From assembly GCA_002633005.1 (NCBI GenBank), contig NMRA01000467.1, positions 26,775-90,774 on the forward strand: a stretch of 64,000 nucleotides of DNA, written 5' to 3'. Below, piece after piece: positions 1-64,000 of this stretch. The stretch's first letter is position 1, and each line of letters opens with the position of its first letter. The notes under the pieces are model-generated. The model saw nothing but the letters and a program-made list of their open reading frames with translations. It was not told the origin of the DNA and searched no databases. This DNA is from Phoronis australis. Lineage: Eukaryota; Animalia; Phoronida. A program made the translations under genes and the position numbers.

Positions 1-108
1 GCAGTAACAACAAAGGAGCTTAAAATTCGTGAGGCTTTACATATCAGTTGGTGCAAGCCCAATCTCAATAGGCAACTGACACACCACAGGTTGTCATTGT
101 TGGTATAG
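1..108 (+). mobile_element. 3' end of a Penelope-like retroelement ORF (GIY-YIG endonuclease C-terminus)
   Basis: Frame 1 reads AVTTKELKIREALHISWCKPNLNRQLTHHRLSLLV*, matching the 'LKIxEALHI..KPxLNRQ' end typical of Penelope GIY-YIG domains; a hammerhead motif follows. Confidence 0.8.
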
Positions 109-188
109 TTCATTGTCACTCCCTGTAACTGACTGTATCTGTGCTTCATTACTTGTTGCTGGGCCTAGCTAGGTGGCCACTGTATTAT

Positions 189-236
189 GACTTCTGAGGA
201 TGGTGTTTAATAAATGACACCGAAACATGTCAAGTT
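189..236 (+). ncRNA. Minimal type I hammerhead ribozyme (Penelope-associated)
   Basis: GACUU-CUGAGGA-U-GGUGU(loop)ACACC-GAAA-CAUG-UC-AAGUU: core boxes present, stem I GACUU/AAGUU, stem II GGUGU/ACACC, palindromic stem III ACAUGU, GUC cleavage triplet at 229-231. Confidence 0.8.
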
Positions 237-1152
237 TTAAATCCGTTGTTGTTTTCGTGAACATATGCTGTTACTTGCTATCATGGAAAGCGTAATTTTA
301 CGGCGAAAACGAGAGTAACTGTATGGCGACACTCCTGCAATTTAATTTACGTTCGTAATTACGAGCGTAATTTTACGGCTACACTTTCCCCTCAACGGCC
401 AGCATAGGTTTCACGAATCAACGTGAACGTGAATTATCACGCACACATAATACCGCATTATACATACCCTTGTTGGCTGTGACGTAATCCCTATAGTGTT
501 TGAATATTTTACGCGAATACAGAGAGCGCGAAAACTGTGACTCTTTGTAAATCTTATTTGACATCGAAATGATTTTTATTTTGATAGGGTTCTCAATCAC
601 TCTTCTTTGCTTCAGTATAAAATGAACTCGATTCTTTGGTATATGATTGTTCTGAAAATTGATTTGCAAGAAAGCCCCTTTTCCAAAATTCTTATCCTGT
701 CAGGGTTCGCTGGATATCATCGAACTAGGATGGATTTTTGACAGATATTTTTGTGTTGTTAATTTTTACATGCTTAATTTAAAGGAATCTATACATTTTA
801 AACTGCAAATAAATTTAGCATTCTAAGAATTTACCATTTCTCGCAGGAACTTGAAGAAATTACTTTTTCACCTAAAAGAAGTTGCATTAGCAGAGTGACT
901 ATTAAGTTTTTTGTAAAGTAGCTGACATGTACCAGGCCTACAATAACTAGACACCCTGAGCTCAGTTATTCAATTCACGTTGATTTTCACGTTCACGTAA
1001 ATATTTAAATGTTGCAAAACCCATTTTTGTTGCTGTAACGTGAATCGGCACGTGCAATTAAATATGCGTGGTAATTCACGTCCACATCGCTTTGCGAAAC
1101 CTCTCTATTATTGCGATGACAAACCCACAATTGCTTACGCGTAGGTACTTAC

Positions 1153-1233
1153 AATAGTCCGTGCACAACCAGTCCAATGAAAAAGACAACGAAGAGATGG
1201 TGGGTATACCAGAAAACTTCAAAATAAGACCGT
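1153..1233 (-). CDS. CYBB: NADPH oxidase (Nox1/2/3, gp91phox-like) coding exon 7
   Basis: 81 bp with AG/GT borders; (R)[26 protein letters not shown] contains two heme-ligand His positions; frame continuous with exon 6. No further exon found, so the gene probably continues left of the window. Confidence 0.93.
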
Positions 1234-2393
1234 CTGAAAAATTGTAAAATCTTTCACACAACTGCATCCGTGTTGTAATGATTTTGGTTAAAAACATCGG
1301 ATAGCTGATTGCTATAGCAAATTTCTCGGACAAAGTGATTCACATTCCGAGGAAAATAGTGTTCATAAATTTTGGATTGGGCCCCAATAGCGGCTATAAA
1401 ACCGGCTTCCGTGGAAAAGACAAATTTTGATTGTGACCACTTCGGCACTTACCGTTACGAAATTGATCTCAAATTGCGCCTTTGTCAAAATAAGAAAGAT
1501 TTCTGGGATTGGAAGGAATTGCCAGCTCGTCATTGTCACAAATTAATACGCGCTACAAGTTGAGTTATCACACCGTGTAATTTCATTCGCTGAGCAATGA
1601 CCAACTCTTAGTTCTTTGACTGGCCAAAAACCACTTCTCACCTTAGTAAGGAACAGGTGAGACCAATTTTATAGCGTTACTAATGGTCCAATGCAAACCT
1701 TTTTCGACGGAACGCGGGTTTATTGCCGCTTTAACTGTCTAGGTATCCGAATGAGAACTCCTTGTATGTATATAAAATACACGCACTGCAGGAAGACATT
1801 GTCTAAATAACCCAAATAGGGGGCACATCACATTTCTCCGCTTCAGAAACACAAAATTGAGCATGGAGGTGCGTATATCCTTAATTTGGAGCCGCTCCTG
1901 TGTGCAGACCACCAAGATCTAAAAGAAGGTATTCTAATGTGCAGCATAGTTTACTTTCAGTACTCAACTGCCGTCGCCATACATTTCCGTTTGTTCATTG
2001 TCTTGGTTCATCTGATTTCGGACAACTTTGCGATATGTGATAACCAAAACCAACTCCATAATCTGATAATCGGTAGCACTTGTACTCAAGGCTGATTAGA
2101 TACATGACAGTGCTATTTTTACTTCACTGATTTCAATTGTGTATGCCGCGAATTTTGGGACAGTTAGCATCAAACGAGTTGGCACACAGTGTTGCATTGC
2201 TATGTTCTGTAAAGAATAGTTTGACGAGATAACGGAAGTGCATGTGAACTCACTAGCTTCCACTCATTTCGTGACTATGGAAATGCGAGAGCGCTTTTCT
2301 CAATCTCGGTGGCCGCAAAGCGAGGACCGATTTGTCAGTTTCGGTCAAACACGAATGGTAACACAAAAATGCAAGTTTTGTGACAAGAATTAC

Positions 2394-2494
2394 CTTATAG
2401 TTTCTGTTGCTGACGTTACCATCAAAATCAATGCTAAAGTTATAACGACTCCTGTTACTCCAGGGAACCAGCCAAGAACCGCGGCTATAGGGTG
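2394..2494 (-). CDS. CYBB: NADPH oxidase coding exon 6
   Basis: 101 bp, ctttag|...|gtaatt; HPIAAVLGWFPGVTGVVITLALILMVTSATETI(R) matches the Nox2 TM4 GITGVVITL motif. Confidence 0.92.
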
Positions 2495-2689
2495 CTAAAG
2501 AAAAGAAAAAATAGAATTTGAGTTCATTTTGCCCAAGCCGGTTACGAAAGATTGCAGAATACAAATTGAACGACATTAACAGTTTATGCAACCAGGATAT
2601 TGTTACTTTTCGCATGTTTTCATGATACACACATGGCGACTCGCTATTGTGTAACCACAGTGTTCCCATTTAAAAATAATTTACGCACT

Positions 2690-2803
2690 TGTTATGTAGT
2701 GACGTTATGCAGTGACGTTATGTAGTGACGTTATGTAGTGACGTTATGTAGTGACGTTATGTAGTGACGTTATGTAGTGATGTTATGTAGTACCGTTATG
2801 TAG
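2690..2803. repeat. 13-bp tandem repeat (GTTATGTAGTGAC) expanded at the start of the 5' LTR
   Basis: About 8-9 copies here versus about 2 at the start of the 3' LTR (6520). Confidence 0.9.
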
Positions 2804-5800
2804 TACACAAAAACGTGTACAGTGCGCGAAATCTGATTAAATGATATAGCCTTTTGGCAGCGTCTTAGTTTGGTAAAGAAAGAACATACATTTGCTTCAT
2901 CCCGTTGCTTTGTCGTCTTGCTTTGTAACAAATGCGGGCCAGTCCGGGAGAAATCAGTCAACAGTGTGGAATTTAAACCGTTTTACAAAATCTAAGCAAC
3001 GACTATTCAAATACCAGCGACGATGGACATTAAAAACATTCTGGCATCATCAACGGCTGAAACACTATTGCAGTGTAAGAAAACTTCGTTGAAAACACAA
3101 CCAAACTTTTTGTTTGAAAGCTTGATACTGATTCTCTGGTAGTGTCGGAACAATCTCCTTTCTTCAGGTGTACAGCTATGTAGTAAAACACCGAGAGACA
3201 TAAACAAACAAATTAAAGCAGTAGCTATGTCATCATCAGGCAATAAGTAGAATGAACACGTACATAGCGAAATAAACAGTGGAATACACGTGACAGCGGG
3301 AAAAGGGGCATATAAGCAGATAGTGTGAATCGAATGCAACACAGCAACCTTATCAAAACAGAGCCAGCGCGCGGTACACACCTGTGAGTTGCTCATTCAA
3401 CACAAAATCTTTAGCCGAAATGTGTCATTTTGAACATAGCGAATTATGGTATTTTCTACTATTTCTTGCCTAGTTAGGCCTATGAACTAGTCCCTGAAGC
3501 GTATAGGCAAAAGCTTAGACAATATAAGAAAAAGGGGAAAAGAAACCTATGTTGAGTTTGCTCATGAAAAACATTTTTCTTTGAGAGATGGTTTACATCT
3601 ATTGGGCGTCTCTAAAGATTATTTAGGCTTAGCTCGTTTTAGTTGAGGATTTCACATCAGGAATCCGTGATGATTTGAAAACTTATTTAAATAAGAAAGA
3701 TGTTGAGTCACTGCACGAACCAACTGAGTTTTCTTTGACTCACAAAAGTATATTTAAATTTCAGAACAATGAGAAGTACTTACTTAGAAGCCATAGTGAG
3801 CAAAGTAGAAATAAGAATGAGTCATCACAGACGCCTGAGTGTAACAACTGAAAAAGAAGGGTGATGGTCCCAAATGTTTCTACTGTAAGAAAGCAGATCA
3901 GGTAATGTCTGAGTGTGTTGCTTTGAAAAAGAAAAGGGCGTTGCCTGCAGCCTTTGTGAAGATTAAAGGGAGAATCTCTGAAGTGGGAAAGGGTCCACGT
4001 GATGAACAGATAGAAACTGTTAGGGAGGAATTTTTCATTCACTACGGAGGGAGTTGTCTGAAAACTCCTCTCCTGTGTCTTTGAAAGTTTTACATAACAC
4101 TGGTGCCTCTCAGTTCATTATACTGAGTAATGTTTTGGACTTTAATGATGCATCTTCCACTGGGAACGTAAATCTTATCCAGGGCATTGAAGAGGGAAGT
4201 GTCCATGTACATTCACAAAAGCTACATTTGAAATCTGAACTAGTTTCAGGAATGGTCACATTGGGTCTTAGATCAAGTTTGCCCGTAAAAGGGATGTCAC
4301 TGTTGTTAGGAAATGGCCTTGCTGGTGGAAACGTTATTCTGGAAGAGGAAAAGAGTTGGCAGCCTAGTACTGAGGGGGAGGGTAGTGCCGATATAGGTGT
4401 TTATCCATATATAGTGTGCTGTAACACGTGTAATGGCTAGAAACGAAGACGCCTTACAGGAGTTAGATAATCATGAGAACACATGTGTAGAAAGGCAAAC
4501 CCCCAGTTTTGATGATTTATCAGAAATCTGTCTGTGTTCTTGATGAATCATGGTGATGTTAGTCATTCCGATGTTTCCCAGCAATCTGACGATTTGTCTT
4601 TCTATAGACCACTTGATCAAGAGTCAGTTGTCAGAGCCTGATTTAATAAACTTACAGGACAAGACTCTGTCTGATGATGAAGTAAGCAAAGTACACGTTG
4701 GGTACTTCATGAAAGATGGCGTACTTATAAGTAAGTGGAGATCACTCGATATCCGTGCGACTGACGAGTGGGCAGTGGTTTATCAGACTGTTAACACCAT
4801 ACAGGCAGGAAATCCTGTCCCTGGCCCAATGTTTGCCACTAGATGGTCCTTTGGGTGTAAACAAGACATTTCACAAGATTACAAAGCACTTTTTCTGGTT
4901 AGGAATTAGAAAGGATGTGATTGAGTTTTGTAAGACTTGCCACGCATGTCAAATGGTAAGCAAACCTAATTCTGTAAAACAGGTGGCTTCTTTGAAGCCA
5001 ATTCCTGTTTTTCGCGAACCTTTTTCAAGGGTCATCACTGACTGTGTCGGCCCTCTGCCGAAAAATGGAAATCAGTACTTATCAACACTAATGTGAGCAG
5101 CCACGATGTTCCCTGAAACCATTCCTCCTAGAAATATTAAAGCGTCCACTGTTGTGAGAACTTTGACTAAGCTGTTTGCTTCGTTTCGTTTGCCAAAGAA
5201 ATACAGTCTCATCAGGTTAGTAACTTTATGTCAGGCCTCTTTCACCAAGTCACCAATTGGGGACAAAATAAATCAAGTCTTCGCCTTATAATTCCTGAAT
5301 CACATGGAGCCTTAGAGAGGTTCCATGCCACTCCTAGGAACATGACGAGGGCATACTGCTTTGGGAATGACAAAGCCTGGATGAAGGATTCCATTTGCTG
5401 CTATTTGCTGTTAAGAAATGTGTTCAGGAGTCTTTGGGATTCAGTCCTTATGAGTTAATATTAGGACACAAAGTCCGTGATCATCTAGCCTTGCTGAAGG
5501 CGATAATCCAAAGTTGAATCTATTCGATTATGTTCAGAAAGTCAGAGACAGGCTGAGTAAAGCCTGTCAGTTAGCTAGGGAGAACTTGGAGTCCAATCAA
5601 AATAAAACGAAAACTTGTTAAGGGGTTAATGGCGTGTACCATTAATAGATAGAGGTAGCTGTCTTGTATGAATACAACGCCTTTTTACCTTTTGGATTGA
5701 ACAATGCCCCAGCATCGTTTAAGAGGATGATCCACAAAGTTATTCAAGGACTAGGTGATACTGATGCTTACTTTGATGGCTTGGTGACTGGCACTCAGGA

Positions 5801-6625
5801 AGAACATTTGGCTGCATCAGAAAAGATGCTTGTAAAATTTCTTGATGCCAATCTGAAGGTGAGCTTAGCCAATACTGAATTTGGACATGGCATTGTGACA
5901 TATTTAGGTTATGTTGTTGGTCAGGGTAAAATAGTTACAGTGTATGCAAAAACCAAACCCGTTGTTGAGAATTGAAAGAAATTTTTTGTGGGATGAACGT
6001 TGCCAGCAGCCATTTGACAAGTTGTAAGCCATGTTGTGCCATTCCGCAGACCTCAAATCATCTGAATTTAGTGATCTATTCTCATTAACGCTTGGTGCTA
6101 GCGAGGAAGCGATCGGGAGTACTTAAGCAAAGGGGTGATGAGGGTGTACAACATTCTCTTGCTTATTTCTCGAAGAACTTGAATAAGCATAAAATGGCCT
6201 TGTCATTAGTTACGGCGTTACAACACTTTGAGGCTTACGTTTGTACTTCACAGGATCCTCTGTATGTATACGCCGATCACAACCATTGGTAATTTTATTA
6301 AACTAAGAACAACAACAGAAAATTAATGAATTAGGAGTTTGATTCTGCAAGAAAATAATCTGAACATTATTCACTTAAGGGCAAAGAGAATGTGATTGCT
6401 GGTTGTCTATTCCGAAGTTGATGTTTCTTTAAATTGTATTAATAAATTCAGTTATGTCTTAGGCTAGTGCTATTGTAAAATTTTGCTCTATAGATTAATT
6501 TTTTGTTTAAGGGAGAAGGTGTTATGTAGTGACGTTGTGTAGTACGCGAAAACCTGTACAGTGTGCGAAATCTGCTTTAAGGATATAACACTTTGGCGCG
6601 TGTGCGTTATAGTTTGCAAAAGAAA

Positions 6626-7386
6626 TACACAAAACGTACCGAGAGTTGCGTGGATGAAGTAATATCCCACGAGGCATGATTCCGCGTATCGACCGAGACC
6701 AAAAGGTTGAGATCGATACGCAGAATAATGACTCGTGAGATATTACTATACTTCATCTACACCAATCGAGGTACGTTTTGTAATGGTCCTACACGCTTCG
6801 GAGTTTCTGTCATATTTTTGGGCAGATTTTTTTAAATATTTCACCCAGACTGTTCACGTGGCGGATCACAACCTATATGTATGCACTTTCGCGTTAGGTT
6901 GCAAGTTTTCTGTAGTAATAGAAACAGTTCTAAATGTAACGATTTATTGCTTGAAAACAGATAGCAAAGCTGAAAACAACGGTAAATGTTCATTGAACTT
7001 GTAACACTTTCTGAAAATAGTTAAATAACAACAATATTTTATATTGTAGTTTCCGAGGAATCGGCGCCTTAGTTGCAGACCATAAAATAGGCCTATTTAG
7101 CAATTGAAAACTGAGACAAAATATCATCTAATTAACAGTTTTGTTCCAGATGTTACGTTTGGGACCCGATTGCATGTTCAATGTTAGTAGTGCTGCAATT
7201 GTAATACTTTAAATTTTTTTCGTAAAATTTGATGATCGAACCGGCTAACGACGTCGAGTCGACATTGACCTTTCTTTGAACTTTCCACGTCAGAGGGCAT
7301 TGTTGAAATAATGCGGGAGGTGAATTCGGAAAACACTATCACATGGCTGCATTCCACTCGATTGATCCAACACGTACGTGATAAAA
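6626..7386. mobile_element. ~760-bp non-autonomous element with a terminal long hairpin (Crypton-like?), copy 1, inserted in the 3' LTR
   Basis: Splits the LTR, whose homology resumes at ~7386; imperfect ~155-bp palindrome CAAAACGTACC...GGTACGTTTTG; homologous along its length to 12951-13688. Confidence 0.75.
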
Positions 7387-8695
7387 TACATTTGCTTCGA
7401 CCTGTCGCTTTGTCGTCTTACTTTGTAACAGACTATATTCAAAAATCGGACTTTCATTTCAACAAACTGTGAACGATTGCCACTGACTGAGCCCGTCACA
7501 TAAGAAAGTTGTTCACAAAAACCAGCAGAGATTATAGCCACTCGGAAAAACTGATAATACTTCCATTTTGACACGTTACCACTGCGCCTGCACACTCAAG
7601 ATAAACATTGGCAGCGGATTAATCTTTGTAATTTAGAGGTTTTTTTGGTTACATTTTTTTTCAAATTGAGTGACTTCTCTTCCTATTACTGCATAGGTGC
7701 CTACTCACGGTCATGCGCTTTCGTTCCTGCATTCCACTCTGGAATTATACGCACTCTTCATTATGTGAAACACGTAGGCAAAAACCAAACAATCAAGTTT
7801 TCATAAAACTGTGCGTGAAACTTGACTATCCGTGTACAAAACATTGAATTTTTACATGTCTTCAAATATAAAAGTAGGCTTTTTAGGTTACGAAACATTT
7901 TAAACTAGTGGGCAAAAGACGCAGAGAATACTGATTTACGATATTCGGCGTGAGGTCGCCAAACAAAATCTGAGGTCGGCAAAATTGAAAACGAAATCAT
8001 CGGTGCGGACGACTGAGGTTTCCTACTCAGCGTAACTTATCGTCAACAAAAAAGGTCGTACGCCTGCTCAGCGTTGAGCTTCCCTAAGGCCTCCGTACAT
8101 TCAGTCTCTTACCCGGAGGAGCATATGACGCGACGACCGCGTGGCCTAATGGACTTTCCCCACTCTTGCCCGAATTTTACCGAACAACTCCGACTTATGT
8201 CTGTTTACTTCCTGTTGTAATTTTTACGTGGCAAATGCGTACCCTTTAGACAGCACAGAGCATTAGATGTATATGGCGTGCTCTCTGATACAGCGCCACC
8301 TATACTTTCGTAGCACTGTGAAAGAGTGTAGTAAATGCGTTCAAATCACGAAATAAACGGAACAATTGTGAATCAAAGGTAATAAATCTAGGAACAATAT
8401 CAAATTTGGAAGTCAACACGAACCTTGAAACGAATTCAGAGGAAAATATTGTCTGGCTTTGAACCTCGCACTGGCGACTTCGTGGTGACTTGGAATTTTT
8501 CCCAGGTCGCCAAACACAACCTGAGGTCGAATTGGCGACCTGTTGGCTTATATGGAAACACTCAGGCAATTATACTCAAGAGAACGCACTATGCTGGACG
8601 AAAACGCATGGGCCAAAATGTACGCATGTACAGTACTATAAGGCTAAATACTAAAGTGCACTGAATGTTAAGAATTACAATATTTTCTAATTTAC

Positions 8696-8853
8696 CTTGT
8701 CTGGACCGGAGACAGGATTAATCCACGATCCATTCAAGCTATTGAGCTTCGTTATAAGATTATAATGTTCTTTTCCCGAAGTATTGCGGTAAAGAGGGTC
8801 CCAGGCACTAACGAAGTATTCCACGTTGAACACGTGTGCCACTGCGTGCACGG
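8696..8853 (-). CDS. CYBB: NADPH oxidase coding exon 5
   Basis: 158 bp with AG/GT borders; (A)VHAVAHVFNVEYFVSAWDPLYRNTSGKEHYNLITKLNSLNGSWINPVSGPDK covers the TM3 heme His and loop C with NTS and NGS sequons. Confidence 0.92.
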
Positions 8854-9389
8854 CTGGAATAATAATGACATCAGTACTTATAATTGTAATTATAATAACG
8901 TTAATAATAACCATCAGATCTATAATAACTGATAAAATTAGTTTTGAAATGGTAAAAATATTTTACTGTGGCAAGACGTATCTGCAATCAAAGCTTGTAC
9001 TAAGGGTAATAACACTCTGAAAAGGTTTATTCCTGTTTCAGATAGGTCCCGTAAAATAGCACTGATACCGAAATGAATTCCCCTCTTTTCCGACTGTAGG
9101 AAAATGAATCGTATGTAACTGACCCAGTTTTCGAAGTATTGCTCGATTTCAAATAGGCCGACATCGGCATTGTTGTAGGTCCCTAAAGATTGGATAGTAT
9201 GTTTAGTGTACAACCACATCTCTTGTCCGTCACAGGATCCTAACGAAAATAGTTGCTCTTGGTGATTTACCATGCAAGCCCACAATGGAGTACGAACTGC
9301 TCTCTTATGGGCACAAATGCCATTTGGCCACTCTAGAAAGTGTGAGGGATAAATTTCTAATCTCAGCAGATGTGTGTTTTACTATTTAC

Positions 9390-9474
9390 CTGTGAAAAAG
9401 CAAATAGTGTATGCCACAATTTTATGAAAAGCTATGTTCTTGTCCAACGGTCTTGAGATACTTCGCTTGCAGCA
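9390..9474 (-). CDS. CYBB: NADPH oxidase coding exon 4
   Basis: 85 bp; CCKRSISRPLDKNIAFHKIVAYTICFFT covers the B-loop and FHK heme ligand. Confidence 0.93.
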
Positions 9475-10535
9475 CTGAAAAAACATAATAACGTCTTGCA
9501 TATATTTGAGTGAACAATGTCTCTGGCAAATGAAAATCGGAGCGTGTCATTTTTATGCCATGCGAGGGAACGCTGGTCTCGGGTATTTTCGCGGTCTCAA
9601 ACTTCTCGAAAGAGAACGTTGTCTACACACCTCAGGTAGGCTATTCACCTCCAACTATGCCTCGAGGTGACTTATATCTGCACATGTGTGACTTTTACCG
9701 TTACAACATGTCACGTGACTGCCAAATGGTGGATGGCGTCGAATGTGCCGGGACACCCTTTGAGAACAGGCTTATAAATAGAATTAACAGAACATCAGCA
9801 GGCATACTAAGGATTGAAAATGTCCGTCGCGTACATAGTTTAAGAGCTGCTAGGCGGAAGTTATGATTTTAGCCGTCCGACTGCCCATGTCCTTTACTGT
9901 CATCATAGATTATAGATAGTCTATGCTGTCATTACTTGAAGTTAGTCGCACATGCGCAGATATGAGAAACCTTTTAAGGGATAATAAGAGGATATACGAA
10001 AATGTTCGAGGAGTTCCTAATGGGCAAAGTTGGAAGTATTCGGACTGAACACCTCGGGGGAAATGCGAAGCTTCAAATTAGCCCTAAGAGGTCAGTCTGA
10101 TCAAAACACCTTGGGTATTTTCGCACCCTGAAAAGTGAAATGTCAAGGCCATGAGTTCGCCTCATCATAGTACGTTAAACAGAAAACGCGTTCCCGCAAA
10201 AGAACGCCGGTATTTGCGCATGAGCATTAAACTGTTCACAGACAAGTTGCATTTGATCTGGCGACCTGGCAACACAGCCTAGAAGCAAGGAGTATACTAC
10301 TGTACTGCACTAATTCCGAGAGTTTGAAATGAGTTTGTTATGACAACTGCGCCATTTATCAGGCTATTTTGTGCACAACTTCAAAAAGAGTAATCAAATC
10401 AAATAGGCCTGGTATCAAATTTAAAATAGCAAAATCTGTATGTATGGAGAATGCAAAACCCCAGGAATGACTGTCTTGGTAGCAGGAACTCGTCGAAATA
10501 ATGGGGCATGAAAGCTATCTATAGGTAACGTTTAC

Positions 10536-10646
10536 CTTGCACGAGCCTTTGATGAATGACAGCATGTTTCTACAAACTGGAAGTAATATCAACATACAGT
10601 TGAAATTGAGAGGAGCGGCACACGCACGTGCAAAAGGTAACGCCAG
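10536..10646 (-). CDS. CYBB: NADPH oxidase coding exon 3
   Basis: 111 bp; [37 protein letters not shown] is nearly identical to the Nox2 [15 protein letters not shown] motif. Confidence 0.95.
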
Positions 10647-11386
10647 CTGAAAAAGAGATTGCCTTGTCGTATCTAACAGTAAACAAACAAGAAGAATAAC
10701 AGTGATTATAGCCAGGGCCAATGCACAAAGAGTTGACATTTATTGTTTATGTTCGATGTAGGACCGAGAGATAAGAAGCTCATTGTGAACCTGTTTCCAG
10801 AGTTCAAAAGGCGACCAAAAATTGGTGAATGAAGATCATATTGTACAGCAAAAATGGTGATACAAAATATTAAGTGGTAAAACATACATGTACGTCTTAT
10901 AACATATGATAACATAAATAATCTCTTAATAGATTAGATGGGCATAAAAAGCGATGCAGGAGAATTCGTAAAACCGCTCAAGCATGGTCGTCCGCTTTTA
11001 GGCACTTGTATAAAGGGAACAGGGCTTAAACTGCACATAAACGGAACAGAGTCGCATTTTATTTCAATTTCTATAGGCTATATTGAACAAATTATGACGT
11101 TGAAAGAAGACAACAACATACATGTACTCGATGATTAGTAATTTTGCTTTATATCTTCAAAATCACAGAATTCCTATCTTTTTTCTTTTGCTCAATCATG
11201 ACTTGGTTTGGTACCTAAGGATGAGGCACTTTTGCAACAGTAATTTAAAGTAGGCTAAAATAAAAATCCGTACAATTGAGTTTGGAGAAAATTTCTACTC
11301 CGCTTCACTACTTATCCTTTCTTGGTACCCATTATTGCGATACAACTATGTACAGTCTAGTCTAAATGCAGAAGAAAATTACTTAC

Positions 11387-11482
11387 CCCGACGTATGAAC
11401 GCACGTAATAGAACTGTGGTCCATTCAGGTAGAAGAGAAAGAAATAGACGAACAAGAAGACATTCAGCCCGGCCCATACTAC
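11387..11482 (-). CDS. CYBB: NADPH oxidase coding exon 2
   Basis: 96 bp, gcag|...|gtaagt; VVWAGLNVFLFVYFFLFYLNGPQFYYVRSYVG matches Nox2 TM1. Confidence 0.94.
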
Positions 11483-12950
11483 CTGCATAAAAAGAAGGAG
11501 ACGTTCACATTCAAATAGGGTTCGTGCATGTCCGTTCCTCGGAGCGCCATCTATTAATAGGACACGTCCTGACAAGACACTGTCATGTTTCCCAGAAAGT
11601 AGCATGTCATTAGAATTTGCTGTCCTAAACAAATATGACGCACAAACACACTTCGTAATTATGGTCATGCAGCTGAGAACAGAGGTAAGCGGAAAGTTGC
11701 ACACATTACAGTAACATCTCCCCACTTTAATGTACAGTATGGAGGAAGAGTGAAATATTTTTTCATTTTCCGCAAAGGAAATCGGCCACTATATTGGTGC
11801 TAAACCGTTAAAAAGTTATGTACTGTTGCTGCCTCCGCTCCAGCTTGAACACTTCGATCAATAATAAATGTAACGATGTCTCTCGACAGGTAGCACTAGT
11901 TAGTTCTTCATAAAAAGTTTATGGGCAAGGTCATATAAGTCAAACGTGGTCTGTTTTGGGGGCACATAACAGTTCTTACAAGGGTTTGCCCATGGACTCG
12001 TCAACCTTTATGACCTCTGTCAAAAACTGTATACAAACAACGAAAAGTTTTGAGGCATTTCACAACGAAAGCCCTACAGATGAGCACAGAGTCTTTATTC
12101 TCTCTTGTAGTTTTGACCCTTTCACTCCTACTGAAAAGCAAGGTAGACTAAGAAAAAAGGGTAAAGGAAACCCGCAAAACCGACACTTTTCTCCCCAAAA
12201 CCACCACTTCCCTGCCGATGCTCGACAAACGCCAACATTAGAATCTGAAAACAAATTTCCTACTGATTGCAAAAATGAGGTCCTAAAATATTATAAACCA
12301 GCTATATTTTTTGCAAATCTGGCTGGTCTGAGGGCTACCTGAAATCGCAGCCAATTTCTCAGTCGCTACACAGCAATGCACAATTGCAATTGCGCCATCT
12401 TGAGGAAGAGTGCAGCTACAGCCGAGCAAGTGGTCTTTTTTCATTCTCAACATGTTCACAAATTAATACAAACAAACCACATTCACTTAGCCTACATGCA
12501 GTACTTATCTAAAATGCCCCCAAGCCTAGCTTACCCCTAGATATTAATATTTTGGGAGTGCAAATTGGCCGCGGCTGCAGCCTTAGTGTTCAATGGCACC
12601 TTTACTCTTGACGAAGCTCGACTTCATGCACTGTAATTGTCGAATTGAAACGTGGTGGCAGCGTTGGGATCATTCCGAGACATTTATGACTTACGTATTG
12701 TAGACTTTTATTTCAAAGGTACAGTAATCAGGACCGTATTTTTGAGTATCTGTCGACTGTTCGCTCGCTGAGCGTGTAAAAAACAAAGATGGCCACCCCG
12801 CCTAAGCCAATACTCAGACAAATGTTTGAAACTACTCTATCATCACTATACAAGAAAGCAAGGAAAACCCATTCCAGCAAGCGGTTTTTCTTATAACTGT
12901 CGATTCGGTAGGCTTAATCTAATGCCCTAGATTTTAGCACAAGAGAAGAT

Positions 12951-13688
12951 ATACACAAAACGTACCTCGATTGTCGTGGATGAATTATCCCACGAGACAC
13001 TATTCCGCAGATCGACCGAGATCGGAATAATGTCGAGTGGCATATTACTTCATCTACGCCAATTGAGGTACGTTTGGTATTTATCCCATACGCTTCGAAT
13101 TCTTAAGTTTCTTTCATTTTTCAGCAGATTTTTACATACTTCACTCAGACTGTTCACGTGGCGGATCACATCCTATGTATGCACTTGCGCGTTAGGTTGC
13201 AAGTTTTCTCTAGTAAAAGAAACAGTTTTAAGTGCAACGATTTATTACTTGAAAAGAGATAACAAAGATGAAAACAATAGTAAGTGTGCATTGAACTTGT
13301 AACATCTCCAGAAAATAGTTAAATAACAAGAATTTTTGATATTACAATTACCGAGGAATCGGCGCCTGAGTTGCAGACGATATAATTATTTAGCAATTGA
13401 AATCTGAGACAGAACTGTGTCATATAATTAACAGTCCTACTCCAAATGTTGCGATTGGGACCTGATTGCATGTTGAGTGTAATTTACACTGCTGCAATTG
13501 TATTTCTTTAAAAACTAATTTCGGAAAGTTTGATGATCGAACTGGCTAACGATGACGAGTCGACATCGACCTACCATTTGAACTTTCCATGTCAGAGGTC
13601 ACAGTAGTGCGGGAGGTGAATACGGAAAACATTATTTGACCTACATGGCCGTATTGCACTCGACTGATTCAACGCATATGGGATAAAA
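12951..13688. mobile_element. Hairpin-ended non-autonomous element (Crypton-like?), copy 2
   Basis: Diverged homolog of 6626-7386; internal TTATCCCATA is inverted relative to terminal TATGGGATAA. Confidence 0.75.
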
Positions 13689-15757
13689 AGTGTGGAGGGC
13701 ATCAAACTTTTGATTAAGATGACCGAAACACATTATTAGGAACCAGAATGACACCTACCAACGATAGCAGTTACCGGAACCGTCATTTGACTAAACTTCC
13801 TGGCCACTGGAACTGGGTGAAACCTAAAATTTTTGCAACTGTTTGTGAGACAGCCTTATAAATGACCGTATGATGATGGGTGTTAATAACAATAACATTG
13901 AAAAAACAACTCCTGCAAAAAGGGACCTAACCCTCACGACATCCACAGATATTTGTCGCGCCGCCGAGAATACCACACATCAGTTGCGCCATATGGGTGC
14001 ACAAGGCACTGACCTGTCTGACCGTGATAAGATTTTTTCACGATTTTCTGATATGCACAGAAACCCCCCAAGCCATCGTGTGATAAACTGTAATATGGCG
14101 GACATCAATACCGTAAGAAAGATGCATGTCCTGCTTGGAGAAACGAATGCAGTAAGTGCCATGGAAAAAAAATCCCTCGTGCTGAAGAAGTGCTGACAAG
14201 ATGGGCGGAACACCATAGGGGGCTCAGTGGCGGATCTAGGATATCACAAGGGGGGGCCAACATTTCGTCTGTAAACATTTGCTCAAGCACGATTGTAGAT
14301 GCGCATAGCACCGAATGGGGGAAGGTCCCGCCCAGGAAATTTTTCTGTTTTTTCCTCTAAAAATCAAGCATTTTCCTTGATTCCCGAAGTATTATCCAAG
14401 AAAAAAAAAGGCAAAAAAACGGAGAAAGTGTCAAACAGGAAAAACTGCAAGTTCCACAGACTCTAACTCACGACCTGCCGAAACGAATAAGCGCGCGCTT
14501 TACCACTACACCACCACGATGTAAATCCTATTTTGATAGTAAGAGACCTACTCGTTTATGGTCCACAGCGTTTGCGCGCGAAACCTTCTTTTTGTAATGC
14601 TTATTACATGTTTCATATTTTGTGCAATCAGTTCGTAACAAATTTGTTGTATTTAAAATAGTCTTCAATTGCCCAAATGACCAAATCCGTTTTCGTGTTG
14701 GCAATAATGACGCGATTGCTTTAAAAGTCGTCTTAAGTTAAGGTTTGAAAAAAGAGAGAATTATGAGTTTCTGAGTGATTCACTAAGACTTCGATTAAAA
14801 TTGGCATCTACGGAGTCGTAGTGCCCAGCGCTTCAGCTGGTTGCCTGAGATATCGCGGGATGCAATACCGCCAGAGGTCCTAAAGTCGTAAGTCGTGAAC
14901 GATCTTATTTCCTCTTCTGCGCGGTCCTGCGACATCTGGCGTTAAAGTTTCCAGCGTTCGTCTGTTTACGAACGTCAAACGAATACCCGGACGTGTTCGC
15001 AATCACAATGTGATAACAAACAGTGAGTGAGTGGCTTCTTTTTTCAAATGTATCTTAAAAACAGCATATTTCACTAATTCACTTCTTTGTGCATTTTTGG
15101 GATATATTTTCGAAAATATTTATCGTTCAGATTTACTCAAACACGCGCTCCAGGGGTAGCTTGAACAATGTATCAAAATGTCCCAGGGTCTATCAAGTTT
15201 TGTAAGGCCAAAACAATAAAATACAAAGCGATAATTGATGCTGGGTTCTTAGCGTTTTACGTGAACAACCTCATTGAAAACGTCATGCACATCAAAGTTG
15301 GGTGCAATAAAATTAGCAATTTATTTCAATTGAAACTGAATTAATAAACAATGCAATGCATTTTTATGTCATCTAGAGTAACTGTAAGCACTGCAGTTGA
15401 CTTGTGTGGTCATACTTCGTGAATTTCCGTCTAAACGAAACGTTCACGACTTTAGGGCCTCATTCAAAATGGCCGGCGATATCAGCGACTGTTAAGATTG
15501 TCAAAACACGTATATTTGTGAAGGCTGATATATGTCCATGACATCACATGAGCAGTTGCAAACGGACATTGGGTAGTATGACAATCAACTGCTTATTATG
15601 CTTATATTCACGACTTTAGGTCACCGTGTATACTTAGCCATAGTTGCGTTACGATTGCGCCGTGTTCCGAATTTGACACTTGAAATTGGATCTGAGCCGC
15701 CCCCCCCACACACATACACATTTAAATCTTGTTTCAGGCGTATAATTTTAATTACCG

Positions 15758-15955
15758 NNNNNNNNNNNNNNNNNNNNNNNNNNNNNNNNNNNNNNNNNNN
15801 NNNNNNNNNNNNNNNNNNNNNNNNNNNNNNNNNNNNNNNNNNNNNNNNNNNNNNNNNNNNNNNNNNNNNNNNNNNNNNNNNNNNNNNNNNNNNNNNNNNN
15901 NNNNNNNNNNNNNNNNNNNNNNNNNNNNNNNNNNNNNNNNNNNNNNNNNNNNNNN
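15758..15955. other. Assembly gap (N run)
   Basis: Run of n; the two flanks share a near-duplicated ~40 bp. Confidence 1.
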
Positions 15956-17799
15956 CACATTTAAATTTTGTTTCAGCCGTTAATTTTAATTACATTTCCC
16001 TACGCTCTTGCTGTTTTATTTTTTGCGGCAGCCAAGCGGGTGTGTGGGCCCCCTGGCCGCCTATGCGGCTGCGGAACTATAGCCTCCACTTATTTCAGTG
16101 CTGCGCCGCCCATAAGCAGTGCTGTAATGGTAAAATTAGAGGAAACTAGGCACCCAATGCCCATCCTATCACCTTGAGCACTGAATTTTAAAATTACACT
16201 AAACTCAAAAAACCTGACTCACAAACATGTAACCCCATACTTTAACTCCCGCCCGTGGGGTGTGTCATCGGGGCCCTTCGGTCTCCCTTCATCTCCCTAT
16301 GGTATGACGCCATAATTGTAACGGTCACGCGCCCCGGAATATTCGGTAACAATACTGTCGTCAGCGTAGCAGAGCATCGATACCGTAAGCTTTTGTATCG
16401 AGACTACTCCCCACTATACCGTCACTTACTGTGCGTAGGCGCTACGTTAAGACGTAAAAAGATGGTTGGCTGTGCCTCCGCCCTACTATAACGTAATTTA
16501 CGGTGTGTAGGCGCTACGTTAAAATGCCATAATGTTGTTGGCTGCGCCTACGTGCGGTCAGTAGGCCTACTCGAGTGTGGAATTTCGTGAGTTAATGACT
16601 GCTCCAAAGCATTCACAGTCCAACGGCAAAGTTGAGTCAGCAGTAAAATCTGGGAAGTCACTTTTGTGCAAGTGCAAGTTATCTCAGACAGGCTCTTACT
16701 TAGCCATCCTGGAGTTACGGAACACACCACAACAAGCAGTTGGCAGCAGTCCAGTCCAACGCTTACGAAGCCGACGTACTTGCACCCGCTTACCAGTGCC
16801 TGCTGACTTGCTCAAGCCCCGAAATGACAGCGCCAACCATTACGATCATTACTGCATTGAGAATGCGACGTGGCGACAATACAATACAGTAGCCGAGGAC
16901 CTTCCTCCTCTCCATAAAGCAGATACAGATCGCATCCAACCTTTCCCACGTTGGGAAAAAAGGTTTGGGACAAAGGCGGTGTGACTCAAACAATCGATGA
17001 CAGTTCGTCACCACGTCGAAACCTCAAAGGATCCTACAAGAGCAAGCGAGTGCAGATCTGCGTAAGTCAAATGAAGCACCACCTACTATAAGCGAGGCGG
17101 AACACTCGTCAAATTTCTCTAACAGTGCAGCAGTTGTTGATGACATCAGCATCCCTGATCCTTTAGTTGACACACAGCATTCATGTGCACAGCAAAGACC
17201 AGTTTGTATCAGGCGTCAACCGGTATATGTACGGGGATATGTTACCTATTAGCTATATACAAGAGTAAATAAACAAACGCGGGACTGAACTACGAACGTA
17301 AGCTAGTTTTATTTTAGTTAGAATACTTGTATCATTGTGTTTCATTTCTTGTTGTTGTCCTTATTTCTTGAACATTGTTGGGGGTGTTATGATATCTATC
17401 GCCAGGTGGCACTTGTTAGTTATTCATTAAAAGTTCAAGGTCATACTTGTAAGTCAAACCTCTGTTTTACCATTACTCTAGACACAGCTCCACTTAATAC
17501 ACTGTCGACTTGAAACAATAAAATTCTCAATGTGGTTCACCAACATTGGTGAGATTATAACGTAGTCCATAATGTCGTCTGGAAATAATACGACAAAGGA
17601 TATGAATGTCAAATGTTGCCCTGGCCTAAATATGTTCTCCTTTTGATTATGAAAAGTCTCAAAGAATAAGTTATTGGGTGGTTTGCTTTGCTTATAAATT
17701 CAAAGTGCATAGTATTACTAGCTACTTTTGCTTAAAAAGGTAATCCTATATAACTTGATTAATTATTGTGTTACCCACAAAGACAACCGTTACTGTTTT

Positions 17800-18880
17800 C
17801 TTTCCTTTATTTATTTGTACACATACATGACCATCGGCCCAAAGTACAACAAACAAGCAAACAAGACCATTGGAGTGCTATGCCCACTAGTCGATGTTCC
17901 GTTTTTTAGATGCGTAGTATACATATTTCACAACTGAGGTATCGGCATTACATAACAGTCTATGAAATTTAAACAAAGAGGGACTTGTCCAGAGGCTTTC
18001 AATTAAAAACTTAGCTCTGATTTCGGAAAAATCGTCGCAAACTAACAAAAAGTGATATTCATCCTCGACACAATTCCTGGAGCATAATATGCACACTCTG
18101 TCTTGATATATCACATTTACGACCAGTTTCTACTGCCAGCCTGTGGTTTGCACATCGAAAACTTATAAAACTTTGCACGAATACTTTTGGAAGATTATCA
18201 ATTTCTAAATAGTTTCCATATTTAAATACAACCTTAAAAAAATTGTAATAGCTTAACTTAGAATTGGAATCAACATTGGACTGTCATCTTTGCAAAGCAC
18301 AGTACTTTAACCCGTTGCGAGAAAATATTTACAAACGATTCTTGACACGCGACTCCTTGGTTTACCCAAATATCATAGAAACCATACATTGACAATAACT
18401 TGCGGACTGAGCTTGCCCAATTATACATAATGTCTACCATTTTCATCTAGTTTGTACAGCATATTGTAAGCGGCTCAAAATATTAGACCAGTATTTAATA
18501 CAACTAACAAAGTATCTCGTATACATAGGGTATCTTCCTCATTCACCCAAAACTGCAACGTTAGAGCAAGAACCGCCATTTCCCAAGGTCCATTTACAAA
18601 ATTTTAAATGAATTTTCTCTAAGCACTAGTATTTTTTAAAACCCCAAATTTCGGGACCATAACACAATGTTGGGTACACCAGTTTACCAAATAACTGAAA
18701 AGTAAGCGATGGGGCATATTGCGACATCTGCGCTGTAATTTCAAAACACGTGATGCAGCTTTATTTGTTTGACAAGAGATTTTTGTCGCTTTCGACCATG
18801 ACTGTTTTGAGCCTACACTGAAATGCATTTTAGCGTTGGAAAATATCATGTTTGTCACGCTCGCATTACAAACAGCCATG
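17800..18880 (-). mobile_element. 3' fragment of a non-LTR retrotransposon (LINE)
   Basis: Broken frames give HRLAVETGR and RVCILCSRNCVEDEYHFLLVC, the C-terminal Cys/His region of a LINE ORF2, followed by a short 3' UTR with AATAAA. Confidence 0.75.
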
Positions 18881-18965
18881 TTACCAACTACACACGTCTT
18901 CAGCTTCACGCATGCTCATTCGTCCATTTCCGTGTGACGTTATCATCTACAATTTACTACGTATA

Positions 18966-21101
18966 TATCAGATGTCCCAAAAAGTGAGCCACCTTTCGAC
19001 AAGTAATTTCTCAGCTATTGACCAACTGAATTCGTTCAAATTTTTTATAATGTATCTTCAGGGTGTCATCAACAATTCTACAATCTATATCAGAGAAATT
19101 TAAAAATTATGGAAGTACTGTGAAATCCAATACAGCAGGGTGAAAAATGCAATATCACTGTGACTTTCATCCTGTTATTGTCAGATCTGTATACAAAACA
19201 GTTCTTTCCAATATTCCGGTTTGTAAGGATGCCTTTGAGTGAATGTGATCAATTTACTATTGAAACCTGTATCAAGGAGAAAGGGTGGGGCGGAAGAAGA
19301 ATCGTAATGGAGTTCTCAGGAAAAGGGTGGAGTCGTGCCGCTGTGAATACACTGATTGTTAAACTACACAACACAGTGTCTGTTGTGCATACAAACTACA
19401 CAACACAGTGTCTGTTGTGCATACAAACTACACAACACAGTGTCTGTTGTGCATACAAACTACACAACACAGTGTCTTGTGCATACAAACTACACAACAC
19501 AGTGTCTGTTGTGCATACAAACTACACAACACAGTGTCTGTTGTGCATACAAACTACACAACACAGTGTCTGTTGTGCATACAAACTACACAACACAGTG
19601 TCTGTTGTGCATACAAACTACACAACACAGTGTTTGTTGTGCATACAAACTACACAACACAGTGTCTGTTGTGCATACAAGTGGCAGTGGGAGACCCAAA
19701 ACTGTATGTTTGATTGAAAGAAAACGATGATCGTGTTGAGGAACTGATTCAAATCCAAGAGGACAGCGCGGGAAATCACAAATGTTTGAGGGAAGTCGCA
19801 GGCGATTTACAAGAGAGCAAGTCTTCTGTGCAAAGAATATTTTAACCTTTATTGTGGATATCACGGAGACATAATAATATTAGATACTTGCATGACCGCT
19901 ATTCAACCACTGATGTGAAAAGAATCATTTTCACTGATGAAAAAGACTTTACGCTAAAATTTGTCAAAACCATCGTGTTTTGGGAAACAAAAACGAGAAA
20001 TTCAGCCTTCCATGTTCAAAAGAAAACAAGGATCGTGTTGAGAAACTGATTTAATCCCAGGAGGGCATCCCCTTGAATTACAAATCTTTGCTTTGAGAGA
20101 AGTCACGAGCGATTTACAAGTGAGCAAGTTTTCCGTGCAAAGAATGGCGAAAACTGGAGCTAAAACCTTTCAAAAGAACGCGGGTATCACGGAGAGATCA
20201 AAATGTTTGAAGGAAAAGGAAAACTCAGTGCTGATACCTGCATGACAGCTACTCAGACACTGATTCGAAAAGAACAATTTTCATTGATGAAAAGGACTTC
20301 ACGCTAAAAATCGCTAACAATCGTGAAAGCGATCATGTTCATGGGAAACAAAAACGACAAATTCAACGTTCTCGACTCTATCATGAAACTTCCAGATTAA
20401 TTTTTCTAATAAGTAATGGTTTCCGCTGGAGTATCCTGGGAAGGCAAAACAAATATTCATTTTTAATTATTGATACTGATAGAGCCAAACTTGAAAGTCA
20501 ACGCTACATGGAGTTATTGAATGAAAATTTTCTCCCGGATTGCAGGCGTTTTAATCTTCCAAACAATTACGTTGTTCATAAAGATGGGGCTCCTTCACAC
20601 ACGATCAAGATAATCCAGTCTCCTCTGCAGGAGGCTACACCAAAATTCATCAAAAAGAATCAGTCTTGACTGCTATCTAATGGAGTGTGCCATGTGGGAC
20701 TCTCTGGAGCCATCTGAAGGAGACAGTTTACCGGGGAGTGAGAGACAAATTAACTGAGCAGGAGTTAAAAGACAGGATAATTATGCCATGGGAGTAAATA
20801 TCGATGGAAGAAATATGGAAACGCATTTCTGGTTGGAAGAAACGGCACAGTTTAGCCGTGGAGGAAGATGGAGGCCACATAGAACATAGACTGAAATAAG
20901 CAAGGATCCCTTTGTTATTTTATTTTTTGACCTAATGTTTTTAATTTGACAGTACAATTGGACACAGATCTCTTTGATATTTTCCACATTTGCTGATGAT
21001 GTCCTAAGGTTCATCTGTGAGAACTTTGAAAAAAAATCGGTTTATCTGTTGTTGAGAAATTACTTGTCAAAACGTGGCTCACTTTTCTGGGACACCTGAT
21101 A
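18966..21101 (+). mobile_element. Decayed Tc1/mariner-superfamily DNA transposon
   Basis: ~48-bp TIRs (TATCAGATGTCCCAAAAAGTGAGCCAC... / ...GTGGCTCACTTTTCTGGGACACCTGATA); transposase relic from ATG 19229 with GSGRPKT, IFTDEKDF, VMVSAGVSWEGKT and KDGAPSHT; internal duplication and frameshifts. Confidence 0.88.
19361..19680. repeat. 32-bp minisatellite, ~10 copies, inside the transposase
   Basis: Unit AAACTACACAACACAGTGTCTGTTGTGCATAC, head-to-tail, no spacers. Confidence 0.95.
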
Positions 21102-23354
21102 CATTACAACGTCGTGTGGCAAGTGACGACTATCGTATCGAATAAGCGTAGCTTCATGGCTATCGTTCAGAACCACATTAAAGTTAAAACTCATTAGGTC
21201 ATTAGGTGAGGCTGCTTTCAAATCTCGTTGGAAAGAATGACGCGCCGAGATTGCACTCCCTATTTTATTGAACCACGGTTCAATTTGTCTCCCTCAATTT
21301 CATTAAAACTTGGTGCCTAATGGGTTGGCTAGGCATTTTAAGTTATGTGCTCCATGTGAACGCTACGAATGTCATTTACTTGATTTTCCGTAAGCCTTTA
21401 CTCCTAGCTTTAACAGCCGAAATTCAGCACGGTACTCTTCAGACACTGGCTTTGGAGTTCAGTAAAATCTGGCTCGTCGATGTGGGGAAGTTTGGCAGTC
21501 TGAATGCACTATCTCTCAGTTCGTAGTAATCGCATGCAAATGATGGCTTTGGGGTGAAAACTGCTGATTTGGCTATTTTTGCTCGTTTTTCAAGTATACG
21601 GCTGCACTTCGGGTAATCGTTTAAGATATGGGAAAATGTCATTGGAATCAATTTCAATAGACTTTGTACAAGGCAGTATTCTGTTCACATTTTCAAGTTT
21701 CGCACATCATGTGGAACAGACTGCTTCAGCTGACACGAACTGGTTTTTTCAAACCCAAAATCAGCAACTGTTGACTGTCACGTAACGGGGGTTACTCGGA
21801 AAGCGATAGCACTTACGACTGTAGAGACCAAAATCACGAAGTGGGATTACTGCAAAGACTGCATAACAGTTGCAACTATGGCAATAATTACAAGGGGTTT
21901 GGTTGGTCTAAACAACACAGCTTTAGATTATATTATGTTCCATCATTTGATCTTTACTCATGACAATAATTTTATGTCATGGTTCCGGAAACGAGGAACA
22001 GCCTGAATCAACAACAGGCGATACCGAAAATGGAAACGATTTGTAGTGTTACGGCATCGCACAAACTGACTTAATATCAAACCTTTGCCAAATTAGATCT
22101 GCAAAAACTGACAGAATACCCACTGGTATCATCGTAATAGAGTGTTGAATATTTTAATCTATTATTGAACGATGCACAATTTTCTACTTTCACAGTTTAA
22201 TCACAAAACTTTATATATCACTTATCACATTTAAGTCTCTTATGGCCGGTTGCATGAGGCAGTCCCAAATAGGGACTCAACGAAGTTCCCTAGGTCTTTT
22301 GCGTATTTATTTTGTTCTTTTCTCACAGATGTAATATTTTTTATTACGATCTCTTCTTTAACTAAATGACAGTTTCTAATAATGCAATTAAAAACTGAAC
22401 CCTTAGTGCAATCAAAATAATTAAGGACTTAGTCCTTGCATTAGGTGAGTTGCATGAAAAGGTGGGACTGTACTCCTTGGCTGTACGCCGTATAGCAAGA
22501 TTGACGTCGCATTTTCACGCGCCACGTAGTTATTGTTGTACAATGCACCTGACGTCATGCAACAATAAAACTTGCCCAGTGGATAACTTTGAAGTTTTAT
22601 GCAATCCAGCCCTGATGAGTTTTTGAAGTCATCACTAAGCAATGACATTTGTGTTACATCTACTCTATCCATTTCTTTGGTGACTAAAAAAAATTAAATG
22701 ACCGCCACGAGAGGAATAATTTAATTTTTAAGTTTTTATAAACTTTTAGAAATTCTCAATAAAAAGCGGCTGTTATTCATGAGAAGTGTTTTCATTTTAT
22801 GAGAATGTTGTTCAATTGGTGAGACTCGTTTTATGTTTTACGAGCAAAAACAAAAGAAATAGTATCTTAGCCGAGAAGGCTACAGGCGAAATAAAGTGTC
22901 CACACTACCTTATCTTCCGCTGTCACCACGTCCCACTCATAAAATTTCTATCGATTGTGTAATGCTGACACGAAGTGGCCTTGGTTTATTGGTTGATTCC
23001 GGATTCATGGGGACATGAATTCCGCTATAGAGACCGAGTACAAGTAATTTCCTTGTAACTTCGCTCTCGTTGCAAGTCCATCAAACTGAATAATTCGAGG
23101 CTCTGGCGAATAAACTGAGACTAAAACACGACAGGCCCGAAGCCAGCATTGCGCAGGGGTTGGTTCGACGAACCTTTGCAAACGTCGACACTAGAGTTTT
23201 CTGTAAGGCCCTTGACCGGCTTAACTCAGTAGGGGGAAGGAAACCTATATACACAACGATGAATCTCATCTCTTTGGGCCTGGGTGATGAAACGGGATTC
23301 ATAATACCAGAAATGAGGATGCCGTGACGGTTACTCGCAAACACGTCGTCAAAT

Positions 23355-23523
23355 CCCATACGAAAAAATTCAATAGGATCGTATAGGATCCTATAGGAAT
23401 TCCTGTAGTATCCTTTAGGATCTTGTAGGATTCCTATAGGATATTGGGCCAAAATCCAATTGGATTCCTATTGGATACTATAGAATTTCCTATAGGAAAT
23501 CCCATTGGAATTTTTCGTAAGGG
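23355..23523. mobile_element. Small MITE with CCC...GGG ends and internal palindromic repeats
   Basis: TIRs CCCATACGAAAAA / TTTTTCGTAAGGG, flanked by AT on both sides; internal CTATAGGA/TCCTATAG repeats. Confidence 0.65.
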
Positions 23524-24544
23524 ATTCGAATATAATGTGGTCCACCGGAAAGAGAACGTTCTAGTGTTACCCCCTGCCAACAGACGTGATTAAATGAGTG
23601 ATTACATAGGATTCTCATTACATACTCGGACAGAAATATTTAGTCGGAGAATGACTTGAAAATTTTATCTGGTGGTATTTTTCGTGTTACTTGAGTTGCT
23701 TTCATCGATGCAAATGGGAACAGCCCACTATTCCGAAGCCGGGTTCACTACTCTCGAAGGTTCGTAACTCCGAAAATATCTAAAATTTCGGACTCGGGTG
23801 TGATTTTTATACTTTTGCACGCTAAAATGAACGATACTTCGGTCAGTAGATGCACGGAGTCAGGGTGTACCTATACCTTAGCTGGTTCCCTGCGTGCTTA
23901 GCCCAGCCCGGCACCATGCAGGTATCACACAGTGGCACGCGCTTTAGCATTAGCCGATGCAACCTCGGCAGTCACTGGTAAGCTTAACACCGTGAAGAAA
24001 ATGACGGACTGTGAACGATTTTTTGCCTTGTCATGCAAGTGGCGTCGCTGCAACTTTTTTGTTTCTCCAGTTATGTTTAATAGCCGCGTGCTCATGTACA
24101 AGAAACACATATCTGGCCGATTTAACCTGTGTGTTATTCATACTGTATGAATACAGAACACTATCGTAAAAGTCATGGACAGTGAAAAGATGCATTCCGA
24201 AAAGGCGCAATCACAATTTCTAGGCTTCACATTTCCTGAACATAAATTTTAAGCACAGACCACATTTGCACTTCAGTCCATCAGTCATCATGCCAGTTTG
24301 TTTGCGTAAAGCGCTGCCTATTGAGAATTCGACTAGCCAATCAGAAACGCCGGTGTAAAAAAATTTTCCTAGAAAAATTAGGTGATACCTGCGTGCTGGC
24401 TACGGCCTCATATAGCGGCCCACAGGGAACCAGCGAGTACCCGTATCCAAACCAAATAACGCCCGGATTTCATGCGCATACGAAATCGCGCGCAGGTCTT
24501 ACGGATACGAAAAAATGAGTACACACTTGCATTTTTAAAGAATA

Positions 24545-25111
24545 TACGAGGGTCGTTCAATAAGGTCTCGGCCTCACCAAGAAAACAGGGAGATAGGTTA
24601 TTTTTTTTTCATACCATAGTAAAATTTCATCTTTTATAACAGTACCGTGCGTTCGTGCTGAATTAGTACGGTCAACTGCCGCTAAGTGGCGCTGCTTCAA
24701 AAAGCAAGCGACAACACATTTACTGAGCAGCATGGAGATAACAGAGACGAGAGCCGTCATAAAGTATTTGCGTAAAAACGGAATGACACCTAAAGATACT
24801 CATGAAGAGATGCGAAAAATACTCGGAACATACTCCCCGATCTACTCCACAGTAGAAAAGTGGTCAGCTTGTTTCAAGAAAGGTAGGGCCTAGAGCCTGG
24901 GAAAGCGTTGAAGATGACCCTCGTCCAGGACGTCCCAAATCATCGACCTCCGAGTGAAAATGTGCAGAAAATTCATGCAATGGTTATGAAAGACAGGCGA
25001 ATGACTGTTCAACATTTGCCAAACACTGTTCGCATCAGCAATGGGTCAGTCTCTAAAATTTTGAGTGAAGATTTGGGCATGAGTAAGCTGAGTGCACTAT
25101 AGGTGCCAAGA
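24545..25111 (+). mobile_element. 5' half of a mariner element (truncated transposase)
   Basis: Mariner-type end TACGAGGGTCGTTCAATAAG; from ATG 24732 METxxRAVIKYL-type HTH start, STVEKWSACFKKG, EDDPRPGRP, DRRMTV, and a decayed WVPR motif (L*VPR). Confidence 0.85.
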
Positions 25112-28052
25112 ATCATTTAACTCGATCATAGACCGGGATCCCAGAGCTTTTTTGGGCATGAAAAGGTAACCAATTTTTTTTGGTGCCACAGTGCTCTATG
25201 GGTATCCTGATGCTTGGAAATGGCCGTCTGGCAGGTTCGCTCTGGTGGGTGTGGTCAGGGGAGCCAAGAGAATTACACTCAAAAATTGAGCTAGATCAAC
25301 TTTTCTGGTAACCACTTAAAACTGCCTTCAATACCTGCTACGTCATCCATTGTATCAAAATTGGTCACTGCCAGACAATTTCAGTGGTGGGGAGTACCCG
25401 CCAGACGAACATATACAAGGTGCAAAAACTGAGCAAGATCTGGTCAGGGTTTTCTCTTTGTAAGAATACACGGTAGTTAAATATATCTGGTTTTTGAGCA
25501 ACGGCGGAGGACTGCCTATTGTCACAATAGGCAGTCCTCCGAACTTACCGTCGGCGTCCACTGAGTTCAAAAGAATGGAAACGCACACGCGCAATCCCAC
25601 TCTCAAAGTGAACACTGGATAAACAAGATATTTGACGATAACTTTCGATTCCAAATTTGATAATGCCTGTACTTTACCGTACTATGCTTGCAAGTCGATA
25701 TTAAAGCAGTCAAACCGCACTACTTTTTGGCCGGAGCTCTAGTCTCGCTGCTATACATGTATATAGCCTAGCTTCCTATAGACATTTACTTCTAGACTCC
25801 CTTGTTGCGCTATGTTGTAGCTGTCATGCGTGTTCAGTGCCGATGAACAACATTAAGCCTCATCTAATCGTCTGCACGATCCTGTCATCCACGAAAACAC
25901 AATTAGGGCGAAGTCGGTCGAGTACGGCCTGCTGATTACGTGAAGCGTTTTGAATCAGAAGCAAATTCAAAATTGTACTAATTTAGTTATCATTGTAGTT
26001 AGTTGCACCAGTAGCTGGAACATTTTTGTTGTTTTTGTCCATCTGTGTCCTTATCTTTAGGGGATAGGCCGGGCCTGGACCTTCGGGGGGAGGGGGGCTC
26101 GATGAAGCCCCCGACCCCCACCCTCTGACTACGGGCCTGAACAACTCCTTTTGAACACAAAGAACAGTACCTTTCTGCCAAGTTACTTCGTAAGTGTACA
26201 CTTGATGGTCGAAACTGCACAGAGTACGAAGGAATGTCTGTGAAAATGTCCAACGTATTTCAATCAAATATAACATCAGTAACATGACAGTACTTTCATT
26301 GAATCTGTTGAGACAGCTAGGAAAAGGAAAAAAGCATGATGAGAACTAGCTTTTTCGAGAACTCGGTATTTGTTTAATATTTGCAACATTCCATAATTCT
26401 ATTGTAAGCTGTTATTAGGACACGAGTACTCAGTGCGGAAGTTGAATCATTATGTGATGTGTAAGAAGCCTTGCGTATTAAACCCTTACTCAGGTGCCAC
26501 GCTGAGCCCAGTCTGGTCTAAGCAGAGTACATCATCTTCATTCTCTTGCTCAATATGCCGCAGGTTGTCATATAAAGCGTATAGAAATCATAATGAACAT
26601 TTATCCGCAGATGTCCCAGACCAAGCTGCTCTGAGATCCACTACAGCATTTAAACTGAACATTTTGTCATTTATTTCGCCAAAGAATACAACAAACAATA
26701 AAGAACGAATATTAAAAAATCTTCACGCAACCGACTGTAAATATCTCGAAATCTCGCATGGCAGATGTAATTTATTTGCAGTTCCCATCTACTATCTTCG
26801 TTGTTGTATTTTGATATCTTCTGGCCTGGAGCAATCGCTTCTGTTTTCAATGTATTATTTTCAAATAACGTCTGCATAGTTTCGTGGCAAAGCAAACAGA
26901 GATAGCAAACCATAATCACTGAAGCTCTGTATACATCACGCACGTTTTACTTTATCTGAAAAGATATGAGCAAAAGCCAGAGGAGAATGGCTCTTTGTGT
27001 TTACGCCGCAGCGTAGCCCAACTTAAGGTGTACTTGCACACTTTCAAACATTTTACGTTACATAGGACTTTATCCACATGTCAGTGTACCTACAAAACTA
27101 TAGAGTTTAGCTCTGTAAAAGTAAGTAGTTTTTGAAATCGGAAAGCCTGTAGAATTTGATTTTTTACTTAAACACTCTTGTCGTTGATTGCGGGGTCACA
27201 AGTTTGTAGGCCTCAATACTCACAACGTCACCAAGTGATGTGATGTCATAAACAGAGTGTACACTGAGCTCATCTGCAGAGAACAGGAAGTTATTACTGA
27301 GTCATGGTTTTTATGTATTCGATGGATACCGGGAATTTAGGAGAACAACTCGAATCAATGTTGGTATTTCTTCATTTTAGGATAGTTTTGAAATATTTGT
27401 GAAATATTTGGAATTGACAGTAGATAAGATTTTTCTATTGAATTTTCAGTTTTAAATTTTTCAACAAACACGACTTATCATTTTAGTAAACAAAATTCAC
27501 TTTGACAAAATTTGGCAGTCTTACCAAGGCCTAATTGACGTACACCTATTCAATGTTTCAGCGATTTACTGTTAGGGAATACAAAGACACGGCTTTGGAT
27601 TTTGCATATGTTTTGTTTCGATGAATGCAAGAAATTATGTTTTATAGTTTTTAGCCGTCTGATGGGGGTAAACTTGGGTCCATTCACTTAAAACCTAGAA
27701 GAATTTATGAAAATATTGCAATGAATGTCATGGACGATTGCTTTCGTGGTAGTTTCATTGTGGGTTTTCCTATGGAGATGCCTCACAAGACATGAATAAC
27801 TTGTCATTTAAATACAGAGTGAACGTGCATAGCATACTGAAGATATACACAACACAGTTTCGAAGAAGAAAGCACGTTCGCGATCAAAAATCAACTTCTA
27901 GTCAGTGGTCGCTAAACGTACGTGAACGTTTGGCGAAATAAGTTTGCCTCAGTATACTGAAGAATTTGCGTCGCTAAATTGGTGCGTCGTCGGTAATGTC
28001 TTGGCCTCTGAATCCTACAGTTGGCCTATGTCACCGATTAATGCCGGTAGTT

Positions 28053-28204
28053 CATGGGCGGCGCAGCACAGAAAAAAGTGGGGGACTATGGCCCCCAGCA
28101 CTCTTGTGGTACACCGCGGCCCATAGACCATGGGATGCCGGAGCCGACTGAAAAAAAGTGGGGGCTATAGCCCCCAGCCCCCTATTTGTGCACGGCCGCC
28201 CATG
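28053..28204. mobile_element. 152-bp MITE with 5-bp TSD
   Basis: TIRs CATGGGCGGC / GCCGCCCATG; TAGTT duplicated on both sides. Confidence 0.75.
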
Positions 28205-28367
28205 TAGTTCCGTGGCTCTGCGCCTCGCAACTCGTGTTGAGTTCTCCTCCCCAATCCTACCTATCCCGGGTGATATGCAGTGTTGACTTTCACTGTAATT
28301 CCTTGTCTAAAAGTCCAACAAATACAAGTTACTTAAGTTAGATTTTTGGACATACAGTTTCACTTAC

Positions 28368-28412
28368 CATAACAAAATACTTTGGGGCTTCGTTTACCAG
28401 CCGACTTGCCAT
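28368..28412 (-). CDS. CYBB: NADPH oxidase coding exon 1
   Basis: 45 bp MASRLVNEAPKYFVM|gtaagt; same length and VNE motif as the first coding exon of CYBB; joins exon 2 in phase 0 across a 16.9-kb intron. Confidence 0.88.
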
Positions 28413-28709
28413 TTCAAAGGCGACAGTGAAACTTACGTTGGCCTAAATAAACCCTTGCACACCTCACCGGATTCTGTGCCGCTATGCAGTATTACGCATG
28501 ACTCAGTATTGTCTGAGGAACTTGTATAAACGGTGTTCTCTTACATTCCTTTTACAAAGTACACAACACGCTCGCTGTCTTACAATGCTCAGGCATCCGC
28601 TGTCTCGCTGAGAAGGCGCGATAGTTTGACAGAAGTAGGCAGATAGTAGCCACAGAGGTTATCCAGCCAGCAGACATCAAGTTGTTTTTAGCCCTTGCTG
28701 AAATAACTG

Positions 28710-28736
28710 ATAATGAAAATAATAATGACAGTGTTC

Positions 28737-28774
<38 letters not shown>

Positions 28775-29100
28775 AATAATAATAATAATGATAATAACAA
28801 TATTGGTAATAGTGACAAATTTTGGTCACAGGATTTATTGCACTGAGTGTATTAGTCACCGGCTACAGCTAGTCAGTTACAACTTGGTCCTCTCATACAA
28901 AAGACACATGTTTCACTGACGTGGGCACAAACAATACCAAGTGAAGAGTACAAAGCAATCAGCTATGCGGGCCCCATGGACTCAGAGCAGCTAGGGGACC
29001 TCTATTCAATGGTCTAGCAGTGTGGGTCTTTTGGGATTTGAACCAGTGCGTGGTCGTCGGAGGCAGGAACCCTACCAATGGATATGCGTTGGATAACAGT
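28710..29100 (-). mobile_element. Probable tRNA-derived SINE with (ATT)n microsatellite tail
   Basis: B-box-like GGTTCAAATCCC on the - strand near 29033-29045; body ends in an (ATA)n tract at 28710-28805. Confidence 0.55.
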
Positions 29101-30359
29101 GGGAAACTTATTGGACTACCCTCACTATTCAATAAATCGATGTTGTCTGTGATGTGCCTTTTCGTTCAGAAGATCGGGATGGGCTAACATCGCAGATCAT
29201 GTTCATTACGGCGTTTTCCCTTGCTCAAAATTTGTTCGATTCTATAGCCTAACAACAAGTAACCAATATCTTACACGACTGAATTAATTCCATTCTGGCA
29301 TTCATGCTGGTTGGAGGGCCAGTTCTCTTTTGTTCGATACGGCTCTAATATCTTCAAAAAGATCGTATCTAGTCTGACTGGCCGGGCTGTGCTGTTAAAA
29401 ATAAAAGTTAGGTTATAACATATTTGAACATAACCCAAAAGCATTTCTGAAATCCTCGTCTAATGGTGATCATGTTTAATTTTGAATTGCCAAAATAACC
29501 GATAACTTTCTTTCTGAATGTACCAATTCGCTCTGGGTTTGATGGTGTTCACACGTGGCCTCAGTGTCATAATGAGCCTGGTAGATAATTGGCCTGCCTG
29601 TTGCCATAACAGACAAAAGACTTTGCTAGGCAGTTAACAAAGAAGCTAGATGTTATCACATGCTGAGAACCCCCTTCCGGCACGGCGTCCGAAGTCTGGT
29701 AAGTCACTGATCGGTAAAACGCTGTCATGTTTATTGGATCCTAGAATAAAAAAGGAATTTCTGTTAAGGAAATACTTCTTGAAAATAATTTCATGGTGTG
29801 CGATTCTCTGTATTCTATTTGAAATGAGTGAACGTAAAGACTCAATTTTTCATCAGGGCACTTCAACCACACAGGCCAACTCAAGGCCTTCTGTGACCGT
29901 AGACGTCAACCTAAGAAAAGATTCTAAAGCCTAGCTATGTCATTTAATGCGGCTGTTTCGGGCATGTTCTTATTATTATTCCTGGAAGATTTGTTAAAAT
30001 GCTATTGTTGTCAGCTTTGGCTATCTTACAGTCAGTGAGCACCACTGGCACGCAAATGAATACGTGTAGGCCGCCTAGTATGACAAAGTGGTTGTCACGG
30101 TGTCGTAAACATAGGTTTGAAGCTTATCAGCAGTCCGACTCTCTGCTAAAGTAAACAGTTAAGTGAACGGCCAGTTTCTTACTCCATGCGCAAATGAAAC
30201 TGTTTTCAGCTAATTATATAGCTGGATCATGATTTTGCCTTTTATTTGTTTATTCACCCACTCTGAGAGCACAACGCAAATGTTTCATGCTACCCGATAG
30301 ATGGCAGCCCAAGTACATCTGCCTCCCATTCAGTAACGCTAGGGCCTCACTAAAAAGCA

Positions 30360-30500
30360 AGACTTCGCGAGATTACGTGATATATAGCTGTTTATTTTGA
30401 AAGAAATCACGTGACTTTGGCGAGATTTTAGCTAGGTCCTAGCGTTACTTAACCCACGCCTGGTTGCGTCTTATGTAACTTTTACCGGTCATGTGAACGT
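30360..30500 (+). promoter_or_regulatory. Candidate proximal promoter motifs of PRXL2B
   Basis: TCGCGAGA (30365-30372), E-box TCACGTGAC (30407-30415) and GTCATGTGA (~30488), all within 200 bp of the ATG; motif match only. Confidence 0.35.
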
Positions 30501-30551
30501 TTGAGAAGGTCGCACACAAAGGAGATCGGGCCAACGCAAAAAGGGGATAGG

Positions 30552-30608
30552 ATGCCGGACCTTGCGAAACTAGGAAAAAATCTCTTGAAGTGTGTCGCTA
30601 CTGGGGAG
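30552..30608 (+). CDS. PRXL2B: PRXL2B/FAM213B (SelU-family selenoprotein) coding exon 1
   Basis: 57 bp MPDLAKLGKNLLKCVATGE|gtaaat resembles the vertebrate N-terminus DLARVG..LK..VTGE; phase 0. Confidence 0.88.
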
Positions 30609-30732
30609 GTAAATTGTTCAACTAACTGTGGCGCTGTTAACGTTATTCTCGCCTCGACAGTCATAGATAGCCTTGGGCTTGGACCTAAAGCTGTATATTA
30701 AACAACATGTATCTATATAGTCGTCCCAATTG

Positions 30733-33700
30733 GGTGTAGCGGTCCCATTTGAAACCACCATAACTTCCTTAATTTTAACCTAGAATCATGGTTTTAGCAT
30801 CCACGTGTTCACAAGACGTATAGAAATTTTCTGTAGTGTTACGTTTACTATATCTTGTCTACTTTTTTAATTAATTTACTTCAAAGTTAAAGGCTTTTTG
30901 CCGACTTGATCGCCAGTTAGCCGATAAGTGACGTCAACGGGATGTCTGACACCTACCGGCGATTGTGTCTATCCATTTACAAGGTAAGGAAAGTTCGTTG
31001 GTTCCCTGCCTGCCACAAGCATACAGGGGCGGTAGCACATCCCCACAAAAAGTTACTCATTTCAAAATACAGCAAATAAAATCAAATGAACCATATATAT
31101 GGGAACATGGGGTTATAATTAACACATACCATGCCTCTGGATACAACAATTTAGTCAGGAAAACTTGAACAAATTGATTAAAATCTGTAGCGGTTTGCTC
31201 GAGTTTTTCTTACCAGATGCCATTTTGAGGAAGTTACGTGAAATCATGCTGGTTGTTGAAGAAAAAGGCTAAGGGACACAAATCTTACAAATTTCACCCG
31301 ATACCTTCTCCTGCTTGCAAGTGTCATGCGCTGGCATCACGCGCTTCGCTCAGTCTCGCGCTAGCCTTTCCCTAACTCACGTGACTCCGAGTTGATATAC
31401 TTTGTGGTTATCACGCGCGGTGAAAAAGTTAACGGCAACTAAAAAAGTGGAGTTGCAATTCTTCGCCAAAGTCAACTTAATTCTCACAGCTATTAAGCTT
31501 CATCGAAGATATAGATGAGGTCAATTCCATTTGTGATGGATGTACAATCACAGAACATTTTGATCAATTGTGAAAAAAATGTTCGTCCTTGGAAAATAAT
31601 TAATACATCACTTGATAGGTCTCACTGATAGCTTTCAAAGCATGTATCAACTTTTCCCCTATCTTTTAATGTGACTGAGAAAATTGCCTTTAATGGGGTA
31701 TGATGGACGTACGCAGGGAATTCGATTTTTTTTAAATTTAACGTTAATTTTCTGTGAGTTGCATTAAGTTACAATTTTTTGTTTTATATGATGATATAGT
31801 TGAATGTTTGTAAAGTATGCAACACTAATTTTTTTGATGATATCTTTCAAGAAATTTTTGTCAGACATCTCTATATAAGTTGAGTTAGTGTGACGGACGT
31901 ATGTGATGTACGTACCGTCTGAATTTTTAGTATTGAATTGTTTGTTGTGACCAAGATATCAACTTAAAGGAGCATGCCACCCAAAAAACAACCTAATTTG
32001 TATCAATTCAGATCGAGTAGTTCTACTCCACAACGACACGTACGGTTGCGTTACCTGACACCTGACGGCAGACGGAGGTGTTGAAATTATCTAATGACGT
32101 CATCGGTTTCACACGCAGTCTGCTCAGCAGTTCACAACACTGGTTACTGGTGTCAGCTTATCCCTTGAAGTCATCATTTAACACCAATAAATCATCAAAC
32201 TTCGATGTAAAACCCTTAAAATACACCGAGTTCTTATAAAAACATGTTGTTTTATTTCGCTCTTACGGATTTATTGGTATTTGGGCACATCATAGCCTAC
32301 AAAGTTCGGCAGGCCAATCGGGTCTGTAGCAGGAGTTTGGGGTCTGTTTGGAGATAATTTCGAAGTATTTTCCGTGAGATACAGACATGAGAACCTAGAT
32401 CTGTGTTGTTTTAGACTTCCGATTTTTTGAGTTCTAAACACAAAACACTTGTGAGCCTGGCCAGTGGCTAGGAGCCCGATCAGGCCCGTCGCGGCCGGCC
32501 GGATGGACTCGTTATCCCCGCCAGTGGCTCGGAAACAGACATCACGAACTTAAACCAGCAAAATTTCAGTGGAAACTAAACTTCCAGCCAAGAAAATACT
32601 ATATAAGTGAGCCAAAGTAATGTGCACCTGATTATGTTGGTGAATTAGCCACGAAACTGCAAATCTACTTACTCGTTGGGGATCGCGAATTCTTTCCGCT
32701 TTGGCCACAGCACCGTCAGGGCAGAAATTGTACATTAACAATCATTATTTGAGTAATGTTAATGTAAATAAAGATTCCCCTAAAACCTGGCCGTGGGATG
32801 GAGATCGAGTTGTTTCACAACAGTTTCTGCCAGCAAACACGAAATTAGCATGAGCTCACATGGCCTAGGTGTCCCGTCAATTAGTTTTATTGCACCTAAA
32901 GCCGGGTAATGCAGTGTTTTATTCATTGTTGGCTTTTCAAATCCTTTGCACTCACGAACACTCCAAAGGCATTACAAATTGCATCTAATGAGACAGACTT
33001 CGTTTCAGTTTTATTGGTTAGGGTGAGAATAATACATTTTGAAACAGAACGCTCAGTAATAAACGCCAACATGGCAACTCGCAATCCCGACTTAAGACGA
33101 GCTAAAGCTCTTCAGTCCCAAATTCGCAGGTTGGATCGTTAAGTTTTACAGGCTATCAATTCGAACAGGAATACAGTGATGAAGAAATACTAGAGAGGCT
33201 CCGTGAACAAGCTCAGACAACGGAACGTATGGAGTTATTTGGTAAGCCGGCATTCGTCAGGCGCTGGGACGTCTGCAGGCCACAGACACGGAGATGTTTC
33301 ATGACCTCATACTTGCTATTTACAGCGTACATTTCTTTCTTAACTACCATGAGCCACTTCCTAAGCATTTCGGACTCTCGAGGAAGTAAAAAAAAACGAT
33401 ATACCCGCTTTCCTCGCAGCTGCTTAGTTCGGACGAGCGGGAACGATGCACGGCAATATAGCGGTATTCACTTTGCATATGAACCACTGACGTCACTAGC
33501 ATGGTTTCTCACCTTCCTCACAGGTTAACGCGACACCTCTTGGCAAGGTAAGGTCGACGTATGTGAGGCGATGTGGATATAGACCGATTAAGACGGCAAA
33601 AAAGACTAATTAAATCAGGTGGCATTCTCCTTTAAAATGATTCAAGCTTTTGCAGTATTTAAGCTATATTTGTCTTTTGTTACTAATTCAATGTTTTTTT

Positions 33701-36700
33701 ACTTAAAATGTACCGATTGACCTTTCATACAAAATCATCACAGGTAGGCCTATGCTAGGAATATACTCTAGGATTTTAACTTTTCAATACTTTAAAATAA
33801 AGGTATAAGACAACCACCTAAAATCTTCGCCTCCCTTTGAAGATGGTAAGCCATTTTGGTGGAAATCATTTTGTATTTGACAACCACTAGTTACCTGTTT
33901 TTATGTGTTAAATAGAATACTAAATTCAAAACCAATAAGTAAATGTGACTGTCAAAATATAAAATCTGAAATAAAATTTTAAAACATTACTAACCACTGT
34001 CATAAAAACACATTTTTTTAAAATTAGAACTCGCCCTAAGCTAGCATAAAATTATTCTGTGGACCATGCTGTTGATGGTTCTGATGAATGACATGTAAGT
34101 AATAATCATGGTTTTTTTAAAAAGTATTAGTAACAGGACTTCAGTATCTTCTTAAAACAAAGTGTGTACCATGATTTAGTAGACAACATTTACTTTTGGC
34201 ATTCATATTCAAATCACCTGTGCTGTCTGTGGAAGCAAGACATTTTTTAATTACCGGGTAATTGCATTTAGGATTATGATTTAGGAATATGTAGAACTAA
34301 CTTATCAGGTGTTGGTTTCTATTTAGTGATTAGCGTGATTAAGTTTTCATCCAGCTCTTTATCTCATGCCTTCTTTCAAGTTTAAGGAGAGGCTGCTTTA
34401 AATAATGTCACATCACAGTACGCACAAGTACAATTATGACTTTCTTGATCCACGATGGCATTTTTTCGAGTTTCAAAGAACATTTGGGCAGGTATTTATT
34501 CTTCTCCCAGTTGCATCTGTTCTTTCGGTGGTCTCGAACAATTTCCTCTATCGTTTCTAAACACCGATTTAATCTCCTGGAAGCTCAGCAGAAAAAAAAT
34601 TAGTCTAATTCTTAAAAAAATTAAGGGATCCAAAATACGCTAGATGTGACAATGTAATCATTTGCTTTGAATCATTTCATGCAAGCCACGCAATGACCCA
34701 ATACACTGAAAAACACAAAAGGGTGAATACAATCAGTGGGGCTGTGACAAAAATGACCAATAAAATAGGTGAAAGGTTCCTACTGCTTAAAAATACCCAG
34801 TATACAATGAAGGCTTTTTCAACATGCAACACAGCATAGCAGGTCAGAGTAGAAATAAGAATCTGATGTTGAATCCAGTGCAGTAGCAACTTGAAATGAA
34901 TTCTTTTAGGTCTCTAGTTATTTATACTCTATAGCACCTTAGGAAATCTTTTGTATGAAGAATTTTGCATCTTGGATTTCCCAAAAGCTAAGCATTTCTT
35001 TACAAACACGGGGTAACAACAGATAAACAATAAATTCATTAAATTAGCATTTTGTTTTGTTTACATTTTATAATGTGGTCCAACTGTCTGATTTTAATGA
35101 GTTGTATAACTTTTCTGCAAATACTTTTGAAATTGAAAAATCCAATGCATTTAGTTTAAATCTGTAGCAACTTATTCACATAATTTTAAAGCTGCCTTTG
35201 TAATATTGCATTGTTTTAAATTTCTTAGGTTTATGATACATTTTAACTTCTGCAAGTTTAGAAAGTAAAAATATGTCCTAAGTTTATTTTTATTTGCTGA
35301 AAAATTGTTATTTCATGGGTGTGACGGACATACTTGATGGACGTACAAATTTACTGTACGTCTTTCATGCAATGTCTGACTTAACGAATTATCCCTGGGA
35401 TCTAAAATTTTGGTCAATAGTATTGAGTAACAAGTTAAAAGAGAATAAATTTAATTTTGATTGAAAACTTTTAATGTAACTAAATTTTTTAACACTTTTT
35501 GGGATGGACATACGGCACCATGATATCTAGGAGCTGACCTTTGACCCCAAGAGGTCGATGATGTGCAAAATCCCGGCCACTGGCGGACATTATGGACCAT
35601 GGTAGACAATAACCATCGTCATGCTGGCGCAGCAGAGAAGATGGTCATTGCGGGCATGTACATGCAATAAACAAATATGGCAAGATATGACAGTTTGGTC
35701 AGCAAAAAAGCAATGGTGCTTTTTGCACTGCCTATTGCTGCAGCAACGGTTAAATGAAAATTCACAACTTGCATTTTTTTTTGCTTCCCCACTGATTAAC
35801 ATAGATGGAGTTCATGATTGAAACAAAGGATGTTTTGCGCGAAACTGTCACCAGTCAGCCATGCAGTGATGGGCTGGGTGAAACTGTTCCCTGTATTTGA
35901 TCGCTTATGTAGAAAATTATTGTAGTTGCATGATTTTGTGAACTACTGATTAATTTATTCTATGCACACATGATGCTTCTATTAGAAGTAGTTAAACTAC
36001 TTTCTTTCATTTCTTTCTGCAGTCTTAAGACATTCATATCTAAAAGATAATTCAACAAAGTGTGACATAGACATACCGGTATATGTCAGAGATGCATGCA
36101 TCGCTCTTTGTGTAATTTTGACTGCAGTTCGAGGTGCACATTTGTTTTCTATAAAATAGGAGAACTAGTAAAACTAAAATGACAAGCGTCGGTACTAAAA
36201 TATATTAAAGTATCCCCACGTATCGAGCGATGCGCTCTTTCTCAAGGGTGTGCTACAGACTACTGAATACATGTCACAGGATAGATCTAAAATAAAATGG
36301 CACAGGGGGCCACATAGTGGCATACAATAAACGTGTGTTCATAGTGTTCACGTTTATTGTATGTCCTTTAAAATTGGTGGTCAAATCACTTCAAGGTAAG
36401 TAATTGGGAAAAGTACCCACTAAACACCAATTCAATACATTAAATTAAGTGCTGAATTTTTTATGTTAGGCCTTTATGGAAACATCTTCAAACTTTGCTG
36501 AAAAATCTGTAAATCTGGTGTCCAATTCCGATAATACACTGTGTGATAGCCATTATCATCAGTATGAACTACTTTAAAACTGGCATGGTCCTTGCATACT
36601 CATTTTTGAAGGTTTCAAGGAATAAATATCTAAAGGGAAAAACGTGACAGCTTTATCTGACTCTGGAAAAATTTTTGCTACCACTACAAACGATGGCCTG

Positions 36701-36965
36701 TTTCTTTACCCTGTAACTGGATACACACAATTGCTGGTAGGTGTCAGGTATCCCAATGTCGTCACTGAACAGTTAAATGACTGGTGATATAATGTCGGCA
36801 AAAAAACTAAGTTCAAAGTCAATTAATTAAAAAATTGAGTGAAGGCATGGCAAAACTAACACCACAGAACACTTTCTATATGTCTTGTGAACATGTGGAT
36901 GCTAAAACCATGATTCTAGGTTAAAAATTAAAGAAGTTATGGTGGTTTAAAGTGACACCGTTACT
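30733..36965. mobile_element. ~6.2-kb element bounded by long (~250 bp) terminal inverted repeats, with nested inserts
   Basis: 30733-30990 is the reverse complement of ~36700-36965 (e.g. AAACCACCATAACTT..TTAACCTAGAATCATGGTTTTAGCATCCAC); no intact ORF. Confidence 0.75.
31968..33631. mobile_element. Kolobok-type non-autonomous DNA transposon, copy 1
   Basis: TTAA|AGGAGCATGCCACC ... GGTGGCATTCTCCT|TTAA: TIR plus TTAA TSD. Confidence 0.8.
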
Positions 36966-37017
36966 TCAGACTCGTGCAAGTCCTTGTACAGCTAGGTGAC
37001 TGACTAGGGCCTGGATA

Positions 37018-37122
37018 GATCTGCAGACCTTTAGCCTTGCTAGACATGGGCTATTGCATAGCACTGTATGATCTGCAGACCTTTAGCCTTGCTAGACATG
37101 GGCTATTGCATAGCACTGTATG
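37018..37122. repeat. 52-bp direct tandem duplication
   Basis: GATCTGCAGACCTTTAGCCTTGCTAGACATGGGCTATTGCATAGCACTGTAT, two copies. Confidence 0.9.
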
Positions 37123-37444
37123 ATGGTGTTTTGTCACATGCTGCAGACTTTACTTTCAGCCATGATATTCAACCAGTTGGATGGCCATTTCATTCCACAC
37201 GTGGCCACTTTCTCTCTGCTGTACTTTCACTGCTCACTGCATTGGTAGTCAGACACCATGAAGCATAGGCTACTTCCAGATTTAATTTTGGTATTCTAGG
37301 TGTCAATACTATAGCAACTGTGATGGTAGTCCTTACAGTCTATGTCAGAACAAGAGTATCTACTATACCACGATATCAGCCTCGAATAGCCAATACAACC
37401 GTTCAAGAACCCATTCAGTTATTTAACGGCGTTAAATAATATTT

Positions 37445-37520
37445 TGGCGGGAAACTGAGGCCGGCTTCAAACCCGGTCCGCAAGAGTTTCGGTCCGTCGA
37501 CTTTACCACTTCACCACTCA
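37445..37520 (-). mobile_element. tRNA-derived repeat head (SINE-like), not a functional tRNA
   Basis: A-box-like TGGTGAAGTGG and B-box-like GGTTTGAAGCC on the - strand; a similar relic lies at ~14450-14517; no full cloverleaf. Confidence 0.45.
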
Positions 37521-40500
37521 GCGGCTGACGTCATCGAACGTGAATAGAATACTTACTCTGGAGTTCCGAATAATATTGTAGAGACAGCAATAATAGTATA
37601 GACTGGAAAATTTCAAGATTTTTAAAAATGCTAGAGACTCTAATAATAGGATAGGCCCAACATCTTTGCAACTAGAAAAGTTGAATAATAGTATAGAATG
37701 GAATAATGGTATAGGCGGCAAATTTGTGGAAATTTAAACATAGTATAGACTGGAATAATGATATTGATTACAAATTTAGGTAAAGTCTAATAATGATATT
37801 GAAGGGAATAATAATAATGATGCTAAACAGCAAATTCTAGGGAATATTGGTATAGATGGGAAATATGTGGAAAATTAAAAATAGTATAGACTGGAATAAT
37901 GGTTACAAATTTGTGTAAAATCTAGTAACGGAAGATCGAAATGATAGGAAGTGCAAAATCAAATAATAATATAGATGGGAATAATTATAGTGCAAAGAAG
38001 CAAATTCTGTCTGACTTACCACCGCTTTAAGTAATTGTTTCAAAGAAAAACTTGTAAACTGAACATTAGCATAGTTAAATTATTGCAGTGGTGTATCCAC
38101 ACATGCCATAACATAGTACAGTGAAGTGGAAAAACAGTGTCATTGCTAAAACAAAGACCATTCATTTATTCAATAACTTCAAATGGAAGTCTATATAGAC
38201 GTGTTTCAAACAGTACGCGGAATCATTTTACTCAAAAAAGAATGTGACATTCGTATTAGAGATGCCAAAGTTGACTTAGTACAAAACCTATAACAATGAG
38301 GTAAAGATTTCAGCAGCAATGTCCAGTCTTCCATGAAGCCGACAGTCTGAATAAGGACAATAAAGAGTCTTGGTAAAACAAGTCGCATTTTTATTATACA
38401 TTTTCCTGACAGTCGAGCCTTTGTTTTCTCTCAATCTCTTGTCTTGCACAATGTTCTTACTCAATACCCTCATAATGTTACTCAGAATTCGACGTCAAAA
38501 AGTCGGTACATCCAAAATTTTACACGGCCAAAAATTGAGATTTCTTGCAGAATTGCCCAACATTCGAGTCCACGACCGCGACTATGTCCACCATCTTGAG
38601 TATCTAATTAGGTATAAACAAACCGATTCACATGCGTTTTTCCATTTATTTGGACAGGAGAGCAAGTAGAAATCAATTTCAATAGGTACCGACTAGATTG
38701 TCGAACATTAGCAACTATGTTATTTTCAAGATTGTCACAAGTGCATTCTTCCTGTTCATAAAACAATCTATTCTCAAGTTTGGAGCGAATTGTAAAAATG
38801 CTGGCGATGGCAATGTTGTCGGCAACTTGTTGATTGAAAGGATCGGCACCGTTCATTAATTACACGGGTATTTACGCTTTGTGGACTGGTCGCGTTATCA
38901 CCGCGGTCCGTATCTATAGTTGGATTATTTGTCGTACCAGCATCTGAATCAATGTCTGTCTCTGGAACATCTCTCGGTTTGTAAAATAATCCTCGAATTC
39001 TTTAGGCCTTTGTGCTGCAGAGGACATGATTAAGTACTATGCAGAATGCGCATGTCAATAATGACGGAAACAGCAGATAACACTGGCTGTGGAAAATCTC
39101 GAAATTACTCCTCCCAGAAACACAAACTTTGGGGACAGACACAGTGAAGAGTTGTAACGGCTTGCCCATTTTTCACAGGGTGCAATCATAAATATTGGAT
39201 CACCCAAAGAAACTCGTCGAAAGCGTTTTTATTCATATGTATGGTTAGCTGCCGGTAACACCGATCTGTGTCACGGGGTGCGCGGAATATTGAAAAATGC
39301 ACTTTTTGAGCATTGAATTTCTCATTTCTGAAATTACTGATAGCCTATTTCTTTGAGCTACTGCCAACCAGACGTTAATATTGAGAAAGTGGTCATCATT
39401 TCAAGCTTTTTTAAATTTTGCCAACCCTTTCTTGATTTTGACCGATCCTGTCGAACCTGTCAAAAATAACATTCTGGCCGTCCCACAGAAGACCTCTGCG
39501 TAAACCCTTGCTTGGGAGTCCGATTATTTTACGCTTTGAAACATGCAGTTGTATATTTTAGCAAATAAACTCTTTCAATGTGTATGACATGTGACTTCCG
39601 TGTGTAACACGGAGTCGTATATAACTCTTCTAAATTACAAACTCTGAACTGAGTGTCTCGTGGTCTAGAGGTTTAGAGCGAATTCGATCGTCTTATGACC
39701 AAAGTACGATACCCGCTATCAACAGCAAAGTTTTTGTGTAACAAATTTGTATTGAATGAAACAAAAATTGTGAACTTGCTGAATCAAATAACCGTGGAGA
39801 GTGGAAAAAGGTTTGTAAATTAATAAACGTAGAGACCCGAATAAGCTTCATATAGATCGGAAAACGAGTTTGAAAAAAATAATCGTATAGATACGGCTAT
39901 TCGGAAGTCGAGAGTAAATGAGCACGTGCAATAATCTCATGTCCAACAAACAATATTGTACTGACATTTATATGCTATGAAATATGAGACCCATAATTTT
40001 AAGACATCTTTAATTCTGTAAAATTCATCTGCCGTTTTCTCTCACTTTTAAACCATTGATCTCCGGTTTGTATGCGATTAACATGTCATTGGGATCCTTC
40101 AACTTCGACACATTATACTTAATAATCATTGGTAACCTAAGCAGATGATATTTTCATGGTGGAAGCTTCTAAAGCATGAATAGATGTAGCAAGCAAGACC
40201 AGTGGTTTAAGAATTATTTTACAAATTTACTTTTCTATTTTGTTTCAATTTTTATTTGATTTTAAGTAAAATCATCATTTCAACAAAAAAACCTCTGTGT
40301 TTGTTAAAAGGTCACGAACTCCAACCCAGGTTTCTGACATAGAAAGTAGTTACAAAAGCCGAGGCGAGTCGAGGAAGGTATATCGATTCATTGCAATGTT
40401 TATCTTCAATATGTTGCATTAATAAATAATTTCACGTTCTCAGTCATTATCCCACTTATCTAAGGTGTCCTTTACTTTACAATAGTTGACACGTATCAGC

Positions 40501-43199
40501 TGACATGGAACGAGTTGTTTCAGTGCAAGTACGTGTGTAAACAGAACTGACACAAAGGAAATTGACACCATGGTGACAGCTTTTGCCACCTGTTGGTGAA
40601 GTAGAGCAATTTGTGCTTGATCATCTTGCTCCGTGTCAATTATATGTCTAAACGCGAATTTAGGGTAAGGCGGAAAGAATCATCCCTACTGCACTTATGC
40701 AATGACCTACATACGGGTTGTCTGTCTCTGCAACTCCCGCTATTTGAAAACCTGCGCATGTACGTTCCACTCTCCAGCCTACAACTTCTGTCTTGCTACA
40801 GTTAGTGAATTGTGTATGTCAAGGGCTGCTTGATACTGAGCAATTTGCTCTGTGTCAGTTGCACTGGACCAAACGTTGATGTCTAAACAGGATTTAGAGC
40901 CGTCATAGATTTTGGAGAATTATCACCCTTGGGCAATAATTCTCCAAAATTCACTCGGGCTCTAGATTATGGAGGGATAACGACTCCGCCATGTAATAAT
41001 CTATATAATTATTTGGTGTGAGGGCTGCTGATGAATTGCCAGTGGCTATAAAAATGCCAGTGCCTTGTTGCAGAAGAATCGTAAGACACTTTGTCACTGC
41101 TAGAGAGCCTACTGAGTAATAATCATGAACAAGGTTATTCATTAGTTGATTTGTGTGATCTGATATGATGTCTTTGGTTGTACCAGTTGAGGGTAAGTAG
41201 GGCCTACATGTTGGGACAACACAGGATGGTAATATGATGAGTTACAAATAAGCTGAGACCCAATTTTATGGCGGTAAGTGGTCTAAATCAAAAGTTCACT
41301 TCTTGAATGGAACGTGGGTTTATATTTTGTTCCGAGTCATAGACCTAATTCATGCCGACAGGAGGCGCGTTCCAAAACGAGGCTCGCTATGATAGCTTTG
41401 TTGGCTTATCGGCATACTGGTTGTTTCCTGCTTTGCTCAACGGCTAGAAAAAATACGGACTCTCAACTGTCTGTTTTACAATCCCTAAAGACGTTGAGAT
41501 TTGAAAGCGTTGGGTCGTTGCCATACGCCGTGACGAAGAAAAATATCAGTGTCCATGTAAAATTTATAAATGTTAAGTTTCAAAAAGTTAGATCATATTT
41601 TGTCGTATCTTGGTTGTGGAGCATCATAGCAACGACCTGAGAATCTTCGGCCAGCCAGGCTGTGTTTTCATGACTACAGGTTGAAACATAATGCATTTTT
41701 GTTTCCAAAAAGGACAGGGCCCCAATCCCTCGATTTTGGGGCCAAATATCGGCCCTATTCCCCTCTCAAAGATATTGAAAAATCCCCGAAATACCCTCCA
41801 GGAGGCCAAAAAATTTGCCTAGCGATTGAAGTTCTCTCCGAAATTCATATCACATGTAACCACACATACAAGTGACAATTTGACAGCACAAAATGCTACT
41901 TCAAGTTGAGACAGAGCCAGTGAGAGCTTGCAACAGGGCGTTGGTGCTACTGATATAATCAGAAGGTAGATTTTCCCCTCACTCAATCCTCAGCGAAAAA
42001 TTCCCCTCTTAGGAGACACAGGCACCTTTCCCCTCAGATGAACAAGGCCCCTGAAAAAACATGATAACTATGCTTTGTGCAGTTAACTGAAACTGAGATC
42101 TAAAAAGAGGTCATACTTTGGACGAACGAATTAGGTGATTTAATTTTAAAATTCAACTTGGTCCAGATTGATATTTGAGACCTAACACATAAAATAGATG
42201 TAATAATTATTAAAACCAAGAAATCAGAATTGATGGTCAAATAATTATCAATGTGTGCAAGCTGGGAGTAACTGTTCGTAGGTGGAAGGGAGTGAATGAG
42301 AACCTGGATATAATGTGAAAGTGATTTCTGGGGCTCTGCTTCTTTTTATTTTTCTTTTAATTTAAAAAATGGTCAAGTAAATTTTTACTTTTAATTACAA
42401 GCCTGGTTTTTTATTTTAATAAAAATATATTTAATAACAGATATTCTTTCAGATGAATGACTAATCAACTGTTAGTCCCGGTAGTCTCTACCTCACCAGG
42501 ACCTAGGCTATGCTTGATGTTAATATTCTTGATCAACAAATTAAACCAGATGTGACTAATTGCACATGACAGCAAAATGCCATGAACCACCCCTTTCGAA
42601 TGTATCTTCAACTCGTTAACAATACAAGCAGATGACATGGTTCATGTAGAAAGCATATTTATTAACAGTTTACAAAAAGAAATGTAACCCTGCATTCAGC
42701 ATTATACCTAATCCGTAACATGACGATCGCCGCAGTTTGGTCTTATTTACTTTTCATGTTTCGAACATCGTTTTCCGAAACAAAAACTCATGCCCTTTGG
42801 TCGGACACCTCTTTGGTGCAATGACTTGTTCTCCAATGTATTTTGCTACATCTCTGTGGTTAATTATCAACACATTTTTAAGGTTTAATATCCAGGTTGG
42901 ACTGGAAAGACCGGCCATTTAACTCACACAATGTCAACTTCTGCTTTGTTTATCGCAGTGAGCCTCGCTTTGCATTTTAATGTCCGCCGCGTGAATTAGG
43001 TCTAATGCATGGCATTAAATGTACTGGCTGGCCAATCAAGTGCTTAGAGATGTTTTTGGCTGCAATAAAAAGGAAAATTATCAATTAAATTATGATTTTT
43101 AAGTTAAGCGTTTTAAGAAAACCGTAGGCTTTTGTAAAAGCTGTGATATTAGTTTATTGGGCAGAATAGATGTAAAAACTTTTACCTTATTTAAGATTA

Positions 43200-44620
43200 T
43201 TTATGTCATCAATAATTTGGGTATGGATACTGTTCTTAGAGAAGAGATCAATTCTCTGGAAAAATAAGACTCTTAGGGTGAGGAGAGTAAATACCAGTGC
43301 AAATTGTGGCTTTGACGGTACCATATAGTTGACTATAACTCATTGTTGGTTAGCTGTATTCAGCATTATGTACCATATAGTTGACTATAACTAATTGTTG
43401 GTTAGCTGTATTCAGCATTATGTACCATATAGTTGACTATAACTCATTGTTAGTTAGCTGTATTCAGCATTATGTACCATATAGTTGACTATAACTCATT
43501 GTTGGTTAGCTGTATTCAGCATTGTGTACCATATAGTTGACTATAGCTCATTGTTAGTTAGCTGTATTCAGCATTATGTACCATATAGTTGACTATAACT
43601 CAATGTTGGTTAGCTGTATTCAGCATTGTGTACCATATACTTGACTATAACTCATTGTTGGTTAGCTGTATTCAGCATTATGTAGACGAAGAGAACAAAT
43701 ACTGGAAAGCCTTAGTTTCCAAATTAGCTTTTTAGGAGGTATGGGTGTGCATTACTTTTTAAATCGAATTTTTCGGCCAAGTTGTTGCCTTTGAATGATA
43801 CCGCCCACTTGTATTGTGACTTGTTGAATGCATGGGTAAATTTTAAAATTGTCTTACACAGCGACTTTGATATTATTAGCCATGTAGTATGGAACAATAG
43901 AAATATTTTGAATGATTGCAAATCTGTGTTTTTCCATGGGTCCTACAAAGGTGGTGTAGTTTATGTAAAATATGTATCAGATAAACAATTTTTTTGTTGG
44001 GAAGTTATCAAAGATGCAAATTACGGAGGTGGTTATATTGCTATGCTTTGATGAAGGCATTTAAATTAAGTTACTTAATAGAACGAACTCTTCTAAGACA
44101 AATTCAATGGACAACTTTCATTACAGCCAGATTTGTGCATAATCAACTAAAAATTATTTTTATATAAAATGATTTCACAACCTGTTGTAGGTCACAGATT
44201 AAGTAATATTTATTGAAAGCAACAAATTGGAAAGATTTATGCATTGCCATTCAGACTTGTACTCCTTCCAAAGTTAAAACTTTTAAATATTATTATGTGC
44301 AAAAAGTTGAGATGATAGTTGTTTGTCTTGTAATGCTATTGAAACTTTTGATCATTTGTTTTGTGTTTGTTCACTTGTACAGGTGCTGTGGTCCAAAGTT
44401 CAAGCTTTGTTAAGTAGTGTAACTGAACAAAGCATAGATTTATTAAAGTCTAACTTTTCAAACAACTGTATTTTGGACCTAATTTGGAAGAGCTTAATAA
44501 CTATACAAACTATGCCAGTACTTTATATTTCAGTCATCTTTGCAAGCCTACTATATTCCTTGTATTATTATATCAAAATTTGACAAAAGCTGATTAGCAG
44601 TTACAAAAAGACCTTGAATT
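43200..44620 (+). mobile_element. Decayed L1/Tx1-like LINE 3' fragment
   Basis: Broken frames give VVWNNRNIL and CLSCNAIETFDHLFCVCSLVQVLW (zf-RVT-like). Confidence 0.65.
43318..43683. repeat. 52-bp minisatellite, 7 copies
   Basis: Unit GTACCATATAGTTGACTATAACTCATTGTTGGTTAGCTGTATTCAGCATTAT, head-to-tail. Confidence 0.95.
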
Positions 44621-44940
44621 TCACCTTTTGGGAGGCCTTCTGTAAGTACTTGCATGTATATTTACTTGCACATCTATAATTTGGAAACTAAAAGTAACTT
44701 GTTCATTAAGAAGGCGTGTGTGTGTGAATGTTATACCTTTTATATTGCCAGATAGTTATCATTTGCTGTTGCTTTCTTTCTTTTGGGAAATAATAAAAAA
44801 AACATGTTTATACTTATATTTTCATCTATTATTCTTTGTTTTGTAAATTCTCTTTAACAAGCATGGCTGTAAAGCTATCGTAAAAGGTTATCTGTCAGTG
44901 AGACATCACAGACCTACGTATGATTTTCAATCTGTTTCAG

Positions 44941-45145
44941 TCAGTTGCCTTGGAAACCCTTTGGAAAGACAAAGCCTGTGTGATCACATTCCTGCGTCGA
45001 TTTGGATGACCCTTTTGTCGTCTTGCTGCTAAGGAACTTAGTACTCTGAGACCTCAGCTTGATGCTGCAAACGTACGATTTGTCGGCGTTGGCTTGGAGG
45101 AAGTAGGAGTGGAAGAATTTGTGGAGAAGAAATTTTTTGATGGAG
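44941..45145 (+). CDS. PRXL2B: PRXL2B coding exon 2 with in-frame TGA (selenocysteine) at 45007-45009
   Basis: 205 bp, ttcag|...|gt; SVALETLWKDKACVITFLRRFG-U-PFCRLAAKELSTLRPQLDAANVRFVGVGLEEVGVEEFVEKKFFDG; the TGA aligns with the first Cys of the family's RRFGCxxC motif. Confidence 0.93.
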
Positions 45146-45292
45146 GTTTGTGTAATATGTAACCATGTGTTAATTTGTAGTGAGTGCTAATCTGATAACT
45201 TTTTCTCCTATCCTACCCCTACCCTCACAGCAACCTATCAAATACGCAACACTTCAGCTATGGTGAGCGCCACGCATCATGGCATGCTTTAA

Positions 45293-46639
45293 AAGGGGAC
45301 TGTAGTCAAAATAATGTTGCAGTTAATCGGTTCTAACATACAAATAAAACTCACATTTGCCTGACTTGCGTGCCAAACAAAAGCCAATTCGTATTCATGG
45401 TCAAAACACTGAATTCTGAAAGCCATCGCTGATTGGCTGATGTGTCAGTGACGTGAACGGCGGGGTATCGGCTGCTTTGCACATTCATTGCTTATGTCAT
45501 ATTTGAAGAGTTTACATCGTAATTTATTATTGTATCAATCGTCCTTATTTTTTNNNNNNNNNNNNNNNNNNNNNNNNNNNNNNNNNNNNNNNNNNNNNNN
45601 NNNNNNNNNNNNNNNNNNNNNNNNNNNNNNNNNNNNNNNNNNNNNNNNNNNNNNNNNNNNNNNNNNNNNNNNNNNNNNNNNNNNNNNNNNNNNNNNNNNN
45701 NNNNNNNNNNNNNNNNNNNNNNNNNNNNNNNNNNNNNNNNNNNNNNNNNNNNNNNNNNNNNNNNNNNNNNNNNNNNNNNNNNNNNNNNNNNNNNNNNNNN
45801 NNNNNNNNNNNNNNNNNNNNNNNNNNNNNNNNNNNNNNNNNNNNNNNNNNNNNNNNNNNNNNNNNNNNNNNNNNNNNNNNNNNNNNNNNNNNNNNNNNNN
45901 NNNNNNNNNNNNNNNNNNNNNNNNNNNNNNNNNNNNNNNNNNNNNNNNNNNNNNNNNNNNNNNNNNNNNNNNNNNNNNNNNNNNNNNNNNNNNNNNNNNN
46001 NNNNNNNNNNNNNNNNNNNNNNNNNNNNNNNNNNNNNNNNNNNNNNNNNNNNNNNNNNNNNNNNNNNNNNNNNNNNNNNNNNNNNNNNNNNNNNNNNNNN
46101 NNNNNNNNNNNNNNNNNNNNNNNNNNNNNNNNNNNNNNNNNNNNNNNNNNNNNNNNNNNNNNNNNNNNNNNNNNNNNNNNNNNNNNNNNNNNNNNNNNNN
46201 NNNNNNNNNNNNNNNNNNNNNNNNNNNNNNNNNNNNNNNNNNNNNNNNNCTGGCTGACTGGATGGCTAGAGTCCACATTGCCCTCGGCACAGTCACTGAC
46301 ACCAGTTACACCGGCAAATTTTCGTCTGACGATGACGATGACTAGGTATCACTTTGTGTTGCCTCGGCTCAAACAGGTATCCCTTGTGACCCGAAATTTC
46401 ACACTAAAATTTCTTATTCCGACAATACAAAAAACGCTACTTGATTGCACGCTAACACAGGACAGTGACTTTGCCCCCGCCAAATACGTCACGAGACTAA
46501 GCAGCGCTCCAAGCCGGTAATTTTTTGAGCTTCGTTAGAGAACATAAGTTTAATTTTTGGTATTGAATTATTTGTGAAATTAATCAACAATTCATAGAAA
46601 ACTATCCAGAATTTATTCAGAATAAAATACAGTTCCCTT
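45293..46639. mobile_element. Kolobok-type element spanning an assembly gap
   Basis: TTAA|AAGGGGACTGTA ... TACAGTTCCCTT|TTAA. Confidence 0.65.
45554..46249. other. Assembly gap (N run)
   Basis: Run of n inside PRXL2B intron 2; the protein alignment is continuous across it, so no coding exon appears to be hidden. Confidence 1.
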
Positions 46640-46827
46640 TTAAGTCATCACAGGTTTGAAAGCTCATGTCTTGTTTATTTCATTCATCGCCACAAATAAA
46701 GGGTTTCATCTTTAAACGACATTCTTGAAAAACTTGTGGCAAAAGTTGATAAGTTGTTAATTTTGCTTCTCACTTTCAAGCATACGTGGCTGCATAATTT
46801 GATTCACCACTGACCTGCTTTTTTCAG

Positions 46828-46879
46828 AATTGTACATAGACGAAAAGAAAACATGCTATCAACAATTAGGTTATAAAAG
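46828..46879 (+). CDS. PRXL2B: PRXL2B coding exon 3
   Basis: 52 bp; (E)LYIDEKKTCYQQLGYK(R)|gtaagt matches the ELYLDE.K..Y..LGFKR pattern. Confidence 0.93.
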
Positions 46880-47320
46880 GTAAGTTTTCCTCTTGAATAG
46901 CATTTTTTGCCTGAGAATCACGTGGGGTATGTAAGGTTTGCGATTAGGCTTCTATCGTAGTTATAGTTTCCTGGGCAATAGTCACATTGTCCCAGATTTT
47001 GAGAACCAGTTAGATGCCTGTTATTCAGCGGAAGAAACAGGTTCTCTAAACGCTCGACTCCTGTGACTGTCACTTTCTGAGACTATAATCAGAGTGGATT
47101 AAGAGTGAGATGTCTCTCCAAACTCAGTCTGTGTTAAAATATGACCTGTTTAATACAGTAAACTGCAGCTACTCAACAAAATTTGGTTTATTTCATCTGA
47201 TGCTGAAAAAGTGAGGTATTTTAATGTTAACTAAGATTTTTCTGAACAATCAAATGACAATCACAAGGTTCCTTTACTGAACTGTAATTTTTCAATTGTT
47301 CCTCACCTGTTTTACTTCAG

Positions 47321-47384
47321 ATTAGGATTTTTTGGAACAATTGGAGCGATTTTTGGCAAGAAGTCAAGAGAAGCAAATACAAAG
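47321..47384 (+). CDS. PRXL2B: PRXL2B coding exon 4
   Basis: 64 bp; (R)LGFFGTIGAIFGKKSREANTK|gtgagg; phases consistent. Confidence 0.88.
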
Positions 47385-47460
47385 GTGAGGTTCTAGAACG
47401 TTCTGTTTTTTGGCTAATTTTAAAGCAGTGGAAGAACTATTTTAATTGCAAGGTGTTTTA

Positions 47461-47617
47461 TTGATATTTTATGAAGTGTACTAGTTGTTACATATTATAT
47501 TGATATTTTATGAAGTGTACTAGTTGTTACATATTATATTGATATTTTATGAAGTGTACTAGTTGTTACATATTATATTGATATTTTATGAAGTGTACTA
47601 GTTGTTGCATATTATAT
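47461..47617. repeat. 39-bp minisatellite, 4 copies
   Basis: Unit TTGATATTTTATGAAGTGTACTAGTTGTTACATATTATA. Confidence 0.93.
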
Positions 47618-50002
47618 TCAAATTGGGAAAATTTGTTGATGGACTCTTGCTTACTACCCTCATGCTTCCAAAATAATATGAATCCAGGGTCGAGGCTCTG
47701 CAAACAGAACTCTGCAGGCCATAACTGTGAATTCAATGACAGAGCTATGTACTAGAAACCAAGCAAGGCCAGCGATCAGAAACTGCGCCCAAAGCTTCCG
47801 TGTCTCACACCCATGCTATAGTTTGGTTTCTGTGTTGTTTTTTAACCCTGACAGCCTTCCTTATTCATTACTCTAACTTAGTATCACCCCTTGTTAACTG
47901 AAATGTCTTCATTGAATGAAGTGTTTTCATTTAGCCATCAGACATTTTGAAAGGTTAAAAGCTGGTTCAATCCCACATTCCATCAATACTTTTGACAAGT
48001 TAGACCATTTACCACAATTCGTTCCTTATTCAGATGGTTTCTGTACTTGATAAGAAGTGACAGTTGACTATTGCCTGAGATCATGCTCAGCACATGAAAT
48101 GACCAGCTATGACTAGTGATCATTTTATAAATATGTGATTACGTGTCAATTGATCTACTAGGTGTCAAATCTATGCACCTATCGGCCATTTTTGTCAATT
48201 ATTTTCCTTTTTCGAATCAATTTTTGATGGGTGGCATTTTAATGCATGTGAGTATGTCTGTTTCAGTACTTAACGCAATTACTGAGTGGTTGAAACAGCT
48301 AACTCCATTTCAACAAATAAATCCACAGTTTGACAGTGTTTTCATATGTTAGACCCCATGTCACTAACATTGTTATTTTAATCAAATGTTCTGCACTCTT
48401 ACTGTTTTAGTATCTGAATGCAATGCGTATTATTCAAGACAAAATCAGGGGTAATTTTGACAAATTTAGTGCACCCTATTGGCACCACTTAAATTTATCT
48501 GCCAATGACATAAGGTTCTAAAATTATTCGAGCATGACAAGCCAACATGCAGACATAGCTTCAAGCACTATTGAACTTCCAGTTCTATCCAAGCCCATGT
48601 GTCAACTCTGGCTGGAGTAAGGTGGATTTATAACAGTTCCTGCTTTAACAAATAACTAGGCTCGCGCTAGACACTCCGCCAGCTCACCATTGGCGTATTC
48701 TGAGCTGCACTGACGATGGTAGAGCTATGTCCATTCGCCAACTTGGCGAATGCTTTCGCAACTTGACAATAAAAATTTATTTCTGGAAATCCACTGGGCG
48801 TCGACTTACAGTCAGCTCAAATCAAGTCACACCACAAAGGACATTCTTACTTCTATTTGGAGCCCTAAAAACACCAAGCGAATGTCCCATTTTATGTCTG
48901 TCACTCTCTCTAAAATCACTCTTTTACCACAACGAAATGTTCAACTGTGTAGGGGGGGGGGCTCTGTGCTCTTGGTAATGGCGATGTCTTGCTTCATAGC
49001 TAGATCTCATGCAGGTGCTGCTGCCTGTCATCTGCAAGTGACAATTATAGCAAAACGACGAATAGAAGATTATTTTGATGGCAAACGCGACCCAGTCTCT
49101 CAATAACTTTTTACACTGACAACATGGTGTGAGCCAGTCCAACAGTATTGAATTACTGAACTGAGTGGAGCTGACCCAAACGTGTGATATGAACTCAAAG
49201 TTTAAATTTATTATTTTCATATTAAATGAATTTCTCCTAATTCATTACTAACATTACCTATTTTTAGCGCATAATTTGTCGTGTCAAATTTTGTTTAGAC
49301 TTGACACTGACAGGTTTTCTTTTCAAGGAGTAAAAAGCACGGACGACGCCTGGAAGAAGGAGTTTGTTATATATTTTTAAATCAAAATATGTCAGCTCGT
49401 TAAATGTCACTAATATAAAAAGTTATTGAGAGACTAGGACGTGTTTGCATTTTGGCTGCGGCTGAAAGAAAGTAAATGTCATTTTGTTACTTAATGAGTT
49501 CTATGTTCAATACTTTGCACGATTTAGCTTTATTTTGCAAGTCACAAGAAGTTATAATAACGTTTTTGAACCTTAATATCTTGCTCATCAAAATGTGCTC
49601 GTGACTGGCAAAGCCTGTTGTAACCCGGGATTAGGGGGGGAATTCCTGCCAAAAAATTTTTAGCTTTTGCAGGTCTTGATAAAACCCATGATGGCTGACA
49701 TCCCTTCCAACTTGTTATATGACCTTGGAATGTTGATCATTTGTTTTTTTTTTCTCAAGACAAACATTTTTTATACTATGTTCATGAAAAGGACCTGTGC
49801 ATTAGATGAAAAATAAAAAGTTCGGTCTGTGTAGCAGTATTTTTATCCATTGCAGGGGTTGGGAAAAGAGAAAGTATTTGGCTAATAGTTTATGAAAATG
49901 GCTAAAAGTTTTCAGATGCGTTAGCCATTTTGGCTAATACCTTTAAAAGTTTCGTGAGTCTAGAATAATGTGTGATGGTTGCTTCCAACCATTTTATGGC
50001 AG

Positions 50003-50078
50003 GCAAAAGCTGAACAGTTGGGTGGAGACATGAAAGGAGATGGGTTTCAAAATGGCGGGACTCTTATTGTGTCTGCTG
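50003..50078 (+). CDS. PRXL2B: PRXL2B coding exon 5
   Basis: 76 bp; AKAEQLGGDMKGDGFQNGGTLIVSA(G)|gtgagt contains the family GD..Q.GG motif. Confidence 0.93.
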
Positions 50079-50903
50079 GTGAGTATAAGAAAATCTGTTG
50101 TGTGATGCATATCTAATGAAATCTTATACAGCATCAATCTGATTTTGAGTGTTCAACAAATGTTAGGTAGGAATTGTTGAGGTCTTGATTGATAGAGTTC
50201 TGGGGCCCATTATAACAAAAGTTGCCTGCTCATTCTTGGCTAAACCATAGTAACTTTCATGTTGTTTATGAAGGTGATCAGAACAACATTTTGCTCTGAT
50301 AGGAAATACAATCATGTATTTGCAATGATATAGGTACAACCACATGAACGACAAATGAACACATGATCTTTGATAAATACAGAACCCTGTGTTCACAACA
50401 AATATAGCACTACTTGCAGATGTGTTGTTTTGTTTGACACCTAATGTCGGATTGCACAGTTTTTGCCTGTTATAAATATTTGGTAATGAGATTAAAGCAT
50501 TACTGCGATCAAATAGTGTTGTTGTCAGACTTTTAGTTAGCTAATAATTATCTGTAATTGCAGCACCTCCTGCTTAGTTTTGTTCAGGTATGCAACATTT
50601 TTAATCTTGATCATATTTTAGCCATTTCTTAACCTGGATTCTTGTTGTTCAGATATTTATCTGCACTTTCTTGCATCCAAACTGTCAAAGTTCAATGTTT
50701 TCCTGTTTATTTTGAAAACTACAGTAATTGCAATCATATTGGCGATCTGCAGTGACTTGGCAGAGTTGTGTATTCTTACATTGCTTTGCACTTAGAACTC
50801 AGTCTGTATAAAGTGATATTAAGCAAAACATCTTTTGTGCGATCTAAAAATTTAAATTTTTGTCATATTGTTAGTCCTTGCTAAGAGTCAATATGGTTTT
50901 CAG

Positions 50904-51052
50904 GTGGAAAGGAAGTATTGTTGGAGTATGTACAAGAAAACGCTGCTGACCATGTTGAACTCAGCGCAGTCATAAAGGCACTGGGGTTGGTGGAGACTAC
51001 TCCTAAAACTGAACCTGAAGAGGGAGCTACTGGAGTGTGTTCTGATGACTAG
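50904..51052 (+). CDS. PRXL2B: PRXL2B coding exon 6 (to TAG stop)
   Basis: 149 bp; (G)GKEVLLEYVQENAADHVELSAVIKALGLVETTPKTEPEEGATGVCSDD*; total CDS 603 bp = 200 aa plus stop. Confidence 0.92.
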
Positions 51053-52397
51053 TACAGCATGGAGGTACTTAATTTTTACTGACGGAATGTTTAAAAGCAC
51101 TCAGCTTGTTTACTGAACAAGACTTTTTGATTCGATGTTAATTGGCGAATCCAGTACCAGCATGTTTTTTTGCATCATTGTCTATTGCAACACCCCTGAT
51201 GTTACAGAAAACTTCAAGCATACCAGCTTGGCAAAAAAGTGGTCAGTTCTTAGGAAAATGACACACTGGAGAATTTTTTTTCTCAAATTTCTCAATGAAA
51301 ATAACATTTAAGATTTTTTGTCTATGATTAGCATGGTTTGTTCTGTGTGTTTTATAAAAGAATATAACTTGCCTTTATTATGCACCCACATATTTATATG
51401 TGGGTGCATATTGCTGTCATCTCTGTTCGGGTATGCTGCATATGTAGCAGTATCTCCAAAACCCTTGCAATATCTCATTGGAATTTGACTAGTGTATTCC
51501 TGTGTGGCTTATGACAGATAGCGATGAGTTTTGGACCGACCTAGACACTGTTGTGCCCCATAGTGGGAAGTTTAGTTTTTTTACGTTTGTCTCTGTATCT
51601 TCGGAGTTCCACAACATTTTTTAATGAAATTCGGCAAGTAGGCTTTTAATACGGAGGCGATGATGTCATCTCATTTTTGAACTTATTCAACTAATTTTAC
51701 ACCACCTTGTGGACATTTTTGTTATTTTTGCATCTGCCATGCTGCTCAAAGGATCATTGTACAAATTTACTGATGTGTTGCTGATAAGAAGGCAATTACT
51801 GACGTTGACTTTCTGACTGGTCTGACCTCTGTGTCACCCCTTGTGGTGATTTTGTTTCTTGCATATGCGGACGAATCTCCTTGAAGAAGCTTTGTAAAAT
51901 TTGAAAGATTTACAGTATTCCTATGGAGCCATCAACAAATTGTAATTAGAATGGAACTGATCCAGATACCACTGTGCCCCCTAGTGGTAAATTTTTTAAA
52001 TATGTTTTTCTATGTATCTTTGGAATTTGGCAAATAGGTTTCTATAAAGATGATAATGCATTCATATTCTTGGTGAGATATGTTGTTTTCTGCTCCACCT
52101 GGTGGCCAGTTTTGTTATTTTTGTGTCCCAGTTTTTGGTGACCACTTCCCTGTGTGCCATACTGCTTAAAGGATCATTATGAGAATTTACAGGATGTGTT
52201 CAAGTCCTGATGAGAAGACCATGACTGAAGTTCATTTTCGGACGTGTCTGACTTCTTTGTAGAGATTTTGTTTCTTTGTATTTGCAGCCAAATCTCTTTA
52301 ACCCTTTGAAGGAGCTTCGTTAAATTTGAAAGATGTAATCCTATGGAACGTCGACGAATAGTAACAGGTGTCAAACTGATCCAAATACCACTATGCC

Positions 52398-54579
52398 CAG
52401 GGCTCGACGTTATTAAAATCGCCAGGTCGCATTTTGCGACCTAGCCAAAATCCCAGGTCGCATTTTCAAAATCCAGCTCGCATTCGTAAATGCCAGGTCG
52501 CAAAATTTTCCCGCCATTTTTACGCGCCAAAATAGATTTTTTAGATCATCGAGAAATTGCTCTTACTTGCAGCGTTAAATACTCACAAATTTCGGATCTC
52601 AAAATTGACTTCATTCATGCAGGTACGGCCTTACTGTTCTTCACGACCGCCATTGAAAGACTCTAGAGCGCAAGGCAAGTTGCCGACGTGAAAGTTGAAT
52701 CAGTGCTCTCTAACTGACTTGTGCATTCGAGTAGCTAAACTTGCGATGTGAAAAGGGAGAAAATGCCCCTTGAAAAAGTATCCGGGATATTTTTAGATCT
52801 GGCCTGCTACTGGTTGTCATCAAAGTCGTTAACGATTCAAACTAACTCGGGTAATGGCGAGTTTGCTCCGCAATACCTTCCAAGTACGGGAAAAATAGGT
52901 CAGTCACAAAACGACACGCATGTCACTAGTGTTAACTTTCTTTCCGAGGTATAAAACAAAGCCAGGATTTGGTTTTTACATATTGTGAAAAGACGTTTTT
53001 GAAAACTGAAGTTGTGTAAAATGAAAGTGACACACCATATAAGCTGCGTGACAATTTTAAATCACACGCGGTCGTTTGTAGTGCGCTATGATGGGCGCTA
53101 GCTTGAACTGTGGGCGCTTCATTGGAAATTCTCAAAAAATTTAAGGGGGGACTTTTAATAGATCAGTGAGCGCTTATTATGAAACACTTTAAAGGTAGGG
53201 AGTAAGCTTGTGCGTGACCATAGTCGTTAACCTCAGTGTTTGGGTAATAAGATATTAAAACGCTGCAATGGTATTAGAAACGTTATAAATAATACGATTT
53301 TGCGAGGCAAACTCCATCTCGTAGGGGTGACTTCTGGATATCGTTACCACCTACATTGTACCCTTTTTAGCCACCCGGAATGATTTTGTTTTTAATTGCC
53401 CGCCTCAGCCGGAACAAGGTTGTTTCTATAGGAGTCTGAACATTTTACGGCGACGGTGGTTCGGGGAGCGAAAAGTTGCCGGGCTGGGGTGTATAAAGAG
53501 AAGAATGAAAAGTTCGCTAACTTGAACCACAATTTCGCATCTAGTGCCAGTTTAGTTGCAATAACTGGCTACGGGCATAGAATACAGGATTTACAGAACA
53601 TCGACCTTGGGAAACATCGGAGCAGGAAAACGTCAGTTCTCGGGGTTATATCGGTCCCGGTACATCGGGTCTTTTATAACCGCTGGGAATCTGAGTTTAT
53701 TTTCAAATAAACCAGAGCCAAGCCGGTATACTCTTCATTTAGGGCAGTCGCTGTTCTTTGAAGTAGTGCGCGCGCGTGAGTTCACGCACTTGAATCGCTG
53801 GAGTAGGCCTACACTTTACGTTGGCAACAAACGCGTGAAAGACAAATCATATTTCGCGCACGTAGCCCCAGAAACAAGTAAGGGGTTTGAGAATTTCTTG
53901 GCATCTGAAAGTAAAGACGGGGCCGTCGTTTGGCGATTAATAAGGTTGTCATTTTCACTTTGGCTGCCTTAATGCGATAAAAATCAGAAGCACATCTCAG
54001 TCTAAGTCACGATTGTGTGCCGGGACCGCTTGCGCGCTAACGGTGCCGCAGTGCGGTATCAGGGATATTGTCGTGGATATTTGGTACATGTAATAAGGAC
54101 ATCTTATGTGAAAAATAAACATTTTTGTCCACCACAAAGTTTGGTAAGTTAATCGCTTAAGAATTAGTAGAAACACCGTTGTTTTGTGAAGTTTTATCAC
54201 GTGTTAAGCAGTGGCCCGAAACTTTCTTCGGCGAATCCGGGAATTTACAAAAGTGGCCGAAAGTGTTAGCCAATCATACGCGTCGAATATCGATACTGCA
54301 TATCCCATGTTCACGCGACTTGCATACAAGTCATCGGGAGGGCTGTCCCCGTTAGTGTTGTTTTGGACTTGGATTTGGCAGCGACCAAATAACGGTCGGA
54401 TTAACAAGAGCTGCTTTGTATTTGCCAGGTATCTGTTGAGAAGTGTAAAAAATCAGCTCGCATTCGTTGGAAATTCCAGGTCGCATTTTGCGACTTGATA
54501 CGAGCTGACAAAAATCTCAGCTCGCATTTCCAAATTTCAGGTCGCAAATGCGACCTGCAGCTCGTTATGTCGAGCCCTG
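52398..54579. mobile_element. 2.2-kb non-autonomous TIR element with 5-bp TSD (hAT5-like)
   Basis: TIRs CAGGGCTCGAC / GTCGAGCCCTG; ATGCC duplicated (52393-52397 and 54580-54584); subterminal CAGGTCGCATTTT repeats at both ends. Confidence 0.8.
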
Positions 54580-54691
54580 ATGCCCCCTAGGGGCAAAATG
54601 TTTTTTACTTTTGCCTCTGTGTCTTCAGATTTCATGAAATGCGGCAAATTGGAGTCTGTTAAGGGGACAACAATGCTATCCCATTTTCTGA

Positions 54692-54858
54692 CAGATTTGA
54701 TGTTTTCTGCACCACCTGGTGGCCAGATTTAATGTATTCTGCATCACCTGGTGGCCAGATTTGATGTTTTCTGCACCACCTGGTAGCCAGATTTGATGTT
54801 TTCTGCACCACCTGGTGGCCAGATTTGAATGTTTTCTACACCACCAGGTGGCCAGTTT
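54692..54858. repeat. 32-bp tandem repeat x5 carrying a CTCF-like core
   Basis: Unit CAGATTTGATGTTTTCTGCACCACCTGGTGGC. Confidence 0.9.
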
Positions 54859-56139
54859 TGCATGTTTTCTCACGTCTACCTCTCTATCGGCCATGCCGCT
54901 TAAAGGATAATTGTGAGAATTTCTGGATGTGTTCCTGATGACTGAAGTTGACTTTCGGTCAGGTCACACTGCTGTGTTGCCTTCTAGTGGTGATTGTTTT
55001 TTTTTGTGTCTGAGGCCGAATCTCCTTAACCCTTTGGAGGAGGTTTGTGAAATTTGAAAAATTTTGCTTATGGAGCTGACGATAAATGGTAACAAATGTT
55101 AACTATTCCAATTACCAGTGTGCCCCCTAGTAGCAAAATGATTTTACCTGTACCTCTGTATCTTCGGAGTTAATCAATGTATTTTCATGAAAATTTCTAT
55201 TAAGGAGACGATAACGCCTTCTCATTTTCAGACAGATTTGATGTTTTCTACGTCACCTGGTCACTTAAAAGTTTTCATGTATGTTTTTGCCATCCGTCTC
55301 TATCTAACAAACCACTCAAAGGGTGGTTATGAAAATTGACAGTTGTGTTCCCGATGTGCAGACTCTGCCTGTTGTTGATTTTCGGATGTTTTCACTATTG
55401 TGACATCCCCTAGGGGCAATTTTACTTTTTGCATCCATGGCTGTAAGTCCTTAACGCTTTTTAGGATCTTTGCGAAATTTGGCAGATGGGCTTCTGTGAG
55501 ATGGCTACAGATGACGATAAGTTTTAGTCCAATTTGTCTATAGCTNCCCCCCCCCCCCCCCTGTGTCAATTGTTTTTACGTTTGCCTCTATATCTGAGAA
55601 GTTTGTTGGCTTTTTTTCATGAAATTTGATAAATAGTTGCCTCTTAAAGAGTTGTTGATGCTACTTTCTAAATTTGGATGTTTTTGATGTATTATGCACC
55701 ATCTGATGGCCATTTTTATGGTACTAAAAACACCCATGGAATCACACCGTTTGCGATGCTATCCTGGGTGTATTTCAACGCTTTGCGCCTTCCATAACTC
55801 TTGTTTGGAATAAGGTAATCATCCTCTGGAAAAAGAAAAATTACTGTTTTGACTGATTTTCAGCGAAATTATTAAATTACCTTGTCGTTGCCTTCATACA
55901 TTATAGATATTAGTTTCCTTTCAATGTCATGATGACAAGAATATGTGATCTGGTTTTCCAGTTATTTAGCAAGTGTTTTTCCTGATGTTTAAATATGCTG
56001 AGATTTAAACTTTATGGTTTATTAGCAAATTTGAAGGTCTGTGTCAATAATATAACAAAAAATCGTCATCTGTTTTAGGTGTATTGAGATTCAATAATGG
56101 AAAAACAGAAATTTGGTGATAACTGCGAAAACAGGTTAT

Positions 56140-56212
56140 CAGAAGACTATATGATGCCGTTTTGTTAAACTCCAGATGGGAAAACAAGATGGCTGATGGA
56201 CGCAAGTCTCTG
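56140..56212 (+). promoter_or_regulatory. SECIS element (type II) of the PRXL2B selenoprotein mRNA
   Basis: AUGAU core (56151), 11-bp helix II GCCGUUUUGUU/AACAAGAUGGC, unpaired AAA (56167-56169), apical mini-stem, 3' UGAU (56194-56197), helix I AGACU/AGUCU; AATAAA signals at 56269 and 56274. Confidence 0.9.
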
Positions 56213-56458
56213 CTGATGCTTTGTTCGAGTTTTGTTTTTGCCAGATTTGATGTTTTACTACTGCCCATAATAAAATAAATATGTTATACTGAAGACAACT
56301 GCTGTACATGTATCAACTTAATAGCTTTTAACTTGGGTAAACCATAAATCCAAGAGGTTTGCGTATACACGTCCATTAGTTCTTATTTCCGCATGGTGAA
56401 TTATACCGTTTTTGGGGTAAGACACAAAAACAAGCCATTTTGAAGTTCTTTTAAGTAA

Positions 56459-57505
56459 AGGAGAATGCCACCCGAATTAATTTGTTTATTTTACCATCTT
56501 AATCGTTCTATATCCATATCACTTCAAATATGGTCGATCTCAACTCACAGCTGTGGCGTTAACTTGGAATGAAAGTGAGTACACGACGCTGTGATGTCAG
56601 TGGTTCTTCACCTGAACGTGTGTTGCTATGGTGTGCCGCTTGTGCAAACTATGAGACTGCAAGGAAAGCGGGTATATCAATTTGTCTGAGTCTGTCTCAC
56701 TTTACACAATTTGTAATGACTGTAGAGTGTTCATGAGTGCAACTGCTTTAAGAAACCAATCATACTGCATTATTGGCTTCAGTTGCAACAAAAATAATTG
56801 ATCAGACAGGCACCCGGGACCTTGCGAGCGCATGCTAATTCAGTGTTTGCAGACAGAACGCTGTTGTTAAACAGCAAGTCGATTTTCTATGCTGTGGTCA
56901 CATATAGACGGTTATGTGGGGGGAACCTAATGAGTGACTGCTGCCCCGACTAGAAATATTCACGTGCACATTATTTCTTTGGTTCACTAGTCTAGTGACC
57001 GGAAGTTTAGTTTTCAACTTTTGCAGCCGACTAACCTGGCTCGTTCATGTTCGTGATGTTTCCAGCCACTTGTAATGAGCGTTTTCTGTGTTTAGAACTG
57101 AAATTTGCAAGTCTAAAATCTCAACACACGGCTATGTTCTCCTGTCTGTATTTCAGGGTAGAATAATTCTAATTCATCACCGAAAAGATCCTGAAACTTC
57201 CCGCGACCAACATTGGCGGGCAAGTTGGCTTATGGTACATTAAAATTGCTATAAATCCATAACAGTGAAATAAAAACTCTCGACGTATTTGTATGGGTTT
57301 TGGATCAAATTTTGATGAATTATTGAGGTAAAGCGATGAAGTTGAGTGATAAGCTGGCCCCTGTTAGTTTTTGTAAACTGCTAAACTGTGGTAAATCCTG
57401 TGATGTCGTTGGTTAATTTCAGCACCTCCATCTGCCATCATGTAAAAGAAATGAACTTGCAGTTATCTGTGGGAACTACTTAATCTAAATTGATGCAAAA
57501 TACAA
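56459..57505. mobile_element. Kolobok-type element, copy 2 (inverted and diverged relative to 31968-33631)
   Basis: Starts AGGAGAATGCCACC; both ends align to the reverse complement of copy 1. Confidence 0.7.
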
Positions 57506-58274
57506 TGGCTTAACACCCACCTCAATGGTCTAGACATATCATGCCAAGTATAAATTAAGCACCCTTGGATTTAAGGTAATTGGTTGTCTTTGTTGCCAAG
57601 AATGAAATTTCTTGATCATTTTAACTTACATTATTCTGAAATCCTTGATCAGAATAGAATCTTTTTTATGCTCAAACATATTGTCCAGATGTTCATAATG
57701 GTTAGAGTGCCTTTTTTTCTAAAATCTCAATTTTCACTGTATTTTCTACAAACGAACAATTTTTTACATGAAACTTTCAATTTTTGTCTTTGTTTCATTG
57801 CCTACAAAGACATTCTTGGAATTTTCTTTCAAGGTCTTTATCCCAAGCACTCCACTGTCAAAAATGAAGACCTCGGCATTCCTTAAAAAAGCGGTTAACT
57901 CTTCATTTTTGGCAACTGAGCACTCGAGCTACGAGCAAAATCCTAGACATGCTAATGTTATAACTCTGTGCCATCAAGGATATTCATGATATATGTTTTA
58001 TTTGTCTACTATTAGTATTAAAAAAATAATTTGACACTTGGTAACATAAGTAGCCTATTACCTTAAAACAGGTGGTTAAGATAATAGTTTATAAGCACCA
58101 ACTTAACTTGAATGATTTATTATACGTCCATACAAACCTTTACAAAAATGGCATTATGATAGTAATAAAATAGTAGTAATAGTAATAAAATAGTTATAGT
58201 TACAAATAATGTTTAAGTGCAACAAAACTTGCACAAAATCTCATAAATAACAAGAATATACAAATAATTGCTGA

Positions 58275-59111
58275 GGGCTGTTCCAGTAAAATCCGTGTGG
58301 GAGGGGGGGGACGGCAGTAGAAATAAAAATTCATGGGTGGTGGTCTTCAGAAAAAAACTCAAATTATGGGTGGTCGTTCCTGTAAGAAGTGATGCATTAA
58401 AAATGGGTGGTATTTTTTGATCTGTTAACATTGACAGGTTGGTTAATTCAGCCAACACATCTCCAAAGAAATCAAAACTCAAAAAATGCAATTGGCATAT
58501 ATCCCAACTTGTCCCAATACAAAAAAGCCCATATTGCCAGTGAACAGAGTGCAATATGTTCACTAAGCCATTAATCAAATCATGGGCAACTTGATTTGAG
58601 CCAAGTGCTTGTCTGCAGTCCTATTGAATTGAAAAGTTATGCAACACTAAACTGGTGTTAACACATATAAGAAAATTGATGATTTTTAAATAAAAAGTAT
58701 GAGGAGTAAGATAAACAAGTTCCAATATTCACTTGACATAGAAGTATAAAAGAGTTTGTGGAGACAGTTTGAGATTCATAGATCCTTATAATTGAAAAAA
58801 TGTTCATTGAAATTATAGACACATGGTGAACAGAGACACCTGGTGGCTGCCAAAAGTATTGTTCACAGGCTACTTTAATTTTTGACAATATTGGACAAGA
58901 CAACTAGTTCTTGTCTGTCAATCATCTAAGTTCTTAACAGGTCCTCCTGGAGGCAATTTGTTTGCAAGTGTTGGATTTTATATTTTAACCTATTAAAAAT
59001 AATTAAAAAATTATGGGTCATGGGTTGGAGAAATAAATGAAAAATATGGGCGGTGGGTACGAAATAAAAGTGCCTTCCCCCCCTCCCATACAGATTTTGC
59101 TGGAACAGCCC
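58275..59111. mobile_element. PIF/Harbinger-type MITE
   Basis: ~33-bp TIRs GGGCTGTTCCAGTAAAATCCGTGTGGGAGGGGG / CCCCCTCCCATACAGATTTTGCTGGAACAGCCC; 3-bp TSD TGA. Confidence 0.8.
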
Positions 59112-60010
59112 TGATCATAATGTAATTTTGTACTTTAGTTGTAAATAAATAACTTTAAAGCCAAAATATACATGTAACTGCAAGTTTGCGGCGATGAATT
59201 CAGCCAAACAAAAAACGGTACCAATAACTTCACCTGCTAGATGGTGCCCGCATAATAATATTCCATTTCCAGGTACCCAACTCCAGCACCGGCTCATAGG
59301 TGCGGGACTGCAGTTTTGTCACCGGGTATAGTTTTCGTCGTAGCGCATGTGAAGTTTTGAAGTGCAGGAGTAGAATTTTCAACTGTTTGTTATTAGCTGG
59401 TATAGGAATGCGTTCAGGGTTATTAGCTGGAATTTGGAAGACTGGTGGCCATTGAGTTGTGTCCACTCAGTCAAAAATGAAATTCTTCACATCTGGTTAG
59501 CAATAGAAAACAAAGCTGCAGTACAGTAAAACGTCACCAATTTCGGACAAAAATAATTGCCAAAACTGATAGTTTTTCAAAGATCCACAATTTATAAGGG
59601 AAGGCACAATTACACAATGTGTTCATTTCACAACTAGAGACCACAATATAATTAATTAAATCAGGTAAAGATGGATATTTATATATTGATATATCCTTGA
59701 ATTTCAACACAATATAAAATGTTTAGCTATTTTATGCAAAAGGAATTATCAAAAATTAACCAAAACAAAAGATTTATAATAATCAACCTACTACGTGACG
59801 TTTTCTTGATATGTACAAAACTGCCTATTACTGCTTCAATGTTAATAAATAAATCTTAATTGTAACAATATATTACAACTCAATTCATCAATAGTCGCAC
59901 TCGCCAAATAAACAGAGTAACTAGCAATCCAGAGAAATGTAAGCGGTGTGTGTACGCACACAGTAGAGAAATCGTAATTTGTGTAATACCTAAACCATGA
60001 CTATACAATT

Positions 60011-61910
60011 TTAAACATCTGTACTATGACTGATTCTTGGCTCCGGTCGTTTGGGTACTTCTCGATACCTCCTTTGAGCAGCTGACCCTTGTGGAGGCAC
60101 GGGAATTCTTCTGAAGCGCTGAGGCACCTCAGAGACTGGTGGGGGCTGGGACAGCTCCCTATAGCGCGGTAGCGGTTCGACCAGTTGAGGGGGTTGGGAA
60201 ACCTCTCTGAACCTATGTGCATTCTCATTTGGCTGTGGTGATGAAACCACCTCCCTGAAGCGCTGCGGTGAGTCTGCGGGCTGTCTGTGTCTCTGATACC
60301 ATTGCTCTATTTCTTGGGTCGGATGGTTATACTGGCGTGATGCTGTAAGGCGCTCACCAGGTGAATTCACATAGTTGCCATCACTTCTGTCGAGAGAGGG
60401 ATGTGAAGGCACATTGGCATAGTTATTATAAGGCTTTGGCGAGTCATGCACTACATTCACATAATTCGAACTCCTGGCAGGTGCTTGTGGGTCACATGAT
60501 ACATTAGCATAATCGTTATAGTCTCTGTGCTTAGCAGCTTCTGCAGTTGGAAGCGACTTTTCTAGTTCTGCAGAAACATTTGCATAGTTACTAGAACTTC
60601 TTGAGACAGTGGAGTCATTCACAGAAGAATGCAGCTTGATGAACTCGTAAGAGTTGTCCGGCGAATTCTGATAACTTGGCAAATTTGTTGAATCATTGGC
60701 GGATGAGTTAAGAGAGGAATCAACAAGTGGGCTTTGCACCTGTCCTGCAGGGTAAGATGGTGCCAAACGTACACCATAAATCTTACTACTGTAACCTGAG
60801 TCAGGGTTACTCCCAGACTCGGTTTTCTGTCCCGGCGAGTCGGCACCAGAATACTGAGGGCTTTGTGCGGCACTACTTCCTATCAGGCTCGGTGACGTCG
60901 ACTGTAGGCCGCTCAACTCGGCGTAGTTGGATGACGAATTGCTGTTAGCTGGACAGATAGCAGGCTTCCTAACAGACTTCCACGCGTACGAATAAGGTGG
61001 CTTTGGGGGACCATTGTATCCGTAAGGCGGGGGTTGTGCTGAGCTCTGGGAAGGCAAGAGCTGTACTCGATTCACAACAGTGTCAGCGTGAGAGGCAGGA
61101 GTTGACGCGAAAGATGGAGGAACAACGATTTGCTTGAAACTCGTACTGACTGCAGTTTGTTTCGGCGTCACAAAATCCAGTTGCTTGGGAGTTGTTTGCT
61201 CACTATCTTGCTTTATCACTGAAGAGTCATGGGGTTTAGCGCGACTTTCAAGTTCACTGTCTTCGAACTCCCTGAGTAATCTCACATCAATGGGATTACG
61301 CCTCTGAGAAAAATTCCCAGACATATCAGGAGTACTTTTACTGTCTGCTGACTGTTCACTCAAAGCCTTCAGGGGCTCGTACACATTGAATCGAGCCATT
61401 TCCTCGTGCATAGTTCTAGGTCGAGTTAACTGACCGACTGGATTAGGGCGAGAAATACCCACCCTCTCATTTTTTGACTGCTTATTAACGGTGGACAATT
61501 TCAAAGCTCGAAGTTGTTCGATGGCATTCTTACGTGACTGATAAGCCTTACCATGGAAACTATACTCAGAATGTGACAGTGTCTCATCAGATCGTGACCT
61601 AATCAGACGACTCGCCCAGGCAAACCGCCGATTTCCTTTCTTGTGCCGGAACGAGTTATTCTCGAACACATCACGGTTGAAGTTACTCGGAGTGGCTCCA
61701 AACGTCTCATCTCTTTTAGCTACCGTTGCAGTACCACGCGTTTTCCCCTCACGTAGCTGCATCCATCTTTGCAGCTCGTCCTGAACCTTAGCCTGGGCGA
61801 GTTCCAGCTGTCTGTCAGTTTCTAGACGTTCCTGCATTGCCCGTCGCTCGACACGCTCGTGACAGTCATGTTTTTCTGCGTCCAGTCTTTCCTGGTTCAG
61901 TCGATCGATG
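60011..61910 (-). CDS. ANKRD6: ANKRD6/diversin (Diego)-like gene, terminal coding exon
   Basis: Acceptor ccacag| at 61910; 1900-bp open frame (S)IDRLNQERLDAEKHDCHERVERRAMQERL...HSTDV*; its start resembles ANKRD6 'LDKLMVERLSAERTEC'. Confidence 0.8.
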
Positions 61911-63605
61911 CTGTGGTGATAGAGAGGTCAAGTTAAAGTTTGCCATCTTTTGAGTTAAGTATAATCAGCATAATATGGGAAAAAGTTAAACGTCACAGAA
62001 CTAGATTATTACACGGCCAGGCTGTTGTTTCCTGTATTTAGACCTGACTGGGATGTAGAGGCCCTTGCTACAAGGGTGATAATTCTTCCAAATCACATAA
62101 GGGCTCTAAATACAGGCTGTTTCAGTAAAGTTCACCAGAGGGAAAAGGCATTTTTTTTTGCCAGCCACCAATATTTTTGTTTTATTTTCCAACTCAGTCA
62201 TGAACAATAATTTAAATTACTTTGGTATGCAACCACCCATAAACCTCTTTAAATTGTTTTTGTCACTTTGAAGTATTGGTCCTGCAAACAAATTGAACTT
62301 TAAATGCATAAAAACAGTGCTTCTTTGTCAATTATTCAGCACAGTTTTATGACTAAGTGGTGGTATGAATAAGGACAAGGATACGCTGCTTGTACCTATG
62401 ATACACAATGATCCATAAATACTGATACTCAATAGCTGACTTTCAAAATAGTTGCGCTATATTAAAATTCACCAACACGTTTAGTACCACCCACCAATCC
62501 CATGTGATGCACTGGTAAAACAGCGTTTTAACACCTTTCCTGTTATTACAATGCCGGCAGATTGACAGTGATGTGCGGTGGTATGTATCAATGCCTTACG
62601 AAAAAGACAAACCTTTTGAAATAACAATGGATGAACACGGACATCATGTTCCATATATTTCTTCCTGTGAAGAAGTATTTGCCGACAAAGCCAAGAGCAT
62701 GGGAATTTTGATCCCAGCCGGTGTCAAAAAGCTAAGTTAAATTAATGAACTTAACTAATGGAACAATGCGAGGGGCTGACAGTGCAATACAGTGCTTTTA
62801 AATTAATGAACCACAAGCTATAATTTTCTGTCCACCAAGTCTGAGTCGGGATCAATTGGAAGTCACTTTAGTGCTCTCACTACTGTAAAGAGCGCTAATA
62901 TGAAGTCTCCTATTATGCTCATCTTCTCAAAAAACATTTTGCATTCCAATATTCACCATGGCTACTTCAATTAAGATAAGATCTTTAGTTGAGCCAATAT
63001 AAGCACAATGCATGTCACCCTCTTGTGTTGCATCGCTGTATGTTCAGATTGACAAATGTAAGAAGTCAGTAAGAAAAGTAACGACACTTGAGATCTATGC
63101 TGTTCACATCCTAACAAGTTTGTGATCATTCCAAGATAACGATTTGAGAAATGGACTGTAGCCATGCATGAATTCCTTGTAGATAATGCATGAAAATTTG
63201 TTTTTGTGTACATGATTTGTACTATTGTGTGGAACATGTCATGAAGCCCACATCTCATAGATCACAAACACCAACAACTAGAAATGTTCCATTTTGTTAC
63301 AAAAACAACTGGCATTGTTTTTATGTGTTCTGAGAAGAACTACCACCAACATTTTTTTTCATTTCATGTGCACTTCCCCTCACATACAGACTTTACTGGA
63401 GGAGAACATGCAATTATCTATTCATCCAACATGTTGAGCAACAGATTCTAAAAAAAATAAAGAAGTAAAGATCCAGCTATCCATGTATTTGATGTCAGTG
63501 ACCCCCTGTCAGTGCTTTGGATCAAACCACACTTGCGAGTGACCTCTATTAAACAGTCTTAGCTTGTTAAATTCTAAAGAGACACCTGACTTTGGTGAAT
63601 CTCAC

Positions 63606-63775
63606 CTATAAATCTGCTGCGTGGTCCTTCGCTCTAAGTTGTCAATACGCTGAGTCAGCTGCTGCTGTGTGGCGTCCACGTGATCATAGAAGTTATGTCG
63701 ATCTGCCTCCACCCGCTGTTCCAGCTTGGTAAGGGCTGGCTGACACTGGCACAGGGGCATGTACCCTACAGGACC
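63606..63775 (-). CDS. ANKRD6: ANKRD6/diversin-like gene, penultimate coding exon
   Basis: 170 bp, ctgcag|...|gtgag; GPVGYMPLCQCQPALTKLEQRVEADRHNFYDHVDATQQQLTQRIDNLERRTTQQIY resembles the ANKRD6 'CRCEPLINKLENQLEA' coiled coil; the ankyrin exons would lie right of the window. Confidence 0.8.
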
Positions 63776-64000
63776 CTGCAGGGAAACGAAATGTAATGCA
63801 GCATATACACCACATACAGACCTACAGGAGCGTTTACATAATGCATAGATATATAAAGGTGGACATCATACAGGACCTGTACCACAAGGCCATCAGTGGG
63901 ATATTGCATAGTACAAAGATTATATGTATAAGAGTAAAGACAGCTTTACCAAGGAATGGTGCAGGTCACAAAATAAGTGTAACACAAATCTTATACAAAT

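Follow-up and report, generated by a model that had tools for sequence, protein, structure and literature searches.

A transcribed SelU3/PRXL2B-type gene of Phoronis australis with an in-frame UGA very likely read as selenocysteine

We describe a transcribed and spliced gene of Phoronis australis for a thioredoxin-fold protein of the SelU3/PRXL2B type, in which the UGA at codon 42 is very likely a selenocysteine (Sec) codon, so that a UxxC redox site (U42, C45) is predicted. The gene lies in a stretch of 64,000 nucleotides of contig NMRA01000467.1, hereafter the window, to which all positions refer. A sequence-only reading of the window had proposed a Sec-containing PRXL2B, and this proposal is supported by an invariant TGA, an excess of synonymous differences in relatives, TGA in 14 of 18 homologous loci, and a SECIS element downstream.

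Results

Gene structure and RNA support

As judged from exon boundaries and translation, the spliced coding frame consists of six GT-AG exons with 603 nt and 200 residues. Its sole internal stop is the TGA at 45007-45009, codon 42, in the context FLRRFG-TGA-PFC. The features of the gene are as follows.

30552..30608, plus strand: coding exon 1, with ATG and 19 codons; the loose ends at 44939 have its 3' end as their consensus
44941..45145, plus strand: exon 2, which carries RRFG-U-PF-C
45007..45009, plus strand: in-frame TGA, codon 42, putative selenocysteine; aligned with Cys44 of human PRXL2B (9us9) and unchanged in 4 of 4 runs
46828..46879, plus strand: exon 3, from RNA-read joints
47321..47384, plus strand: exon 4, from RNA-read joints
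50003..50078, plus strand: exon 5, from RNA-read joints; weak PF13911 match
50904..51064, plus strand: exon 6, with the TAG stop at 51050-51052, followed by 12 nt and a GT at 51065 as putative donor
51065..56078, plus strand: putative 3' UTR intron (intron 6), 5,014 nt, GT-AG; its 5' part has sense-strand reads in X4 and X5
56079..56290 (3' end approximate), plus strand: putative non-coding exon 7, with the acceptor AG at 56078 and AATAAA at 56269-56274

Introns 1 to 5 measure 14,332, 1,682, 441, 2,618, and 825 nt, and exon 1 extends into its intron as an open reading frame of 49 amino acids. Three RNA-seq runs chosen by species label (X4 to X6) and three runs presumed to be RNA (X1 to X3) were used, of which X2 and X3 come from two other organisms; about 18-19 in 100 of the reads of X4 and of X5 entered the analysis. 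Junction reads in X4 and X5, nearly all of one orientation, connect exons 2 and 3 (137 and 108), 3 and 4 (178 and 155), 4 and 5 (217 and 206), and 5 and 6 (146 and 149). The link between exons 1 and 2 rests on loose-end reads (174 in X4, 326 in X6), which give the last bases of exon 1 as their consensus; the aligned stretches were located outside exon 1 itself. Background in intron 5, at 50286-50873, is at most 2x sense-strand depth in X4 and X5. The gene is expressed and spliced as first drawn through exons 1-6, and the predicted architecture of six GT-AG exons with a 200-codon frame broken by the TGA only was borne out by boundaries, translation, and the four directly read junctions. The extent first proposed for the gene, 30552..51052, holds for the six coding exons and falls short at the 3' side, where a seventh, non-coding exon very likely lies beyond it.

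The in-frame UGA and its conservation

At 45007-45009 no differing letter was listed in any of the four runs with data, namely X4 (∼160x), X6 (∼288x), and the contigs of X2 and X3; differences at exon 2 were listed from 1 read in 100, and the X2 contig has a depth of 3. No RNA-read joint in X4 or X5 bypasses codon 42. The listed differences in X2 and X3 number 14 and affect 13 codons, synonymously in 11 and by replacement in 2 (X3 has 18 differences in total, 4 of them outside the listing and the codon tally). Downstream of the TGA the same comparison gives 8 synonymous codons to 1 replacement codon, an excess that argues for selection at the protein level past the stop and against neutral decay in these relatives. 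Five differences were found in X4 and X6, at a ratio of 4:1. Similarity to homologues extends to residue 180-200, in agreement with the conservation past the TGA that had been noticed earlier. The sequence-only reading had named reads with TGT or TGC, transcripts that skip the TGA, and neutral decay in close relatives as the outcomes that would speak against it; none of the three was encountered.

Among 18 homologous loci from metagenome contigs, the codon-42 site is TGA in 14 and TGC in 2, with no motif in the other 2; the 14 are not independent, since the protein of L004 is identical to that of L005 and there are several Daphnia-like loci. In 173 stored proteins, a set that includes the query and two unrelated neighbours, the redox motif is CxxC in 105, WxxC in 34, and of another form in 4, with no motif in 30. 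At this site protein P0182 has W but locus L001, 97% identical to it, has TGA, and the W in the WxxC records is likely a TGA misread by gene callers. Records from Daphnia and the chiton Liolophura, labelled prostamide/prostaglandin F synthase-like, begin just past the UGA codon, the kind of truncation that had been expected of annotation pipelines. Daphnia-like SelU3 sequences (L002, L004, L006; P0006-P0010) have an ATG directly after the TGA, which is why the records are truncated at the N-terminus and start MFCRL.

A modest hairpin was also seen just after the UGA, in one of four stretches folded (45007-45080, starting 7 nt in; z -2.18, 5/200 shuffles). Its position is where a Sec redefinition element would sit.

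Family assignment

With exon 2 alone, Pfam returned AhpC-TSA (PF00578) at 26.2 bits, with a cut-off of 26, and PF13911 at 24 bits, with a cut-off of 27; the near-full-length homologue matches carry PF13911 (AhpC-TSA_2). NCBIfam gave SelL_rel_redox only, below its cut-off, in 4 of 4 proteins. The best match in the PDB was human PGFS/PRXL2B (9US9, 9USA), with E 5e-16 for exon 2 and 2e-73 for the family profile. Arg40, Arg41, Phe42, and Cys47 of the human protein are kept as R38, R39, F40, and C45, and Cys44 corresponds to U42; human Pro167, next to the active site, is Ala here and is also replaced in several other invertebrate homologues. Identity is 55% over 178 aa to coelacanth PRXL2B and 63% over 151 aa to a chiton protein. 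From its predicted protein, the gene belongs to the SelU/PRXL2 family with the (U/C)xxC motif. The nearest named relatives are prostamide/prostaglandin F synthases, and no protein named PRXL2A occurred among the named homologue matches. A quick tree of 51 selected rows placed the query in one group (SH-aLRT 95) with the chiton protein and an unnamed one; as this tree had no PRXL2A/PRXL2C outgroup, membership in SelU3 rests on the nearest named relatives.

Two further features of the family were noted in passing. A divergent clade (P0081, P0218, P0226, P0242) has an altered redox motif, with Tyr-Ser or similar in place of the second Cys. Five vertebrate-like predicted proteins (P0087, P0111, P0066, P0085, P0102), compared as proteins only, leave the family sequence at the sites of introns 1-3.

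A predicted SECIS element at 56143-56210

The sequence-only reading had not reported a SECIS. A sequence of canonical SECIS shape is present downstream, together with a weaker candidate close to exon 6.

56143..56210, plus strand: predicted type II SECIS, with an AUGAU core at 56151, an 11-bp helix II, AAA, a 3-bp helix III, and UGAU ending at 56197
51079..51131, plus strand: weak SECIS-like candidate, with a CUGAC/UGAU core and a short irregular helix, just inside the putative intron 6

The element at 56143-56210, which also has a basal helix, was the only strict match on both strands of the window and the one clear element among 92 core pairings when the scan was extended to 64000. Its core fits the UGAN/KGAW rule as given in the available text of PMC3753652. 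The fold has a z-score of -2.5, and 0/200 shuffles of 51053-60000 reached its energy, while 25/200 gave some match at a looser cut-off. In the predicted spliced mRNA the UGA and the element are 561 nt apart, which exceeds the minimum distance of 51-111 nt cited in PMC3753652.

With Rfam, the SECIS_1 model aligned all 64 of its positions to 56143-56210 at 23.1 bits (E 0.74), under the gathering score of 35, and over 50900-56000 it found no SECIS at E values up to 10. Rfam likewise found no SECIS in any of the 18 homologous loci, and its blanks are therefore weak evidence here. The strict scan recovered a SECIS in 2 of these 18 loci and so favours specificity over sensitivity; with looser settings, AUGA-type candidates appeared in L002, L004/L005, L006, L010, L016, and L017. 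A covariance model to be built on six elements from homologues was abandoned, as MAFFT had aligned their cores out of register.

Pattern scans had also given weak candidates at 51079, 51770, 52210, and 55010, which were set aside once the core at 56151 had been found. A ∼420-bp repeat seems to account for the last three, as copies of it or as parts (55010 by eye). The first is the candidate at 51079-51131, which is probably not functional as far as its folding indicates (51075-51140, z +0.44, no better than shuffles).

The putative exon 7 and the reads in intron 6

Splice signals and the end of an X1 contig suggest that exon 6 is spliced to exon 7 across 51065-56078, which would bring the SECIS into the mRNA; with reads aligned as far as 53500, we hold this to be quite probable. 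The match of the X1 contig with exons 2-6 fills exactly 161 nt of its bin and breaks off at 51066, two bases beyond the donor; these two extra bases are expected, given that exon 7 too starts with GT. The contig has 172 further unmatched bases and would end at about 56252, 17 nt ahead of AATAAA. No X1 contig was found over 51067-51167. Acceptors with a pyrimidine tract and followed by GT number six in 53500-60000, and only the one at 56078 closely precedes the SECIS; it sits 72 nt ahead of the SECIS core, and AATAAA follows the SECIS.

Reads of X4 and X5 run past the donor, at an implied depth of 19-100x against 146-198x in exon 6 by depth arithmetic, and sense-strand depth reaches 41-55x at 51462-51755 in these runs. 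Part of the depth in intron 6 may come from repeat copies elsewhere, since alignment accepted 85% likeness in a region that consists of a ∼420-bp repeat. The sense reads at 51065-52350 hint at a second 3' end without a canonical SECIS.

Several details of this region stand apart. Jumps back from 51994 to 51576 were seen in 30 and 12 reads, which implies an extra ∼420-bp repeat unit absent from the assembly. At 51379-51410 a perfect 15-bp inverted repeat lies in a short dispersed element at which hundreds of reads have loose ends. Past the TAG (51050-51064, 56079-56087), the frame reads YSME and then, across the putative junction, VY and TGA. The X1 sequence shares the TAG and has one codon missing at 51043. 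The frame after the TAG can be aligned with the tail of homologues, which has two Cys, and exon 7 may formerly have been coding, the second tail Cys having been lost through the earlier stop.

Neighbouring sequence

No tRNA gene was called within the 64-kb window. A 638-codon open frame at 60011-61927 on the minus strand probably represents the final exon of a gene running convergently; two homologues match a quarter of its length at ∼30% identity, with no Pfam listed for either. By eye, broken frames at 4024-5975 resemble a decayed Ty3/Gypsy retrotransposon, with protease-, integrase-, and reverse-transcriptase-like pieces.

Discussion

Alternative explanations

A UGA is ordinarily a stop, and the codon could mark a transcribed pseudogene or a truncated product of 41 residues. 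Set against this are the 8:1 synonymous excess past the codon, the TGA shared by homologous loci, the SECIS, and the abundance of the spliced mRNA, and we consider a true stop very improbable. Equally improbable in our view is a decoding of the UGA as Cys or Trp, whether through an altered code or through some mechanism other than Sec insertion. The W in 34 of 173 stored proteins and the modest hairpin after the UGA could be taken in its favour, but the W is likely a gene-caller artefact, as P0182 and L001 illustrate, the site is that of the catalytic Cys, and a SECIS lies downstream. A gap of 696 N nearby (45554-46249) might have raised the suspicion that the TGA is an assembly error and stands for a true TGT or TGC; with ∼160 and 288 reads and the contigs of two relatives all showing TGA, this explanation is refuted and its probability is negligible.

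A different objection accepts the selenoprotein and concerns its 3' end: the gene could end near exon 6 and use the candidate at 51079-51131 or some other element, leaving the hairpin at 56143-56210 outside the mRNA. The sense reads of X4 and X5 beyond the donor speak for such an end. However, the X1 contig departs exactly at the donor plus GT and X1 contigs are missing just beyond it, the distal element is canonical and stands between a suitable acceptor and AATAAA, and the proximal candidate folds like its shuffles. We judge this arrangement improbable, though less so than the explanations that deny Sec, and favour a selenoprotein mRNA that ends in exon 7.

Proposed mechanism

Splicing of the intron at 51065-56078 would join exon 6 to exon 7 and set the SECIS about 560 nt past the UGA, from where it would recruit the Sec machinery to UGA42. 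SBP2 binds the SECIS core, and eEFSec brings the Sec-tRNA to the UGA. By extension from human PRXL2B, the attack on a peroxide or disulfide would fall to U42, C45 would resolve the U42 intermediate, and a cellular reductant would re-reduce the site. The likeliest substrate would be a lipid endoperoxide such as PGH2, a proposal about evenly balanced against a general role on peroxides or disulfides; the Ala at the Pro167 position may mean that substrate handling differs.

The reads in intron 6 also allow a regulatory scheme with two 3' ends, which we put forward as doubtful. Splicing to exon 7 would supply the SECIS and yield the selenoenzyme, whereas transcripts that keep intron 6 would carry at most a degenerate SECIS and UGA42 would act as a stop. 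Splicing of the 3' UTR would then be an on/off switch, and exon 7 would once have been coding, until an earlier TAG separated it from the frame. In human SELENOS, variants 1 and 2 are described as differing in 3' UTR splicing that decides whether the SECIS is present in the mRNA (PMC3628699); the proteins are unrelated, and the likeness holds only if the intron-6 reads represent a real isoform.

Comparison with known SelU proteins

Sec-form SelU3 in invertebrates was already published in 2012, and the gene described here adds a member (Jiang, Ni and Liu 2012, PMC3473315). As presented there, SelU3 is the most abundant SelU group in invertebrates, with 8 proteins in 7 species, and the 3 Cys forms are all from deuterostomes. 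With the invertebrate Sec forms, for example SelU3_b of Amphimedon, the gene shares its family, a Sec (predicted here) in the first position of the redox motif, and a SECIS (likewise predicted) on the 3' side. It differs in organism, in the spliced RNA reads and relatives that back the UGA, and in the SECIS behind a putative 5-kb 3' UTR intron; the published set, compared here by its description, may hold a close orthologue.

Human PRXL2B, also called FAM213B or SELENOU3 (PMC12938796), shares RRFG and the second Cys, and differs in having Cys44 where U is found here and Pro167 where Ala is found. The protein tail ends here after a single Cys (C197), whereas many homologues have two. In the account of human PGFS, the PGH2 endoperoxide is reduced by free cysteines, and Cys44 and Arg41 come to lie beside it in docking (PMC12938796). 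SELENOU1/PRXL2A belongs to the same SelU family, has Sec in fish and birds, and is a different subfamily; Sec is reported only in SelU1 in the mainly vertebrate sets of PMC3316567 and PMC13134290, and in the latter, a vertebrate-centred survey of 2026, all Sec-encoding SELENOU genes are given as SELENOU1. One planarian SelU is included in PMC3828610. Among titles and abstract openings, mostly from outside the subscription literature, we found no experimental test of Sec-form SelU3.

Implications

Sec-form SelU3 does not figure in the available text of the vertebrate-centred survey PMC13134290, and the Sec forms described in PMC3473315 are genome predictions, to which the present gene adds support at the transcript level. 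Invertebrate annotations need correction, as relatives are recorded as proteins that begin after the UGA. If the SECIS lies past a 5-kb UTR intron, as the splice signals suggest, searches that cover no more than the first kilobases past the stop codon can miss it. A natural Sec-containing PRXL2B would permit a direct comparison of Sec and Cys in the reduction of prostaglandin endoperoxides.
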